Virus record (IMG/VR): IMGVR_UViG_3300042450_001700
Origin: an uncultured virus (IMG/VR IMGVR_UViG_3300042450_001700)
Lineage: Duplodnaviria > Heunggongvirae > Uroviricota > Caudoviricetes
Direction: 5' to 3' (one strand)
DNA: 64,000 nucleotides
The stretch's first letter is position 1. The number at the start of each line of letters is the position of its first letter. The position numbers and the translations under genes were made by a program. The notes under the pieces are model-generated. The model was not told the origin of the DNA and made no database searches. It saw only the letters and a list, made by a program, of their open reading frames with translations. This document shows positions 1 through 64,000 of this stretch, one piece after another.

Positions 1-56
1 TGCAAAGCCCGCTCAGTAGCAGGCGGACGAACAACAGCTTCAGGTGAAATACCCAC
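1..56 (-). CDS. 5' end of a gene running off the window (virion operon)
   Basis: AGGAG SD followed by GTG at 56; the frame is open to the window edge (MGISPEAVVRPPATERAL...). Confidence 0.45.
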   Translation of the reverse strand, partial: MGISPEAVVRPPATERAL

Positions 57-130
57 AGGACCAACTCCTACTCAGGGAACAGACCCCAACACTAGCCTGA
101 ACACACCCAACGTAGGGTGAGAGTCAACAC

Positions 131-718
131 CTAAGCACCATGCGAGTTAGCCCAATGATGAGCGCCGAAAGTCCCCGGATGGCCCGTGTGATCCTCATTA
201 CGCCGATGTCGCTCATTCCAGTAATACGGCGAAAAAGACCGTGGCGGCAACAACAAAACATCAGCCTTATCCCTAAACAAGTCGTTCACCACTTTCGGAC
301 CCGAATGCAACGCACCCAAAGGTAGGCGTTCAATCGCCAAAGAGATAGCTTCACGAACAAGCGGATGACCAGCAACAGCACCCAACACAGCATCATTCAA
401 CGACCACGGTGATTCCCAAGTAGCAAACATGTCGTAAGGCAACAAACAGTCCAACGGCCTGAACACCTCAACATCAGAATCCAAATAGATTCCACCCCAA
501 TGCCACAACGCTTCCAACCGAACCAACCCCGCCATCTGAGCGCCAGACGCACAAGCCGCCCAGTGTGGCGAAGTCAGCGGGAACTTCACCGGGTCCAACG
601 GGTCACGCAACGTCACATAATCCCAATGAGGATGCAACCCGCACGCCCCACGCCAGAACCCTTCAACCTCATCAGAAGTCACTACAGGAACAGTGCGGAT
701 CAGCCGTGCAGGAATCAT
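131..718 (-). CDS. Glycosyltransferase, GT32/OCH1-like DXD sugar-binding family
   Basis: RLEALWHWGGIYLDSDVE motif, NDAVLGAVAGHP, GP and HHW..S motifs. Confidence 0.85.
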   Translation of the reverse strand: MIPARLIRTVPVVTSDEVEGFWRGACGLHPHWDYVTLRDPLDPVKFPLTSPHWAACASGAQMAGLVRLEALWHWGGIYLDSDVEVFRPLDCLLPYDMFATWESPWSLNDAVLGAVAGHPLVREAISLAIERLPLGALHSGPKVVNDLFRDKADVLLLPPRSFSPYYWNERHRRNEDHTGHPGTFGAHHWANSHGA

Positions 719-1317
719 CGTTCAGCAATCAACTTTCGCATCGCAACAGGTTTATCAACCGCCTGCCAATACCTATTCACAAGATCACGACTCGGTTGAG
801 CGCACACCCTTGCAGCATCACAATGCCACAAAGAAACAGCCAACCCCGGATGCCTCACCAAACCAGACAAGCAAGTCGCAACCGCAACCAACTGATCGTC
901 GTCGCCGCCCCAACCCACAAGCCGCTCGTCCTGACCGCCTATCGCATCCCAACCCGTTGGAGTCACAACATGAACCCCACCGTTAGCAAGCCCCGGCGGT
1001 GAATCCGTCCCCGCATAAACACACAAATCAAACGGGATATGCAACCTGTGATCGTCAGCTTCAGCAATCGCAGCAGCCAAACCAGTCGGAGGAGGAAGCG
1101 TGTCGGCATCCGAGATGACGACGACATCAGCGCCGATCCCTGCCGCTATCTCAACCGCAGCATTTCGGCACGCCGCAAGATTGAACACCTCGTGGCCCGT
1201 ATCAACCTCAACGATCTTCGCATCCGGCACATGAACCTCATACCACGCCCGTGTGACAGCGTAAGCGGCCATACGAGCGTCCTTAGCCCGCCAAGGGAAC
1301 ATCACCGCCACATTCAC
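715..1317 (-). CDS. Glycosyltransferase, GT-A fold (GT2/GT7-like)
   Basis: PWR, FNLAACRN, DAD and IGGQDERLVGWGGDD motifs. Confidence 0.8.
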   Translation of the reverse strand: MNVAVMFPWRAKDARMAAYAVTRAWYEVHVPDAKIVEVDTGHEVFNLAACRNAAVEIAAGIGADVVVISDADTLPPPTGLAAAIAEADDHRLHIPFDLCVYAGTDSPPGLANGGVHVVTPTGWDAIGGQDERLVGWGGDDDQLVAVATCLSGLVRHPGLAVSLWHCDAARVCAQPSRDLVNRYWQAVDKPVAMRKLIAER

Positions 1318-2258
1318 TCTACAAGCCCTTCAATAGCCTTCACGAAGCGCACAGCGCCATCATACGGGTCTAACTCTGAAACCCTTGCCAACGACTTAGC
1401 AGACGCAGCAGCCCACTCAACAGGGTCCAGAAGCCTTCTCAGTTCAGACATCCACCCCTTGAAATTGTTTGCATCGACAAACACCCCCGCCGCACCCAAC
1501 GATTCTTTCAACCCCGGAGTCGGAGAAGCCAACACAGGTATCCCCGAACACATCGCCTCAACACCAACCATCCCCCAAGTCTCAGCCTTAGAAGGCATCA
1601 ACAAAACACGGGTACGCGAATACACATCAGCGCGCATATCTTGAGTCACGCCAATAGTCTCAACATTCTGACCAACCAAAGATCGTTGCTTCCCATACCC
1701 CCCTTGGACACCCAAGAAGTCCACATCCGGCATAAACCGAATCAACTTCTGAAACATCCCCGCACCTTTAGGATCAGAAATATTCACAAGCGTTACAAGA
1801 TCACCCGGTGTAGTAGCAAAGTCCTGACGATCAAAAATCGGGTGAGCCACAATATGCGGGCAACGATGCCTAGCTATCTCAGCCGACGAGTCAGAATTGA
1901 ACACAAGCAAGTCAGGCGGGTACGCAGCTAACTGCCTCAAACCATCCTGACCGATCAAACCATGAACCATCCGAACCGATGGCTTGTTGTTGAACAACGC
2001 CAGCCGGTGTGCCTGCCCCGGATCACCAAGATGCGAAATAACAACATCAGCGCCGACCACAGTTTCTTCCATGCGCGCCAAACCCGGCACCACACGAACA
2101 CCATCCAAAACGTACTCATCGCCAACACCCATCACAGGGTTAGCAACAACATCATGTCCTGCCGCCCGCAGCACTTTTAGAAACTCATGTGTTGAAAGCC
2201 AAGACCCGACACGCGACCCCGGCGGGTACATCGGGACCACAGCACCAATTCGCATCAT
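1314..2258 (-). CDS. Glycosyltransferase, GT-B fold (GT4-like)
   Basis: KG motif and PSKAETWGMVGVEAMCSGIPVLAS (EX7E) motif. Confidence 0.88.
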   Translation of the reverse strand: MMRIGAVVPMYPPGSRVGSWLSTHEFLKVLRAAGHDVVANPVMGVGDEYVLDGVRVVPGLARMEETVVGADVVISHLGDPGQAHRLALFNNKPSVRMVHGLIGQDGLRQLAAYPPDLLVFNSDSSAEIARHRCPHIVAHPIFDRQDFATTPGDLVTLVNISDPKGAGMFQKLIRFMPDVDFLGVQGGYGKQRSLVGQNVETIGVTQDMRADVYSRTRVLLMPSKAETWGMVGVEAMCSGIPVLASPTPGLKESLGAAGVFVDANNFKGWMSELRRLLDPVEWAAASAKSLARVSELDPYDGAVRFVKAIEGLVE

Positions 2259-2292
2259 CGGATACTAACAAACAACCAACACCCCAAACGCG

Positions 2293-2320
2293 GAAAAGGG
2301 GGCCGGTTTCCCGACCCCCC
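2293..2320 (-). terminator. Intrinsic terminator after the major capsid gene
   Basis: GGGGGTCGG-GAAA-CCGGCCCCC hairpin followed by TTTT on the minus strand. Confidence 0.7.
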
Positions 2321-2343
2321 AAACCGCTAACCGTTCATTCCCT

Positions 2344-4338
2344 TCAATCGCCACACACAAGCGGTGTGACAGGCTCAGGGCCAGTTCCGTCAGGGCAAAG
2401 AGTGATCTCAAGTCGCAGCGACTCAAGACCAACTTGGCAAACCTGAACCCACTGCTCAGAGAAGATTTGCAGATCGTTGGTGCCGTTGAGGATTGAATCC
2501 CGCACGATACCGACATCAAGTGTTCCACCATCAAGACGGACATAGGTGCCGGGAGCGAACATGTAACCAACCACAGAAGTTGGGAACGGGTTGATCGCAC
2601 CTGCACCCTGAGCGCCATTGAAAGCCTGCCCAGCGCCGGTTGCCGAATCGTAGTACCACGCAATGTCAAGGTTCTCAGAAGCCAACCATGCGGTGACCTC
2701 AGCCTCTCCAGCGTTCAAGAAGTTCAAGCCGAGAGCATGATCGTTCACCATGTCAACCTTGATGAACTCAACAACCCATGAAGGAAGCATCAGGGTAAGA
2801 ACCGAGTTGATTCCCATGTGCTGACGACGACGGTAGTTCGCAGCAGCCGCAAGAATCGTCTGCGTCACACCACGAGTCGCGCCATAAGCGGGAGCAGCAG
2901 TGACAGCAGTAGACGTTGCGTCGATTGCGTCAAGGTAGAAGATTTCCTTGGTTGAAGTGAAAGCCACTGCAAGGTCTTCAAGGAAAGCAGCAACCTGCTC
3001 AGGGAACACCCGATAGTTCAGGTTGCCGAACTCCACACACTGAGACACTGCGTCAACGCGGCATTCCTCAATGGGTGGGCAGTCAACATGCACGCATGGC
3101 TTGGGAGCGGTAAGGCCGGAAGCGTCGCCGTAACCGGCAGCGTCCTCAGCTTCAGTCGTGACACGAACACCCGCAAGGGCATCGGTCCAGTCTGGAGGAG
3201 TGATGAAGCGGATGCCGCCACGAGGAGCCTCAACAGTTGGGAGAGCCTGCTCAACAGGGTTGATCTGCTCGGCCAGACGGAAGAAGTCATATGAAGGAGG
3301 CAACGGTGCGCAGTTACCACCAGAAGCAACAAGCGAAGTACGCTGTTGCGACTCAAGCGCCCAGTTGGTGCGGACGGTATCGAACACTGAGAAGTTTTCC
3401 TCAGCGCCACCGGCCACCTTGTTAGGCAGATCAGACTGTGCGGTCGCAAGAACGATCCGCTCATACGAACCAGAAGAAGCGTTGTTCATACCATGACGCT
3501 TCTTAGTGATCGCAGTAGCAAGCTCCATGCGGTCAAGAGAGGTGCCTTCACTGATACCGGGAACAGCGTTCGACGCGTGCAATGCAGCACCCGTAGAAAC
3601 CGTTTCACCGATAGGTGCAACACCGTCGGGGACAAGCCGGGTCAGTGCAGAACTGGCCTCGGCACCTGTAAGGGAACTGCTGTCTTCCATGCCGCTGACC
3701 TCCGTGGACAACTCGATTGTGGAATCTTCAACCACCTCAGACACGATGTCTGCGGCGGGTACTTCAACCTCAGCCTCAACCGCTAGTTCAGCAGTCTCAA
3801 CCTCGGGTACTACTTCTTCAACAACAACAACCTCTGCTACCTCAACCTCAACGGCTTCAGCAACTTCGACTGTCTCAACAACTTCGATTACTTCAACTAC
3901 TGCTTCTTCTTCAGAAAGTTCAGCAATAGCCTCAGCAACAACCTCAACCTCAACCTCAACTACAGGTTCAGGAGTTGGTTCGACCGGAGCTTCATCAGCA
4001 GCGAACTCTACAGACTCGTCAACAGACATCGGAGCGACTTCAATAGCATCTGCCATATCTCCCTCTTCTGCGACTAACTCTGGTGTTGCTTCTGCTAAAC
4101 GGCTAAGAGCCGCATCAACTCTGTCTGCACGATCTTTCCGTTGAGCGCTCCTTGCTGCAATCTCATTTGCAACACGGTCGTAGTCCGCTACAAGTTTTTC
4201 AACCTGTGCGAGTGCCTCATCTGATGCCGCTGCGTCAGCGCCAATCATTTCAGCTTCAGTGCGAATGGAATCGCTAAGAGCAGTTAGGTCGGCATCGACC
4301 ATTGCTGTTAGGTCTTCTGGTACCACGATTTCTGCCAA
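2344..4338 (-). CDS. Major capsid protein with long acidic N-terminal scaffold-like region
   Basis: 664 aa with TTG start after GGAGG. Acidic E/V-rich N-terminus, then LVASGGNCAP..., APRGGIRF and GGTLDVGIVRDSILNGTNDLQIFSE as in actinophage capsids. Lies downstream of portal and protease. Confidence 0.85.
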   Translation of the reverse strand: MAEIVVPEDLTAMVDADLTALSDSIRTEAEMIGADAAASDEALAQVEKLVADYDRVANEIAARSAQRKDRADRVDAALSRLAEATPELVAEEGDMADAIEVAPMSVDESVEFAADEAPVEPTPEPVVEVEVEVVAEAIAELSEEEAVVEVIEVVETVEVAEAVEVEVAEVVVVEEVVPEVETAELAVEAEVEVPAADIVSEVVEDSTIELSTEVSGMEDSSSLTGAEASSALTRLVPDGVAPIGETVSTGAALHASNAVPGISEGTSLDRMELATAITKKRHGMNNASSGSYERIVLATAQSDLPNKVAGGAEENFSVFDTVRTNWALESQQRTSLVASGGNCAPLPPSYDFFRLAEQINPVEQALPTVEAPRGGIRFITPPDWTDALAGVRVTTEAEDAAGYGDASGLTAPKPCVHVDCPPIEECRVDAVSQCVEFGNLNYRVFPEQVAAFLEDLAVAFTSTKEIFYLDAIDATSTAVTAAPAYGATRGVTQTILAAAANYRRRQHMGINSVLTLMLPSWVVEFIKVDMVNDHALGLNFLNAGEAEVTAWLASENLDIAWYYDSATGAGQAFNGAQGAGAINPFPTSVVGYMFAPGTYVRLDGGTLDVGIVRDSILNGTNDLQIFSEQWVQVCQVGLESLRLEITLCPDGTGPEPVTPLVCGD

Positions 4339-4764
4339 TTTAGAACTCCTCCAGCTTGAGCGTTAGGTGTTGTACCGCAGCTACGGACTAACCGTTACCG
4401 CTCAACCCCAGTGCTTCAGGGCTGTTAGCTGGATACTTTAGAACAAGATATAACAGTTTAGGTGCATAGCTAATCAACAGAGCGTTGAGCGCCCGGTGGC
4501 CGGGGCGGAGCGGGAGTCGATCTGCCCTCTCTGAACTGCATCGTTCCAAGAGGGTTTGATTCTGTTGGTGATGGTTCAGATTCACTCGCTGACGGCATTT
4601 CATCTTCAAGTTGTTGCAGCAAAACGCTAGAAGCTTGGCCGGTAAACAAGCTATAGATCGCAACAGCACCGGCAATCCAATTTGACTTGTTGGTCCGTTC
4701 TTCGCCGCGAGCTAGTCCTGCTTTACGCCATTCTGCACGGATGCGAGCAAGGCTTGGTTTGCTA

Positions 4765-5085
4765 TCAAATTTCTTCTGGCGGGTTTGTTTGTGTCGTGAA
4801 GTTTCTAATGTCAACACTAGTTTCAATCTGTTTCCTTTTGCGTTTATAACGGTTCATCGCCCGTCGCATCTCTTTGCGTTGCCGACCAGAAGTGCCACCG
4901 TAAACACCGTCGTCCTCGTCGATGTTTGCTGTCAAACATTCTTGTTGGACTTCACAGCCTAAGCAGAATTGTTTGGCTTTGGCTACCTCGTTGACTTGCC
5001 CTTGCTTAGGGAAGAACATGCTGGGCGGTTTGCCTCGGCAGCGTGCTTTGAGTTTCCAGTCATCGGGGCCGTCTTTGATCCGGTG
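4765..5085 (-). CDS. whiB: WhiB-family Fe-S transcription factor (start uncertain)
   Basis: In-frame DWKLKARCRGKPPSMFFP...AKQFCLGCEVQQECL...DGVYGGTSGRQR gives four Cys plus the G(V/I)(W/Y)GG turn. The first Cys lies upstream of the tracked ATG at 5019. Confidence 0.85.
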   Translation of the reverse strand, partial: HRIKDGPDDWKLKARCRGKPPSMFFPKQGQVNEVAKAKQFCLGCEVQQECLTANIDEDDGVYGGTSGRQRKEMRRAMNRYKRKRKQIETSVDIRNFTTQTNPPEEI

Positions 5086-5139
5086 ATGTTATACGAATGA
5101 CACGGGTGTAGTTCGATTCTTGGTTTTGTGATTGAAAAG

Positions 5140-5200
5140 AAATCTCAAGATTGTTTGTTATTGACTTTGATTCTGTAGTTGATCGTGCTATAGTAAAGAG
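5140..5200 (+). promoter_or_regulatory. Class I promoter with 17-bp operator
   Basis: AT-rich AAAGAAAT block, TTGATT-N16-TATAGT, GTAGTTGATCGTGCTAT at 5175-5191, ATG 6 nt after the -10. Confidence 0.7.
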
Positions 5201-5368
5201 ATGAGCAAGCCTTGCAACATCGACCAGCCGCACTGCCGAAGCTGCGGTTCCACCAACGAAGAAGACATTGGCTGGAGCGCACGAGAGCAAAACGAAGGTT
5301 ACAGCGATTGCTGCAACAAAATCATCGAAATTGACAACACCCGCTGCCGCAACCATCACAACGAATAG
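5201..5368 (+). CDS. Small Cys-rich protein (55 aa, leaderless)
   Basis: MSKPCNIDQPHCRSCGSTNEED...DCCNKIIEIDNTRCRNHHNE, read manually (below the track cutoff). Confidence 0.65.
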   Translation: MSKPCNIDQPHCRSCGSTNEEDIGWSAREQNEGYSDCCNKIIEIDNTRCRNHHNE

Positions 5369-5377
5369 GAGCAAACA

Positions 5378-5476
5378 ATGCCAAACGAACCAACAACTCA
5401 AGAGGAGTGGGATCAGGAAGACGAGGAATGGGACCGCAGTTGGGAAGAAGACGAGGAAACCGATGAGCGTGGCTAA
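5378..5476 (+). CDS. Very acidic Trp-containing peptide (32 aa)
   Basis: AGGAG SD; MPNEPTTQEEWDQEDEEWDRSWEEDEETDERG. Confidence 0.6.
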   Translation: MPNEPTTQEEWDQEDEEWDRSWEEDEETDERG

Positions 5477-5501
5477 CACGCTCAGTACCAAGGAGACAAC
5501 A

Positions 5502-5771
5502 ATGACCACCACCACAATCAAGTTCACCAAGACCACCGAGGGTTACGCGACACCTGACGGGCGATTCACAATCACCCCTTGGATGAACCGCACCAACAGC
5601 ACCTCCCGTGGCTCAGGTCGCCGCAACTGGCAGATCACCGATACCAGCGGTGCCGAACCGTTCGTGTTTGGCTCACGCCGATCACGCCAACCAATCAACA
5701 CTCGCACCGTTGAAACAGTCGCAGAAGCCCGCAGCGTTATCGCTCGGGTTATCTGGATCGAAACCCAATAA
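5502..5771 (+). CDS. Hypothetical protein
   Basis: AAGGAG SD before ATG 5502; 3' part of tracked ORF 5268..5771. Confidence 0.65.
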   Translation: MTTTTIKFTKTTEGYATPDGRFTITPWMNRTNSTSRGSGRRNWQITDTSGAEPFVFGSRRSRQPINTRTVETVAEARSVIARVIWIETQ

Positions 5772-5861
5772 CCAAACAGCCTATGCGGTCAGCGCAGCAC
5801 ACGAGCCAAGCGGACCAACGTCGCCCGCACCCCGCCCAGCCTGCGACGGCGGCGAGCCAAC

Positions 5862-6206
5862 CTAGACCTCACGCCCCATCTTCCTCCGCACCAAATGCAA
5901 AGCCCCGCACCCGGCAATCAAATCCCCATCCCAAGACTGCCCCTCACACCGGGCAATCCAAGCATTCCGATTCACCCGGCGAACCACAAACTCAGACAAC
6001 CCGCAACCATCGCACTGATCGCCCGCAACAACCTGACCCTCATCCGGCTCAGACTCAGACACAAAAAACCATTCATCAGGCAACCTGTCATTCGGGCGAA
6101 ACGCCCAAACCAGATCGCCATGCTGTTTACAAAACGTGTTGTTATCAGCAGAACGAGTCTCATGCGACAACACCACACCACAACCACGATCAGCGCACCT
6201 AGACAA
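5862..6206 (-). CDS. Hypothetical Cys-containing protein
   Basis: CxxxxC and CxxC motifs; overlaps the upstream gene. Confidence 0.55.
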   Translation of the reverse strand: MSRCADRGCGVVLSHETRSADNNTFCKQHGDLVWAFRPNDRLPDEWFFVSESEPDEGQVVAGDQCDGCGLSEFVVRRVNRNAWIARCEGQSWDGDLIAGCGALHLVRRKMGREV

Positions 6207-6786
6207 CTTTAGCCACCAAACGCTTCACACGGCTAGAGAACAACACGCCCTGATCCGGCTCATGGTTCCACGGGTTAGGCAAACCCAACAGTCGTGCAAC
6301 ACGGCTATGCACCGACATCACATCGCCGCCACGAGTCCCCGGAACAGCCCAACGAGAAGGCGGCTCAGTGTTCATCCGAGCCAACCCATACATCAAAGCG
6401 AGAGCGGCACGCAGTTCGTCAATCTCAGTTCTACCACTATCAACAGAATGAACCTTGCAGATCAGCGAAGTCCAAATCGTTGTCGCAGACCCATGCTTGC
6501 CCTGAGCGAGCGTGTTCTTCTTCCGACCAGAATTGCAGATCACACCATCACGAACAGCAGAACGGAACCTCGCGCCAAGCGCGCTGTTCGCCCCCGTCGG
6601 ATTAGCAGGCAAACCCATCCGCCACACATCTTCAGAAGTGAACTCCAACGACTTCTCAGCTAACCGAAAGATGTAGTCATCAGCAAGAGACTTCCACTCC
6701 TCAAGCGCATTCCCGTCAGACCTGTCAATACCAACATCCGCCGCTTTACTAGCAGCATCCCAATCCAAACCAATCTGCTCATTCAT
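6199..6786 (-). CDS. Hypothetical protein (leaderless)
   Basis: TGTCTA-N10-TATCCT-N6-ATG at 6786 (MNEQIGLDW...). Confidence 0.65.
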   Translation of the reverse strand: MNEQIGLDWDAASKAADVGIDRSDGNALEEWKSLADDYIFRLAEKSLEFTSEDVWRMGLPANPTGANSALGARFRSAVRDGVICNSGRKKNTLAQGKHGSATTIWTSLICKVHSVDSGRTEIDELRAALALMYGLARMNTEPPSRWAVPGTRGGDVMSVHSRVARLLGLPNPWNHEPDQGVLFSSRVKRLVAKVV

Positions 6787-6844
6787 ACCAACAGGATACA
6801 CGGGCGGGTAGACACCCCAGATGACCACCCGCCCGGTCCAGCGG

Positions 6845-9800
6845 TCAGATACCTGTGTCGCAGGAGCAACCCAACTCAGCATCATTGACCGGGGAAAGCG
6901 CTGCGAACTTCGCAGCAGCAGCAGCAGCACGAACAGGTCGAAGCGCCTCACGGAACTCGGCAAGCTCAACCCGGATACCGTCCAACTCCCGACGCATATC
7001 CGACTTCTCAGTGTCCGCAGTATGGATCATTCCCGCAGCAACCAAGGCAGTCACTTCACCGGCCACAGAATCCCACACACCACGAGGTGCGGAAACCTCA
7101 GCGCCAGAAGCGACAAGACCCTCAACAATGAAGCCTGACACGTTCACTGAGAGCAGACCAACAACTTCAAGCCTGCCACCCAACTGCCGCCAGTCAGGAG
7201 AAACATCCGAGCCACGGAACTTACGAACCTGCTCCGCAGACAAACCGGGGCGCAACGCCCCAGCCGCTACGATGCCGAACTCGTTTTCATAGAGCGCAAC
7301 ATCGGCCACAGCGCAACCCGTATCGGCATAGAACGCTTGCGAGTCAGAAGCGACCAACCTCAAGTTAGGGTGAACCGTGTCCATGTAAACCGGGCCGGTA
7401 GCAACAAGTGTTCCCTCAGCAGTCAACACGTTCTTGTTACGGAAATGCTTGTAAGCACAACCGGACTTAGGAACAGGAACACAACGATCAGCGAACCCGA
7501 TGTGGCAAGAACCCCAAGCAGCGACAAGCCCGTAGCAGCGCCCGTCCGGGTGAACCGTGAACGGCTCAACGCCTGTCATGTCTCCCGGTAGGAACCATTC
7601 CATCGGCGGGTTAGCAGGAACCTCAACAGACGCAGCAGCAGAAGCAACAAGACTTGCTAAACCTTGCTCTGCGTTACCTTTACCTGAAGGCCACACACCA
7701 AGCGGTGAAGGCACACGCCACACATCGCCCAATGTTTCAGCGCCAGAAGCAACAAGAGTCACATCAACTTCAACTTCGTCGCCAATCAAGACTGTGACGA
7801 ACGCTTCTTGGAACGCAGGGAACGGGGTAAGCGTAGCGCCCATCAAACGACCCGCAACAAGCACCTCAAGTGCGTCTACCCCACCGAACATCATGTCGTC
7901 AGCAGATACAGAAGCCCCGTCATCGGTCATAAACTCGATTTTCACAGAGTCGATGTCAGCAGACACACCACGCATGGTGCCTTCTTCGAGAAGCCGGTGT
8001 GCTTCAACACCAGCAACGCCTGAGTCAAAGAAACCTCGGCCAACAATGTTCTGACCCTGACGCTCAATCTCGTGGATCGAACCGGCGATCACAGCACCAT
8101 CATGGCCTGAAGCGTTCGCAGTCTGAAGCATCAGAGGCAATGGAAGCTCACGCCATGTCAAAGCGTTCTCAGCAATCTTCCGGCCATCACCCGAGGCAAG
8201 ACCCTCAACGATCAGAACGCCTTCCCAATCGTAGAGTGAGACAGGTGTGTCAACCATTTGTGGTTCATCAGCAAGAGTCACCCCATCGGTTGCCATCAGC
8301 ATCATCGGGCCACCTTCGCCGCCCATACCGTCTTTCTCTTTATGCTCTTCTTCTTCTTCTGCGGCTTCAATCGTGATGCAAGTCCCAGCAGGCAAGGTCA
8401 CAACGATCTCATCTTCGCTTTCTTTGTCGTATCCGCCTTCTTTCATACCTTTACCGCACTCGCATTCACCTTCGCCGCATTCACATTCGATTTCAGTTTC
8501 GATCTGGATAACCTCAACTTCAACCTCAAGCAGAGGATTATCAAACTCTGCTGGCCTTTCAGCCGAAAGGTTTTCAATCGTCTTCTCAGCCCAACGGCGG
8601 GCAAGTTCTGCCATTAGCTCATCATCTGACAAACCTGACATATCGCCATCAGTGACAACGATCTCACCTTCTTCAAGTTCGACCGGCTCAAGTTCATCTG
8701 TTTCAAGCGGGTCCATTAGTTCATCCTCGTGCATGTCAAATACTTCAGTTGAACTACTAGTTGTTTCCATATCTGCATCCCATGCTTTCTGATTGGTATT
8801 AGCTAACTCGGTATTCGCTGCCATCAAAGCAACCTCGTAATCGTCCTGTGATAACAACTTTGGTGCTATCCGCTGGTCATCACGCAAGTGTCGGGCAAGG
8901 TGGTCATACACTCCCTGACGGTCTACAAGTGGGATAGTGCTGCCACCACGAGCGCCATTCAAGATACCTATGCCACTAGAACACGCAACCCGTGAAGCGC
9001 TAATAGAAGCGCCAGTGTCGGAAACGAAATGGTGGAAGAACTTGTAAGAACCTTTGACGCTTGTGTCTTTAGCGTCATCTCTCCAAGCGTAGAAATCAGC
9101 GAAGTACTCTTCGCTATTAGGGGAGATGATTCTTACTTCGGAAGCAGACGGACCCACGAACCGTTGATCGCCAACAGGGGTGCTATGCGAAGCAATCGCA
9201 CCAAACTCGGCAGACTCAGCAGTCTGTGCTTTCATCTCATTCGACTTAGCAAGAGCAACTAGGTAATCCTCTTGAGATAGAAGTTCGATTACATCACGGC
9301 CTGCGTCACGCAGGTGACGAGCAAGATGGTTGTAGACGCTTTTACGGTCAGCTTCAGGAATTGTGGTCCCAGCGCCGCCACCGTTTAGAACACTGATCCC
9401 ACCAGAACACGCGATCCGAGAAGCAGCACCCGGTGTTCCGTCAGCATCAACAAAGTGATGCCGGAACTTGTAAGACGACTTGACTTCAGTGTTTCCGTTC
9501 CTATCACGCCACGCAAAAATCTTGGCGAAGTACTCCTCTTTATTAGGGGAGATGATCCTTGTTGCTTGAGCAGCAGGACTTGAAAAACTGTCCTCGCTCA
9601 GTGCCGACGAATGCGAAGCAATAGCCCCAAGCGAAACCGCATCCTCAATTTCCGTTGAAACCGGATCGACTCCCAGTTCTGACATCGCCCCGGCGAGCAT
9701 CGCAGATAGCATCGCTTCACGGTTCACAAACCCCGCAGGAGCAGCACTGTTAGTCGCTACTTCTGGCATCTCTGGTGGGAGCGCCTCGTCGGTCAGATCA

Positions 9801-9967
9801 ACGTCAGGGTTGTCCATCTGACCGATCCACGCTTCTGCTTCAGCGGCAGTCAGGTGACACGAGTCATGGATGATTGTGCCGTCATCGGCAGCGGACACTA
9901 CGGCTACTGCGAACCCCCCGGAGGGTAGCGGGCAGTACGGGCTGTCGGGTACAACTTGAAAGCTCAT
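6845..9967 (-). CDS. Capsid maturation protease fusion protein
   Basis: 1040 aa between portal and capsid. LTWRELPLPLMLQ...GHDGAVIAGSI...GVSAD...GATLTPFPAF protease-like domain, with an internal duplicated ~120-aa domain. Confidence 0.7.
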   Translation of the reverse strand: MSFQVVPDSPYCPLPSGGFAVAVVSAADDGTIIHDSCHLTAAEAEAWIGQMDNPDVDLTDEALPPEMPEVATNSAAPAGFVNREAMLSAMLAGAMSELGVDPVSTEIEDAVSLGAIASHSSALSEDSFSSPAAQATRIISPNKEEYFAKIFAWRDRNGNTEVKSSYKFRHHFVDADGTPGAASRIACSGGISVLNGGGAGTTIPEADRKSVYNHLARHLRDAGRDVIELLSQEDYLVALAKSNEMKAQTAESAEFGAIASHSTPVGDQRFVGPSASEVRIISPNSEEYFADFYAWRDDAKDTSVKGSYKFFHHFVSDTGASISASRVACSSGIGILNGARGGSTIPLVDRQGVYDHLARHLRDDQRIAPKLLSQDDYEVALMAANTELANTNQKAWDADMETTSSSTEVFDMHEDELMDPLETDELEPVELEEGEIVVTDGDMSGLSDDELMAELARRWAEKTIENLSAERPAEFDNPLLEVEVEVIQIETEIECECGEGECECGKGMKEGGYDKESEDEIVVTLPAGTCITIEAAEEEEEHKEKDGMGGEGGPMMLMATDGVTLADEPQMVDTPVSLYDWEGVLIVEGLASGDGRKIAENALTWRELPLPLMLQTANASGHDGAVIAGSIHEIERQGQNIVGRGFFDSGVAGVEAHRLLEEGTMRGVSADIDSVKIEFMTDDGASVSADDMMFGGVDALEVLVAGRLMGATLTPFPAFQEAFVTVLIGDEVEVDVTLVASGAETLGDVWRVPSPLGVWPSGKGNAEQGLASLVASAAASVEVPANPPMEWFLPGDMTGVEPFTVHPDGRCYGLVAAWGSCHIGFADRCVPVPKSGCAYKHFRNKNVLTAEGTLVATGPVYMDTVHPNLRLVASDSQAFYADTGCAVADVALYENEFGIVAAGALRPGLSAEQVRKFRGSDVSPDWRQLGGRLEVVGLLSVNVSGFIVEGLVASGAEVSAPRGVWDSVAGEVTALVAAGMIHTADTEKSDMRRELDGIRVELAEFREALRPVRAAAAAAKFAALSPVNDAELGCSCDTGI

Positions 9968-10062
9968 ATGGACTCCGAGGCTAACACGCCACTGGCGTTA
10001 GGCATGGTTGTTCTTGAAGTCTTGGACCTTACTATGAAGAAACCCAATCTACGGACGGGTTA

Positions 10063-12060
10063 TCAAATAGCAATCGTTGTGGTGTGTGTTTCGGACCTGA
10101 TGTTAGCGAAAGACCACAACGCTTTCTGCAAAGGAACAGACATCAAATCAAGAGGCACATCACCATCCCAATTATCACCAATCTGCGCCACATAGCCTGC
10201 ATACGAATCTAAGGCCATTACTAGCGGGCCAACCACATTCCCTGTCAATGCGGGAATAGACATAGGTTCTAGACCCGTGCCGACCAACCAGTCGGTAACC
10301 AAATCTTCTGCTGAAGCAACGAATCCGTTACTAGCAGAAAGAGTGACTTGCTCATCTGGATTCAACTTTTCGCCTAAAGCCAAATTCGCTGCACTTGTCA
10401 AAGCTTCAACAAGATCGTCGATTACAGCTAAACCTTCCGATGACTTCCCATCAGGACGAGGAACCGGAGGGGCGTTACCTTCAATACCTTTTGGCGTACT
10501 TGGTTGTGCTGCCGGAGCGTTATTTGTCGCCCCCGGATCGGCAAGAGGCTGATTCACCGGATCGGCAGGCAACGCAGCAGGAACAGCAGTACCACCCGCT
10601 TCTTCAGGGATATTGACACTCAACAAGTCAAAGTCCATGAACAGCCTTGCAAGCTCAGGATACAAAGCAGGCAGAAGCCTCGGACCGAAGTTACGCGGAT
10701 CAGATAAAACAACCTTCTCCAACAGTCTTCTCTGCCGCTCATCGCCAGTCGGGTAATCTTCCATATCGAAACCATTAGCCCGCAGATATGTTGCATCAGA
10801 TAAAGCCATCCGATCCCACGCACCTGTCGCAGCCGGACCTTCATCTTGCCGGGAAGTCAAAATGCGAGAATCGAAAAGTAGTTCAAATCGCAAAACATCT
10901 TGATCTGATAGATGCTCAAACTCTGCCAACATCGGGCGCAGATAAGCGACAGTGATGAACTCTGCGATCATCTCTCCAACAGGATTCACATGCTTACCGA
11001 TCAAATCGGCATCCACGTTGTACGACGACCAATGGTTCAACCCTGCTTTGCCGCCAATGATCTCAGGTGGAGCATCTAGACCCTTAGCGAGTCTATCTAG
11101 TAGTTCCATCCGCAGGCTTTGATAGGTGACATCCAAGTCTTGTGCTAATTCAATCAGTCTAATCTTGTCACCAAATTCGGCAGCACCACGAACAACAAGC
11201 GGGACCAGACCCGCGGCGGATGTCCTATCTCTCACCGGGGCAGACATGTGTTCTACCAGTGTCCCAATGAACTCGTCGAAGTCATCCGAATCGTTCGGTG
11301 CTTCAGTCTCGTTGATAGGGCCGAAACTCATCTCCTCGGGAATGAACAACATCCCCGAAGACAGCCGTGACTTAGCGATTGAATCAACAACCTCCGATAG
11401 AACAACCAGTTCACGACAGATCGGCAACACACGCTTCATCGGGGAATCAGCACGCATCGAATACCGTGGGTCCGGTCGCCACAACCGGGCAATGAAAGCC
11501 TCAACATCAACAAACCCTGCGTCGCCATCAGAAAGCCCACTAGCGTTCCGTTTGATCTGTTGCTTGCCTTGCCCAGCGGTGACCCGAATCTCCTCGGTGG
11601 ATAAGAACTCCCACATGAACCCTGCGGCCCGGTCGAACTTATCTTTCAGCGGGGTGCCTAACAGGAAACTTTCACCTGCTATTTGCAAGTGCATAGCAGC
11701 CCTGCGTTTCAACTCCTTCTGCCCACCTTGCGGCCCTGTGAACGCAGCCATGACCCGTGCTGCACGGCCATCATTGGAATCTTCTATCTCTACACCGCTA
11801 GGGGTTATACGTCGCTCTACCACCCGTAGTTCACAAGTTGAAACCAGATTAGCTACAAGGTTGTTGAGGTAGCCGATCTCACCGATTAGCTCGTTGAAGG
11901 AGAAAGCGTCACGTTGCCATTCGTGGCCTCTTCGGGGTGGGACCATCCATGAGTCGATCCGTGACAGCGCTGCGGATGACACGGACGCAAGGTTCGGCTG
12001 GGGTGCAACCATTGCGAACTCGGCACTGTTCTGTTGGTTCCATCTTGAAGCGCGAGGCAT
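10063..12060 (-). CDS. Portal protein
   Basis: 665 aa first gene of the head operon; IAGESFL, ADSP, SRLSSGMLFIPEE, RLAKGLDAPPE and NHWS motifs typical of actinophage portals. Confidence 0.8.
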   Translation of the reverse strand: MPRASRWNQQNSAEFAMVAPQPNLASVSSAALSRIDSWMVPPRRGHEWQRDAFSFNELIGEIGYLNNLVANLVSTCELRVVERRITPSGVEIEDSNDGRAARVMAAFTGPQGGQKELKRRAAMHLQIAGESFLLGTPLKDKFDRAAGFMWEFLSTEEIRVTAGQGKQQIKRNASGLSDGDAGFVDVEAFIARLWRPDPRYSMRADSPMKRVLPICRELVVLSEVVDSIAKSRLSSGMLFIPEEMSFGPINETEAPNDSDDFDEFIGTLVEHMSAPVRDRTSAAGLVPLVVRGAAEFGDKIRLIELAQDLDVTYQSLRMELLDRLAKGLDAPPEIIGGKAGLNHWSSYNVDADLIGKHVNPVGEMIAEFITVAYLRPMLAEFEHLSDQDVLRFELLFDSRILTSRQDEGPAATGAWDRMALSDATYLRANGFDMEDYPTGDERQRRLLEKVVLSDPRNFGPRLLPALYPELARLFMDFDLLSVNIPEEAGGTAVPAALPADPVNQPLADPGATNNAPAAQPSTPKGIEGNAPPVPRPDGKSSEGLAVIDDLVEALTSAANLALGEKLNPDEQVTLSASNGFVASAEDLVTDWLVGTGLEPMSIPALTGNVVGPLVMALDSYAGYVAQIGDNWDGDVPLDLMSVPLQKALWSFANIRSETHTTTIAI

Positions 12061-12097
12061 GGTGCAACTCTACCTCTCCGGTTAGTCGCAGAACGTG

Positions 12098-12202
12098 CTA
12101 CTTCTTGAATCGGCCTTCGACTGACATTTTCCAGAACAGGAGTGCGAGCGATGCGGTGATGTATCCGATTACAAGTGCGATGCCGATGTAAGTGTTTGTC
12201 AT
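12098..12202 (-). CDS. Small single-TM peptide (34 aa, leaderless)
   Basis: TATGAT-N6-ATG; MTNTYIGIALVIGYITASLALLFWKMSVEGRFKK; paralog at 42463-42555. Confidence 0.6.
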   Translation of the reverse strand: MTNTYIGIALVIGYITASLALLFWKMSVEGRFKK

Positions 12203-12237
12203 GCCATTATCATAGCACGATCTACCACAACATCAAG

Positions 12238-12735
12238 TCAGTGTGAAAGATTGTTTGATATTTCTTCAGAACCCAACCGGCCCACCCGAAGCTTCACATT
12301 CCCATCAACCACCGGCTCAGGACACACCACCGGCTCAGCGCCCAGCCACCGGAACACCGCATCAAAACTCTCAGGATCAGACAACACTTCCTCATAGACC
12401 AACGGATACACCCTGATCCCCCGAGCAACCGCCCAAGTCAATACCCGCATCTGCGCCTGCACAATGTTCGCCTCAGCTTCCTCACGGCAAGAAGCAATAC
12501 CACGATCCACCTGCGAACTAATCGTCGCCTCAAACGACCTCAACACAAGAACAACCGCCTGCGGCCACTCCCCGCCAAAGTCAAAATCCGTCGGCCAATG
12601 CGACATCCACTTATCACCCGACGGCATCGACCAGTGCCGAGCAACCACCGCAGGATTAGCTTCCAACCAACGAGACACAAACCTCGTAGCCGACCCAGCA
12701 GGCCCGGTCACGATCACGTTCACATGGTCACTCAC
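12238..12735 (-). CDS. Sulfotransferase/P-loop-like protein
   Basis: VIVTGPAGSATRFVSRWL..NP, LVLRS...TISS and LVYEEVLSDP resemble the sulfotransferase fold; GTG overlaps the upstream stop. Confidence 0.5.
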   Translation of the reverse strand: MSDHVNVIVTGPAGSATRFVSRWLEANPAVVARHWSMPSGDKWMSHWPTDFDFGGEWPQAVVLVLRSFEATISSQVDRGIASCREEAEANIVQAQMRVLTWAVARGIRVYPLVYEEVLSDPESFDAVFRWLGAEPVVCPEPVVDGNVKLRVGRLGSEEISNNLSH

Positions 12736-13307
12736 GCAATCCACTCACCAATCCACACAGACTCAGCCCAACCCGCTTCTTGACCATACGCCATGATCTC
12801 AACCTCGGATGTCTGTCGCCAATGCACACCATCCCTGACAAGCGTACAAGCCCTGTCAGTACCAGTTTCACCGCTCACAAGCCACTCATCCAACGGTGGG
12901 TTGCAACCAGTAGGAACAGTCACAAGCAAACGCCCGCCCGGTGCAAGCAAAGACCTCAAATGTTCAATCGCCCTAACCGACCCACCCGGCTCACGAGGCT
13001 TCTCATCCCAACGAACATGCTCAACCGTTGAGATAGAAAATATCTGATCCCACGAACCAGTCACCTCAAACACATCAAGGTTCCACACACCGGCAGAATG
13101 CTCCCAGCGGTCAACGACGGCACGTTCTGGTGCTTCAGGGTAATGCGCAAGAACATTACCAAGTTCAAGTATCGACCCTTGACGATCCAACCATTGACGC
13201 ACAATCGGTATCTCAACCGCACGTTCATTCAACCGGGTGGTGTTGTACTCGAAGTCAGCGTACTCAAGTACACGACCCCAATAAGTGAATACTTCCATCC
13301 GGTTCAT
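12732..13307 (-). CDS. Class I SAM-dependent methyltransferase-like protein
   Basis: ILELGN, WDQIFSISTVEHV and LLAPGGRLLVTVP motifs. Confidence 0.7.
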   Translation of the reverse strand: MNRMEVFTYWGRVLEYADFEYNTTRLNERAVEIPIVRQWLDRQGSILELGNVLAHYPEAPERAVVDRWEHSAGVWNLDVFEVTGSWDQIFSISTVEHVRWDEKPREPGGSVRAIEHLRSLLAPGGRLLVTVPTGCNPPLDEWLVSGETGTDRACTLVRDGVHWRQTSEVEIMAYGQEAGWAESVWIGEWIA

Positions 13308-13317
13308 TCAACCTCCC

Positions 13318-13530
13318 TCAAGGTTCATCAGGTTCATCGTAGTCAGGAATATCAAGGAAACACGGCAGGACCACCATCTCCTTACCCAACACCGACTCCA
13401 GCAGTTCAAGCTCAGTGAGTTTCGCAATCACCCGCTCGTAGTCCTTCGCAGTCAAAACGATGTACGCCCCGTAGCCTGCCCAGTTGTAGAGCGCTTGTTC
13501 GATTGACCCTTCGGTTGGTTCTAAGCCCAC
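13318..13530 (-). CDS. Hypothetical protein
   Basis: Coupled ORF within the operon. Confidence 0.5.
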   Translation of the reverse strand: MGLEPTEGSIEQALYNWAGYGAYIVLTAKDYERVIAKLTELELLESVLGKEMVVLPCFLDIPDYDEPDEP

Positions 13531-13850
13531 ACGACTTCCCTTCTTAGTTGTCGGGCCACAGTAGCAACCCTGATTACATCCGCCACCCTACGCGCTGTGA
13601 CGTTCTGCCAACCGCCTCCAACAACCCAAGTGGATTCGTAGCCGCCTGCCTTAGCCAACGGGTCTACGCCGCTGTCAAGGAACGCTTCCGCCGGGAGAGA
13701 ACCCACGACCTGATCTTCGACAGTCAGATCAAAACACTCCAACACGTTCGCCCACGAGGAGTACCCCATGTCAGCAGAATAGAAACCTTCCGACTCAAGA
13801 GCATTCCACTCCTGCGCTGTCTGGCATGACACTGATATTGAAATTCCCAT
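13521..13850 (-). CDS. Hypothetical protein
   Basis: ATG 13850 overlaps the upstream TAA (MGISISVSC...). Confidence 0.6.
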   Translation of the reverse strand: MGISISVSCQTAQEWNALESEGFYSADMGYSSWANVLECFDLTVEDQVVGSLPAEAFLDSGVDPLAKAGGYESTWVVGGGWQNVTARRVADVIRVATVARQLRREVVWA

Positions 13851-14020
13851 TAGGCTTCCTTTCCGAAGTCTTCGATCTTGACACCACGAACAATTTGTCC
13901 GGTACGGTTTTTGGTTAGGTCGTAAACGAACTTGCCGTTCAGCATCCAACACCTAGCGAGTGTGTGAGTTTCCCCGTCGTACTGGAAGCGCTCACCCGTC
14001 TTTGGCATCAGATAGCTCAC
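13850..14020 (-). CDS. Hypothetical protein
   Basis: GTGA overlap with the upstream stop. Confidence 0.5.
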   Translation of the reverse strand: MSYLMPKTGERFQYDGETHTLARCWMLNGKFVYDLTKNRTGQIVRGVKIEDFGKEA

Positions 14021-14388
14021 TTGGCTACCCACCAAGGCAACATGCGGTCAGGAATCTCGCCGGTGACAGTGCCGTCAGTGTCGATAACTCCGACGACTTC
14101 TGCTCCCTGAAATGAACATAGGATGCGATGGTTGAGTGATGAGCGAATGAAGAACCGATCACCTACCGCCATGTCTGCCGAACCGTATGAGGTATAAACC
14201 CGGAGGCTCTTTGTGGCGAAGCTTCCGTTTCCTCTGCGAATGCCATCGGCATCCTTTGGTGCATGAACAAAGTCTTTCGACACGTTGATGACGTACACGG
14301 CTGACCGTGCCTGCCACTCGCGTGAAGCTCTCGCCCCGGTTGGGTTCATCTTCTCTTTGGTATTCAGTGCGAAGTGTGTCATTTGCAT
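14017..14388 (-). CDS. Hypothetical protein
   Basis: GAGGAG SD; downstream of a class II promoter. Confidence 0.65.
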   Translation of the reverse strand: MQMTHFALNTKEKMNPTGARASREWQARSAVYVINVSKDFVHAPKDADGIRRGNGSFATKSLRVYTSYGSADMAVGDRFFIRSSLNHRILCSFQGAEVVGVIDTDGTVTGEIPDRMLPWWVAK

Positions 14389-14423
14389 TCTCCTCTGTTG
14401 TGACTGAGGTTCTCAGTCGATGT

Positions 14424-14510
14424 CATGTAGATAACCCTACAGCATGGGTCTGACATTATCAAACCAATAATGGTCAATATCGAAGATTTCTTCAGATTTC
14501 TTTTTCACCC
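14424..14510 (-). promoter_or_regulatory. Class II promoter cassette (TGTCAG-N10-TAGGGT) ending in ATGACATCGAC
   Basis: Near-identical to 17518-17592, 48245-48324 and 50557-50646. Confidence 0.75.
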
Positions 14511-14550
14511 CAAACCAAGCCCGTCCACCCGACATGCAATACTTGACCCG

Positions 14551-14645
14551 TCGGGCGTGGTCCCGTTGAAGCTTGAATCTCCTCTTAGTCGATGTCAGAT
14601 CAAGCCGAGGGCGACTCTCCTTGTCGTGTTGTGAGCCACGCCCGA
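14551..14645 (+). ncRNA. Candidate small structured RNA (strand uncertain)
   Basis: Closing stem TCGGGCGTGG/CCACGCCCGA, inner GCTTGA..ATCT/AGAT.CAAGC stem; intergenic. Confidence 0.35.
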
Positions 14646-14724
14646 CAACACTCTCCACTTCCTTTCATATACCTTTCACATCTGCTGAGCTTGTAGTTGC
14701 GCAGTGGAAGGCGCAGGAGGAAAC

Positions 14725-15009
14725 ATGAAAACAACCTTGCGAAAAGCATGGTGCAAAGCCAGACGGTTAGCGCGCCGCAAACACCGCTGGGTCATCATCC
14801 GCAGAATCGTTCCATCAAGTAAAGCGCTTGTCGGCAAAGCTAGAGAAGACCGGCGAACGATGTGGCTGCTTGAAGGGATAGATACGGAATGGGAAATCAC
14901 TTCAGATAGCAGGGAAGCAAACGGAATGGTTTGTTTTTGGTGTCGTGAGCAATGGTTGTGGGATGAACCAACTGTTGAGGGTTACAGAGATTGGTTGTTA
15001 GACAACTAA
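14725..15009 (+). CDS. Hypothetical basic protein with CxxC
   Basis: GGAGG SD before ATG 14725. Confidence 0.55.
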   Translation: MKTTLRKAWCKARRLARRKHRWVIIRRIVPSSKALVGKAREDRRTMWLLEGIDTEWEITSDSREANGMVCFWCREQWLWDEPTVEGYRDWLLDN

Positions 15010-15039
15010 CTGTCACACCCCTGTAGTAGTATCTGTTAC

Positions 15040-15270
15040 ATGATCTTGATACAGGAACTTGTAGGCGACAACACGGCAACCGGATCGGTATGGGAATGCG
15101 TCACACCCGTACCCCACGATTGCACCGGGGTAGCAACGGTCGCTGTCACTCAAACCCCTTGCTGCCCCGCAGGAGCGGTCACAGAGCAGTCATGGCAAGA
15201 AGCGCAAGCTGCTGCTGAACACGCCGAGGCATTAGCTGAAGCTGCCGCTCAGAACGCTTCAGAACTTTAG
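15040..15270 (+). CDS. Hypothetical protein (leaderless)
   Basis: TGTCAC-N10-TAGTAT-N7-ATG. Confidence 0.6.
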   Translation: MILIQELVGDNTATGSVWECVTPVPHDCTGVATVAVTQTPCCPAGAVTEQSWQEAQAAAEHAEALAEAAAQNASEL

Positions 15271-15438
15271 GAAGCAGTCAGGGCAAACATCATCCACGCC
15301 CGGACGCTGACGCTCCCAGCCGTAGGTGGCGGCGGCTTCCCTGATCGCATCGGCGGCGGCGGACTCTGCGACAGGCGCACACCGTTTGCAACGATCACAC
15401 CTAACCGTCCATCCCTTTTTCTTCAACGCTGTAGTCAT
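15259..15438 (-). CDS. Small zinc-ribbon-like protein (59 aa)
   Basis: MTTALKKKGWTVRCDRCKRC...GW...DVCPDCFLKF, read manually. Confidence 0.6.
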   Translation of the reverse strand: MTTALKKKGWTVRCDRCKRCAPVAESAAADAIREAAATYGWERQRPGVDDVCPDCFLKF

Positions 15439-15447
15439 GCAAACAGC

Positions 15448-15620
15448 TTACTCAGGGTCAGGCCATTCTGTTGCATCAAACATCACTGCTGCCTCCTGAG
15501 CGCACTGCCCGCAGATACCCCCGTACTGGTTCCATTCAGACGGCCAGTACACCGGGTTGATATGACGGCAAGGCCAACCGCAACGTGGGCAGTCCAACTT
15601 GAAAGAGTCTTTGCCAACAC
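15448..15620 (-). CDS. Small zinc-finger protein (start uncertain)
   Basis: CPRCGW...ICGQC pair in the 3' part of tracked ORF 15448..15864. Confidence 0.45.
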
Positions 15621-15689
15621 TCGGGGAAGTAATTTCGTGTCTAGGTAATCTGTTAGAACGTGTTCGTACTTCGATCAAAAAGGAATCCA

Positions 15690-15881
15690 ATGGGTGATGT
15701 GAAACAAGAAGTGTACTCGGGTGATATGCGTGGCTGTGATGAATGCGGGGTCGGGCCGGAAGATGAGTGTGTTCCTGATTGCCCGTGGGTTGCTGCGGCT
15801 GAAGACGCTGCCACCACTGGGTCGCCGCCCGGTTTGCTGTTAGATGTCCTGACGGACCTTCCACCTAATGTTACAGAATGA
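15690..15881 (+). CDS. Small acidic Cys-containing protein
   Basis: AAGGA SD; CDECG...CVPDCP. Confidence 0.5.
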   Translation: MGDVKQEVYSGDMRGCDECGVGPEDECVPDCPWVAAAEDAATTGSPPGLLLDVLTDLPPNVTE

Positions 15882-15980
15882 TTGCAATGCGTCTACTTGT
15901 GCGCGTAGCCTAGACACCTAACAGCCACCCGCTCATCCAAAACGGGTGGCTGTCGTGTATCTAACCGACAACTGAAAGAG

Positions 15981-16412
15981 GTGACCATGAGGCTCAATCT
16001 CAGGTCTGTATCCATTGCCGCAATCGTGATCTTAGCTGCGGTGTCAAGCGTTAGCTGTACCCCGGAAGAAATAGCGTCTTACGCGACGATGAACCCGGCG
16101 GAGCAGGCTGCTGTGAAAGCGCATCTGCAAGCGCAGGCGAAACCTGTTGAGCAGGCTCACACGCCTCCCGGTGGTTTCCTTGCTTGTGTTCGCAGGCATG
16201 AGAGCGGTGGAAGCTACACCGCCAAGAACCCCGTGAGTACCGCTTCAGGTGCGTACCAGTTCCTTGATTCGACTTGGCGGACTATGAGCGCCCGCGCAGG
16301 CCACGGCGGTTACGGCTCGGCCCGTCACGCCCCACCCCACATCCAAGATGCGGTTGCGATCTACACCGTGAACAGCGGGTGGCGTTCAGCTTGGAACGGC
16401 ACCGGCTGCTAA
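15981..16412 (+). CDS. Secreted/lipoprotein lytic transglycosylase (Rpf-like domain)
   Basis: Signal peptide ending SVSC; CVRRHESGG.Y...ASGAYQFLDSTW...QD..A...W motifs. Confidence 0.85.
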   Translation: MTMRLNLRSVSIAAIVILAAVSSVSCTPEEIASYATMNPAEQAAVKAHLQAQAKPVEQAHTPPGGFLACVRRHESGGSYTAKNPVSTASGAYQFLDSTWRTMSARAGHGGYGSARHAPPHIQDAVAIYTVNSGWRSAWNGTGC

Positions 16413-16425
16413 CACTGGGACTGCC

Positions 16426-16460
16426 GCCCGGTGGTGTCCCTTGCGGGGTGTCACCGGGCT
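16426..16460. terminator. Hairpin between convergent genes
   Basis: GCCCGGTG...CACCGGGC inverted repeat. Confidence 0.5.
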
Positions 16461-16686
16461 AACCCAACTTGAACATGTTGGCAAGGCGCTCCGGTCCGGG
16501 CTGGCCGTCAGCGGACCGTGGGTTGTGAAGCAGGTCATGCAACTCGTTCAACTCTCGCAACCGATCAGCAACAGGGTCTAGGAGATACCATTTTGCGCCC
16601 CACCCGTCTGCGAGAAAGTCGGTGTTGTTGTGCTTGGTCTTGAGGTGGATCATTGCGTCGCTGACACTTGTGAACTGTTCGTTCAT
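16459..16686 (-). CDS. Hypothetical protein
   Basis: ATGA-coupled start (MNEQFT...). Confidence 0.55.
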   Translation of the reverse strand: MNEQFTSVSDAMIHLKTKHNNTDFLADGWGAKWYLLDPVADRLRELNELHDLLHNPRSADGQPGPERLANMFKLG

Positions 16687-16988
16687 GGTTCCATCCTTCT
16701 TACGTCGAAGCCTGCAAGCGAGACACGCCACGGTTCGCAAAGTTGCATCCCGTTCTCACGGAACATCCACACGGTCATTTGACCTTTGTCGGTATCTTCT
16801 TGGAAGCGGTCAAAGACTCGGATGCCTGCTTCTTTGAGTTGCACTCTGAGAATCTCATCGGCCCGGAACATCTCCGCTTTACGGTCTTCGCCGCCGTTAC
16901 GGTCGTAGTCTTGACACGCCCGGTTCAATGCCTGAGCAACCTCGGTTTCCCGAATTGCTTTGATGACTGAGTGAGAGATTTCGTTCAT
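16683..16988 (-). CDS. Hypothetical protein
   Basis: ATGA-coupled ORF. Confidence 0.6.
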   Translation of the reverse strand: MNEISHSVIKAIRETEVAQALNRACQDYDRNGGEDRKAEMFRADEILRVQLKEAGIRVFDRFQEDTDKGQMTVWMFRENGMQLCEPWRVSLAGFDVRRMEP

Positions 16989-17233
16989 GCTGCCACCCGC
17001 TCAAAGACAAGAGCGATGGTCGCTGACATGGTTGCCTCGGAAGGCATCCGGGTGGTTCCCGCTGCGGCGGCGATGTCTGACCAGAAGATGTCGTCACCGA
17101 TGGAGTCCATCAGCATCGACAGATCGTCGGGGGTCGGCACTGCTTTGCCTTGAGCGACAAACAGGATTGCTTCGTCGGCCATGCGGCTTGCGAGTGCGAG
17201 TCGGTTGGTTAGGTGGGCTGGATGGACTGCCAT
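16985..17233 (-). CDS. HPxHL-family small protein, copy 1
   Basis: AAGGAG SD; MAVHPAHLTNR...; paralogs at 24751 and 33699. Confidence 0.7.
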   Translation of the reverse strand: MAVHPAHLTNRLALASRMADEAILFVAQGKAVPTPDDLSMLMDSIGDDIFWSDIAAAAGTTRMPSEATMSATIALVFERVAA

Positions 17234-17310
17234 TCTTCTTTGCTCCTTGTGTTGTGATTACTTGTTTGATTATATCAAACGGGTAGGACGCTTTGTCCCA
17301 CCCGTTTGCG

Positions 17311-17520
17311 TTAGGCGTTCAACTCGTTGACCCGAGCGATTGCTCGTTCGAGCAAGTCTGCATTCCGACGCAGACTTGCGATCTGGTCAAGGGCCATCTG
17401 CGTCATCCACGCTTCGCCTTCGATGACTCGGCGTGCGAGTCCTTCGGCCATGATTGCGTCATGCTCCAAAGCTCCGGCGCTTACAACTCTTTCGTATGTG
17501 ATGTTCTCGGTCGATGTCAT
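17311..17520 (-). CDS. Hypothetical protein (leaderless, MTST start)
   Basis: TGTCAC-N10-TATCGT-N7-ATG. Confidence 0.65.
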   Translation of the reverse strand: MTSTENITYERVVSAGALEHDAIMAEGLARRVIEGEAWMTQMALDQIASLRRNADLLERAIARVNELNA

Positions 17521-17684
17521 GTAGATAACGATACAGCATGGGTGTGACATTATCAAACCAATAACGAAGATTTCTTCAGATTTCTTTTTCGCTCCACCAA
17601 ACCCGATGACCAGTCCAGCGGTTTGCGTCCACCCCTCCACCTACAATGAAGCTCGTACATAGAAGGACTAGAGCGAGGTTGAAC

Positions 17685-18365
17685 ATGGCAGCAATAAGCG
17701 AGTTTTACGCATCCCCCGGTTTGCGATTGGGTCTTCTCTTAGATGACCACCCCGAAGCAACCTACGAGTTTCGACTCGCAACCGGAGCAGAGATCGGTGT
17801 CCCCGACAAGTTCGGTGCAGACAAACCATTCTGCGTAGCAACAATCAGATTCCCTAAAGGCCGTGCTGATGTCACTGCTTGGAAACCTGTCGCAGCATCG
17901 GGAACACCAGACGAGTGGAACATCCTTTGCACCAAGACGTTGGGTCGGGCGTTGAAGCGTGCCGGATACCCTGACGACTTGAAAGACCTAAAGGCTCTTG
18001 TCTTGTGGCGGCAGCGTGACGCAGAGATCGCAGCGATCCGCGGTGGCAACACAACACATGTCATGCCGTCGGCTAATGCTATCGCAGCAGCACCTTCATC
18101 TGATCCGATGCAAGTCGCGTTGGATGAAGCAGGAGTCACGAACGAGGAAGCAACCGGCGGCGATGAGGAAGCTGACATCTTAGATGTGTCGCCTAGCGAA
18201 GTGATCGACGATGAAACGCTGAATGAGATCACTGAGTTAGTCAACGGTCTAGATAAGACTGAAGAGAAAGTGTTCGTTGCTTTCCTGAAGAAACTTGGAA
18301 TCAGTAATCTGGTTTACGCATCGGCTACGGATGCTGAAGCGATCCTCGGATGGTTCGACGCATGA
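17685..18365 (+). CDS. Putative ssDNA-annealing (Rad52/Sak-like) protein
   Basis: GAGG SD; CTKTLGRALKRAGY resembles the T.A.GRAL..G motif of SSAPs; acidic tail; clustered with SSB. Confidence 0.45.
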   Translation: MAAISEFYASPGLRLGLLLDDHPEATYEFRLATGAEIGVPDKFGADKPFCVATIRFPKGRADVTAWKPVAASGTPDEWNILCTKTLGRALKRAGYPDDLKDLKALVLWRQRDAEIAAIRGGNTTHVMPSANAIAAAPSSDPMQVALDEAGVTNEEATGGDEEADILDVSPSEVIDDETLNEITELVNGLDKTEEKVFVAFLKKLGISNLVYASATDAEAILGWFDA

Positions 18366-18754
18366 GCAAACGAGTTGAGTTCAAGGTTGTCGGGTTGACG
18401 TTCATGGAACGCTACCCACAGAACTTGCAGACCATCGAAGCGTTTGTTATCGAAGCTCAAACGAAACAGCTTGGTTGGAATGGTGAAGCAGTAGATCAAC
18501 CTGTTGAGGTTGTGCTGATCCGTAACGCCGAGAATGAGTTTGACGAAAACGCTGTTGAGGTTCACATTCCTATGTTGGGGAGAAGGTCAATGATCGGCCA
18601 TGTTCCTCGTGACCTCGCAGCGAAGCTCGCCCCGTCACTTGACCGTGGTGACTTGTGGAAATGCGAAGTTGAGACTGTGTTGGTTTCACCGGAGAACCCG
18701 GACCTACCGGGAATCCAAATTGTGATTGAGCGTGCGGCACAAGCCGCAGCGTAA
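18362..18754 (+). CDS. HIRAN domain protein
   Basis: FKVVG..F, LIRNAENEFDENAVEVH and IGHVPR motifs. Confidence 0.8.
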   Translation: MSKRVEFKVVGLTFMERYPQNLQTIEAFVIEAQTKQLGWNGEAVDQPVEVVLIRNAENEFDENAVEVHIPMLGRRSMIGHVPRDLAAKLAPSLDRGDLWKCEVETVLVSPENPDLPGIQIVIERAAQAAA

Positions 18755-18769
18755 CTAGAGAGAGAGATT

Positions 18770-19225
18770 ATGGCAGCAGGCAATGAAGTCACACTGGTAG
18801 GAAACGTCACTTCTGACCCGGAGTTGCAGATCACCCCGTCAGGTGTTTCTGTCGCCCGGTTCGGGTTGGCTTGGAACAGGCGATTCCAGAAGGACGGCGA
18901 ATGGCAGGAGGAGCCAAACTTCTTCGACATCACTTGTTGGAAGGAGACTGCGGAGAACGTGGTGGAGTCGTTCCGTAAGGGTGATCGTGTTCTTGTCTCC
19001 GGTCGTCTTGAGCATTCCCGTTGGGAAGACAAGAAGACTGGGGAGAAGCGGTCGAAGGTTGGTGTCGTAGCTGATGAGGTTGCGGGGACTACTCGTTGGG
19101 CGACGGTTGAGATGCACAAGGTTGAGCAGGCTGGCGGGCGTAGCGATGATCGTGGGCGTAGTTCTGCTCCTCGTAAGCGTGCGCCACAGCGTGAGGAATC
19201 CTATGAGAACGAGGAACCTTTCTAA
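18770..19225 (+). CDS. ssb: Single-stranded DNA-binding protein
   Basis: VTLVGNVTSDPEL, AENVVESFRKGDRVLVSGRL and C-terminal EEPF. Confidence 0.95.
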   Translation: MAAGNEVTLVGNVTSDPELQITPSGVSVARFGLAWNRRFQKDGEWQEEPNFFDITCWKETAENVVESFRKGDRVLVSGRLEHSRWEDKKTGEKRSKVGVVADEVAGTTRWATVEMHKVEQAGGRSDDRGRSSAPRKRAPQREESYENEEPF

Positions 19226-19377
19226 ACCGTTTGCGTTGTTGTTGTTGGTTGCGGCCCGCTTTCTGCTTTTGCAGGGAGCGGGTTTCAGCTTTTCCAAAGA
19301 TATTTGTGAATGGGTTTGTAATTGTCACACCCATGTGATTGACTGTAGTCGTACTCACAACACGACAGGAGCAGGAC

Positions 19378-19521
19378 ATGAAGATCAAGGAAGCAGTAAA
19401 GGCCACGAGGATCGCAGAACGCAACGCACGAGTTGCAGCCATGCGTGACGGTCGCCGCCAAACCGCCCACAAGTTTGTGGATCGTAAGAAGGAAGCTTCC
19501 CGTCGGGCTTGCCGAGGCTAA
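19378..19521 (+). CDS. Small basic protein
   Basis: AGGAG SD; ...DRKKEASRRACRG end typical of small phage proteins. Confidence 0.6.
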   Translation: MKIKEAVKATRIAERNARVAAMRDGRRQTAHKFVDRKKEASRRACRG

Positions 19522-19581
19522 CCCTTCACTGTCACACCCACCCCGTATACTGATTCACAACACAACACAAGGAGAACAGCA

Positions 19582-19920
19582 ATGAACGCACTACAAGAAC
19601 TACTCAAGTTTCTACGGTCACTACCAGAGGTTGGCCTACTCGAAGATGCCGTCAAAGAACTTGCAGCCGCAAACGGTGGTCGTGAAGACGACACCTTCTG
19701 GAGCGAGGCAGAAGACCTCACCTACGAATGCGAGTTGCGGGCTATGGACCTGCAAGAGAAGCTTGACTCGTTGGGTATCAACTACCAATCACAGTGGGGT
19801 GTAAACAACTCGTGGTCCGTGCGACTCGGCACAAACGACCGCACCCTGAACGGTCACACCTTACCCGGCCCGGTCATCGCTGACTGCCGCACCACCACCG
19901 AAAGTTACTTCACGGAATGA
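19582..19920 (+). CDS. Hypothetical protein
   Basis: Class II promoter at 19530-19551 and AAGGAG SD. Confidence 0.7.
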   Translation: MNALQELLKFLRSLPEVGLLEDAVKELAAANGGREDDTFWSEAEDLTYECELRAMDLQEKLDSLGINYQSQWGVNNSWSVRLGTNDRTLNGHTLPGPVIADCRTTTESYFTE

Positions 19921-20111
19921 CACAACTCAGATTCACCGCAGCAGACATCGACCGGCTCAAAGCCACAGCAATCCTCATGGTCGGTTTCGACTGGCCCGAG
20001 GAAACAATCTGTAGAGCAATGGCTCACAGTGTCGGCTTAGGTTGGGAAGACTTCACGATGCCAGAGCGTGACTACACACTCATGCTGATCCGTGGAACCC
20101 TGATGGTCTAA
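19917..20111 (+). CDS. Hypothetical protein
   Basis: ATGA-coupled. Confidence 0.6.
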   Translation: MTQLRFTAADIDRLKATAILMVGFDWPEETICRAMAHSVGLGWEDFTMPERDYTLMLIRGTLMV

Positions 20112-20302
20112 CCCTCAACGTCGTGGTTCGCGTACTGAACACGCGCATCAGGAAACGCAGCACGCGCTTTGCGAACCGCATGCCACTTGAACCTGAACCC
20201 CTGCTCGGCAGAACCGATCACCCGGTTGTTACCCGCGACTGCCCGCCAGCGCCACAGCCCAGTCTCGTCGGCGTAGATGACAACCTTGTTCCCTTTAGCC
20301 AT
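20108..20302 (-). CDS. DUF1508/YegP-like small protein
   Basis: IYADETGLWRWRAVAGNNRVIGSAEQGF motif; ATG overlaps the endolysin stop. Confidence 0.65.
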   Translation of the reverse strand: MAKGNKVVIYADETGLWRWRAVAGNNRVIGSAEQGFRFKWHAVRKARAAFPDARVQYANHDVEG

Positions 20303-21069
20303 TACGACTGCAAACGCTGAGACAGAAGGTTCGCTGTTGCTGTCGCGTTTTCTGCCGACGACGGTGCAGCAGCCCCGCCGCCGGTAACGACAATCGGGTT
20401 CACCGTCTTGTTCGCCGTCAACGTATTGAAAGTTGCAAGCGTAACGTCCTGAACCTTCGCCCCAAAGAAAACGAGCAGTTGTAGCTCCTCCGGTGAAAGC
20501 CAACGACGGTTGAAATCGTCGATCACTTCGACACGCCCGTGGCTAGGATCACCGGGCTGATTTACTCTTAGATAACTGCTTGCCATTTCATCCTCCGGTG
20601 TTGGGATCGGTTGCGACCCGGTTGCTATTCCTGTTGCTATCTCGGCAGGGCTTGCGACGATCTCGTAGTGCATCGCATCTTTGTTGCCTGAGTAATCCCC
20701 GCCCCAACGGAACACGTTGACCCCGTTGTTTGTTCTGATCGCTTTGATCTCATCGACCATTCCGCGAGGCATGTCTGTTATCAGGACCGGCCCGTAGGGG
20801 TTCTGCTGCCAGTTGATGTCTGCCGCTATCCCGTAGGCGTGCAGGGAGTACTGCGTGCCGCCCGTTATGGCACGACAGTTGTACGCACCACAGTCGGGTG
20901 GGGTTGCCTTGTAGTTCCACTTGATGAGTACAGCGTTGAGTGCTTGCCATGCGTCAACGGTTGAAGCACGAACACTGATCGACGCACCGCCAAACAGGGG
21001 GACGGAAGCGAACGGCCCAGTGCAGGCGGGTTCCCAGAGGACTCGGAGTTGTGCTGTCGTCCGGCTCAT
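20302..21069 (-). CDS. Endolysin, M15 family peptidase
   Basis: R...SLHAYGIAADIN (SxHxxGxAxD) and WGG...DAMHYE motifs. Confidence 0.88.
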   Translation of the reverse strand: MSRTTAQLRVLWEPACTGPFASVPLFGGASISVRASTVDAWQALNAVLIKWNYKATPPDCGAYNCRAITGGTQYSLHAYGIAADINWQQNPYGPVLITDMPRGMVDEIKAIRTNNGVNVFRWGGDYSGNKDAMHYEIVASPAEIATGIATGSQPIPTPEDEMASSYLRVNQPGDPSHGRVEVIDDFNRRWLSPEELQLLVFFGAKVQDVTLATFNTLTANKTVNPIVVTGGGAAAPSSAENATATANLLSQRLQS

Positions 21070-21215
21070 ATCATTTCTTCTTCATCGTTCATGCCGTGCG
21101 GGGCGTTGTCGTCGGGGAATGCCCCGGCGTGGATGACGATTCCTTGTCGGGCGTATAGCTCGTGGTCAACAAGATCGACGTAGCGATCTAGGTCTTCTGC
21201 GGTGGGGTCGTCCAT
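21066..21215 (-). CDS. Small acidic protein (49 aa)
   Basis: MDDPTAEDLDRY..., ATGA overlap with endolysin; TACGAT-N7-ATG leaderless start. Confidence 0.5.
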   Translation of the reverse strand: MDDPTAEDLDRYVDLVDHELYARQGIVIHAGAFPDDNAPHGMNDEEEMI

Positions 21216-21284
21216 GTGGTTGATCGTAGTCGTGTGGTTGTGGGTTGGCAGGGTGGTATTGGCGATGTGACAAGAGTCACAAAC

Positions 21285-21334
21285 AAATAGTAGTTATTGA
21301 CTTGATTAGTGTAGAACCATCAACTACATTCATA
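21285..21334 (+). promoter_or_regulatory. Class I promoter with operator
   Basis: TTGATT(21302)-N17-TACATT(21325); operator GTAGAACCATCAACTAC at 21311-21327. Confidence 0.75.
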
Positions 21335-22015
21335 GGGGTAGGAGCAACCAACAGCAAGGAGCAACATCACTGAAGCAACCAAAACAAACAGAGAACGACC
21401 GCCACCCGAGCCAGACCCAAGGCTCCATCAAGACAGTTCGCTTGAGTCTTGAAAGGGTGAGGCGGCAGTAGCGCACCACTACAAATCACGGTGACGGTTC
21501 CAGCCGAGGAACAGAAAGTAACGGCAAAGCCTGAGAAACAACAGGCAACTCAGCTAGTCAAGCTGAAAGCGAAGCGTGCGCAATCCTTGGCACTTGAGGT
21601 GAAGAATCAAACGGCCACCGAGTAACCCATACAACCACAGCTCTTGGAATAGAGCCACGGAACTCATCGTACTCCTCTCCCTTGCAACATATCTAAGGGT
21701 TGCGCACACTTCGCTTCCAGTCCGACTAGCTACACAGAAACCGCAGAGACATCAGGGCAACCCTTGCAGGGTTGTAAACCTGTGACAGGTCACGGACCCG
21801 GCAAGAGTCCACTCAAGGCATTGAGGACCACACAGGCGACTGCGCCTGATGTACTGACTGCGGCGAGGTAGTTGGATAACGACCTGTGACAGGGTGCTAG
21901 TAGAGATTCACTCATTGGCTTGCCGCCAGACTGAGGCCCGAGCTAGATCACACCCCGAGCTTTTCCTGTCCTATACCGGCAGAACAGCCCCGCCTAGCGC
22001 GGGGCTTTCTGCTTT
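21335..22015 (+). ncRNA. Large structured ncRNA candidate A (~680 nt)
   Basis: No ORF >=60 aa in any frame; bounded by promoter and terminator; long helix 21552-21590/21694-21731; 5'/3' end pairing. Confidence 0.7.
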
Positions 22016-22017
22016 TT
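21979..22017 (+). terminator. Intrinsic terminator (possibly bidirectional)
   Basis: AGCCCCGC-CTAGC-GCGGGGCT hairpin followed by TTCTGCTTTTT. Confidence 0.8.
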
Positions 22018-22444
22018 AGTCAGCCATCGGCTCAGGAATAACCACAGCCGGAAGCAACGCAGCCGACTCCGGGTCACCAACCCGCCGAGCGCCTTCCGCC
22101 TTCAACGCCGCCACAGCGCCCACAGCCCCAGCCCCAAGCGCCGCCTTCCAGAAGTCACCCGACTGAACGTCCAACACGGGTGCCATCACCATGAACGCAA
22201 GGAACGCAGACGCACCTGACCGGGCGACACGCAACGTAAGGTCAGTGTAGAACGGCATACCCACCGGGATCACAGCGGAGTTGACTGAGTTGAGCGCAAG
22301 AGTGATAACCGCTGACACCCCAGCCAACGCTGCGCACTGAACAGCGGTCCAACCGAAAGCCATACCGCCGAACAACGCCACGACAAAAGCTTGAATAAAC
22401 TGAGCTAAAACCTTTTCAACGATTGGTGCAAGTAGCTGTTTCAT
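22016..22444 (-). CDS. Holin-like membrane protein
   Basis: Multiple TM segments, ...FIQAF and VGDPESAALLP ending, near the endolysin. Confidence 0.7.
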   Translation of the reverse strand: MKQLLAPIVEKVLAQFIQAFVVALFGGMAFGWTAVQCAALAGVSAVITLALNSVNSAVIPVGMPFYTDLTLRVARSGASAFLAFMVMAPVLDVQSGDFWKAALGAGAVGAVAALKAEGARRVGDPESAALLPAVVIPEPMAD

Positions 22445-22815
22445 TCTTCTCCTTCATCAGTTTTCCGGGTGCGTGCGGTCCGCTTGTAATCTACAAGCGA
22501 ATCCGGCATCGGCACGTTTACCTGTTTGAGATGTTCGACCAGTGCGACAAACCTGCGTTCCAACTCGTTACACCGAGCAGCCTCAGCAGCCGACTTCGCT
22601 TCAAGCCGGTCATACCGAGATTCGCTCTTACCAAGATCAACTTCTAACGCCGCCAGACGCTTGCCGAGCATCTCCGCTGCGGGGACTGTTGCGTTCAACA
22701 ACCTTTCCGCATAGTCAGCCTGCGAAGGTCTACGACCCGCAATATAAGTGAGGACAGTTGTTAGCGCGCCAAGACCAATCGCCACTAGCGTTGTCACTCC
22801 AAACTGTTCAGCCAC
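22441..22815 (-). CDS. Membrane-anchored coiled-coil protein (lysis region)
   Basis: N-terminal TM helix followed by a coiled coil. Confidence 0.65.
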   Translation of the reverse strand: MAEQFGVTTLVAIGLGALTTVLTYIAGRRPSQADYAERLLNATVPAAEMLGKRLAALEVDLGKSESRYDRLEAKSAAEAARCNELERRFVALVEHLKQVNVPMPDSLVDYKRTARTRKTDEGEE

Positions 22816-23144
22816 GCGTCGCCCCGTTCTATCTGTTCCATCAGTTCAGCCTGCTTTTTCATCAGCAGAGTTTCAAGCGAAGCGGACAACGCCACACAAC
22901 AAATCCCGAACGCTATACAAACAGCAAACGCCACAGAGATTGAAAGTTCGTAGCTCTCAGCAACAAACCCGTGTGCGAATAATACGGCACCGATAGCAAT
23001 TCCCCATGATGCTAAAGCAATCATTGTGAAACCGAACCGGGCGAGACGAGTCAAGTAAGCGTGAAGCACAACACTGCACACCAAAAGACCTACACCGCCC
23101 CATACAACAAAAATCAGACCCGCCGCTAACCACAAACCGTTCAT
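22794..23144 (-). CDS. Multi-pass membrane protein
   Basis: Three hydrophobic segments. Confidence 0.65.
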   Translation of the reverse strand: MNGLWLAAGLIFVVWGGVGLLVCSVVLHAYLTRLARFGFTMIALASWGIAIGAVLFAHGFVAESYELSISVAFAVCIAFGICCVALSASLETLLMKKQAELMEQIERGDAWLNSLE

Positions 23145-24067
23145 GCTTCTTCAGCCTCCAACAAGTCTGTCATCAGCAACGTGAACTTCCCGACGTTCGA
23201 CCCTGCCCAACTGCTACCTGTCTGAACTTGAATATGAGGTTGCAACGGTTTCGTAGGATCATTGTTTGTAAAGCCTGAACGGTCGATGATCCTCAACCCG
23301 TACAACGCAGCAGCCTCAGCAAGCGAACGGCACTCACCGCCAAGAGCAACCATCTGCTGATATGAACCAGACCCACGATCCAACACCAACTTCCCCCCGG
23401 CTCGTGGGCCAGTGGTAAGCGTCCCGTCGCAACCAACGTAATCCGGTAGGACAATCGCTAAGTCATGCGGGTCATCATGCGACCACGGGGTCCACAAGTG
23501 CATGTGATGGGCGTAACCGGTAGCGGTGCATGGTTTACCCTGAACGCACACACCGTCCAACCAGCGGCCCCACATGAGCGCCTGATTAGGTATAGGCGGT
23601 AACGCAGGGGCAGCAACCGGGTCGAACTGGATTAGCTCGTGAACCGTTCCATCCGGCGAGGTAATAACCTCGTGTCTGTCCCAGCTTGGGGTCGGCCAGC
23701 CTCGTGTGTAGTACTCGCCTGAGGCAGGCAACGGAATCACCGTCCGGGTTTGTTCCCACTTTCCGTACCCGCCGCCGTAAGTAAGAACCCTGTTCTGGTT
23801 CAACCCTTGTTGCATGAATGTTCCGGTTGAAATACCTGACGGGCCGACAACATCCGGGGAGAACGGGCGTGTTGTCAAACCGATGTACCAGTTAGGCCAT
23901 TGAACCGGCCCTGATGGGATAGCAACCGTTCTAGCTTTGGTTACTTCAACCCGACTACAAACAGGAAGCGTAAAGTACTTCCATTGGGTCGCCCTGTGTG
24001 CGAGGCGTGACCAAGTGTTGACGTTCTGCCCCCAAACCAGCCGCTCTAACGCGTTAGGTGTCGCCAT
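23141..24067 (-). CDS. Hypothetical protein (308 aa, leaderless)
   Basis: TACAAT-N6-ATG; long ORF rich in W/P/G. Confidence 0.7.
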   Translation of the reverse strand: MATPNALERLVWGQNVNTWSRLAHRATQWKYFTLPVCSRVEVTKARTVAIPSGPVQWPNWYIGLTTRPFSPDVVGPSGISTGTFMQQGLNQNRVLTYGGGYGKWEQTRTVIPLPASGEYYTRGWPTPSWDRHEVITSPDGTVHELIQFDPVAAPALPPIPNQALMWGRWLDGVCVQGKPCTATGYAHHMHLWTPWSHDDPHDLAIVLPDYVGCDGTLTTGPRAGGKLVLDRGSGSYQQMVALGGECRSLAEAAALYGLRIIDRSGFTNNDPTKPLQPHIQVQTGSSWAGSNVGKFTLLMTDLLEAEEA

Positions 24068-24107
24068 CCGCTAATTGTAAACCAGACTCTCAGGAATGTC
24101 GGGAGGG

Positions 24108-24380
24108 TTACGGGCAGACTTCCTCAAAGAACGCTTCTGCCACATCGGGGTCTACGTTGTTTTCGATAGCCGTTGATCTTGCGAGTGACGGGTCGATGTC
24201 GATAGCCATGCACACGTTTGCTTGACTTTCAATGTCTTCCTCGTCCCATGATTCTTGCAACCCGGCGTATTCGCTCAAGTCGGAACCGGTTATGCCGCTG
24301 TCGAAGCTGTTGCCGTCGTAGCTGTCAGAGCCGCACCCAGCGGCAGCGAACAAAGCGACGATTAGTAGTAGTTTCCTCAT
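24108..24380 (-). CDS. Acidic lipoprotein
   Basis: MRKLLLIVALFAAAGC lipobox. Confidence 0.7.
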   Translation of the reverse strand: MRKLLLIVALFAAAGCGSDSYDGNSFDSGITGSDLSEYAGLQESWDEEDIESQANVCMAIDIDPSLARSTAIENNVDPDVAEAFFEEVCP

Positions 24381-24415
24381 AGCGTCACCATATCCTCTGA
24401 GGTAGACAGAAAGCT

Positions 24416-24754
24416 TTAGTAGGCATCTAGGTTCACCCACCGTGCGACAACCGCTAACAAGTTGTCGTAGTCGCCGCCTGTTGCGTCATTGTTGAAATCG
24501 GTTGTCTGTTCCTTGGTTGCGCCTGCTGAATGCAGTGCTTGTGTCACAGCGCCGAGGATGTAGAAGGCGTTTCCTTCTGGCCCGTTCAAGTCGATTTCGA
24601 TTTCAACTTCAGGGAACATCGGAACCGTGTGTGTCGCTACGAACTGTTCGGCTTCTTGTTCAGTTGCGAACGTGCCGACGAGTGTGTCGTCTTCTGTTCG
24701 CACCATGAACGGAAGCGATGCCGAGGATTCAAGTTTGCTGATCGTGAGTGTCAT
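24416..24754 (-). CDS. Conserved phage hypothetical protein
   Basis: DLNGPEGNAFYILG.V..AL..AG...GDYDNLL motif; ATGA-coupled. Confidence 0.7.
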   Translation of the reverse strand: MTLTISKLESSASLPFMVRTEDDTLVGTFATEQEAEQFVATHTVPMFPEVEIEIDLNGPEGNAFYILGAVTQALHSAGATKEQTTDFNNDATGGDYDNLLAVVARWVNLDAY

Positions 24755-24975
24755 GCCGCCACCTGCCGAGCGGCAACGATTGCGACAGCGGCGGCGATTG
24801 TATCGACCGAGGGGCGGGTGGTGCAGCCTGCTCCTTCTGCGATGCGGGTCCAGATCAACCCGTCCAATGGGAAGTCGAACAGGTAACGGTTGGGGATTTC
24901 CCACTCAGCGGCGGAGTCCGCAATGCGGATCGCAAGTTCGATTCGGTTCTTCAGGTGTTCTGGATGTAGTGCCAT
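24751..24975 (-). CDS. HPxHL-family small protein, copy 2
   Basis: GAGGAG SD; MALHPEHLKNR...; class II promoter at 25010-25031. Confidence 0.7.
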   Translation of the reverse strand: MALHPEHLKNRIELAIRIADSAAEWEIPNRYLFDFPLDGLIWTRIAEGAGCTTRPSVDTIAAAVAIVAARQVAA

Positions 24976-25034
24976 GTTCTGTTCTCCTCGTTGTTGTGAC
25001 TTGTTAGTGATTGTAGCTAGGGGGTGGGACAGTA

Positions 25035-25238
25035 TTACTCTGCCCGCTCCCATTGTTCTGCTTGGCGGATGGCGATGACCCTGCGCAACATGTCACGCTT
25101 CAATTCGTGGTCCATAGCCTCGCTTTTCAATCCGCACTTGGATGCCATCTGGAACATTGCGTCCTCAAATGCTTCTTCGCGAATCATCTGATCGGTCGTG
25201 TTCTTGCGGATGTATTCTTGGATTGCTGTTTCTTTCAT
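25035..25238 (-). CDS. Hypothetical protein
   Basis: AAGGAG SD and its own class II promoter at 25273-25294. Confidence 0.65.
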   Translation of the reverse strand: MKETAIQEYIRKNTTDQMIREEAFEDAMFQMASKCGLKSEAMDHELKRDMLRRVIAIRQAEQWERAE

Positions 25239-25304
25239 CTTGGTTCTCCTTGGTTGTGATTACTTGTTAGTTATTGTAGTTGGGGGGTGTGACAGTAAGT
25301 TGGA

Positions 25305-25607
25305 TCAGCGAACGTGCTTGATGATCGCTCGGCGGGCTGCGGCGACTGTTGTGTAGTCCCGCTCGGTATCGTCAGGGAACTGAACCCGGACCATCTTGGT
25401 GCCGGGGTTCATCATGGAGCGCATCATCTCAGCGTCGGCTCCGAAGCGGATGACGTTCAAGTCCCACACCATGTAGTTGTCGAATGCTGGTCCGTAGGCG
25501 GTGAAAAGGCAGGCGGCGATTCCGTCGCGGTTGGTGATTCCTTCGCCGTCGGAGAAGCGAATCTGGAAGCCGGTTGCTGATGTTGCGAAGGTGTCGGTGT
25601 TGCTCAT
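25305..25607 (-). CDS. Hypothetical protein
   Basis: AGGAG SD; ~130-nt leader from the class II promoter at 25747-25768. Confidence 0.65.
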   Translation of the reverse strand: MSNTDTFATSATGFQIRFSDGEGITNRDGIAACLFTAYGPAFDNYMVWDLNVIRFGADAEMMRSMMNPGTKMVRVQFPDDTERDYTTVAAARRAIIKHVR

Positions 25608-25889
25608 GGTGCTTCTCCTAGATCGTTGTGTTGGGTTGGGAGCCTCGGTGTCTCCCGTGGGGGTGTCTCATCCTCCCCTGCGATGGCCTCGGATTTGTTA
25701 CAAGCTTTGACTCCGGTGCCGATCAACTGCTCGCTTGTGTAGATAACCATACAGCATGTCTGTGACAGTGAGTGACCAAAACGGAACATTTCTTCAAATT
25801 CTTTTCCAAACCCCAAACCCGACCCCGCCGATGAGCGCCCAACAGCGGGTTCCACGACCCGAGTCCATCACGCAAGGTAGACTCCGCCG

Positions 25890-26729
25890 ATGAGCAAACT
25901 TGTAGGGCTATCCCCATCCAGTGTTCAGCTATGGGAACAATGCCCACGCAAGTTCAAGGAAGAAAAGATGATGGGCCGATCAGGTGGCACAGGTGAAGCC
26001 GCGCTACTCGGCACGTTCGTCCATCTCGCACTCGAACATCTCATGCAACTACCAACCGAAGAACGAGTCATCGAAACAGCCCGCATGATCGCGCGTTCCT
26101 CGTGGGAAGAATTTGCTGCATCACGAGAATGGATCGGATGGGTTTCCGAAACAGGGTTTGATGATGAGCAAGCGTTTCGTCGTCGGGGCTGGGCAAGCAT
26201 CTGCGGCTATTTCCAAATGGAGAATCCGCAACAGGTTGAGGTTGTTGCAACCGAGCGTTTCATTTCGGCAACTCTTGAAGGTGTTCCTGTCAGGGGGATT
26301 GTTGACAGGCTTGATCGTGATGTGTTCGGCAATGTTGTGATCGTTGATTACAAGACAGGCAAGGTTCCATCCCCGTGGTTCCGCGCACCGAAGATGCAAC
26401 AACTCAACATCTATGCGGCGCTCGTTGAAGAGGTTGACGGGGTGCGACCTGATGAGGGCCGGTTGTTGTTCACTTCGTTCTCGGAGACTATTGCTACGGA
26501 TGTGACTGCGGAGTCTGTGTGGTCTGCGGTTGAGGTGTTGAAGAATGCGTGGGCGGCGATTGACCGGGCGGCGAACGATGATGTGTTCCCTGCGAAGGTT
26601 GGACCGTTGTGTGGTTGGTGTCCGTTTGTTGGTGAGTGTGTTGATGGGTTGGCTGAGGTGAAGTCTCGGCGGTCTGCGGGGAAGTTGAAGAAGACTGCTC
26701 CGGCTTGGGAGTTAGCGGCGGGCGAGTGA
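25890..26729 (+). CDS. PD-(D/E)XK RecB/Cas4-like exonuclease
   Basis: LSPSS...CP, GTFVH, RGIVDRLD, IVDYKTG, QLNIY and CGWCPF...C motifs; leaderless TAGACT-N6-ATG. Confidence 0.9.
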   Translation: MSKLVGLSPSSVQLWEQCPRKFKEEKMMGRSGGTGEAALLGTFVHLALEHLMQLPTEERVIETARMIARSSWEEFAASREWIGWVSETGFDDEQAFRRRGWASICGYFQMENPQQVEVVATERFISATLEGVPVRGIVDRLDRDVFGNVVIVDYKTGKVPSPWFRAPKMQQLNIYAALVEEVDGVRPDEGRLLFTSFSETIATDVTAESVWSAVEVLKNAWAAIDRAANDDVFPAKVGPLCGWCPFVGECVDGLAEVKSRRSAGKLKKTAPAWELAAGE

Positions 26730-26734
26730 CCCTG

Positions 26735-26800
26735 AAAAGGAATATCAAACAATCCGCTTTATTGAATTGACATGTGTAGTCGATGGGACTATCTTGATGG
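26735..26800 (+). promoter_or_regulatory. Class I promoter with operator
   Basis: TTGACA(26767)-N17-TATCTT(26790). Confidence 0.8.
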
Positions 26801-27197
26801 GGGTAAGGCAATACATCCGAAACGAACCGGCGCAACCGGGGGTCAAGGCGGGGGGACAACCGTAGCAAAAGGGTTCCAACAAGCACCAAGGTCAACGGCC
26901 CGCTAGTGGACATCAGACACTCAGCAGGGATACGGCAACGCATCCCCAACGCAAGCCAGCACGCATTAGCGGGAACACGAGTCTTGATGGCAGAAGCAAC
27001 GCACGAGCAATCTTGCATCGTTGAGAAACGAACAGACAAGAGGTTCAATCGTGACGTAAGAGCTACCGAAAGTAGTTCTGAATGTGAGGCGTGCCTGAGT
27101 TCGTGGATTGCGCATCTAGTAGCAAAAGCGCAGTAAGGGGTTTGGTGAATCAAACTTGTTGGAACCGGATTACGGTCCCCCCGCCCTTTTCGGTTTT
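26801..27197 (+). ncRNA. Structured ncRNA candidate B (~395 nt)
   Basis: Perfect long-range stems 26847-26857/27175-27185 and 26872-26883/27155-27166; many GNRA-type hairpins; U-rich 3' end. Confidence 0.75.
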
Positions 27198-27412
27198 TAC
27201 ACCGTCATCCGACGGGACTCCACCCGCACGCCCTGTTGCTCTGCGAAGACGCGTGCTTCACGCAGCGTGTAGAACACTGATTCTTCTCCGGCGGCAGTCA
27301 CGACGAACATCACTTTGGACCTAGCTACGCCACGCTCAAACGCCGCAGCCTGTAACTGGGTAGGCGCTGCCGTGGCTGTTGTACGTTTGGCTTTGCCGCA
27401 TCCGCATCCCAT
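27197..27412 (-). CDS. Small MGCGC-type protein
   Basis: MGCGCGKAKR...; ATG overlaps the upstream stop. Confidence 0.65.
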   Translation of the reverse strand: MGCGCGKAKRTTATAAPTQLQAAAFERGVARSKVMFVVTAAGEESVFYTLREARVFAEQQGVRVESRRMTV

Positions 27413-27648
27413 TAGGCGGGAACCTCGTCTGGTTCGGATCGTCCTTCGATGATCCAGCCCGGACCCTTCTGCCGTTGTGCGTACCAGCGGGCTTCGCGTA
27501 GTAGGTAGAACCGTACTGGTTCTAGTCCTGTGTGTTCTGGTGGGATTGCGTAGAACCAGACATGGGTTGGTTGGCCGGTGGTGGTTGGCGCTGATCTTGC
27601 TCCGCTGACTGGTGGGAGCCGTTTGTTCTTTCCGCAGTTGCAGGCCAT
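27412..27648 (-). CDS. Small MACNC-type protein
   Basis: MACNCGKNKR...FYLLREAR; paralog of the adjacent gene (FYTLREAR). Confidence 0.65.
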   Translation of the reverse strand: MACNCGKNKRLPPVSGARSAPTTTGQPTHVWFYAIPPEHTGLEPVRFYLLREARWYAQRQKGPGWIIEGRSEPDEVPA

Positions 27649-27807
27649 TGGGTGATGGTAGTTGGTGTCGGGTGTTGGGGGATAGCGTTGTCGGGTTTTG
27701 GGGGTCGAAAAGAAATCTGAAGAAATATCCTATTTGGACTTGCGGGCTGTAGTCGTATCGACTATCTTGATGGGGGTAAGGCAATTCACAACAAAGGAGC
27801 AAGGCAC

Positions 27808-28038
27808 ATGGGAATCGAAATCGAAGTACGGAACGGAATGGTCATCGAAGTTGATGAAGACTTCAACACAGAGTCCAATGACATAACCGTATGGGTGCTG
27901 GAAGTCGAAGTATTCGACCCTCAAGCGTCACCATGCTTTTCAAGCATCACCGAATACGGTGTCTTTGAGACATCCGCTGAGGCTGAGGCTGACGCACCTG
28001 AAGATGCGAAGCTTTACGAGGCGGAGGTGACAGCGTAA
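27808..28038 (+). CDS. Acidic hypothetical protein
   Basis: Class I promoter at 27740-27768, AAGGAG SD; paralog at 48690. Confidence 0.7.
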   Translation: MGIEIEVRNGMVIEVDEDFNTESNDITVWVLEVEVFDPQASPCFSSITEYGVFETSAEAEADAPEDAKLYEAEVTA

Positions 28039-28343
28039 TGGCAAAACACGCGGCACTCCCGATGAAGCCACTGTGGGACATCGCTCGCAGCATGAGTGAT
28101 GACCCGATGTTCAACCAGCGTGACTTCGCCCGAGCAGTCAACCATTCCACACGGGCCGTGACCCGTTGGATCACGGCAGGCGAAACCCTTTCGTGGGTGT
28201 CGGCAGACGAGGCGGCTATCGCACTCGGTTTGCATCCGATCCTTGTTTGGGGCGAAGCATGGTTGAACGTACGTGGCGAGTTGACTGATCTGGAAGCCGA
28301 AGTGATTGGCGATCTGGAAACGGAAGCACTCACCGATCTATAA
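28038..28343 (+). CDS. HTH-like DNA-binding protein
   Basis: NQRDFARAVNHSTRAVTRW...ADEAAIALGLHP..VWG pattern. Confidence 0.6.
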   Translation: MAKHAALPMKPLWDIARSMSDDPMFNQRDFARAVNHSTRAVTRWITAGETLSWVSADEAAIALGLHPILVWGEAWLNVRGELTDLEAEVIGDLETEALTDL

Positions 28344-28440
28344 ACAATCTGAGTTATAGGTGGTGTGGCGCTCAATAGTGTCACACCACCTAGATACACT
28401 TATCAAACAAGCAAGTCACAACTACCAAGGAGCGAGAGCA

Positions 28441-28671
28441 ATGGCAAAGAAGAAGGATTACCCGGCGATCAGCAAAGAGCAGAGGATCGAAGTCCTCTCG
28501 GTGTACCTCACCAAGATTGAATCAGGTCTTTCCGATCTGATCGCCAAGCGTGACAAGCTTCAAGACACCCCCGAGTCGGAATGGGCGCAACGCAACGTGC
28601 GAAACGCGACAGCACACATCGAAGTGACTCGCAACGAGCTTCACGCTCTCCTCGCAGAGGTGGCAGTCTGA
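28441..28671 (+). CDS. Hypothetical coiled-coil protein
   Basis: Class II promoter at 28379-28400, AAGGAG SD. Confidence 0.65.
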   Translation: MAKKKDYPAISKEQRIEVLSVYLTKIESGLSDLIAKRDKLQDTPESEWAQRNVRNATAHIEVTRNELHALLAEVAV

Positions 28672-29105
28672 TGGGGTCAGCAAACTTCCGCACAATCAAC
28701 ACAGGCGTGAACGCAGAAGCAGCATTCGATCAAGCCGTAGCTCAGGCATACGACGAGTACGGCTACGAGGGTTACACCGGCAGCATCGCTGAGAAAGACA
28801 GTTTCATAATCGTCCACCTCCCGCTCCACGCCGAAGCAGAACTGGTTGTAGGCGCTCTGGATCTCTCACAGTGCGCAGACTCCTACTACCCGACCGACAG
28901 AGAAGAAGCCGCTGCCGCCAAAACGTTACTCAACGCATACTTCGGTGAAAGCGACGCAGACCGGCTGATCGCCACCTACCTCAACAAGTGGGGACCGGCG
29001 CTCTGCTTCAAGCTTCGCCCACCCGAAATCGTCCAATGGGGCAGATACAACACGCTCCCAACTCACCAAGATGTGTTCTTGTTCGCAGGGTACGCATCCG
29101 AATGA
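28671..29105 (+). CDS. Conserved phage hypothetical protein
   Basis: MGSANF...AF..AV..A..EYG..GYTGSIAEK...KWGPA...FAGYASE. Confidence 0.75.
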   Translation: MGSANFRTINTGVNAEAAFDQAVAQAYDEYGYEGYTGSIAEKDSFIIVHLPLHAEAELVVGALDLSQCADSYYPTDREEAAAAKTLLNAYFGESDADRLIATYLNKWGPALCFKLRPPEIVQWGRYNTLPTHQDVFLFAGYASE

Positions 29106-29461
29106 ACCCACACACACTCGCCACCGGCAAAACCCCCGACCAAGCATTCAACAAAGCAACCCGCCAACCCGGAACCCACCTCACAAAAAAAGCGGGCTAC
29201 ACACACATCCCCCTCCCACCCAAAGTCATGGCACACAAAGTCCTAGCCGCCATCCAAGACACACAACACACAAACAACCCCAACGCAGACAACCGAGACA
29301 AACGAGCAGCCCAAAAAGCCGCCCAATGGCTCCAAACCCTCCCAACACCACCCCCACCCAACACCACCATCTGCCTACAACTAACAGGCCGACCCCTCAA
29401 CCAATACATCAACCAACACGGACCCCTCCCCAAAAACCACAACCTCTACATCTTCACCTAA
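29102..29461 (+). CDS. Diverged tandem paralog of the upstream gene, extremely C/A-skewed
   Basis: TGKTPDQAFNKA aligns with TGVNAEAAFDQA; ATGA-coupled. Confidence 0.55.
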   Translation: MNPHTLATGKTPDQAFNKATRQPGTHLTKKAGYTHIPLPPKVMAHKVLAAIQDTQHTNNPNADNRDKRAAQKAAQWLQTLPTPPPPNTTICLQLTGRPLNQYINQHGPLPKNHNLYIFT

Positions 29462-29632
29462 CCCCAAACCCAAACCCCCCCGAACAAACCCCACCCCCAA
29501 AACACAGGTCAGGAGTTTCAACCCACCACCTGTAGAAACATCGACTACAACAACATTTCGGATATACACAAACCGAACCACCCGGACTCAAAAAGAACCC
29601 ACAAAAAAAGATTGGGAGTTTCAAGTTGTCAA

Positions 29633-29822
29633 CTTTTCCAAAAAGTTATCCACAGGTTTTTCCACAGAGTTATCCACAGAACACCTGTTCGACGAACATT
29701 TGTTCGGAAAAGTTGTCCACAGGTTGTCCACAGGTTGTCCACAGCTTTATCCACAGAAAAGTTTTCCACAGGTTTTCCACAGGCAAAAGTTATCCACAGT
29801 TTGTCCACAGGTTTATCCCCAA
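29633..29822 (+). repeat. DnaA-box array with LexA-like boxes (left)
   Basis: TTATCCACA x4, TTGTCCACA x4 and TTTTCCACA x3, co-oriented at ~11-12 bp spacing; GAAC-N4-GTTC at 29679 and 29694. Confidence 0.85.
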
Positions 29823-29825
29823 CCT

Positions 29826-30602
29826 TGTTCGCTGTTCTCGGCTCGTGGTCGGCGCTCGTGGTCGGCTCTCGCTCTCTTGTTCTCGGCTCGTTCTCGGCTC
29901 TCGCTCTCGCTCTCATGTGGCTCTCATGTTGTGGCAATAGGTGAGACAGTAGGCGCGCGCTATCGGCTCTCTCTGTTCGCTCTCGTTCGTGTGGTCGGCG
30001 CGCTCTCGGCTCTCTCGTTCGTGCCGCTCGTGTTCGCTCTCGGCTCGTGGTCGGCTCTCTCTGTTCGTGGTTCGTTCGTGCCGCTCTCGCTCGTTCTCTT
30101 GGCTCGTGTTCGTGTGCGGCTCGTGGTCGGCTCTCTCTGTTCGTGGTTCGTTCGTGCCGCTCTCGCTCGTTCTCTTGGCTCGTGTTCGTGTGCCGCTCGT
30201 GGTCGGCTCTCGTGTTCGTGTGGCTCGTTCGCTCGTGTGGCTCGTGTGCCGCTCGTGTGGCTCTCTCTCGGCTCTCGTGTGCCGCTCTCGTGGCCCAGCA
30301 GCGCGTGCCGCTCTCGGCTCGTGGTTCGTGTGGCTCTCGTTCGTGTTCGTTCGCTCTCGTGGCTCTCGTGGCGCTCTCGTTCGTGGTCGGCGCTCATGGC
30401 TCTCTCGTGTGTTCTCTGTTCGCTCTCGGCTCTCGCTCTCGTGTGGCGCTCTCTCGCTCGTTCTCGTGGCTCGTGGTCGGCTCTCGTTGGCTCTCGCTCG
30501 TGGTGCCGCTCTCGTTCTCTCTCGTGGCTCGTGGCTCTCGCTCATGGCACTCACCCAGCAGCTCGTGCCGCTCGTGCCGCTCGTGCCGCTCGTTCTCGTT
30601 CT
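29826..30602. repeat. Adenine-free low-complexity tract 1
   Basis: Mosaic of GCTCTC/GCTCGTG/GTTC/GCC/GGTCG units. Confidence 0.9.
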
Positions 30603-30605
30603 CCC

Positions 30606-30646
30606 CAAAAACTAGAACGAGAGCCGACCGTTTTGGTCGGCTCTCG
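30606..30646 (-). terminator. Cassette terminator
   Basis: GAGAGCCGACC-AAAAC-GGTCGGCTCTC hairpin then GTTCTAGTTTTT; repeated at ~31641-31682, 32686-32728 and 33646-33684. Confidence 0.75.
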
Positions 30647-30657
30647 TTCTCGGCTCG

Positions 30658-30984
30658 TCAGTCCTTGAATATTGCTTTTAGCTCGGCAGTGATTGCCCGC
30701 TGAAGCGCTGGAATTTCGCGCACAAGAGCGTTGTACGTTTTCGGCTCAACCGCCAAAGTGTGAGTGCCAACACCTTGAGCGTTGAGAGTGCGAACCCACT
30801 TAGGCGTTCCGGCGTATCCTTCGTCAGTTGTGATGACTTTCGTGCCGTTCTCGTTGTAACCAACGAACACCCGGCGAGGATTTCCATGTACGTTGTTTGT
30901 TGTTGTGTAGTAGCCGATCGAACGGATGTTGAGCAGTAGCTCGTGTGCGGTCATTTGGTTGGCGAGTACTTCGTGGATTGCCAT
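30658..30984 (-). CDS. Cassette gene 1, hypothetical (108 aa)
   Basis: Normal-complexity ORF between the conserved leader and terminator. Confidence 0.75.
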   Translation of the reverse strand: MAIHEVLANQMTAHELLLNIRSIGYYTTTNNVHGNPRRVFVGYNENGTKVITTDEGYAGTPKWVRTLNAQGVGTHTLAVEPKTYNALVREIPALQRAITAELKAIFKD

Positions 30985-31172
30985 GATTTTTCTCTCATTC
31001 CCGAGCGGCTCGTGCCGCTCGTGTTGTTGGTGTGACTACATTCAACCAAAGATTGGAACAGAACGCAATAGCAAAACACCAGATTCTTTTTCTGACAGCG
31101 ATTTAGCCGCTAGAACTAGGGGGTTTTGCCCCAAAAGAAATATTTTGGAATCGCTCCAAAACGGTCGTTTTG
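30985..31172 (-). promoter_or_regulatory. Conserved ~185-bp cassette upstream block (4 copies)
   Basis: Homologous to 31961-32146, 33022-33208 and 33999-34180; includes TTGCGT, GTAGTCACACCAACAACACGAG and a hairpin before GAGAG. Confidence 0.75.
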
Positions 31173-31635
31173 GCGCTCTCGGCTCATGTTGCTCTCGGCT
31201 CTCGTGGTGCCGCTCATGTTGCTCTCGTGCCGCTCTCGCTCTCGGCTCTCGCTTGCCGCTCATGGCGCTCTCGTGTGGTCGGCGCTCGTGGCTCTCGGCT
31301 CGTGGTCGGCGCTCTCACCCAGCAGCGCTCTCGCGCGCTCTCGTGGCTCGTGGTCGGCGCTCGGCTCATGGTCGGCTCGTGCCGCTCTCACCCAGCGCTC
31401 GTGTGGCGCTCGTGTGGTGCCGCTCTCGGCTCGTTCTCTCTCGTGGTCGGCTCTCGTGCCGCTCGTGCCGCTCGTGGCGCTCTCGTGGCTCGTGGTGCCG
31501 CTCTCTCGGCTCTCGGCTCGTGTGCTTGCTCTCGCTCTCTCTCGTGCCGCTCTCGGCTCGTGTGGTGCCGCTCGTGGCTCATGCCGCTCTCGGCTCTCGC
31601 CCAGTCTTGTGTGGCGCTCGTGGCGCTCTCTCGTT
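31173..31635. repeat. Adenine-free low-complexity tract 2
   Basis: Same unit vocabulary as tract 1. Confidence 0.9.
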
Positions 31636-31693
31636 GGATCCAAAAACTAGAACGAGAGCCGACCGTTTTGGTCGGCTCTCGCTCTCGCTCGTT

Positions 31694-31960
31694 CTAGCCT
31701 AGTTGATCCTCTCGTTTTGGCAGTAGTTGGAGTTCTTCCCGATCTCCGGCGAGAGCGTCACAACATTCGCACAAGTTGCGGCTGAATGATCCCGAGAACC
31801 AATCCGAAGCCGGAACCAGATCAAAATCCTTGCTTAGTTCTTCGATCCCTTTTTGGCATGCAATCGAATCGGCTTCGCTCATTCCCGAGTCATCGCCATC
31901 AGCGATCATTTGGAGGCAGTTGAGGCAAACTCGGATGGTGATGATGTCTGACAGCTTCAT
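31694..31960 (-). CDS. Cassette gene 2, acidic Zn-binding-like (88 aa)
   Basis: VCLNC...FS...CECC...GDR motif. Confidence 0.75.
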   Translation of the reverse strand: MKLSDIITIRVCLNCLQMIADGDDSGMSEADSIACQKGIEELSKDFDLVPASDWFSGSFSRNLCECCDALAGDREELQLLPKREDQLG

Positions 31961-32146
31961 TTTTTTCTCTCATTCCCGAGCGGCTCGTGCCGCTCGTGTT
32001 GTTGGTGTGACTACATCAAAGCAAACATTTTGACTATACGCAATAGCAAAATGCGAGATTCTTTTTCTGACCGGGGTTTTGCCGCTAGTTCTAGGGGTTT
32101 TCACGCCAAAAGAAATATTTTGGAATACGTCCAAAACGGACGTTTT

Positions 32147-32685
32147 GCCGCTCTCGGCTCTCTTGTGCCGCTCGTGTTCTCGTGGTTCTCGCTCTCTCGT
32201 TCTCTCGGCTCGTGTGGCGCTCGTGTGGTCGGCTCATGGCGCTCTCGCTCGTGGTTCGTCCTAGTGCCGCTCTCGTGGCTCGTGGCGCTCGTGTGTGGCT
32301 CTCTCGTGGTTCTCGTGGCGCTCTCGTGTGGCGCTCGTTCTCATGCCGCTCTCGTGGCTCTCGTGTGGCTCGTGGTTCGTGCCGCTCGTGGTTCTCGGCT
32401 CTCACCCAGCAGCGCGCTCGTGTGGCTCGTGTGGTGCCGCTCGTGTTCGTTCGTGGTTCGTGGTCGGCGCTCGTGTTCTCTGTTCGCTCTCGTGGCTCGT
32501 GTGGCGCTCTCGTGGCGCTCATGGTGCCGCTCTCGTTCGTGGTCGGCTCATGTGGCTCTCTCGTGGCTCGTGGTTGCTCGTTCGTGGTTGCTCTCGGCTC
32601 ATGGCGCTCTCGTGTTCGTTCGTGCCGCTCTCGGCTCTCTCGTGGCTCTCACCCAGCGCTCGTGGTGCCGCTCTCGGCTCGTGCC
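32147..32685. repeat. Adenine-free low-complexity tract 3
   Basis: Same unit vocabulary. Confidence 0.9.
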
Positions 32686-32736
32686 AAAAACGGCAACAAG
32701 CGCCGACCGTTTTGGTCGGCGCTCGTTGCTCGTTTT

Positions 32737-33021
32737 CTAGAACGCTTGGAACAGAATCCCGTCGCAAAATTCGACTGCAAAAGTCATATCGTTGAGAGCG
32801 TCAAGCGAGTCGAAATTTTCGCCGTAGTTCTCGTTGATCTCTTCCAAGTCTGCCGCAAACATCCATTCTTGATCGAATGCGATTGGATCGAATTCAACCC
32901 CTTGGCCTTCTTCTTCTGCCGCTTCGATAAGCTCAAACAGTGCGTAGGATGCGTTGATCGGCCAGTTGCAAAGTGTGCGCATTGTTTGGGCAAACGTGCA
33001 GGCTGTCAGTAGTTCGTACAT
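32737..33021 (-). CDS. Cassette gene 3, very acidic protein (94 aa)
   Basis: SYALFELIE...EFDPIAFDQEW...LDALNDMT; D/E-rich. Confidence 0.75.
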   Translation of the reverse strand: MYELLTACTFAQTMRTLCNWPINASYALFELIEAAEEEGQGVEFDPIAFDQEWMFAADLEEINENYGENFDSLDALNDMTFAVEFCDGILFQAF

Positions 33022-33208
33022 TTTCTTTTCTCATTTCCCGAGCAGTTGGTGCCGCTCGTGTTGTTGGTGTGACTACATCAAAGCAAAGATTTGAAAGATA
33101 CGCAATAGCAAAACACGAGATTCTTTTTTCGACCGGGGTTTTCGCCCTAGAACTAGCGGGTTTTGCACCAAAAGAAATATTTTGGAATCGCTCCAAAACG
33201 GCAGTTTT

Positions 33209-33645
33209 CGCGCTCTCGCTCGTTCTCTCGTGTTGCTCGTTCTCGGCTCTCGGCTCATGGTTCTCTCGGCTCTCGTGTGGTGCCGCTCTCGCTCTCGGCT
33301 CTCGCTCTCGGCTCGTGTGCCGCTCTCGCCCAGCAGCGCGCTCGTGTGCCGCTCTCGTGTGGTTCGTGGTCGGCTCTCGGCTCTCGCTCATGGTTGCTCT
33401 CGTGTGCCGCTCGTGTTCGTGGCAGATACCCAGCGGCGCGTGCCGCTCTCGTGGCTCGTGTTTGCTCTCGGCTCATGCCGCTCTCGTGGTTGCTCTCTCG
33501 TGGCTCTCTCGGCTCGTGGTTGCTCTCTCGCTCGTGCCGCTCATGGTCGGCTCGTGGTGCCGCTCTCGGCTCTCGTGGTCGGCTCTCGTGCCGCTCTCGT
33601 TCTCGTGGCTCTCCCAGCCGCTCGTGGCGCTCGTGTGGCGCTCGC
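33209..33645. repeat. Adenine-free low-complexity tract 4
   Basis: Same unit vocabulary. Confidence 0.9.
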
Positions 33646-33698
33646 AAAAACGAGAATGAGCGCCGACCTTTTTGGTCGGCGCTCGTGGCTCGTGTGGT

Positions 33699-33998
33699 TC
33701 AGTCGTATTCAACCTCACCCCATTGATTTGTTCGTGAATGACAGAACTCTTCAACATAGTAAGAGTTGAGATCAACGTATTTTGGTGCCGCTTCAGCCGC
33801 TTCAGCCGCTTCAGCGATTTCCATGACTAGCGCCCTAGTCGAAACTGACGGAACCGATTTGCCGCCAGCGTTTTTGGCGATTTCAGTCCACTCAGAATCG
33901 GTCAAGTACTCGGGGTTTTTGCCGATAGTGGCGATTTCTGTCGCCATCTTCTTAGCAAGCTTTGCCCGATTTGCTAGGTGTGCCGGATGTGCTTTCAT
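33699..33998 (-). CDS. Cassette gene 4, HPxHL-family copy 3
   Basis: MKAHPAHLANR...W..IA..AG...PS..T. Confidence 0.75.
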   Translation of the reverse strand: MKAHPAHLANRAKLAKKMATEIATIGKNPEYLTDSEWTEIAKNAGGKSVPSVSTRALVMEIAEAAEAAEAAPKYVDLNSYYVEEFCHSRTNQWGEVEYD

Positions 33999-34180
33999 TC
34001 TGCTCTCTCTTCCCGAGCCGCTCGGCTCGTGTTGTTGGTGTGACTACATCAAAGCAAAGATTCCACACATAAGCAATAGCAAAATGCGAGATTCTTTTTG
34101 GAACAGCGGTTTTACCCCTAGAACTAGGGGGTTTTGCACCAAAAGAAATCTTTTGGAATCAGCCCAAAACGGTCGTTTTG

Positions 34181-34528
34181 GCTCTCGGCTCGCTCTCTCA
34201 TGGTCGGCTCTCGGCTCGTGTTCTCATGGCTCTCTCATGGCGCTCTCATGGTTCTCTCTCTCTTGTGCCGCTCTCGCTCTCTCATGCCGCTCTCGTGGTC
34301 GGCTCGTGGCTCGTGGCGCTCTCTCTTGCTCTCGGCTCTCGTGTGGCGCTCTCGTGGCTCGTGTGGTTGCTCTCTGTTCTCGTGGCGCTCTCTGTTCTCT
34401 CTCGGCTCGTGTTCTCTCTCTCATGGCGCGCTCGTTCTCGTGGTCGGCTCGTGGTCGGCTCGTGGTTGCTCTCGCTCTCTCGCTCTCGGCTCTCTCATGG
34501 TCGGCTCGTGTGGCGCTCTCGGCTCATG
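34181..34528. repeat. Adenine-free low-complexity tract 5
   Basis: Same unit vocabulary. Confidence 0.9.
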
Positions 34529-34614
34529 CAAAACATCTGCCGAACTCGTGACAGAAAACCGCCACTAGCGCGCGCGGTCGATTCCAAAACGACCAACACG
34601 AAAACGCCCGCGAG

Positions 34615-34846
34615 TTATCCCCAACCACACCAACCAGACGAGCCAAAAACAGCCAAAAGTTTTCCACAGGTTTTCCACAGGTTTTCCACAACTTTTTCCA
34701 CAGAACACCCGTTCCCCAAACGAATGTTCGATCAAAGTTATCCACAAGTTATCCACAGGTTTATCCACAGAACACCTGTTCGATCCGGTTATCCCCAGAG
34801 TTATCCACAGGTTTATCCACAGGTTTATCCACAGCCTGTGGATAAC
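34615..34846 (+). repeat. DnaA-box array with LexA-like boxes (right)
   Basis: TTATCCACA x6 plus one inverted copy (34837), TTTTCCACA x4; GAAC-N4-GTTC at 34703 and 34770. Confidence 0.85.
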
Positions 34847-35068
34847 CCAGCCCAGCCCAGCCCAGCCCCAAGCGGGCGGCGGCGGGCGGGCGGCAGCGGC
34901 GGCCCAGCCAGCGCGAGTTTTCCGGGCGGCGGGCGGCGGCGGCCAGCGCGAATTTCCGGGCGGGTGGGCGGCCCAGTCCGGCCCAGTCCGGCCCCGGATA
35001 AACGGCGGCCCAGCCAGCGCGAGTTTTCTAGGGGGCGGCGGGGCGGCGGGCCAGCGCGAATTTTCTAA
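34847..35068. repeat. GC-rich repeat block
   Basis: CCCAG tandem repeats, GGGC/GGC runs and four CCAGCGCGA(G/A)TTT units. Confidence 0.8.
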
Positions 35069-35074
35069 TTCGGA

Positions 35075-35461
35075 TTACCTATAAGGCGAAAGCGTCCCCG
35101 CAGCAGGAAACCCCCGTGATAACCACCCGCAAACCAAAAGCTCAATCGACGGGCGCACAACCAGAGCCGAAACCCCGGCAGCAGCCAGATCGTCTAGCCA
35201 TTCACGTTGTTCGACGGAAAGACGACCGACTTCCCGTTTGAGTTCAAGACATGCGAAACCGAAACGCGGGTGGACGAGCGCGAGGTCGGGGAACCCTTTA
35301 GCGTCTGCGTCACCGACGAAAACGCCTGCTGAGACTTGTCGTCGTGAATCGTGGAAGTGTGCGACACGCCATCCGTATAAACGGGCGAAAGTCATTATCC
35401 GGTTTTGTAGGTCTTTCTCGGTGATCTCTCGGAATGCTTTCTCTTCATTCGTAAGTCGCAT
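35075..35461 (-). CDS. VRR-NUC domain nuclease
   Basis: TEKDLQ, GFPDL, ELK...GRLS.EQ..WL motifs. Confidence 0.85.
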   Translation of the reverse strand: MRLTNEEKAFREITEKDLQNRIMTFARLYGWRVAHFHDSRRQVSAGVFVGDADAKGFPDLALVHPRFGFACLELKREVGRLSVEQREWLDDLAAAGVSALVVRPSIELLVCGWLSRGFPAAGTLSPYR

Positions 35462-35630
35462 TGTTATCCGTTCTGAACGCGTTGAAAGCCCCGAGGAGTG
35501 TTGCGAGTCCTCTGGTTTTGCAGATACCGCTTTTCACGATTCGTGGTCCACGCCAAACAACCCATACCCACTTTCGGTTGCTTCGCCGTTTCGTATCAAA
35601 CCAAATCCGATCAGTTGATGTATCTGTCAT
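35445..35630 (-). CDS. Hypothetical small protein
   Basis: Overlapping ORF within the operon. Confidence 0.45.
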   Translation of the reverse strand: MTDTSTDRIWFDTKRRSNRKWVWVVWRGPRIVKSGICKTRGLATLLGAFNAFRTDNNATYE

Positions 35631-35976
35631 TGCGTGAACCTAACTGTTCCCATTCTTCATCTCCTTCACGAACAACTAATACTTGACCAAACAGGTCACG
35701 AATCAGTTTTGGGTTGTCTTCGATGAACCCGTTTGACCAGTTACATGCAGGGATCAGGTTATTCGGGTTGATAAGGCTTCCACCTGCTGATCGTTTACGT
35801 CGTTCGTGTAAACCTTGGATTCCTGCGCATTGAGTTCGTATTGACTCGTCTTGTAACAGCGGGCAAATCAGGCAACCTATACCTGATTTGATTAGTGATT
35901 GGATAAGAGGAACCCTTGTTTCTTTCATCAGTGTTGAACGTTTTTCAGAACGTGGTCTGAGTTTGCGACCCTTCAT
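35611..35976 (-). CDS. HNH endonuclease-like protein
   Basis: CLIC, HERRKRSAGGS...NLIPACNWSN motif. Confidence 0.7.
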   Translation of the reverse strand: MKGRKLRPRSEKRSTLMKETRVPLIQSLIKSGIGCLICPLLQDESIRTQCAGIQGLHERRKRSAGGSLINPNNLIPACNWSNGFIEDNPKLIRDLFGQVLVVREGDEEWEQLGSRNDRYIN

Positions 35977-36070
35977 TGGCGACCGTTCATTGGCGACCGT
36001 CTAGGCTTGGCGACCGCCCATTGGCGACCGCCCAAGATTGGCGACCGATACCCCCTACTGGCGACCGATA
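35976..36070 (+). repeat. Six direct repeats of (T/C)TGGCGACCG
   Basis: Copies at 35976, 35990, 36007, 36021, 36038 and 36058. Confidence 0.85.
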
Positions 36071-36088
36071 CCGGTACAGCACATCTGC

Positions 36089-36316
36089 TCATTCGGCAGC
36101 GTCTTCCTCGTAGGCTAATAAGAGTATTTCTGATACCTGAACGGCAGTGAACGACACATTCATTACCCCACCAACTTTGCCCATCAGTTGCCCTTCGACC
36201 CCGTAAAGATTCGTTTGATTCAACGCAAGGATAACGCCATGCCCTTCGTTCTCTGCGTTTAGCAATGCCTCTTCAATCGTGTCAGGCGCTAACTTGAATT
36301 TGTTCTTCACGACCAA
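36089..36316 (-). CDS. Hypothetical protein
   Basis: AAGGAGG SD. Confidence 0.6.
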   Translation of the reverse strand: MVVKNKFKLAPDTIEEALLNAENEGHGVILALNQTNLYGVEGQLMGKVGGVMNVSFTAVQVSEILLLAYEEDAAE

Positions 36317-36368
36317 CCTCCTTGTTGTAGGAGATGCTACCTGTGGGGTTAGACCCGAATATGTCTAT

Positions 36369-36635
36369 ATGGGCAGTTATGGTTTACGGATGGATGAAGA
36401 ATCGTTTGACTACCCTGAAGACCCTTATCAGCTTGATGAGGTAGGTATAGGGACGGTTACGTCTTTAGAGGATGACGGGGTTGGAACCTACTTGTCTGTG
36501 TTGATTTCTGCGCATAACTCTTATGAGGGAGGTGCGTTCCACTTTGTTGTATCTCCTGAAGACGCGTTGAAGGTCGCCGCTTTGATTCTTGACTCTGTTG
36601 TGCTTATAAAGGCTTCTCTGACTGAGACTGAATAA
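36369..36635 (+). CDS. Acidic hypothetical protein (start 36369 or 36390)
   Basis: 3' part of tracked ORF 36279..36635. Confidence 0.55.
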   Translation: MGSYGLRMDEESFDYPEDPYQLDEVGIGTVTSLEDDGVGTYLSVLISAHNSYEGGAFHFVVSPEDALKVAALILDSVVLIKASLTETE

Positions 36636-36637
36636 GC

Positions 36638-36902
36638 GGCTTGGTCCAGTCCCGTCACGGCTGGGCGAAGCCGGTATCGGGTTTCAGTAAATGCGAAAGG
36701 ACCGGAAGTCTGTGCTTCAGTGCTTCGCTCCTGCGGAGCTTCTCTGTCGCTCACTTCTCCGGTCCTTTGTAGCTTGAGCTTCTCTATCCTCGTTCCTACG
36801 GAACTTCAGTGCTTCGCTCAGTTGCTTTGTAGCTAGTGGCTAGGCCGTCCGTTCCCGGTTTCATTCCCGGACTTGACCGCTTTGCGCAGGTACTCGCTAC
36901 CC
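36638..36902 (-). ncRNA. Structured ncRNA candidate F (~265 nt)
   Basis: Class I promoter TTGCGC-N17-TACGGT at 36908-36936; closing stem GGTC-A-AGTCC/GGACT-G-GACC; duplicated internal motifs. Confidence 0.65.
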
Positions 36903-37033
36903 CCATTACCGTATCAGGGTTTACTACAGTGCGCAAGTCAATAACGAAACAATCTCAGATTTCTTTTTGACCACCATCGGGCCACCACCACCAGTTTCCT
37001 GTTTGCGTCCATAGAGAATGTTATTGTTGAAGT

Positions 37034-37420
37034 ATGGAATCAGAAACAGTACAACCAATGAAGCAACGCAAGTCAGGCCGTCCCCTCAAAACAGACGAAC
37101 CACTCAAGACCTACTCGTTCAGTCTGAGCGAAAACCAGATCGCACTTCTTGACGGTTGGGCTAAAGCGAAGGGCGAGTCGCGATCCGCAGTGTTGCGTTC
37201 ACTCGTTATGCGTTTGGAAGCAGCGCCGGTGGTTGAGCCTAAGCCGCTTCAACTGAACCCGGTTGAAGTGCAGCCTGTAGCAGATGCGCCTCGCCCGCCG
37301 AGCGACATCGCTGTTGAAGCAGCAGTAGCGGCTGTTGAGTACGATGCGGCAGTTGAGCCTCCGGTTGAACTGACTGTTGCTCAACGCATCGCAGCAGCTC
37401 TTGCATCTCTTGATGCGTAG
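37034..37420 (+). CDS. Ribbon-helix-helix (CopG-like) DNA-binding protein
   Basis: GRP...YSFSLS....LLD.WA...GESRSAVLR pattern; leaderless. Confidence 0.75.
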   Translation: MESETVQPMKQRKSGRPLKTDEPLKTYSFSLSENQIALLDGWAKAKGESRSAVLRSLVMRLEAAPVVEPKPLQLNPVEVQPVADAPRPPSDIAVEAAVAAVEYDAAVEPPVELTVAQRIAAALASLDA

Positions 37421-37611
37421 TGGAACCTGAACCTCCTGTAGAGGTTGACCCTCCGGTTGATAACCCGATGCTTGACGTTTATAAAGCGGCTACCGAGTTG
37501 TTGCGGCGGAACCGTCCTGTGAAACAGAACCGTGAGCAGCGGCGTGCAGCGTTACGGGCGAAGAAGTCTAAAGGTCGTTGACCGCTGGGTCTGAGTTGTG
37601 GGGTCACCGTA

Positions 37612-37688
37612 AAATGGAAGAAGCCCGGTGCGTAAGGGGGAGCTTCTTGATGCTCAACCCCCGACAACCGGGCTTGCGTTCCTATGTG
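37612..37688 (-). ncRNA. Small hairpin RNA candidate G (~77 nt)
   Basis: Class I promoter TTGATA-N17-TACAGT; AAGCCCGGT/ACCGGGCTT closing stem followed by a U-rich tail. Confidence 0.5.
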
Positions 37689-37752
37689 TCTTTGACTGTA
37701 GTTGATGGTTCTACAGTTATCAAGTCTATTTGCAAATAGTTTTCGGATTTCT

Positions 37753-38529
37753 TTACAACCCCAAAACCGTGTACTCAACCACACACTGACAATTCACTGA
37801 CTCAGCAGCAGGCAAAGCAATATCCCCCGGATACTCAGCAAAGAACCCACCAACAACAAACAACTCACCCGGACCCACCACCTGCCCATTAGCAGCAGCA
37901 TGAGACTCCCTACTATCCACCAACTGGCAAATCCAAACCTTCGACCCCTCAACACCAACAGCGATCAACTCATCAGGAATATCAACATCGTCCAACTCCG
38001 CCAACAAATCAAAAGCAGAACCAGCCGCAGCGTTCAACCCGCTGTTCGTTTCAGTAACAGTCATAACCCGTGCCACCCCCTGAGACAACGGTCCAGACAC
38101 ACCACCATCAAACAACCCCAGCCGGTCTAACAGCCAACCCGGAGCCTGACCAGATGCCTCCGTTGAAGCAACCGCAACCCGCCCATCAACAGTTGCGCCA
38201 ACCTTGTAAATCACAACCATCCGTGCAGCCAACATCTCCTCAGCCGCACTCTCCACAACATTAGAACGCAACAACCACACCAACCCCAAAGCAATCGCAG
38301 CATCACGAGCAATCTCCCGATACATCCGATCCAAAACAGGCTTCACTTCAGAATCAACAGCCTCAACCCACCAGCCCTGATCCCACAAGTCCTCATACAT
38401 CCCATCAGACTTCGTGACTCTCGCCCTCAACTTCGCTCTCACATCATCAAACGCAAAGCCAATAGCACGCCCAACCCTATAATTCCACAACGCACGGTCA
38501 GCATCAGATAACAGATACGACCCGGCCAT
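37753..38529 (-). CDS. MuF-like minor head protein
   Basis: TETN, KVW...SRESH...NGQ...F.VGG...YPGD...ESVNCQC motifs. Confidence 0.8.
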   Translation of the reverse strand: MAGSYLLSDADRALWNYRVGRAIGFAFDDVRAKLRARVTKSDGMYEDLWDQGWWVEAVDSEVKPVLDRMYREIARDAAIALGLVWLLRSNVVESAAEEMLAARMVVIYKVGATVDGRVAVASTEASGQAPGWLLDRLGLFDGGVSGPLSQGVARVMTVTETNSGLNAAAGSAFDLLAELDDVDIPDELIAVGVEGSKVWICQLVDSRESHAAANGQVVGPGELFVVGGFFAEYPGDIALPAAESVNCQCVVEYTVLGL

Positions 38530-39056
38530 CAGATAGATTCGATCTGTCTAAGGCGTGCATCTGCCCAAGTCTTACCCGGATCGCCACCCCACAACGCCCA
38601 AGCGATACGCCCAGCCGATGGGTAACCTTCTTCTCCACGACGGAACCCTTCAGCATCCTTATCAACCTCATGCCGAGCGAAGAACGATGCCATCCTGCGA
38701 ACAGTGTCAGGTGACAACCGAACCCTATTGGAAATATCGCGCGCTCGTGCAACACCAACCGCAGTGCCACCCCGCTTGAACTCAGCCCGCCAAGCCAAAC
38801 CCCTCTCAGCTTCAGCAACCATCGCGTCCGTAGGATTCAAGTCCAGATCAGCAAGCGAAACATAAGCAGCGAGCGCCGATAGCGCAGCGCCAGACAAACG
38901 GCCCTGAAGGTTTTCATTAGCGTGCAACGCAGCCACCTGAGCTAACGCATCACGCTTCGACCCATGACACGACAACAACCGACCTGTCTCTAAACGAACA
39001 CCCCACGGGGTAGATACCGGGCAACCCTGATCGTTACCAACAATATCCCAAGGCAT
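38529..39056 (-). CDS. Conserved phage head-associated hypothetical protein
   Basis: AERGLAWR..GGT.VG..RA...RMASFFARH...GYPSAGRIAWALWGGD motif common in phage head loci. Confidence 0.7.
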   Translation of the reverse strand: MPWDIVGNDQGCPVSTPWGVRLETGRLLSCHGSKRDALAQVAALHANENLQGRLSGAALSALAAYVSLADLDLNPTDAMVAEAERGLAWRAEFKRGGTAVGVARARDISNRVRLSPDTVRRMASFFARHEVDKDAEGFRRGEEGYPSAGRIAWALWGGDPGKTWADARLRQIESI

Positions 39057-39289
39057 CAGAAACTAAACATCCACTTCGCAACAGTCCACACCAACCACAC
39101 CGCAGGCATCAACATGGCTATAACAAACAACCATGTTGCGAAGACAGTGAAAAATGAGACAGCCATCTTCGCCCCAGCGGGGGTTTCCCTTTTCAGGGGG
39201 GAAGGCGTGGCAGCAGGAAAGCTTTCACCGGTCATCTCGTCAAATATCCTTGACTGTTGTTCATAGTCCCACTCTCGCCCATTACTCAT
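39056..39289 (-). CDS. Small membrane protein
   Basis: C-terminal hydrophobic segment. Confidence 0.6.
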   Translation of the reverse strand: MSNGREWDYEQQSRIFDEMTGESFPAATPSPLKRETPAGAKMAVSFFTVFATWLFVIAMLMPAVWLVWTVAKWMFSF

Positions 39290-39320
39290 AGTCGTACCCT
39301 TGTCTGCTGTTCAGAGTCCA

Positions 39321-40595
39321 TCAGTACGGCACCTCTTCATCCCAATGGTCTTTCGGTTGTTGCCATCCCGAGTCTAGTTCCCAAACACCTTTCCAAGGCC
39401 ACGGTGTGGAACGCTCAATCACATCAGGCCAATCATTCTCCAGACGGTCGCCACGCCAACGCCCAACCTGCATGATCTCATTGCCATCTTCTTTCGATTC
39501 CAGCTTCAACCCGATCTCAGGCCACCGCAACCACAGGCTCGAACCATACGGCATCAAGTCACGAGTACCGCCTGACCCTTTCGGTGCGTGATGCTCAAGG
39601 ATCAGCCCGAACCCGTAACGGACACGCAGATCGTCAAACACAGACATCACCTCAGAAGAAGCCTGCTCATCGGATTCTCGTGCTTCCACCCGGTACGCCT
39701 TGTAGATCGGCCCCAAGCAAACGAGTGTGGGGCGCACATGGGCGATCACAGCTTCCAGTTCAGACCTGTCACGCCTTGACCGCAGATTCACACCACCGGG
39801 CCGGTGCCATAGCCATGCTCTATCAGGATCGTATTCTTCAGCAACCGAACCAACTTGTGTTCTGATCGGATTACAAACGTCGATAATCGAATCATCAGGA
39901 TTCTCAAGATCAACAATCAGCGTCCTACAAGGCGGTATCGGCGTGAACCGCAAAGGATGAATCCCCTGCGCAGCAGCAATACCCAACTGCCGCAGCAGAA
40001 CCGTCTTACCGATCCCCTCCTGAGCAACAACCATCACCCGCCACCCGACACGCATCAAACCCGGAATCACCCAAGCAGGACGCTCCGAAACAGGCCGATC
40101 CAAGAACCCGTCAATCGTCCACACATCCCCCGGCACCTCAACCACATCCGACTTATGAATATCCAGCACCGCAGCATTCAACATGTCACCAAGCTCAGAT
40201 GGATCACCGTCCTGCCCGTAAGACCGTTCCCCTATTTCCTTGCAAGCGCTAATCAGCTTCCTGTACGCAGCGCACTTCACAACCCTTGTCGCATACGCAG
40301 ACACGTTTGACACGAACCCAGCGTTCGCCACCAATGACATAATCCCCGCAGCACCCCCATAAGCGCCTTCCCCCTCAGACAGCGTGAGCGCCCCCGTAAG
40401 CGTCGTAGCGTCCACAGGCTCCCCACGCCCATACATCCCCGCAATCGTCGCATACAGCACCCTCAGACGAGGCGTGTAGAGGTCTTCAGCGGAACACAGC
40501 GGCAATACCTCACCGATAGCCTCGTTATTCAAGATCATCGCACCAACAAGCGCTTCCTCAGCCTGCTCGTCATACGGCGGCGATTGTTCCTTCAT
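39321..40595 (-). CDS. Replicative helicase (DnaB N-terminal domain plus RecA-like/AAA_25 ATPase)
   Basis: PPYDEQAEEALVGAM N-domain; Walker A EGIGKT; LILEHH..K and YGSS motifs. Confidence 0.85.
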   Translation of the reverse strand: MKEQSPPYDEQAEEALVGAMILNNEAIGEVLPLCSAEDLYTPRLRVLYATIAGMYGRGEPVDATTLTGALTLSEGEGAYGGAAGIMSLVANAGFVSNVSAYATRVVKCAAYRKLISACKEIGERSYGQDGDPSELGDMLNAAVLDIHKSDVVEVPGDVWTIDGFLDRPVSERPAWVIPGLMRVGWRVMVVAQEGIGKTVLLRQLGIAAAQGIHPLRFTPIPPCRTLIVDLENPDDSIIDVCNPIRTQVGSVAEEYDPDRAWLWHRPGGVNLRSRRDRSELEAVIAHVRPTLVCLGPIYKAYRVEARESDEQASSEVMSVFDDLRVRYGFGLILEHHAPKGSGGTRDLMPYGSSLWLRWPEIGLKLESKEDGNEIMQVGRWRGDRLENDWPDVIERSTPWPWKGVWELDSGWQQPKDHWDEEVPY

Positions 40596-41029
40596 GCTTC
40601 CAACTCCTTCAACCCGGACAACTTGCCCTGAACCAGCGCTTCATACGAACCCTTGAACCGTGATTGCCAACCAAACATCCCCGCAGACAAACCAGCACAC
40701 GACTCAATGACCAGATCATGCACGACAGGACGGACGGGAACATGCCCCGAACCATTCACAAACCGCATCTGCTCCCGATAAGCCAACCAGCGCTCGGCAC
40801 CAGCCAACGCCGCAGCTTCATCCGGCGCTCCAGTAGCAGCACGACACACAGCAGCCACAGACGGACGGAACTCCTCAGTCCTCAACATTGCCTGAACACC
40901 CATATTGGTTGGCCCAAACGGAAGACCCCTCAAACACTCCACATAGATCAACGCCATCTCAGGAGGGAACTTCTGCGACCACCCAAACTCCAACAACCGG
41001 ACAACCTGCCCTGCCTCACCAAGGTTCAT
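40592..41029 (-). CDS. Putative helicase loader/inhibitor (G39P-like)
   Basis: Position between initiator and helicase; FRPSVA motif. Confidence 0.5.
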   Translation of the reverse strand: MNLGEAGQVVRLLEFGWSQKFPPEMALIYVECLRGLPFGPTNMGVQAMLRTEEFRPSVAAVCRAATGAPDEAAALAGAERWLAYREQMRFVNGSGHVPVRPVVHDLVIESCAGLSAGMFGWQSRFKGSYEALVQGKLSGLKELEA

Positions 41030-41973
41030 CCCTGCTCCTGAGCGTACAAAGCCATCACCTGATCCGTAGCCGACATCTTCCCGCGTTCCCCTCCAGCCTC
41101 AAAGATGTCCCTAAACCGCTCAACCCGCTCACCATCCCTGATCGCAACAAGCAGATCATCAAACTTCTTCCCATCAGGGTTATCCCCTGTATGCCACGCA
41201 GACAACGCAATCCCCCGTGCAGCAGCCACCAAGTCCTCCTCGGTGTAACCCTCGCGCAAACGGGCAGCAACAGCAGACCTCCGTTTCGCGTTCAACTTCA
41301 CTTTCCCCGGTGCGCGCCCAGTCGCCAGCACCCACGCTTCCATCACCCGCTCCGCCGTCCCCGCGTTTTTCGTTATCTGCCCTGCGTCAACGAGTTGAAG
41401 TTCAGAACGAGGCGGTAAAGAAACGGATTCCGTTTCCGCGTTTTCTGTTTCGTTGACATAAGTCTTTATAGTCTTTTTATAGTCTTGACTCTTAGTACTG
41501 ATAATAGGGCCTGAAAAACCGGAACCCGTTTCTCCGGCTCCGGTTATCCGGCGACGGGTTTCCAGTCCCCGGTCAATATGACTATCAGATAAGTCGTCGT
41601 CTGTTTCGACCAGTGGCCGCTCCCGAACCACAGCTTCATTCACCCAACGCCCATCCGGGCCACGATACTTTTCACGCGTGATATAGCCAGCTTCTTCAAG
41701 CTCCGCTAACGCAGCACGAACAGCATCACGACCCTCCTTGCATCGTTTACTGATCTCTATTGAGTTGATCCGCCAACCATCAGGCTTGTCCAAAAGCCAC
41801 ACGAGCAGCCCAGTGGCACGCAACGACAAGGCTTCATCGTTGATAGTCCGTGAGTCAATGACTGTGAACTGTTTGCGGTGTTCAACTCTGATCGTCACTT
41901 CAGTCCTTCCCTGCCGGACCCGAAGTGTGCAACCTTGACCAAGTGCTGTATGCTTGGACTCAGGAACTGACAC
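41026..41973 (-). CDS. Replication initiator-like protein with N-terminal HTH (start may be GTG 41898)
   Basis: FTVI...LSLRATGLLVWLL..PDGW...EGRDAVR.AL.ELE.AGY; C-terminal ARLREGYT..DL domain. Confidence 0.75.
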   Translation of the reverse strand: MSVPESKHTALGQGCTLRVRQGRTEVTIRVEHRKQFTVIDSRTINDEALSLRATGLLVWLLDKPDGWRINSIEISKRCKEGRDAVRAALAELEEAGYITREKYRGPDGRWVNEAVVRERPLVETDDDLSDSHIDRGLETRRRITGAGETGSGFSGPIISTKSQDYKKTIKTYVNETENAETESVSLPPRSELQLVDAGQITKNAGTAERVMEAWVLATGRAPGKVKLNAKRRSAVAARLREGYTEEDLVAAARGIALSAWHTGDNPDGKKFDDLLVAIRDGERVERFRDIFEAGGERGKMSATDQVMALYAQEQG

Positions 41974-42103
41974 GCCAAATGGGTATGGCGGAGGTGTCTT
42001 AGAAGAGTCGGGCGAGTACTAATCGTCCGGCTTCTTCGCGTATTGGGCTACCGACCCCATGAGTGTTTTGGACCCGGTAGCGGCAAGTGTACCAGATGGG
42101 TGT

Positions 42104-42466
42104 TCAGATTTCTTTCTCCACATAAACCACTCTGCCGTCAATGATGACGATGCCTTCTGGCAATATCGCATGATCCAGTATCGCCCCACGCAGATCAGCT
42201 CCGAATAGGCTTGCTCCGAATAGGTGTGCGTTCGTGAGGTTCGCTCTGCGTAGGTCGGCTCTGCGTAGGTCGGCGTTATGCAGGTTTGCGCAGATGAGGT
42301 CGGCTCCGATGAGGTTCGATCCGAATAGGTCGGCGTTTGTCAGGTTCGCTCCGAACAGAACGGCTCCCATTAGGTTTGTGTCGGATAGGTCTGCCCCGTA
42401 GAGGTTCACTCCGGTTAGGTCGGCTCGTTCCATGTTGCGGACTTCGTGTCCGATGATTGTGGTCAT
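42104..42466 (-). CDS. Pentapeptide repeat protein
   Basis: A(D/N)Lxx repeats throughout. Confidence 0.9.
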   Translation of the reverse strand: MTTIIGHEVRNMERADLTGVNLYGADLSDTNLMGAVLFGANLTNADLFGSNLIGADLICANLHNADLRRADLRRANLTNAHLFGASLFGADLRGAILDHAILPEGIVIIDGRVVYVEKEI

Positions 42467-42555
42467 CCTTCGACCCATATTCTCCAGCAGAGCATTCCTA
42501 CGCTTGCGATGTTTCCTACGATTGCGATTGCTATGTGAATCTCGGTCTGTGTCAT
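42463..42555 (-). CDS. Small single-TM peptide (30 aa, leaderless)
   Basis: TTGATT-N16-TATACT-N6-ATG; MTQTEIHIAIAIVGNIASVGMLCWRIWVEG. Confidence 0.6.
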   Translation of the reverse strand: MTQTEIHIAIAIVGNIASVGMLCWRIWVEG

Positions 42556-42656
42556 ACCCCTAGTATAGTCATATGAACTACAGAATCAAGTCAATATCAA
42601 ACAAATATCAAGATTTCTTTCAGCACCAAACACCACACAACGGCTACCCTAAACAT

Positions 42657-44228
42657 GTGGAACCACTCGTAGTAATCCCATCGGAACTACTTGCACTCGC
42701 AACAGACCACGAACGCGAGCAATACCGCCTATACCTAATCGACGCAGCAGTCACCACCGACGACTGGGAAACATGGCTACTCGGAATGGCCCCCGGCTAC
42801 GCATCAGCCCCATTCGGTGACCACCACAAACAATTCTGGAACTGGGCATGGGAAGTAGAAACAGGTGAACGACCCCGACCGTTCGTCGCTATCTGGCCCC
42901 GAGGCGGCGCAAAGAGTACCAGCGCCGAGATGTGCGTCGTCGCTCTCGGCGCACGACAGAAACGCCACTACTGCCTATACGTCAGCGAAACACAAGATCA
43001 GGCAGACGACCACGTTGCCAACATCGCATCACTACTCGAAGACACCGAAATCGGATTCGCATACCCCGAACTAGGCGAACGAATGATGGGTAAGTTCGGA
43101 TCAGCAAAAGGTTGGCGGCGCAACCGAATCCGAACCGGAACCGGGTTCACCGTTGACGCTGTAGGACTTGACTCAGCATCACGAGGCATCAAACTCGAAA
43201 ACCTGCGACCCGACCTAATGGTCTTCGATGACATCGACAGCGAATCCGACGGGCCATCAGCCACAGACAAAAAGATCCGAACCATCACCCGCAAACTTCT
43301 CCCAGCGGGATCAAACGCTTGCGCTGTTATCGCCATCCAGAACAAGGTCCACGACAACTCCATCTTCGCACGACTCGCAGACGGACGAGCAGACTTTCTC
43401 CGTGACCGAATTGTGTCCGGGCCAATCCCATCAGTATGGAACCTTGAATGGGTAGAACAAGAAGGCTTGTTCAACATCGTCACAGGGCAAGCGGCATGGG
43501 AAGGCCAGCCACTCGAATCGTCACAAGCGCTCCTCAACGACATCGGACTAACAGCGTTCCTCGCAGAGTGCCAACACGCGACAGTCACGATGACCGGCGG
43601 GATGTTCGACCACATCAACTGGCCGAACCTTCATGTCACCGAAGCAGAACTACCAGTTATGAAACGCGTAGTCGTCTGGTTGGACCCTGCTGTCACCTCA
43701 AACGACCAATCAGACTGCCAAGGCATCCAATGCGATGGGCTGGGTTCCGACGGTTTGATCTACCGTCTTTGGTCATGGGAGGGGCGCACCACACCACTTG
43801 ACGCTGTGATGCGTGGAATCAGAATCGCTCTTCAATGGAACGCCGACACGCTCGGAGTTGAATCCGACCAAGGCGGCGATACATGGCAAACGGTTTACCA
43901 TCAGGCTTGCGAGAACTTGCGTGACGCAGGGGAACTTGAAGGATCAGCACCACGGTTCGCTTCAGCGAAAGCAGGCGCAGGGCATGGATCGAAGATGGCT
44001 CGTGCGCAACGGATGCTTGTCGATTACGAACGGAACCAGATCAGGCATCTCCTTGGCACACACCAAGTGTTAGAACTTGGACTCATGCGTTTCCCTAAGA
44101 TCAAACCATACGATCTTGTTGACGCAGCGTACTGGGCGTGGGCGGACATCTCGAAGAAGACGAACAGGTCGAAGTCTCGTATCGGGTCTGCGGCTAACTC
44201 AACTATCGGTGCGTTCAACTTCAACTAA
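42657..44228 (+). CDS. terL: Terminase large subunit
   Basis: WPRGGAKST Walker A, RPDLMVFDDID Walker B, WLDPA and DLVDA nuclease motifs; probable leaderless GTG 42657. Confidence 0.9.
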   Translation: MEPLVVIPSELLALATDHEREQYRLYLIDAAVTTDDWETWLLGMAPGYASAPFGDHHKQFWNWAWEVETGERPRPFVAIWPRGGAKSTSAEMCVVALGARQKRHYCLYVSETQDQADDHVANIASLLEDTEIGFAYPELGERMMGKFGSAKGWRRNRIRTGTGFTVDAVGLDSASRGIKLENLRPDLMVFDDIDSESDGPSATDKKIRTITRKLLPAGSNACAVIAIQNKVHDNSIFARLADGRADFLRDRIVSGPIPSVWNLEWVEQEGLFNIVTGQAAWEGQPLESSQALLNDIGLTAFLAECQHATVTMTGGMFDHINWPNLHVTEAELPVMKRVVVWLDPAVTSNDQSDCQGIQCDGLGSDGLIYRLWSWEGRTTPLDAVMRGIRIALQWNADTLGVESDQGGDTWQTVYHQACENLRDAGELEGSAPRFASAKAGAGHGSKMARAQRMLVDYERNQIRHLLGTHQVLELGLMRFPKIKPYDLVDAAYWAWADISKKTNRSKSRIGSAANSTIGAFNFN

Positions 44229-44263
44229 AAATGCAAGAAGCCCCTCCGTTGTGGAGGGGCTGA
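44227..44263 (-). terminator. Intrinsic terminator between terL and ncRNA C
   Basis: AGCCCCTCC-N5-GGAGGGGCT hairpin followed by TCTTGCATTTT on the minus strand. Confidence 0.75.
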
Positions 44264-45007
44264 AGCCATCTTGCTGACTAACCGAGAAGGCAATACGTCC
44301 TTCTGTCGGCATCGGTTGATACCGCCAAATTTTTGCACCATTGGGGGTGCCTGCAACCGCCCTTGCAGGTGGGTTCCTATCTTCTGTCACCCGAGGTCTA
44401 CAACCCTTGGAACACCGGAAGATTCGTTCAGCGGCGGGACTTTGTTTCAGGCGATATTCCCTGTGCTGCTTTTTGCCTGTACTGCTTGTTGATCGCAGAA
44501 CCGTTGAGTTAGCAGGAAGAGCGGCGGGAGAGATGCACCAACAACGCGCCCATCTTCGCTTCACATCAGAAGCTCGTTACCTAGCCGGGAGGGGAGAGAT
44601 GCACCAACAACGCTCCACCGGGTAGGGAATGGCTAACTGGCGGGAAGTATATCTTCCCGCTAACTCAACGGTCCTACGAATCAAGTTCTTAGAAGATGCT
44701 CTTGGACCGGCTACTTGCTTTCGTTCTTACTACTCCACGGATTGTGCGCACGCACCGCTTCACCTCAGAACTAGTTGCTTTCACCGTTCTCCGCATTCAC
44801 TCGCGCTATGTCAACATCCATCCACCACCTTCATAAGCACATCTCTGTGTGCCGTAGGGCGCTTCACTTGGCGATCAGCCCGGTACTTCTGCGGTTCCAA
44901 GTTCATCATCTAAGAACTTGATTCCTGTACTTGAGAGTCTTTGGTGTGCGGACCCTAGCCGCCATGCTCCCCGGTCGTTCCGGTTCTTTAGGTTGTATTG
45001 CCTTACC
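44229..45007 (-). ncRNA. Large structured ncRNA candidate C (~780 nt)
   Basis: Promoter TTGACA-N17-TATCTT at 45014-45042; 5'/3' stem 44995-45004/44287-44296; perfect 16-bp stem 44678-44693/44909-44924; stem 44498-44520/44652-44674. Confidence 0.75.
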
Positions 45008-45077
45008 CCCATAAAGATAGTCGATGCGACTACACATGTCAAGTCAATAATCAAGATTGTTTGATATTTCTTTTCGG

Positions 45078-45981
45078 CACCAACCCCAGCCTTCACGACT
45101 GGCACTGAATGACTGGTCAAGCTCCATTGGATGCCACACGCCCATTTCACCGTCAAGCTCAACGGTCCGGTAGGTCAACTTCCGGTGTGGACTCACCCTT
45201 CTGCTCTCCGCCAGTCGGCGGTGTTGCTCAAACTGCACCTGCTTTCTCTAGTTGGAATGATCTAAACGAATGTGTGGGGAATCCGGTTTTCCGGGCTACA
45301 GTCCAGCGGCGGTCTCTCCCTTGCGCACGACACGCGGGCTAGGTGCTTGTCTGCGGAATACCGGCCTAACCGGACTCCCCTTGAATCTTGAGTTGACGCT
45401 TGGATCGTTTGGGAGTGACCCGACGAACTCCGCATATCTCATCAAGATTCAGTACTTGACCGTTTCGCAATGAACAGCATTTCTGCTGTCGCCTAATGGC
45501 CGTCCGGTCAAGATCGCTTGGCATTGAATGCCTTATAGGTTACTCACGCTCCGGGTAATTAGTCCGTTTGATTAGCGTAGGGCGGTATGGATCGGTGTCA
45601 GCTAAAGACTTCAGTGTTTATCACCCTTCCAGTTTCGATCCGCAGCGTTCGAGGAGAACTCGTAAACCCCGGAACCATCTTGGTTTCCGCACTGTCGTAG
45701 CTGCTGTTCAGGTACCTAACTCAGGTTCCTACTGCCAGTCGCCGCTGCCGACAGTTTCCGACTTGCGGACATCTGCTGAACTTTGACTGGTGCTGCTAAT
45801 TGCGTGAGCGACCTATAAGACGCTCATTGCTTTCTTGAGAGCTAAGAGTCTGTTGAAGGTTTGTCACGTTGTTACCGGTTTGGAATGTCCCGTTCTTTGC
45901 GTGGGGGCCTTGCTGATCTCTTAGCCGCTCAAGCTTGTCTCTGTTTTCAAGTTGCTGTTGTGAGGCTGTTGCTCCCCCACA
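45078..45981 (-). ncRNA. Large structured ncRNA candidate D (~900 nt)
   Basis: Promoter TTGCGG-N17-TACTGT at 45988-46016; 5' TGTGTGGGG pairs with 45271-45279; many internal stems; no credible ORF. Confidence 0.65.
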
Positions 45982-46047
45982 CACAAGACAGTAGTCGATA
46001 CGACTACAGTCCGCAAGTCGAAACAGAAGATTGTTTGATATTTCTTT

Positions 46048-46599
46048 TGGTTGGTCAGTGAAACCGATGTTCTGAATAAGAGCTGCAAGTTTCTATCCCT
46101 GTGACGCAACATCGGGCTGCCTTGCTCCCCGACCGAATACGCTTCGGTGATTACGCTCTTGACGACGCTTTCACTTGACTCTGTGTGCCTGTCTGTCTCC
46201 AGACGATTCCACTGACCAACCACTCAAGTTGCTGCGGAGGTGCCGTACTAGGGATGTGTTGGGAGAGCAAGGCTTACGTCTTTCGACTACTTGGTCACCT
46301 CAATCGTCTTGGGTCCGATACCGCAAGTTTCAACTTGAGTCATTCTAGTTACTGTTGAGGAAGCCGTACTGAGGATGTCTTAGGAGAGGAAGGCTTACAC
46401 CCGAGGGCTACTTCTTGCACTTCAATCGTCTTCTGGTATCAAACAGAATCTAACTAGCACTCGCTGTTTCTGTTGCTGAGTGTGCAACCGTCACATTTCC
46501 TTGAGGTGGTGTGTCACCCGGAATCCGCTACACGCTTTGTGCGTCTTGCTGCGATTCGCCCCCGGTTGTGTCTCCGGTTCGTACTGCTCACTTCCTTAT
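46048..46599 (-). ncRNA. Large structured ncRNA candidate E (~550 nt)
   Basis: Class II promoter at 46607-46629; duplicated ~77-nt domain; stem GGTTGGTCAGTG/CACTGACCAACC at the 3' end. Confidence 0.7.
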
Positions 46600-46746
46600 G
46601 TAGATAAAGATACTACAGGTGTCTGACATTATGCGAATCCAAATGGTGTGACTCTTGTCACACGCCAAATCGGAGCCGCCAGCACACCCAGCCGACACGC
46701 GACAAAGGGACCGGAGCTACCCGGTCCCCTCATCACCAACAACAAC

Positions 46747-47736
46747 TCACAAGCCGTTACGAGCAGACTCAGCGAACACCGCCTGAGTCACCTTCTGGTC
46801 ATCAAGGTCAATCGCACCCGACAGGAAGTCAGTCATCGTGCGACCAAGACGAGAAGTTGAACCAGCAGTACCGTTCGCACGGAACGGACGCTCGTGCTGA
46901 CGGTAGGTGTTGAACGCCTGCACAACTCCCCATCCGGTTCCACGGAAGTCACCGACACGCTCATCGTTGCGATAGATGTTGGACACCGACTCCACACGGT
47001 TCTCCCAACGAGTACGAGCAGCCTCGGTTGCGGACTCAGGTGGCATCGGAGCCAAGCGGTTCACGATCCGGTAGAACTCGGTGTCGGTCACCGAAAGGTT
47101 GATTAGCGTGTTGACTTCCTCGTTGAACGACTCAGCCTGCTTCCACATCAGACCGAGAGTGTTGCGAGCGGTCGTGAAGTTCATCGACGAGTTGAGCGTG
47201 TGACGCAACTTGAACACGTTGTCGCTTTTGCGTCGGAGAGCGCCGATCTGGTTTGAGCAGATGAAGCGGAACATTCCCATCCGGTATGAAGTCGCAAGCG
47301 AACCATCGTGCGAGGATGCGAGTGTGAGTGTTGGTGCAACGTCACCCTCACCGGCTTCCAAGCATGGTGCCTGAACCTGAACCCATCCGACCGCACCGTT
47401 CTTCAGCAGGCCCGCACCCGAAACCTGAAGGTCGGTGTCGGACGCATCCAAGAGTGTGAACAGGTTGTCCACGAGTACGTCGCTGAACTGGTGAAGTCCG
47501 TGTGACTTGGACACCGTGTTGAGAACCATGCCCGTGTCGGTTCGGCGGATGGCTTGCTTGTTCTCAAGCGCCACCATCGAATCGGAACCCGAGTCGTGTG
47601 TGTAGAGCGGGGTGTACTCCACAGTGAAGTTGAACAGGTCACGCACCCGCTCAAACGGAACAGGTCCGGCGTGCTTCTCGTTTGCGTGGACGCTTCCACC
47701 ATTGCCGAGGATTGTGATGTCTGTGTTGTTTGCCAT
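46747..47736 (-). CDS. DUF932 family protein
   Basis: AGLLKNG, LASSHDGS, RFICSNQ and RHT motifs; GT.WG..QA...Y..H. Confidence 0.85.
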   Translation of the reverse strand: MANNTDITILGNGGSVHANEKHAGPVPFERVRDLFNFTVEYTPLYTHDSGSDSMVALENKQAIRRTDTGMVLNTVSKSHGLHQFSDVLVDNLFTLLDASDTDLQVSGAGLLKNGAVGWVQVQAPCLEAGEGDVAPTLTLASSHDGSLATSYRMGMFRFICSNQIGALRRKSDNVFKLRHTLNSSMNFTTARNTLGLMWKQAESFNEEVNTLINLSVTDTEFYRIVNRLAPMPPESATEAARTRWENRVESVSNIYRNDERVGDFRGTGWGVVQAFNTYRQHERPFRANGTAGSTSRLGRTMTDFLSGAIDLDDQKVTQAVFAESARNGL

Positions 47737-48008
47737 TGTGATTGCCTCCGTGTTAGTTGTTGCTGTTGGTTGTTGTACGACTCACTATATAGATCGGTGT
47801 GGACGCTAAATGACTTTCCACTAAACTTTTCTTTGGATTCGTTTACAAACCTAAACCCTCAACCACTACTTCACCCCCGCACCACCAACCCCGACGCTGG
47901 GCAAACCCTCAACCTCAACCACAGGTTTACAGTTAGACACTCGGAACCGGAACGCCGCCCAGTACGTCGAAGGTTTGCGTCCACACTGCTCTATAGACTG
48001 TTGAACAT

Positions 48009-48245
48009 ATGACTACTGAACAAGAAGTGAGCAGCAACTACACGCCTGCACAGCAATGGCTTGCAGCACTAGACCTTATGGTCAAGGCCACCGAGGAACT
48101 GGGCGTGAACCATGCCGAGTATCCGCGGGCGGCGGTTGAGTGTGGGCCGGAGATGGTTCGTGAGATTGACCGTGTGATTCGGATTGCTCAACGGTTGACT
48201 GATGGTTGTGATGTTGAGTTTCAGCGGAAGCGTTTGAGCGTCTAA
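48009..48245 (+). CDS. Hypothetical protein
   Basis: CGTCCA-N10-TAGACT promoter just upstream. Confidence 0.6.
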   Translation: MTTEQEVSSNYTPAQQWLAALDLMVKATEELGVNHAEYPRAAVECGPEMVREIDRVIRIAQRLTDGCDVEFQRKRLSV

Positions 48246-48313
48246 AAAGAAATATCAAACAATCTTGGTTATTGACTTGATAATGTCCCACAGGTGCAGT
48301 AACTTGATCTACA

Positions 48314-48606
48314 TGACATCGACCGAGATCATCCAGACAATCAACAACAACTACTGCAACCGTGCGACCATCGCAGCGGATGCCGCTGCGAACAACACCG
48401 ACGAGGCATTCGCCATCCGAGCGATTGCAACGCGCCGGACAAACGCACAGGAGACAGTGTTCGCACTGTTCATCGCAATGAGCGGCGGAACTTGCACCCG
48501 AGCGATTCACTCGGATCGCATCGACCGGGAGATCGCAGCTTGCGCCGGATTCACGCAAGCGGAGATTGACTTCGCTCGTCGGGCCAACGCCGAGTGCGTC
48601 AACTAA
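48314..48606 (+). CDS. Hypothetical protein (leaderless, MTST start)
   Basis: TGTCCC-N10-TAACTT-N7-ATG. Confidence 0.65.
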
Positions 48607-48689
48607 AACCTCAAGCGGGTGTGGCACGACAAAGTGTCACACCCACCCATTACAATCACAACCAAGTTCACAACCAAGGAGCAAGCAAG

Positions 48690-48929
48690 ATGACAACGAT
48701 CAAAGTAAACACACCACGGTTCACAGTGACCACAGAGGTCAGCCGCCACTTCGATATTGAGTCAAACGACATTCACGTTTGGTTCTCCAACTGCGAGTAC
48801 GGGGTCTTCGACACCAAAGCCGCAGCGGAGCGCAGCGCACCTGCACGAGCGAAGGTTGAGCGTGCAATCGACATCACGATCAACGGCAACACTTCACTTT
48901 TGATTCCAGTAACCGAGGTGATCTTCTAA
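48690..48929 (+). CDS. Hypothetical protein, paralog of 27808-28038
   Basis: ESNDI.VW...EYGVF.T.A.AE..AP shared; AAGGAG SD. Confidence 0.7.
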   Translation: MTTIKVNTPRFTVTTEVSRHFDIESNDIHVWFSNCEYGVFDTKAAAERSAPARAKVERAIDITINGNTSLLIPVTEVIF

Positions 48930-49153
48930 TGGAAACAGCAGCATATTCAGCAACAGCAACAGCAACAGCAACATTGCATTTCACAGCGAGGGTTAGCGGC
49001 TCATCGTTCGCCGGTTTCGATGTGCCAATAGGCTACTTCGCCAATGCCGACCAAGCTACGCAGTACGCAGATCAGCTCTTTCCGTGCGGTATGCCCTACT
49101 CAGGGTCTAACGGGACACTTGATTTTGTGTTTCTCACAGCGGCAGCGGGCTGA
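48929..49153 (+). CDS. Hypothetical protein (tandem paralog a)
   Basis: HFTARVSGS...G.F.NA..A.Q.A.Q...GTL.FVFLTA. Confidence 0.7.
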   Translation: METAAYSATATATATLHFTARVSGSSFAGFDVPIGYFANADQATQYADQLFPCGMPYSGSNGTLDFVFLTAAAG

Positions 49154-49359
49154 TGGAACCCTCATACGGAATCTTCCCATCCGAACCAGCAGCAGTTCAC
49201 TTCACTGCGAGGGTCAGCGGTTCAGACATGCCGCTCGGTTTCTTCTCCAACGCCGCTGAAGCACAACAGTTCGCAGAGCAGTTCATCGGACGAGGCAACG
49301 CCGACGGCTACAATGTTGGGACACTTGAGTTTGTGTTCCTCACAGCAGGAGCATTCTGA
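49153..49359 (+). CDS. Hypothetical protein (tandem paralog b)
   Basis: Same motif as the preceding ORF. Confidence 0.7.
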   Translation: MEPSYGIFPSEPAAVHFTARVSGSDMPLGFFSNAAEAQQFAEQFIGRGNADGYNVGTLEFVFLTAGAF

Positions 49360-49688
49360 TGATGGTGAGAGACTGGAACATCGACACACTCCGGGAGGAG
49401 TGGAACAAGGTTGACGACCAACGCCTTGAAGCGATACGCGACGAGAACCTTGAAATGGAAATCATCGCGATGGCACAGCTAGACGTTTTGGAAGACCAGA
49501 TCGAAAGAAGGATGGCGAAGATGGAACAACAGGATCGCTCACGAGGTTTCATCACGTTCGACGGTCGCTACCAGTGGAACTATCGGAACGCTGACGGACC
49601 GATTACTAAGGGTGCTTCTGAGGGTTACGCGTCGCACGCCGAAGCAGCTATCGGTCTTGTCGCTTTCATCGAAAGCCTTGACGACTGA
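49359..49688 (+). CDS. Hypothetical protein
   Basis: Coupled ORF. Confidence 0.65.
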   Translation: MMVRDWNIDTLREEWNKVDDQRLEAIRDENLEMEIIAMAQLDVLEDQIERRMAKMEQQDRSRGFITFDGRYQWNYRNADGPITKGASEGYASHAEAAIGLVAFIESLDD

Positions 49689-49838
49689 TGGGTGTTGAAC
49701 GGTTGGCTCGTGAGATCGTTGCGAACTCGGATGGCAAGGTGTCGTGGGAGGAAGCTTTGCGTGAAGCGTGGTGGACCACAATGGCAGGCTGGGGCGAGAT
49801 CGAAAACCCTGAACCTGTAGTTGAGGTTGAGGGTTAGG

Positions 49839-50570
49839 GTGAACCACACGACTCATAACATCGACTGCATCAACCTGCCATCACTGGGACTTGAACCAGT
49901 CCAACTTGTTTACGCTGACCCACCGTTCAACACAGGCAGAGACTTCGGAGAATGGGCCGACAACCACTGGGCCACAACGAGCGATTACATCCGGTGGCTT
50001 ACCCCACGCCTTGAAGCGTGTTGGGAGCAGCTTTCGCCTAACGGCAATCTGGTCTTGCATTTGGATTGGCGGACAGCGCACAGAGCGAAGATCGCTTTGG
50101 ACGACATCGCTGGGGAGCAGAACTTCTTGAATGAGATTGTGTGGGCGTACCGTTCTGGCGGTGCGTCGAAGCGGCATCTGTCTAGGAAGCATGACACGTT
50201 GTTGTGGTATGCGAAGGGTGATGGTTACACGTTCAATCCGCAGCGTGTGCCGTATGCGCCGGGGACTGATGTGAGCAGGCCGGGGTTTCATCCTGATGGG
50301 AAGTTGATGACTGATGTGTGGGACATCTCTTTCATTTCGACTAGCTCGCATGAGCGCACTGGGTGGCCTACGCAGAAGCCGGTGACGTTGTTGTCTCGTG
50401 TGGTTGAGTTGTTTAGCAATCGGGGTGATGTTGTGTTGGACCCGTTTTGTGGTTCTGGTACGACTGGGGTTGCGGCGAAGCGGTTGGGGCGTGGTTCGGT
50501 GTTGTTGGATGTGAACCCGGATGCGACTGCGTTGGCGGGGGAGCGTGTTTGGGGTGAAAAAGAAATCTGA
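49839..50570 (+). CDS. N6-adenine/N4-cytosine DNA methyltransferase (beta class)
   Basis: DPPF, PTQKP and VLDPFCGSGTT motifs. Confidence 0.9.
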   Translation: MNHTTHNIDCINLPSLGLEPVQLVYADPPFNTGRDFGEWADNHWATTSDYIRWLTPRLEACWEQLSPNGNLVLHLDWRTAHRAKIALDDIAGEQNFLNEIVWAYRSGGASKRHLSRKHDTLLWYAKGDGYTFNPQRVPYAPGTDVSRPGFHPDGKLMTDVWDISFISTSSHERTGWPTQKPVTLLSRVVELFSNRGDVVLDPFCGSGTTGVAAKRLGRGSVLLDVNPDATALAGERVWGEKEI

Positions 50571-50635
50571 AGAAATGTTCCATATTGGGCATTATTGGTT
50601 TGATAATGTCATACCCATGCTGTAGGGTTATCTAC

Positions 50636-50803
50636 ATGACATCGACCTTCTACACCATCTTCCACAAGCCAACCAACTGCAACGTGCGCTTGACCCACGA
50701 GGTCACCGAGCGAGAGTGGCAAGCAGCTATGGACTGGATGGTCGGTCAGGCCAACCCGGTTCTGTCAGGCAGCGAGTACAGCCCACTCGTCTTCGAGAAA
50801 TAA
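50636..50803 (+). CDS. Hypothetical protein (leaderless, MTST start)
   Basis: TGTCAT-N10-TAGGGT-N7-ATG. Confidence 0.6.
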   Translation: MTSTFYTIFHKPTNCNVRLTHEVTEREWQAAMDWMVGQANPVLSGSEYSPLVFEK

Positions 50804-50829
50804 ACCAACTCACAACAACAGGAGCAGAC

Positions 50830-50994
50830 ATGACAAACGACGAGTTCACCAAAATCGTAGAGAAGGTACAGGCCACACACGCTGCCGACGCAGCAACCTG
50901 CACCGAATGCGAGTCCGTAAAAGGACTTGTTGCTACCACCACGTTCTGCACGATCTGCTTCCTCAAAGCAGTAGAGAAAGAAGACGCACTGTGA
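50830..50994 (+). CDS. Small zinc-finger protein
   Basis: AGGAG SD; CTEC...CTIC. Confidence 0.6.
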   Translation: MTNDEFTKIVEKVQATHAADAATCTECESVKGLVATTTFCTICFLKAVEKEDAL

Positions 50995-51170
50995 ACATCG
51001 AAGCCCTACTCCAAGAAGCAACCAAATCCGGTGAAACCGACATCTGCCCCGACTGCCAATGGGACCGACACCTAGTCCCCGAAACCGGGCGTTGCGTGGA
51101 CTGCGAAATCGCAGCAGAGCAATTCCGCATCATGCAGGCATCGTGTGACGGCTACCAGCCGATCTACTAA
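50991..51170 (+). CDS. Small zinc-finger protein
   Basis: GTGA-coupled; CPDC...CVDC. Confidence 0.6.
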   Translation: MNIEALLQEATKSGETDICPDCQWDRHLVPETGRCVDCEIAAEQFRIMQASCDGYQPIY

Positions 51171-51203
51171 CCACCTACTAATCAAAGTCAAATTAGGAGC
51201 AAC

Positions 51204-51452
51204 ATGACCGCACCAACCTTCACACCGATCAAAGCAACAGGGCAACGCCACGCCACCACCGAACCCCACACATGGTGGAACGCCAACATCGAAAACGGCG
51301 CACGCATCATCATCTTCCCAAGGCCAAGCGGATACCAGATCGCTGTTACCCGACCAGCCGGAGCAGGCCAGTCATACGGCATGTACCCAACACTTGAAGC
51401 CGCCTACCTAGAAGCCTGCGTGATCCACACCGAAATCCTCGCAGACAACTGA
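51204..51452 (+). CDS. Hypothetical protein
   Basis: AGGAG SD. Confidence 0.65.
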   Translation: MTAPTFTPIKATGQRHATTEPHTWWNANIENGARIIIFPRPSGYQIAVTRPAGAGQSYGMYPTLEAAYLEACVIHTEILADN

Positions 51453-51614
51453 GCGGTGACCGGCCCTTACCGGGCAGGGACAGAACCGGCCACCACAACC
51501 AAAACCCGCTTACCCGCCGGTGGACGACCCGCACTTCGCCCAGCAACGGCGCGGGTTTCCAAAACCAGACACCACCAAAACCACCCAAAACAGCCCTAAA
51601 CCAAATAGGAAACC

Positions 51615-52112
51615 CTACTCAAGTTCGGTCGAATCAGCCTCAACAGCACGACGACGAGACTCCAACTTCATAGCCAAACTCTCAATCGCAGACGAGTCAA
51701 CACCTAACGTAACCCGCATATCAACAGGGCCACCGTCAGCGCCAGTAACTTCAATCTTCGATGCGTCCCTACGCCCCCACCGTTCAGGGTTCTTGCGTTC
51801 ACGAATCCATGCGGCGGCTTGCCATTGTCCGTCTTGGGCGGATCTGCGGATGAGGGCTATGTCTGCGACTTCTGCGTCGGCTTCTGCTTTTTCTATTGCG
51901 GCTAAGAATGCTAGGTATTCTGGTGGTGCGTCGGGGTTTTCGGCTTGTTTCAACCAGTTTCGGAGTGTTTGGTTGCTTATGCCTGCGTAGCGGCAGGCTA
52001 CTTCTCGGTAGTTGCCTGCTTGGAGTGCGGTGATTATTTTGTCGCAGCGTTCTTTGTTGAACTTGGTTGGTCTGCCGGGGTGGTCGTATGAGGTTATAGG
52101 GGGCGTTGGCAT
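51615..52112 (-). CDS. terS: Terminase small subunit-like protein
   Basis: GRPTKF...ACRYAGIS..T..NW, WQAAAW..ER..PE.WGR and EVTGADGGP motifs. Confidence 0.75.
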   Translation of the reverse strand: MPTPPITSYDHPGRPTKFNKERCDKIITALQAGNYREVACRYAGISNQTLRNWLKQAENPDAPPEYLAFLAAIEKAEADAEVADIALIRRSAQDGQWQAAAWIRERKNPERWGRRDASKIEVTGADGGPVDMRVTLGVDSSAIESLAMKLESRRRAVEADSTELE

Positions 52113-52585
52113 GTGGGGCAGTTTCCTTGTCCGTGTTCTGTGTTGTCTTTTTCTGGTGGTTGGAAGGCGGCGGGGTTGTCGGTGGTTTGGAGGAGGGCTT
52201 GGAGGTCTTCGGGTGTGAAGCTTGTTGCTTCTAGGAGTTGGGTGTTGTTGTTTGAGATGTTGGTGAGCATTGTTGTGAGTTCTTTGTTGTCCCAGCGGGA
52301 GAGGTCGGAGGTGTGGTTATCGGCTATTGCGAATGCTTGTGCTTCTTCTAGGGTGAGGTTGACTGTGATGGCGGCGATGTGGTCCCAGCCGAGTTGGACG
52401 GCGGCGGCGTGGGTGTGGTTCCCTGCGAGGATTTGTCCGTCTTGGTTTACGACTAACGGTTTGAGTTGCCCGAATTGGGTGAGGCTTGCTTTGATTGCGT
52501 TGACGTTGCCGCGGCGGGGGTTGTGGTGTAGGGGTGTGAGGGTTTCGATTGGGACGAGTAGTTCTTGGAGGTCGTCTGCAATCAT
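52094..52585 (-). CDS. ParB/Srx N-terminal domain protein
   Basis: NPRRG, SL..FGQ.KP, ILAGNHT..AA and ADN motifs. Confidence 0.85.
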   Translation of the reverse strand: MIADDLQELLVPIETLTPLHHNPRRGNVNAIKASLTQFGQLKPLVVNQDGQILAGNHTHAAAVQLGWDHIAAITVNLTLEEAQAFAIADNHTSDLSRWDNKELTTMLTNISNNNTQLLEATSFTPEDLQALLQTTDNPAAFQPPEKDNTEHGQGNCPTCQRPL

Positions 52586-52640
52586 GGTTGTGATTCTACC
52601 ATACGTTTAGGCATTATTTGGGGTATGATCGGTTTTCTAT

Positions 52641-53312
52641 TTGGAGGTTGTTGTGTCGAATGTTGTTCCGCAGTTGCAGGGGTTGTGTGTTCCTGTTGAG
52701 GGGTTGAGAACGATGACTGGTAATCCGCGTCGGGGTGATGTGGATGCGGTGATGCGTTCGTTGGATGCTTTTGGTCAGCGGAAACCGATTGTTGCTCGTG
52801 AGAGTACGGGCGAGGTGATCGCTGGGAACCATACGTTTATGGCGGCGGTGAAGTTGGGTTGGTCTGAGATTGCGGTTGTGTGGGTTGATGATGATGATGC
52901 GACGGCTAAGGCGTTTGCGTTGGCTGATAATCGGACTGCCGAGTTGGGTGGTTATGATGATGAGTTGTTGGCGGGGATGATCGCTGAGGTGATGTCTGCT
53001 GACTTGGGGTTGTTGGCTGCGGCTTCGTATACGGCTGACGATTTGGATGCGTTGTTGGCGGATACTTTGCCTGTTGAGGAGTTGCCGGTTCCTGAGACTC
53101 GTAAGGCCCCGGTGAAGTTGGCTGAACGGTTTGTTGGTTTGCCTGTGAGTGTGTTGAACAGTCGTGAGGGTTGGTGGCAGGATCGGAAACGGGCGTGGAC
53201 TGATCTTGGGATTGAGTCTGAGTTGGGTCGTGATGGTAAACCGTTGACTTGGAATGTTGCTGTGCCGCAGGGTCACGGCCATCAGGCGACGGATATGGTG
53301 CAAAATGGTTGA
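52641..53312 (+). CDS. ParB/Srx domain protein carrying the N-terminal segment of a DNA methyltransferase
   Basis: NPRRG...IAGNHT...LADNRTAE; ends with LAERF..P.SVL..R.GWWQDRKRAW..LGI.SELGR. Confidence 0.8.
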   Translation: MEVVVSNVVPQLQGLCVPVEGLRTMTGNPRRGDVDAVMRSLDAFGQRKPIVARESTGEVIAGNHTFMAAVKLGWSEIAVVWVDDDDATAKAFALADNRTAELGGYDDELLAGMIAEVMSADLGLLAAASYTADDLDALLADTLPVEELPVPETRKAPVKLAERFVGLPVSVLNSREGWWQDRKRAWTDLGIESELGRDGKPLTWNVAVPQGHGHQATDMVQNG

Positions 53313-54876
53313 ACCTGTTGTTGAGGTTGAGGGTTACGGTGAGGGTTCAACTTCTTTGTTTGACCCGGTTTTGTGTGAACTGGTTTATAGGTGGTTTTGT
53401 CCACCGGGCGGTCAGGTGTTGGACCCGTTCGCCGGGGGTTCTGTTCGTGGGGTTGTTGCGTCGAAGTTGGGTCGGGAGTACACGGGGATTGACGTTCGCC
53501 CGGAGCAGGTTGAGGCGAACAGGTTGCAGGGTGAAAGGCTTTGCCGCGGGTTGTCGTTTGTGCCGGATGTCCCTGAGGATCACATGCCTGAGCTGACACC
53601 GGTTGAAACTCATGGTGACATCTGGTTGAAACGTGAGGATCATTATGTTTTTGGTGGGGTGAGGGGTGCGAAAGTTCGGACTTGTATGCTTCTGGTTGAG
53701 CGTGCGCGTGAACAAGGGGTTGGGGTTGTCACGGCTGGGTCACGGCAGTCGCCGCAGGTGAACTTTGTGGCTCAGATTGCAGCGGCGTTGGGTGTGAAGT
53801 GTCGGGCGCATGTGCCTTCTGGCGATTTGACACCGGAGCTTCTTGCGGCTCGTGGCGCTGGTTGCGAGTTGATTCAACATCAGGCGGGGTATAACACGGT
53901 GATCGTTGCGCGTGCGCGTGAGGATGCGTTGCAGTCTGGTTGGGTTGAGATTCCGTATGGGATGGAAGCGCCGGAGGCGGTTGAGTTTACGAAACCGCAG
54001 GTTGCGAATATCCCTGACGGGGTTCAGCGGATTGTGAACAGTGTCGGGTCAGGAATGACTCTTGCGGGCATCCTGTGGGGTCTAGTTGAGTCGGGGAGGG
54101 ATATTCCGGTAGTTGGTGTGTGTGTCGGTCATCCGCCGTTAGAACGCCTTGAGAGGCACGCACCACCGGGTTGGCAGGAAATGGTGACGATTGTGGACCA
54201 CCCGTCCGATTACCACGACGAGGCAGCGGTGACTGTGTTCCGTGGGGTGCAGTTGGACCCGTGGTACGAGGCGAAGTGCATTCCGACTTTGGAACCGGGT
54301 GACTTGTTATGGGTGAGCGCTATCCGACCGTCAGTTGTTCTCGCCGCAGCACCGTTACCCCAGTGGGTTGAGGGTGACGCTTCAGAGGTGGGCGAGTTGT
54401 GTCAAGGTTTAGAAGCCGATTTGTGGTTTTCTTGTCCGCCTTATGGTGATCTTGAAGTGTACTCGGATGATCCGCGTGATCTTTCAACGATGGATTACTC
54501 AACTTTTATTGAGTCATTCCGACAGATTGTTGATACGTCAACAAAACTGTTGAAGGACGACAGGTTCGCTGTTGTTGTTGTCGGTGACTTCCGTGGCCCC
54601 GACGGGAACTACCGCAACTTTGTTTCAGATACGATCAGCGCTTTCCAAGACGCAGGACTCAGCTTGTATAACGAGGCGATCCTTGTAACGAATCTTGCTT
54701 CACTGATTCTGCGTGTCGGTAAACAGTTTGATGTGTCCCGCAAGATGGGCAAGTCGCATCAGAATGTTCTTGTGTTCTTGAAGGGTGACGCACGCGCAGC
54801 GACACGCGCTTGCGGTCCGGTGCAGGCCGGTGATCTGACGGCTGAGGCCACGGAAAGCGTCCAACCGGAATCGTAG
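53305..54876 (+). CDS. DNA methyltransferase with inserted PLP-dependent (fold type II) domain
   Basis: TSLFDPVLCE...VLDPFAGGSVRG; insert LTPVE...LKRED...GAKVR...VGSGMTLAGI...DPWYEAK; then FSCPPY...K.HQNVLVF.KG. Confidence 0.85.
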   Translation: MVEPVVEVEGYGEGSTSLFDPVLCELVYRWFCPPGGQVLDPFAGGSVRGVVASKLGREYTGIDVRPEQVEANRLQGERLCRGLSFVPDVPEDHMPELTPVETHGDIWLKREDHYVFGGVRGAKVRTCMLLVERAREQGVGVVTAGSRQSPQVNFVAQIAAALGVKCRAHVPSGDLTPELLAARGAGCELIQHQAGYNTVIVARAREDALQSGWVEIPYGMEAPEAVEFTKPQVANIPDGVQRIVNSVGSGMTLAGILWGLVESGRDIPVVGVCVGHPPLERLERHAPPGWQEMVTIVDHPSDYHDEAAVTVFRGVQLDPWYEAKCIPTLEPGDLLWVSAIRPSVVLAAAPLPQWVEGDASEVGELCQGLEADLWFSCPPYGDLEVYSDDPRDLSTMDYSTFIESFRQIVDTSTKLLKDDRFAVVVVGDFRGPDGNYRNFVSDTISAFQDAGLSLYNEAILVTNLASLILRVGKQFDVSRKMGKSHQNVLVFLKGDARAATRACGPVQAGDLTAEATESVQPES

Positions 54877-54885
54877 AATGGTCGT

Positions 54886-55362
54886 ATGTCAGACCATTAC
54901 GATCCGAGAACAGCCCGACCTGCTAGGCACGTTGACCAGCGCGCACGAAACGGGCGGACAAGAGACAACGGGGGGCAGATGCTTCCCGAGCTTCCGTCGC
55001 TAGGCGAGGTGGAGCGGCGGATCATGCGGGTGGATGACGAGTTGGCTGATCTGGTTGAGCAGCATTACTCGGCGGCGGAGCAAGCGGCTGGGGCAGAAGC
55101 GGATTGGAAAAGCCATCGTGATCGGATACTGGTTGGGATCGCTGATCGGGGCGATAAGGAAGCGGCGGATATTCGTGAGGCTCGTGCGAAGCGTGCGAGG
55201 GTTGATCCGTCTGATCCTGATTCTGCGATTGGTGATGACTTGTACCGGCTATACAAGATTTTTGAGGCTCGTGAGAAGTCGATTGACCGGCATATCCGTG
55301 CTGTTCAGACGAGAGCAACAGCTTTGATGTCGGTCGCCAAGGGCATCCGTGGTGTGACTTGA
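54886..55362 (+). CDS. Hypothetical coiled-coil protein (leaderless)
   Basis: CGTCCA-N10-TAGAAT-N6-ATG. Confidence 0.7.
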   Translation: MSDHYDPRTARPARHVDQRARNGRTRDNGGQMLPELPSLGEVERRIMRVDDELADLVEQHYSAAEQAAGAEADWKSHRDRILVGIADRGDKEAADIREARAKRARVDPSDPDSAIGDDLYRLYKIFEAREKSIDRHIRAVQTRATALMSVAKGIRGVT

Positions 55363-55442
55363 TACGCCTTTCTATTAGTAATCTGATTTGTCGTCCATCA
55401 TGCGATGTAAGATACTCAAACAGCTAAAGGAAAGGGGCAGAC

Positions 55443-56315
55443 ATGCTACTCACCAAGAAGAACATGAAGGCAATCCGAGCAGAACAAGAAGAAAAACACC
55501 GTGAAGCTACGCGCAGTCTTCGCAAATTGCGTGTAGAACAAATGTACGAACAGCGCGCCAGCGGCATGTCTTTCCAAGAGATCGCCACAAACTTTGGTGT
55601 GACCCGTGAACGTGTCCGGCAGATACTCGCTGAGTTCCCTGAACTAAAAGCCGAATCCACTAAAGCAAGAGAAGCTGAGAAGTGGGCTGAAGTCTTAGAT
55701 CATGCAGACGAGATCGACGCATCGTTTATGCGAACCCACAAGAAGTCAAAGGTGATTGAGGAGTTCCCTTTCATCACTGCTGCAAGAATGAACCGCTACT
55801 TGACTGAACGGTTTCCTCTGCATCCATCTAGCAGATCGAATGCGGGACACTGGTCTGTTGAAGAGTTGGTTGGGTTTCTTCAAGAGGCAGCGGCCTCACG
55901 GCATTCACTTTCTGTCAACGACTACAGAAAGTGGAGCGAACGTGTCCGTAGCGAAGGTCGTAGAGTCCCCGTTGTGCTAACCGTTGTGACCCGATTCGGG
56001 CAATGGAATGAAGCAATCCGGCAGGCAGGTTTAGAACCAAAAGAACGGTATAACGAATACCGTGTCTGGAGTGATGAAGATGTAGAGAGCATTATGCGCT
56101 CGTTCATCTCTTATCAGATTGAACACGCTGAACGAATCAGCATTAGCAACCTTGACAAGTGGCTCTTGGAGCAACCTGTCGGGAGTGTTCCTTCTGAGGG
56201 GTTGTTCAGGAATCGAATCCCGAATTGGGCGGAGTACGTTGACGTTGCCTTAGCGGAAATGCAAACAACAGATCAAACAAACAAACAGAAAGCGGAAGCA
56301 AATGACCACATTTAG
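55443..56315 (+). CDS. Sigma70 region-4-like HTH protein with homing-endonuclease-associated repeats
   Basis: GMSFQEIATNFGVTRERVRQI; WS.EE...L..A...S...Y...P......RFG.WNEA...AGL. Confidence 0.7.
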   Translation: MLLTKKNMKAIRAEQEEKHREATRSLRKLRVEQMYEQRASGMSFQEIATNFGVTRERVRQILAEFPELKAESTKAREAEKWAEVLDHADEIDASFMRTHKKSKVIEEFPFITAARMNRYLTERFPLHPSSRSNAGHWSVEELVGFLQEAAASRHSLSVNDYRKWSERVRSEGRRVPVVLTVVTRFGQWNEAIRQAGLEPKERYNEYRVWSDEDVESIMRSFISYQIEHAERISISNLDKWLLEQPVGSVPSEGLFRNRIPNWAEYVDVALAEMQTTDQTNKQKAEANDHI

Positions 56316-56529
56316 TATCCAGACCGAACAGAAGTTCAGTGTTACTTACGAAATCGTTGCAGACAGTGCCAGCGAAGCGTGGGAGTTGCTGACAGGCAAT
56401 GCAGAACTGAACTGCGAACCTTCAGCCCGTGGGTGGTACTTGACCTGCGTCGATCAGCAGCCAAGTGACATCATTGCCACAATGGAAGAATCAACAATTC
56501 AGGTCTTGAAAGGACAAGCAGATGACTAA
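56302..56529 (+). CDS. Hypothetical protein
   Basis: Coupled ORF. Confidence 0.6.
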   Translation: MTTFSIQTEQKFSVTYEIVADSASEAWELLTGNAELNCEPSARGWYLTCVDQQPSDIIATMEESTIQVLKGQADD

Positions 56530-56830
56530 CAAAGAAATGGTTTCTCGAAAGCACCGAGGGGCAAGGACAAACCTTGAGTTTCTTGACAAGCTGAAGTGGC
56601 ACGATGCCCAAGCGAAACGCTTTGATCGGGCTGTCAAGAATCACCCGACTGCGACGCACTGGACGCGTTCGATACCCGGACTGCCGTCAGCTTGGCAGGA
56701 CAGCAATCAAGGTGGCACCGACCTGTGGGACGACTACTACATCCATCACGCCGACGGGAGCTTTGAGTACATCCAAGCTTTGCCGTTCGTTGAAGAATGG
56801 GAAACAGAACGCCCCGCTCCTCATAACTGA
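56522..56830 (+). CDS. Hypothetical protein
   Basis: Coupled ORF. Confidence 0.6.
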   Translation: MTNKEMVSRKHRGARTNLEFLDKLKWHDAQAKRFDRAVKNHPTATHWTRSIPGLPSAWQDSNQGGTDLWDDYYIHHADGSFEYIQALPFVEEWETERPAPHN

Positions 56831-56842
56831 GCGGGACTAGTC

Positions 56843-57056
56843 CTCGGCACCACCTCTCCTTTCCATCTCCACCTCGTGGTGCCGGGGCAATCTTTCTAAC
56901 TGAACGATCAGGTGGTGGTCGGGCCACCGTCCCTTCTCAGAGGGTTAGTAGTGGTCCCTCGCAGCAACGCACCGCACCACAGTGTCACGCCTTTAGGCTT
57001 TCGCAGGAGCAACGCCGAGCTAACACGCACCACACGCCCGGTCACCTCCTGATCTT
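56843..57056. ncRNA. Candidate structured intergenic RNA
   Basis: CTCGGCACCAC/GTGGTGCCGGG hairpin with a C/T loop; GATCAGG.GGTG/CACC.CCTGATC long-range stem. Confidence 0.35.
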
Positions 57057-57107
57057 TCAAGTCCACACCGTGTGGCAGCATGTAAACATTCAACAAGGGA
57101 GAAGATA

Positions 57108-57536
57108 ATGAATAAGAAAATTGGTTTAGCTTTGATCGTGATGATCGCAGCAAGCGGATGCGGTTCAACAATCGCAAGCGACGAACCCTACGCAGCGCCC
57201 GCGCCGCAAAGCATGAAGGATTACTTCAACGCTGAACCATCCTTCATGGATGACCTAAGCGGAGTCCAAGCAGACATGAGCGGAGTCAGCGCAGCAACAA
57301 AGACCGGCAACGTCGGAGTGGTTGACATAGCTTGCGAGAATCTGAGCGAGTCCGCATCTGAAGCGCTCGCCAAGTACAGTGACGCACCGGTGCAGCCGAT
57401 GCTTGACGCATTCCAAAACCTTGTTGACTCAGCAGCAGCGTGCATGGCAGGCGACTACGATAGCGCCACCACCTACGTCAACCAAGCAAGTGACAACTTC
57501 ACCGCGGCCACCGCTCAGATCAACGCCGCCGGTTAG
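57108..57536 (+). CDS. Lipoprotein
   Basis: MNKKIGLALIVMIAASGC lipobox; GGGAG SD. Confidence 0.75.
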   Translation: MNKKIGLALIVMIAASGCGSTIASDEPYAAPAPQSMKDYFNAEPSFMDDLSGVQADMSGVSAATKTGNVGVVDIACENLSESASEALAKYSDAPVQPMLDAFQNLVDSAAACMAGDYDSATTYVNQASDNFTAATAQINAAG

Positions 57537-57724
57537 ACAGGTTGCAACCAGCCCGCTTGTATCATGCCGGGAACGTGCGAACCACGCACCCAAGTAAGTT
57601 CCCCCGCCCGAGCGCCTAGCACCGCGACAGTGGCCCTAACGTGTTGTGTGTCGCCAACGTCATCACCGAGGATCGACGGGTTCGCTTCAGTAGCGGCTTT
57701 GCCTTGGTTGCATGAACAGGCCAT
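57533..57724 (-). CDS. Small MACSC-type protein
   Basis: MACSCNQGK...; end of the tail operon. Confidence 0.6.
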   Translation of the reverse strand: MACSCNQGKAATEANPSILGDDVGDTQHVRATVAVLGARAGELTWVRGSHVPGMIQAGWLQPV

Positions 57725-58107
57725 CAGTCAGACAGGTTCCAAGAAGTCATCACCGACGAGGGGGCTTCAACCGTGATCGTGTCAGGCTGGGCAGGCGTGG
57801 CGGCGGTTTCGTCTGAACCCTCAACCTGTACTTGAGGGTTAGGGTTAGGAGTCTCAACCTGTGGTTCAGGCTTCTTGCGGGCCGCACGTTTCTTAGGAGC
57901 AGGCGCAACTTCAACCGGAGCAACTTCAACCGGTGCTTCCACAGGCGCTTCAGTGGCCCACACAGGCGTTGTTGCGCCCGCCGGGGTAACGGCTACTAGC
58001 ATCCCCGATTTGACCCGCTGGGCGACCACAGGGTCCGCAGGGTCAAGGTCTTGGACTGTTCCGAACGGATGTTTGGGGAGACTGAACATTGCTTTGTAGA
58101 GAGTCAT
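57724..58107 (-). CDS. Hypothetical Pro/Ala-rich protein
   Basis: AGGA SD before ATG 58107; PKKRAARKK motif. Confidence 0.6.
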   Translation of the reverse strand: MTLYKAMFSLPKHPFGTVQDLDPADPVVAQRVKSGMLVAVTPAGATTPVWATEAPVEAPVEVAPVEVAPAPKKRAARKKPEPQVETPNPNPQVQVEGSDETAATPAQPDTITVEAPSSVMTSWNLSD

Positions 58108-58115
58108 GTTTGGTC

Positions 58116-58637
58116 CTAGAGGATGATGTTGACGAGGTTGCCGTTGATTGTTTGCACACCCGGTGTGAGCGTAGCCACATATGCTACCGCCTCGGGTTGC
58201 ACAAAGACGAGTTGCGCGCAGATCGTGTCGCAATCCGCTTGCGACCATCCATTCCAAAGAATGCAATCTCTGGTTGCTTGCTCAGGGAACGTCAAGTACC
58301 CCAAGTAGAAACCGACCAGCAAGTCTACGGGTTTGATCGGAGCGAGGATGTCGGGGTCCAACCCGAGTTCCCTTATCGCTTCTCGTTGGGCCAAGTACTC
58401 AGCCGATGGCAGTAACAGCGGATTAGGGTTGTTGACATAAAATTCCAGTGATGCAGCCGAATCAGTTGGTTGGTCTTCAGGCTGAACTGATCTTTTCAGT
58501 GATGTTGCAATCCTGTCCGCAAAGAAAGCAACAACACCGGGAATGGTGTCTGGCAGCGTTTCCCATGTTTGCGTTGTAGGTACCGTGTCAGCGTCAGCAT
58601 TTTCGCTTGTCATTGGTTCATCTCCGTTATCACTCAT
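58116..58637 (-). CDS. Hypothetical tail-region protein
   Basis: ATGA-coupled within the tail operon. Confidence 0.6.
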   Translation of the reverse strand: MSDNGDEPMTSENADADTVPTTQTWETLPDTIPGVVAFFADRIATSLKRSVQPEDQPTDSAASLEFYVNNPNPLLLPSAEYLAQREAIRELGLDPDILAPIKPVDLLVGFYLGYLTFPEQATRDCILWNGWSQADCDTICAQLVFVQPEAVAYVATLTPGVQTINGNLVNIIL

Positions 58638-59611
58638 ATCAGCGTCAACATTGTGAATCCATAAGAACCTTCAAATAGCGACGAGTAGCTCGCAGTCCAC
58701 GGCGGATTAGGAAAACCACTCGGAGGTAAAGGGAAGACGTTTGCGAAACCTGTTACTGCGTTCAGCCCAAAACTGACTCTTACCGACTCGCCCGGTTGAA
58801 GGGTGATGAAGCCGGTTGTTGTTCCAAGTTCAGTGATGGCGGCAACAAGACCCGTACCGCCGCCATCCAAGTTGTATCCAGAAAGATCAGGTGTTGCCCA
58901 ACCAGAACCCATTAGATCGCCACCGTAAGGGAAGACGAATGGGTAGCCCACAGAGTTCGTGTTATTGCTCGCTACTTGGTATGCGGTAGCAAACGGAACA
59001 TGGGTAACTGTCATGGATGGTTTGTTGGACATTGCGACGGGTGGTGGAGCGGCTGTTGGAAAAATCTGGAAGTAGGTCTTACCAACGATCTCTACCCACG
59101 GTGACTGCAAAGTCACATAATCTTGTACCCGTGGATATTTTATATCTATTAGAACCCTACGGGCAATCGGAGAAGTGTTAGCAATCGTTGCATGATTGCC
59201 AACATTGTCAGGGTCTATCATCTTGAAGTTTGCCCTCTGACTCAAAGCAACGTATGCCCGATTCCACCATATGCAATGTCTGCCCTCATACGGGCTTGTC
59301 TGAAACTGCCAGTAACCAGCCACATCAGGAGTCACAACAGGGACCACCTGAACAATGGAATGGTTGGTACAGGACTCAGGTCGCGCCCACACCTTACATT
59401 TCGCAGCATCCCAATAGAGTCCGTTCCCGCTAGGTGAACCAGCATCTATGTTGGCGGGGGCAGCAAAGAAACCCCTCGCAGGAACCTGTGTAGACATCCC
59501 CGGTTCAACCCAAAACTTGTTCGTCGTGTCATCCCAATGCAAACCGTTATTGAGGTCAACATCACCACACGCAAACGGCCACGCCGCTGTTGGTACACCA
59601 CACTGTGCCAT
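58634..59611 (-). CDS. Putative minor tail/fibre protein
   Basis: 325 aa, beta-rich, in the tail operon. Confidence 0.55.
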   Translation of the reverse strand: MAQCGVPTAAWPFACGDVDLNNGLHWDDTTNKFWVEPGMSTQVPARGFFAAPANIDAGSPSGNGLYWDAAKCKVWARPESCTNHSIVQVVPVVTPDVAGYWQFQTSPYEGRHCIWWNRAYVALSQRANFKMIDPDNVGNHATIANTSPIARRVLIDIKYPRVQDYVTLQSPWVEIVGKTYFQIFPTAAPPPVAMSNKPSMTVTHVPFATAYQVASNNTNSVGYPFVFPYGGDLMGSGWATPDLSGYNLDGGGTGLVAAITELGTTTGFITLQPGESVRVSFGLNAVTGFANVFPLPPSGFPNPPWTASYSSLFEGSYGFTMLTLI

Positions 59612-59622
59612 TCAGAATCCTC

Positions 59623-60180
59623 TCAAGGGAGCGTCGCAAGATAAGTAGTCGTCGCCGCTTGCGCCGCAGCAAAGTTGACTGCGCCTTCAACCGCTTGCAG
59701 CCATGTCTTGAAGGCGGGTCCACCGGCGATCAAACCAGTTGCACCGCAAGTCAAAATGTTCCCCGTCGAAAACGGGACAACAGGTTGCGCAAGTAGCGGA
59801 TTAGCAATAGTCCCATCGCCGCTCAGAAGAATGCACTGAGTGTCACCAACGCCCGCAACAGGAACGTTTGACCCATCAACAAACAAGCCCGCGATACCGC
59901 ATTCCAAAATGTTGTCAAGATCAGGGTCGATCACAGGAGTAATCACATACGGGTCAGCCTCGGTTCCCAACCCGCCAACCTCAATGCAAGAAGTGTTCTC
60001 AACTACAAGCGGCACCGCCAACAAACCATCAGGACCACAAGTCAACGTGTTACTAACCACAGGGTCAATAATCGGTGCGAGTACAAACGGCGCGCCCGTC
60101 GAACCATTACCAGAAACAGTAATGCAAGCTGAAGGACTAATACTGCAAACACAAGTAGAGGAACAACCGCAACGTGCCAT
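59623..60180 (-). CDS. Putative minor tail protein with repeated G.G...P..P motifs
   Basis: MARCGC...; three C-I-x-V/L-x-G-x-G-T..P repeats. Confidence 0.6.
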   Translation of the reverse strand: MARCGCSSTCVCSISPSACITVSGNGSTGAPFVLAPIIDPVVSNTLTCGPDGLLAVPLVVENTSCIEVGGLGTEADPYVITPVIDPDLDNILECGIAGLFVDGSNVPVAGVGDTQCILLSGDGTIANPLLAQPVVPFSTGNILTCGATGLIAGGPAFKTWLQAVEGAVNFAAAQAATTTYLATLP

Positions 60181-60194
60181 ATCAGAATCCTAAC

Positions 60195-60383
60195 TCATTG
60201 ACTACCAATAATCGGTCCGTACACCCCAGTTGGGACGTACAGGTATTTGAGGTCCGTGCCGACCTGAGCGAGAATCCAACCCCTGTCAGGCGGCAACGCC
60301 CCCGGCTGTTCTAGCGCACGAACACGCGCTTCCAATACTTCGATCCGGTGACCAAGATTGCGTTCATCATCACGAAAAGACAT
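60195..60383 (-). CDS. Small tail-associated coiled-coil protein
   Basis: LEARVRALE; directly after the minor tail gene. Confidence 0.6.
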   Translation of the reverse strand: MSFRDDERNLGHRIEVLEARVRALEQPGALPPDRGWILAQVGTDLKYLYVPTGVYGPIIGSQ

Positions 60384-62305
60384 CAGGTGCCAACCGTTCC
60401 AAGAGGTTGCAAGTCGATAGACACGCTACCATCAAACCCGACTTTCACAGACTTCAACCGGAAGTCCGCTACAACTTGACGGCATGAAGCACTGCTGTCA
60501 ACTCGCACTCTGATTCCCGGTATCAACTCCGGCAGCGTGATCGGCGCTGTTGGTTTCAGACCACCGCCAGAACCAGAGTCAATGTATAACTGGTCTTGCA
60601 GCAGAGCGAGTCGTGTGTTTGCCGCAGCTTGCGCAGACGCAACATCTTCGATTTCTGTTTCGCTGAAGGTTCGCACGAGGAGGCCGTAGAAGTCCGTATA
60701 AGGCGTGGTAGCAGTCGCGATGCCCGTAACGCCTTTCCCTAGAACGATCACCTGTGTGGCTTGATCGTTGCCTCTAGCGCTGATCGTGGGTGGCTGAACC
60801 CAGAACTCGTCCGTCAGAACAACGTATGGGTCAGCGGGGACTTGCTCGCCGCCGCAAAGAATGGTCCGCCCGTATGCCGAGTAGTCAATTCCTGTCTTAG
60901 CTAGTTCAGATAAAAGATCAGACGCATACTTGTAATCTGTTTGTAAATAGGTTCGTGAACCGAGGATGCCTGTCGGAGTCGTCGTGATACTAAAGTTCGC
61001 AACCGGATCAGTAGACATCGCAGAAGTAACAACAGACTCAAAAATCGTCGCAAGGTCCACGTTCACAAAGTTCAGATCGGCAGGCAACACACGCCTATCC
61101 CACCACGCGGTAAGATCAGCAGCAGTAACCTTGACCGTCCCGTAACCAAACTCCACGCCCGTCACTGGGCCGCACCACGCGTCTCGCCCGTCACGGTAAA
61201 CGATGATCTCGGTATTCCACGGGTACACTTCTTCCCAATTATCGCAGCAGGATTCTCCGAGTAGACCAGAAGTTACGCCGGTCATTTCTAGGGTTGAAGT
61301 TGCGTCAACGTCGCGGGTGAAGGAACCGGATACGGGGTTGAGTTCTGCGATGACACTTCCGCCGCCGCGGGTCATTAGTAGGACTTGTATGTCCTCGCCT
61401 ACGCCGAGTGTTGCACCGGGCAGACAGGTCGGGGTGAGAACGGATTGAAACGGTGGGATCAACACGCCCGCAACAACTTGTCCTGCGAAAGCATCTTCAG
61501 GGGGGCTATCGAAAGCGCTGAACATGGCTGTCAGCAGCACATGTACTTCTTCGACCGTAGGTATCGTGGCCGAGGTAACAACAACATCACCGGGAGCCAA
61601 CGCACTGTCGTTCGTCCAAGCATCACCAAACGGTGGAGGCCCTGAAGGAGTGAAGCTTGTCGCAGTACTAGAAATTGCAGCCGTGACCAATGGGCCGACC
61701 GTTGTTGGGCTAACCCACGGGGGAACCGCATCAGCAGAAAATGTTGCGGCACCTGTTGCCCAGTAGCCGTCGGGGTCCATCGGCAAGGTCATCGTTGTGG
61801 TTGTTTCCAAGTACATACCACCGGGAACAACGGTTGCTGTTGTCACACAGGTTGCACCGGAGAAAGACCACGAGAATGGGTTGCCGTAATCAGGTGCGAA
61901 GAAACCGTCCAAACTATTGTTGCAAACACCCGCATCGCTGGACTTGCCAAACTCAACAACCTCGCCAAACTGATTCGGCACAGACCCCGTAAAAACCTCA
62001 TACGGTTGTATGCGTACAAGTCCTTGAATGAGTTGTGTGTTGCCAAGAGAATCTTCAAGCAGACAAGTAACTGATTCGCAGCCCGGACTTGTAACAGGGC
62101 CACAAGTGTAAGCCTGCGGTAACGCATCAAACACGACGAGCGGGTTAGGAGAAAATCCTCCCCCCGAGTAAGTCCACTTGACTATCGGGTTGGTAGATGA
62201 GGTGACTGCACCTGTTACTTGTACGACAGCGCCGGGGTAACCAACCTCTGTGTAGCTGATTGAGAGTGCGGAGTAGTCAACTTGTATCTGACCGCTGATC
62301 GGCAT
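60383..62305 (-). CDS. Minor tail protein (ReqiPepy6 Gp37-like baseplate hub in the C-terminal half)
   Basis: PW..EIIVYRDG..AWCGPV, AADL.AWWDRR and LIPG motifs. Confidence 0.7.
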   Translation of the reverse strand: MPISGQIQVDYSALSISYTEVGYPGAVVQVTGAVTSSTNPIVKWTYSGGGFSPNPLVVFDALPQAYTCGPVTSPGCESVTCLLEDSLGNTQLIQGLVRIQPYEVFTGSVPNQFGEVVEFGKSSDAGVCNNSLDGFFAPDYGNPFSWSFSGATCVTTATVVPGGMYLETTTTMTLPMDPDGYWATGAATFSADAVPPWVSPTTVGPLVTAAISSTATSFTPSGPPPFGDAWTNDSALAPGDVVVTSATIPTVEEVHVLLTAMFSAFDSPPEDAFAGQVVAGVLIPPFQSVLTPTCLPGATLGVGEDIQVLLMTRGGGSVIAELNPVSGSFTRDVDATSTLEMTGVTSGLLGESCCDNWEEVYPWNTEIIVYRDGRDAWCGPVTGVEFGYGTVKVTAADLTAWWDRRVLPADLNFVNVDLATIFESVVTSAMSTDPVANFSITTTPTGILGSRTYLQTDYKYASDLLSELAKTGIDYSAYGRTILCGGEQVPADPYVVLTDEFWVQPPTISARGNDQATQVIVLGKGVTGIATATTPYTDFYGLLVRTFSETEIEDVASAQAAANTRLALLQDQLYIDSGSGGGLKPTAPITLPELIPGIRVRVDSSASCRQVVADFRLKSVKVGFDGSVSIDLQPLGTVGT

Positions 62306-62309
62306 TAGG

Positions 62310-64000
62310 TCAGCCGCCCGAGGCTAGGAACTTGCCCGCCGCACCAATCGTCACCCACGCACTATCAGACACCCGTGCATCAACCGAAATAATGAAACAC
62401 AACGTCGCGCACTGCGGCAGATCAAACCACTGAAACCCGGCGAACCCCGCCGACCCAACAATGCCCTGACCAGAGGTGTAAGTACCGCCCGCAAGTTCCA
62501 ACGAAACAATCCGGGTACGAGAGTCAATCGTCAGCGTCGAACCCGACGGGAGTTGCGAAACGGTTAGCTCCTGACACGGGACAATACATTTCCAATATTC
62601 ATCGTCTGCGATAATTCCACAAGGGCAAGGAATAGGCGGATCAAGATCAGCACGAGGATTCTCGTAAGCCGAGATTTTGAGGTTCCGCAGATCGGTAGCG
62701 CCCGCAAAAATTTGGATGAAAGAAGTCGCACTATTCCAGTCGGAAACATTTGTGTAAGACGCGCATATCTGTTTCGTTACCCACGGCTCGCACCAACAAT
62801 CATCGTCAGGAATGAACGGCAACGGTGGCGGGGTACGAACTACACCGCAGTCCGGTATGAACGAAATCGGTTCAATCTCAGGGCAGTCAATGCAGTCAGT
62901 AAAACACTTTTCATAAAGTTCAGCAGGGAACGGTTCCTCAAACACAGGGAACGTCAGATCAGAAAAGATGTACGGCAACTCAGATGCAATCGTGAACTGA
63001 ACCTTCAACGTCGTGTACCCGCACTGATCGCAGCAGGTGCCGAACTTGTCCACGACCTTCGGACCGTCTACTAGCCCTGTGCGGTGCAGGACACGACCGT
63101 AGTCCAACGGGTCAGCCTCAGCGGGTGGGCAGCACTTCAACATGAAGAAGTCACCCAACGCGCAATCAAAGCACCCAGTGGCACCGATCAGCGCTTCGTT
63201 CAACCAGTGCAGCCCGTACTCTGAACCACAACAAGTCTTTGCAAACAGGTAACCCGTTACGGTTAGTGTTCGTGGCCCCAACTTTAGTGGCCCCAAACTT
63301 CCACCATAGATGGAAGCGGGAGCTAGATCGCGTTGCACAACAGAATCAAAACCGGTTATGTCTTCAACGAACAGACCGTAGAAGTCACCTGACTCAGGCA
63401 CCTCTGGATCAAACCACGCAGGGCTATCAACGCCGCCTGTCAGATCAAGCTCATAGATTCCCGACGGCCCGGTCACTTCCCATATCCAAGTCCACCCCGT
63501 TGCAGAGATACTTACCGGGGCGATACCACTGCCGAAATCAAAGCAAACAAAACTAACTGCCGGAAACGATGCACCCACGATAGGTGTGTCCCAACGAAAC
63601 TCAACATCAACCGCGCCCGCAGGTTGAGACACAACTTGCGACGCTGTTCCTGATGGAAAGAAGTTCCAGCCCGCAGAACCAGTACCAGTCACAGATGTTG
63701 AACCCGGCAGCGGATTAGTAAAATCGTCAACCGACCACAAGTACATTCCCGAATCTGCTGAAGTCCACAAACCCGTGTCAACGGTGATGCAACTAATTCT
63801 GCAACCAACAAGAACCGCCCCCGGCACAGGTGGAACTACCGGCATCGGAACACCCGCACCCATAAAATCTGAAGCAAAAGGCAGAGGAAACGTATCGAAC
63901 AGCAAATTGAGTGAAGCAGGATTGAGACTTGAACCGGGCAGCAGCGGGATACCACCAAAGTCGCCTGCGTCGATCAAGTCGTCCGTCTGCTCAACCTCAA
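62310..64000 (-). CDS. Minor tail / distal tail protein (5' end probably beyond the window)
   Basis: SPAWFDPEVPES.DF.G, CCGSEYGL.WL and IDSRTR motifs; frame open to the window edge. Confidence 0.65.
   Translation of the reverse strand, partial: EVEQTDDLIDAGDFGGIPLLPGSSLNPASLNLLFDTFPLPFASDFMGAGVPMPVVPPVPGAVLVGCRISCITVDTGLWTSADSGMYLWSVDDFTNPLPGSTSVTGTGSAGWNFFPSGTASQVVSQPAGAVDVEFRWDTPIVGASFPAVSFVCFDFGSGIAPVSISATGWTWIWEVTGPSGIYELDLTGGVDSPAWFDPEVPESGDFYGLFVEDITGFDSVVQRDLAPASIYGGSLGPLKLGPRTLTVTGYLFAKTCCGSEYGLHWLNEALIGATGCFDCALGDFFMLKCCPPAEADPLDYGRVLHRTGLVDGPKVVDKFGTCCDQCGYTTLKVQFTIASELPYIFSDLTFPVFEEPFPAELYEKCFTDCIDCPEIEPISFIPDCGVVRTPPPLPFIPDDDCWCEPWVTKQICASYTNVSDWNSATSFIQIFAGATDLRNLKISAYENPRADLDPPIPCPCGIIADDEYWKCIVPCQELTVSQLPSGSTLTIDSRTRIVSLELAGGTYTSGQGIVGSAGFAGFQWFDLPQCATLCFIISVDARVSDSAWVTIGAAGKFLASGG

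Follow-up and report, generated by a model that had tools for sequence, protein, structure and literature searches.

The locus considered here raises the question of why a PLP enzyme should sit in the middle of a phage methyltransferase-like protein, and whether the two act together on phage DNA. The window, that is, the whole analysed stretch of 64,000 nucleotides, comes from a phage of lake water and contains the following features.

42573..44228: large terminase gene (phrog_38)
49821..50570, plus strand: ordinary beta-class N6/N4 DNA methyltransferase, 249 aa (N6_N4_Mtase, E 1.2e-49, full profile)
51615..52112, minus strand: terS-like HTH protein, 165 aa (phrog_4102 'terminase small subunit', E 2e-34; weak HTH Pfam matches)
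52094..52585, minus strand: ParB-like paralogue 1, 163 aa (ParB_N, E 1.3e-6; phrog_620, E 4.5e-35)
52641..53312, plus strand: ParB-like paralogue 2, 223 aa (phrog_723, E 1.4e-38; positions 38-205 of 633 in the profile of phrog_498, the ParB-methylase family)
53305..53312, plus strand: 8-nt start/stop overlap ATGGTTGA (ORF coordinates)
53305..54876, plus strand: methyltransferase-like enzyme with an inserted PLP domain, 523 aa (Pfam, PHROG, homologues, AlphaFold2 model)
53305..53544, plus strand: methyltransferase N-half (helix 19-31, strand 1 with motif I, strand 2 at 58-63, helix B at 66-80)
53545..54351, plus strand: fold-type-II PLP insert, approximately residues 81-349 (Pfam, PHROG, tblastn, homologue alignment, Foldseek)
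54352..54876, plus strand: methyltransferase C-half (strand 3 with GDA, strand 4 with motif IV FSCPPY, strands 5-7)

The 523-aa ORF takes the ATG at 53305 as its start, and its longest frame extends upstream to 53254. ParB-like paralogue 1 is divergent from the modification genes, and its end shares 19 nt with the start of the terS-like gene, in agreement with the original prediction of a second, divergent ParB gene coupled to terS. The terminase neighbourhood, proposed at the same time, is retained in part. The terS-like gene does overlap a ParB gene, and in the related loci scanned the methylase gene is usually directly upstream of the terminase and portal genes, with a Pfam-recognised large terminase at most 4.5 kb downstream in 8 of 14 loci. 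However, in the window itself the large terminase gene is 8 kb from the module and thus not adjacent to it. The second methyltransferase, 2 kb upstream, is mentioned as context only, as its link to the module is not shown.

The ORFs of ParB-like paralogue 2 and the methylase overlap in ATGGTTGA, the latter being in the +1 frame relative to the former, and we take this arrangement as translational coupling. Residues ~150-200 of the ParB-like protein align with the conserved linker segment (...LPVSVLNSREGWWQDRKRAWTDLGIESELGRDG...) between ParB and the methylase core in single-chain homologues. Thus the N-terminal segment of the methylase indeed ends the ParB ORF in another frame, as had been suggested.

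The PLP domain and the methyltransferase core

The insert is recognised by the PALP profile of Pfam at residues 102-297 (E 8e-17; bit score 61.9, cut-off 35). In a tblastn comparison with 80 viral loci, insert-less relatives join query residue ~80 directly to ~350, which delimits an insert of ~268 aa between helix B and strand 3 of the methyltransferase core, the PLP enzyme itself spanning residues ~83-348. Its landmarks are TPVET (53596-53610), KRED (53629-53640), GAKVR (53665-53679, residues 121-125), SPQVN (53749-53763), GSGMT (54046-54060, residues 248-252) and YEAK (54265-54276). This is the PLP domain between DPFAGG and CPPY, with a candidate lysine in GAKVR and a GSGMT loop, that had been noticed in the sequence initially.

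The Schiff-base lysine K123 aligns with the lysine of GGNK in D-cysteine desulfhydrase (4d8t, 7ysk), and the GSGMT phosphate loop with GSAGT of the same enzyme. The profile consensus LDPvYEAK aligns with DPVYEGK (1f2d, 1rqx) and DPVYTGK (4d8t); this DPVY(E/T)GK motif provides a tyrosine and the residue facing the pyridine nitrogen. In 29 homologues with identities as low as 38%, no substitution occurs at K123, R110, D112, G121, R125, G248-S249-G250, Y321 or K324, and at least 90% of these homologues have E322. The fold is confirmed by the AlphaFold2 model of the 523-aa protein (mean pLDDT 87.6, pTM 0.77) and by Foldseek, whose top-ranking matches for the PLP domain are structures of D-cysteine desulfhydrase and ACC deaminase (7ysk, 4d8t, 1j0a, 1tzk; E 1e-13 to 1e-10, probability 1.00). 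The Schiff-base lysine, the phosphate loop together with the fold, and DPxYEAK all place the domain in the ACC deaminase/D-cysteine desulfhydrase branch. Judging by the sequence, the insert is a complete fold-type-II PLP enzyme of this kind with all cofactor-binding residues. Its closest solved relatives are lyases and deaminases, not decarboxylases, and the YE pair of the ACC deaminase type is kept.

At the level of phage families, the domain matches phrog_3650 (E 1.3e-29) and phrog_7093 (E 3.6e-12). The latter contains gp52 of phage M6 (E 2e-159), and the former contains gp023 of the Ackermannviridae phage May of Klebsiella (E 4e-233), which we take to be the putative counterpart of ViI gp226. 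On this assignment, the insert falls by sequence into the PHROG families of PLP decarboxylases acting on phage DNA adducts. The kinship with M6 gp52 is distant: a pairwise alignment, which superimposes K123 on K36, has 25% identity (E 5e-5). As shown by Lee et al. 2021 (PMC8989533), the adducts C-alpha-glycinyl-T and O-serinyl-T in DNA are decarboxylated by M6 gp52 and ViI gp226, the latter modelled on 1j0a.

Among stand-alone phage homologues in GenBank, the nearest is MONT_41 of Glutamicibacter phage Montesquieu, encoded between an aGPT-Pplase2 gene and kinase genes. The usual company of DNA-adduct decarboxylases is absent from the window: no 5-hmdU DNA kinase, aGPT-Pplase or dUMP hydroxymethylase was found among 92 of its ORFs by Pfam or among the 30 larger ORFs by PHROGs, and the Pfam search of the 92 ORFs yielded no thymidylate-synthase-like or TET/JBP gene either.

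Around the insert, ~230 aa form a class-I SAM-binding methyltransferase core with motif I, DPFAGG, at residues 40-45 (53422-53439) and motif IV, CPPY, at residues 377-380 (54433-54444) within FSCPPY; strand 3 carries GDA (54373-54381, within a GDASE match at 54373-54387). Only the motif-I end of N6_N4_Mtase is matched by Pfam (residues 29-71, profile positions 176-218 of 221, E 9e-10). Among the PHROG families, the protein matches phrog_12517 (E 1.6e-90) and phrog_498 (E 2.8e-73). The former is a methylase family of 316 aa and aligns in two separate parts, the second of which pairs residues 348-507 with profile positions 156-315. With motifs I and IV on a class-I core and ParB directly upstream, the protein resembles the ParB-linked phage methylases of these two families; DPFAGG, FSCPPY and the ParB partner are invariant among the homologues. 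It does not follow the beta class of N6/N4 methyltransferases (PF01555 as a whole), as motif I precedes motif IV: residues 19-74 correspond to 220-275 of 2zie, and residues 357-429 to 27-100. Motif IV begins with Cys in place of D, N or S.

A model of the insert-less core has the class-I methyltransferase fold (pLDDT 85.7), which is supported by Foldseek. Its nearest solved folds are TehB-like proteins, Trm14/TrmN/aTrm11, PrmA and PrmC (TM 0.55-0.59), and neither the model nor Foldseek reveals a recognisable target-recognition domain. No known ACP transferase is among the listed PDB sequence matches and Foldseek matches. In the literature searched, we found no experimental report on DNA methyl transfer by the phrog_498/phrog_12517 family. 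Judging by the established topology of class-I methyltransferases, the insertion site between helix B and strand 3 should lie on the face of the sheet opposite to SAM, and thus a shared active site is unlikely.

Pairing of the two enzymes and possible functions

The methylase and PLP families are tied together over hundreds of phages by insertion, terminal fusion or gene adjacency. In 71 of 80 PLP-centred viral loci, the PLP domain is inside or beside this methylase family, in four different arrangements. Loci centred on the methyltransferase give a different proportion: 17 of 80 viral loci have the insert and 7 have a separate PLP gene beside an insert-less methylase (four of these genes, in L020, L026, L061 and L074, belong to phrog_7093, E 5e-37 to 8e-56), the other 56 having no PLP partner in the DNA fetched. 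In prophages, the insert is found in 3 of 80 loci and an adjacent or C-terminally fused PLP domain in 17, with no partner in the DNA fetched for 60. The best 150 clusters from a library of 1.84 billion representatives include 124 of at least 480 aa with an internal PLP domain, and the PLP domain is matched by 371 clusters (50% identity) at E<=1e-30. No earlier report of a PLP enzyme inside a DNA methyltransferase was found in the literature searched, and the pairing appears to be widespread and unstudied.

Some relatives contain candidate tailoring domains that need an amine or an alkyl chain, which we count in favour of the interpretation given next. One homologue, in L089, has an Amidoligase_2-like C-terminus, a lead only (atlas score 0.96), oxygenase domains of the Asp/Asn-hydroxylase type occur in 2 of 20 long homologues, and aminoacyl-transferase (LPG_synthase_C) genes adjoin stand-alone PLP genes.

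In our interpretation, the locus is a phage DNA-modification module of the 'ParB-terminase locus' type. Its three parts are a ParB-like protein and two enzymes in one polypeptide, and it probably places a complex chemical mark on phage DNA. We assign a probability of about 70% to PLP-dependent DNA hypermodification of some kind. An uncharacterised modification, perhaps linked to packaging, was the original prediction, and it is supported by the kept catalytic residues, the kinship with decarboxylases, the linkage in 71 of 80 loci, the terminase context of the relatives and the genuine split from ParB, the chemistry being predicted only.

As for this chemistry, the window ORFs scanned include no genes for 5-hmdU, kinases or amino-acid:DNA transferases, and therefore the amino-acid moiety of SAM is the only one within reach. 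Hence we propose aminocarboxypropyl transfer, with the two halves of the protein acting in sequence on phage DNA. In the methyltransferase-like half, a flipped base would receive the 3-amino-3-carboxypropyl group of SAM, with MTA as the by-product, and the PLP half would decarboxylate the adduct, leaving a 3-aminopropyl group. In an alternative order, the PLP half would make decarboxy-SAM, from which the core would then transfer the aminopropyl. ParB would recruit the enzyme to phage DNA, or keep it there, at about the time when the DNA is packaged. We offer this SAM-derived route tentatively, at somewhat less than even odds. It is conceivable, with slightly lower confidence, that this is the first enzyme family aminopropylating DNA, by one ParB-guided polypeptide with SAM as the donor, a built-in PLP decarboxylase and a cationic 3-aminopropyl product. 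If so, the chemistry of the base and the use of SAM on DNA would both be new, with several hundred phage protein clusters sharing them, and relatives with fused amidoligase, oxygenase or aminoacyl-transferase domains would extend the chain.

Several observations speak against the aminopropyl model. The solved relatives and the distance from M6 gp52 were noted above, as was the insertion site, likely far from SAM. The core has the nearest folds of ordinary methyltransferases, and most members of its family lack a PLP partner. Moreover, motifs I and IV are identical among cores that contain the insert, cores beside a PLP gene and cores lacking PLP altogether, and no residue sets these groups apart, so nothing points to a switch from methyl to aminocarboxypropyl transfer. 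The ordinary folds, the frequent lack of a partner, the uniform cores and the insertion site would also suit plain methylation of DNA by the core (m6A or m4C, guided by ParB and probably of low sequence preference), while the PLP domain has a separate task, acting on a small molecule or on an amino-acid adduct that enzymes of the host, or phage enzymes not recognised here, have made, and the tether serves co-localisation or dimerisation only. However, a methyl group offers the PLP enzyme no substrate, the PLP subfamily nevertheless keeps company with this methylase in 71 of 80 loci and in four arrangements, and no other adduct-forming enzyme was found in the window or recurs in the 14 related loci scanned. 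We consider plain methylation rather unlikely, if still a serious competitor.

Another possibility is counter-defence. The core could present SAM and the PLP domain destroy it, for instance by gamma-elimination to MTA, 2-oxobutyrate and ammonia, thus starving restriction or BREX-type systems that depend on SAM, in the manner of phage SAM lyases. ACC derives from SAM, and gamma-eliminations are possible for fold-type-II enzymes such as threonine synthase; the ACC-deaminase-like character of the domain, with its YE pair, and the lack of a target-recognition domain fit this explanation. However, destruction of SAM needs neither the invariant base-binding motif FSCPPY nor ParB, the stand-alone PLP versions are separate proteins, and the insertion site is probably far from SAM. 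Together with the decarboxylase kinship and the tailoring enzymes fused in relatives, this makes SAM destruction improbable.

It is even less probable, to the point of being a marginal case, that the PLP domain is no longer catalytic and stands in for the missing target-recognition domain, binding DNA or mediating dimerisation. In alpha-class methylases the recognition domain is between motifs I and IV, where the insert is, and the core has no such domain of its own. However, the Schiff-base lysine, the phosphate loop and YEAK are invariant or nearly so not only in the 29 homologues but also in a set of 27 stand-alone and inserted sequences, and stand-alone orthologues (250-280 aa, 45-59% identity) keep the same catalytic residues.

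Finally, the suspicion that faulty assembly or sequencing produced the ParB/methylase split, or the chimera as a whole, which a fused close relative (P0011, 741 aa, 73% identity) and a run of four A beside the junction might suggest, and which the original prediction had wanted checked near 53300, is contradicted to the extent that it deserves almost no credence: the start/stop overlap recurs as ATGGGTGA and ATGGCTGA in two related contigs (L004, 96% identity, and L005, 92%) that differ by wobble changes and, in L005, lack the A run, contigs from 4 further runs of lake metagenomes read through the junction without a gap, and all but one of the 120 best database homologues have both domains, many at the split length of ~520-590 aa.

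Comparison with known systems

The insert shares with M6 gp52 and ViI gp226 the fold-type-II ACC-deaminase-like PLP family, phage origin and location beside DNA modification genes. Unlike them, it is inside or adjacent to a SAM methyltransferase-like protein, its substrate and reaction type are predicted only, and the genes that accompany those enzymes are missing from the window.

ACC deaminase and D-cysteine desulfhydrase (1f2d, 1rqx, 1j0a, 4d8t, 7ysk) are the best sequence and fold matches, with shared motifs KR(E/D)D, the GGNK lysine (here G(A/G)K), GSxGT and DPVYEGK (here DPxYEAK). However, identity is ~21%, the domain has ~265 aa instead of ~330, and SPQ replaces QSN(H/Q). Since it is embedded in a DNA enzyme, a role as a small-molecule deaminase is unlikely.

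As in the ParB-terminase-locus methylases and ParB-CTPase::N6_N4 fusions (Iyer et al. 2016, PMC4738411; Kaljevic et al. 2025, PMC12704722), ParB is fused or coupled to a small N6/N4-type methylase, most relatives have terminase genes nearby, and phage DNA modification is predicted around packaging. The differences are the added PLP enzyme, the CPPY motif IV and the order of motifs, I then IV, as opposed to IV then I in the beta class. PLP or pyridoxal is not mentioned in the text of Kaljevic et al. or in the ParB passages of Iyer et al.

In the biosynthesis of microcin C, according to a review (PMC10491745), MccD, a SAM-dependent enzyme of the methyltransferase type, attaches an aminocarboxypropyl group, which the PLP domain of MccE decarboxylates; the order of these steps is also described as open. 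The likeness to MccD and the N-terminal domain of MccE is in the proposed logic only, SAM as the aminocarboxypropyl donor followed by PLP decarboxylation. The acceptor there is the phosphoramidate of a peptide-nucleotide, not DNA, and homology is not shown, as MccD (5FCD) is absent from the sequence searches and the fold-search matches listed.

The C5-cytosine carboxymethyltransferase CmoX of Synechococcus phage S-B43 (PMC12783734) belongs to a different family, uses a different donor and has no PLP domain. Nevertheless, it resembles the proposed system in being a phage enzyme of the methyltransferase type that puts a non-methyl group on a DNA base as a handle for hypermodification.

Genome context and architecture of the chimeric enzyme

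By PHROG profile search the window is a tailed-phage genome. The presence of genes for a WhiB-type regulator and an Rpf-like transglycosylase suggests an actinobacterial host. The features needed below are as follows.

Selected features of the window (source or best match in brackets)
2344-4338, major head protein (PHROG)
4768-5019, WhiB-type regulator
10063-12060, portal (PHROG)
39321-40595, replicative helicase (PHROG)
42573-44228, large terminase (PHROG)
49821-50570, separate ordinary beta-class N6/N4 methylase (Pfam)
51615-52112, minus strand, terS-like HTH protein (phrog_4102, E 2e-34)
52094-52585, minus strand, ParB paralogue 1 (phrog_620, E 4.5e-35)
52641-53312, plus strand, ParB paralogue 2 (phrog_723, E 1.4e-38)
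53305-54876, plus strand, 523-aa enzyme (PALP and the end of N6_N4_Mtase by Pfam; PHROG 12517)
60383-63977, tail proteins (PHROG)

GenBank phages had no megablast match to window positions 49-58 kb. The stretch 52600-54900 is present at no less than 70% of sampled words (>=70%) in 18 lake-water metagenome runs from 2020-2024. Two soil RNA runs match 9-12% of sampled words of the locus and are not counted as evidence of expression.

The original prediction of a pyridoxal phosphate (PLP) enzyme inserted into a methyltransferase is borne out by Pfam, PHROG, tblastn against 80 related viral loci, AlphaFold2 and Foldseek. Pfam places PALP at residues 102-297 of the 523-aa enzyme (E 8e-17) and recognizes N6_N4_Mtase at its motif-I end only (residues 29-71). 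The 316-aa methylase family PHROG 12517 matches two stretches, one on each side of the PLP part. In tblastn alignments, relatives lacking the insert run from query residue ~80 straight into ~350; thus the insert is about 268 aa long (53545-54351). The AlphaFold2 model (39 homologues, mean pLDDT 87.6, pTM 0.77) has the following methylase elements before the insert: helix 19-31, strand 37-40 followed by DPFAGG, helix 47-54, strand 58-63 and helix 66-80. After the PLP domain come strand 353-356 followed by GDA, strand 371-376 followed by CPPY, and the remaining sheet. In this order, the insertion point is the loop between helix B and strand 3. The whole model retrieves D-cysteine desulfhydrase and ACC deaminase in Foldseek, including 1j0a (E ~1e-13 to 1e-10).

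A natural insert-less core was also modelled (pLDDT 85.7, pTM 0.85). It is a plain class-I methyltransferase with the standard strand order, and its nearest folds are TehB-like, Trm14/TrmN/aTrm11, PrmA and PrmC (TM 0.55-0.59). Compared with beta-class DNA methylases, the motif order is permuted. At the position of the FSCPPY cysteine, amino-methylases carry D, N or S. This cysteine is invariant and could mean that the target atom is other than an exocyclic amine.

The PLP site is conserved. Across 29 homologues, with identities as low as 38%, the Schiff-base lysine K123 is invariant, as are R110, D112, G121, R125, G248-S249-G250, Y321 and K324; E322 is kept in at least 90% of them. K123 aligns to the GGNK lysine of D-cysteine desulfhydrase, and the LDPxYEAK motif of the PLP family aligns to DPVYEGK of ACC deaminases and DPVYTGK of the desulfhydrase. 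The solved enzymes of these two types have QSN(H/Q), whereas the insert has SPQ. Stand-alone proteins of 246-283 aa (45-59% identity) align end to end with the same residues, and therefore the insert is a whole enzyme rather than a fragment.

Several other features of the genome were observed. The coding strands are strongly G+T rich throughout. In the 523-aa gene (53305-54873) the third codon positions comprise G 205, T 171, C 88 and A 59. The skews at 52-54 kb are +0.40 (GC) and -0.36 (AT), and their signs are reversed around minus-strand genes. Because of this composition, long spurious antisense ORFs stay open, e.g. 52614-53303 on the minus strand. Directly downstream of the major capsid gene (2344-4338) there are three consecutive glycosyltransferase genes (131-2258, minus strand; Gly_transf_sug, Glyco_transf_7C-like, GT group 1 / GT4-conflict), which may serve virion glycosylation. 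A small pentapeptide-repeat protein (42104-42478, minus strand; PF00805, E 6e-25) is encoded divergently from the large terminase gene and just upstream of it. Such proteins can mimic DNA, and this gene is a possible anti-defence candidate.

The plus strand of the region 29600-35100 is almost devoid of A over about 5 kb (AT skew -0.40 to -0.48, GC 0.57-0.59). The region is made of degenerate short repeats (GCTCTCGTG, GCTCGTGCC and similar; 51 TRF rows), which keep all three plus frames open, and its ORFs have no Pfam or PHROG match. It contains periodic modules of roughly 1 kb and is flanked by clusters of (A)GTTATCCACAG at 29634-29811 and of GTTTTCCACAG / GGTTATCCACAG at 34659-34834. These clusters resemble the DnaA-box consensus TTATCCACA. 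Possible identities of the region are a replication origin, an iteron field and a non-coding array.

The ParB junction and the packaging context

The ParB ORF (52641-53312) ends with the conserved segment FxxPPFSVLNxRxGxWQxRKRxWxxLGIxSExGR. In single-chain homologues, including gp70 of Pseudanabaena phage Pam4 (829 aa) and gp7 of Erythrobacter phage ZS04 (812 aa), this segment stands between ParB and the methylase core. The split between the two ORFs is natural and not a sequencing error. The overlap ATGGTTGA is kept as ATGGGTGA in the related locus L004 (96% identity) and as ATGGCTGA in L005 (92%); the latter lacks the adjoining A run. Contigs of four more lake metagenome runs span the junction with 0 gaps and no differing letter. 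PF00291 and PF01555 are both present in 119 of the 120 best database homologues, which include proteins of split length (~520-590 aa) as well as proteins fused to ParB (~720-900 aa). A ParB/methylase split with an 8-nt overlap also occurs in Microcystis phage Mae-JY30, which has no PLP insert.

A programmed frameshift into the 523-aa ORF (+1 frame) is less favoured, as no slippery motif of known type was seen at ...CAAAATGGTTGA, and the overlap, with the ATG lying within the stop, is conserved. This arrangement fits re-initiation better, but a fused product may also arise.

Many fused relatives carry GHGR, which in ParB-CTPases is the nucleotide-binding motif with its arginine (PMC12704722); both ParB paralogues (52094-52585 and 52641-53312) read GNHT at this place. 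Thus the paralogues may lack canonical NTP binding.

In the window only a terS-like gene is adjacent, coupled to ParB paralogue 1; the large terminase gene lies at a distance of 8 kb. In 8 of the 14 related loci scanned, a Pfam-recognized large terminase is encoded at most 4.5 kb downstream. The concept of ParB-terminase loci is said to stem from Iyer et al. 2013. The position of ParB-linked methylases next to terminase genes is a described theme (PMC4738411; PMC12704722).

Coupling of the PLP and methylase families

The main new result is the coupling of the PLP and methylase families, which was observed in loci collected from either side.

Partners of the two families in three sets of loci (loci with the insert; loci with PLP as a neighbour or fusion; loci whose flanks hold no partner)
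80 methylase-centred viral loci: 17; 7; 56
80 best prophage loci: 3; 17; 60
80 PLP-centred viral loci: 59; 12; 9
Among the 59 insert-bearing loci of the PLP-centred set, 9 are truncated at a contig end or have a further insertion; in this set no partner means that the methylase is absent within 4 kb.

The dependence is one-sided: the PLP enzyme almost always occurs with the methylase, whereas the methylase often occurs without it. This agrees with a PLP step that follows the methylase or is fed by it. In the methylase-centred viral set the PLP gene mostly overlaps the methylase stop by 4 nt. Further module orders occur, such as PLP-ParB-methylase in P0316. A representative library of 1.84 billion proteins contains 371 relatives of the PLP domain at E<=1e-30; among the best 150 of these, 124 are at least 480 aa long with the domain internal, and 12 are shorter than 300 aa. 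The module is widespread, both in phages from lakes, the sea, soil and the gut and among the prophages of many phyla.

No residues distinguish PLP-linked from PLP-free cores at the 80%/20% threshold, and the best-ranked columns are insert edges or variable surface positions (L018, L031 and L049, whose extracted stretches have an in-frame stop, and loci without either half were left out). In a quick FastTree run (152 leaves, ~215 columns, insert columns removed) the insert-bearing genes are scattered, with 13 parsimony changes; the short and highly conserved core bars claims on the number of origins.

Several relatives carry additional domains. In a Loktanella MAG prophage, one of the prophage set, a single ORF of 1185 aa (L089:3867-7421) encodes ParB, a complete insert-less methylase, a PLP domain 53% identical to the window insert, and about 300 further residues. 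The latter have no Pfam family and match Amidoligase_2 phage clusters with score 0.96 in an ESM atlas feature search alone, so their amidoligase-like nature is a lead only. Among 20 long homologues, two (P0208 and P0311; 1175 and 1249 aa) end in a 2OG oxygenase of the Asp/Asn beta-hydroxylase type (E 9e-12 and 2e-10), one has a class-I methyltransferase and one a weak match to LPG_synthase_C. Inteins bearing LAGLIDADG domains are present in other homologues (P0037, P0197 and locus L241). The L241 alignment is interrupted near query residues 376-383, where the FSCPPY motif lies.

In the viral contig L014 (3212-8195) two ParB-like genes flank the PLP-bearing methylase, and a third ParB_N gene and a TET-associated glycosyltransferase gene (PF20691, E 1.6e-31) lie upstream of it; no TET/JBP gene was recognized in the scanned stretch. 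Two other viral contigs, L168 and L226, contain stand-alone PLP genes with no methylase nearby, together with two genes of the LPG_synthase_C type (aminoacyl-tRNA-dependent transferases). L168 additionally encodes a class-I methyltransferase along with a nucleotidyl transferase. This looks like a further uncharacterized hypermodification cluster.

Possible chemistry and comparison with known systems

PLP enzymes require a primary amine next to a carboxylate. To our knowledge, the methionine part of SAM is the only such group handled by a methyltransferase fold. Pfam and PHROG scans revealed no gene of the 5-hmdU route in the window, and across the 14 related loci scanned the neighbourhood of the gene shows no other recurrent adduct-forming enzyme. 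With SAM thus left as the sole source of an amino acid, we propose that the core would transfer an aminocarboxypropyl group from SAM to a DNA base and the PLP domain would then decarboxylate it. Alternatively, SAM would be decarboxylated first and the aminopropyl group transferred afterwards. The fused or adjacent amidoligase-like, oxygenase, class-I methyltransferase and LPG_synthase_C domains of relatives, and the TET-associated glycosyltransferase of L014, would extend the amine-bearing chain. In the biosynthesis of microcin C, MccD and MccE perform precisely such aminocarboxypropyl transfer and decarboxylation (PMC10491745).

Another possibility is that the core only methylates DNA. PLP-partnered and PLP-free cores are alike at every conserved position, most of the methylase family has no PLP enzyme, and the core fold is like that of ordinary methyltransferases. 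Besides, by topology the insertion loop would be on the side of the sheet away from SAM, the solved relatives of the PLP domain are lyases, and its similarity to M6 gp52 is remote. Because of these points against aminopropyl transfer, plain methylation, although somewhat less likely, retains appreciable weight.

The inserted domain matches phrog_3650 (E 1.3e-29) and phrog_7093 (E 3.6e-12). The type of phrog_7093 is M6 gp52 (E 2e-159). Gp023 of the Ackermannviridae phage May of Klebsiella belongs to phrog_3650 (E 4e-233) and is presumed to be the counterpart of ViI gp226. PLP genes adjoining insert-less methylases, four of which were checked (L020, L026, L061, L074), belong to phrog_7093 (E 5e-37 to 8e-56). 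According to Lee et al. 2021 (PMC8989533), M6 gp52 and ViI gp226 are PLP-dependent decarboxylases of amino-acid:thymidine adducts within DNA, 1j0a was the template for the model of gp226, and the aldimine lysine of gp52 is K36. The latter aligns to K123 of the 523-aa enzyme.

In GenBank phages, tblastn with the insert yields 280 records, most of them from 139 Salmonella, 61 Vibrio, 36 Klebsiella and 29 Escherichia phages; the Klebsiella and Escherichia records among the matches listed are ~155-161 kb long, like phage May. The closest stand-alone GenBank homologue is that of Glutamicibacter phage Montesquieu, which has an aGPT-Pplase2 gene on one side and kinase genes on the other. In Staphylococcus phage Alsa_1 a distance of 1 kb separates a phrog_12517 methylase from a small PLP gene. 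GenBank labels in three phage examples are 'pyridoxal-phosphate dependent enzyme', 'DNA modification methylase' and 'DNA methyltransferase'.

In the literature searched, with Iyer et al. 2013 outside the search, no description of a PLP enzyme inserted into or paired with this methylase family was found. The ShiLan insertion paper (PMC11855218), on an out-of-frame HNH element, was judged unrelated.

ParB-linked methylases form a very large and unusually conserved family. By hypermodifying their DNA, phages defeat restriction and CRISPR systems, and these modifications are also a source of enzymes for biotechnology. All amino-acid-derived ones known to us begin from 5-hydroxymethyl-pyrimidines. 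The route proposed here, if true, would be compact and self-contained, comprising one or two genes and dispensing with that machinery. Finally, phage thymine dioxygenases were recently found to be activated by ParB-like proteins, and the locus adds a case of such proteins partnering phage DNA-modifying enzymes (PMC13229309).
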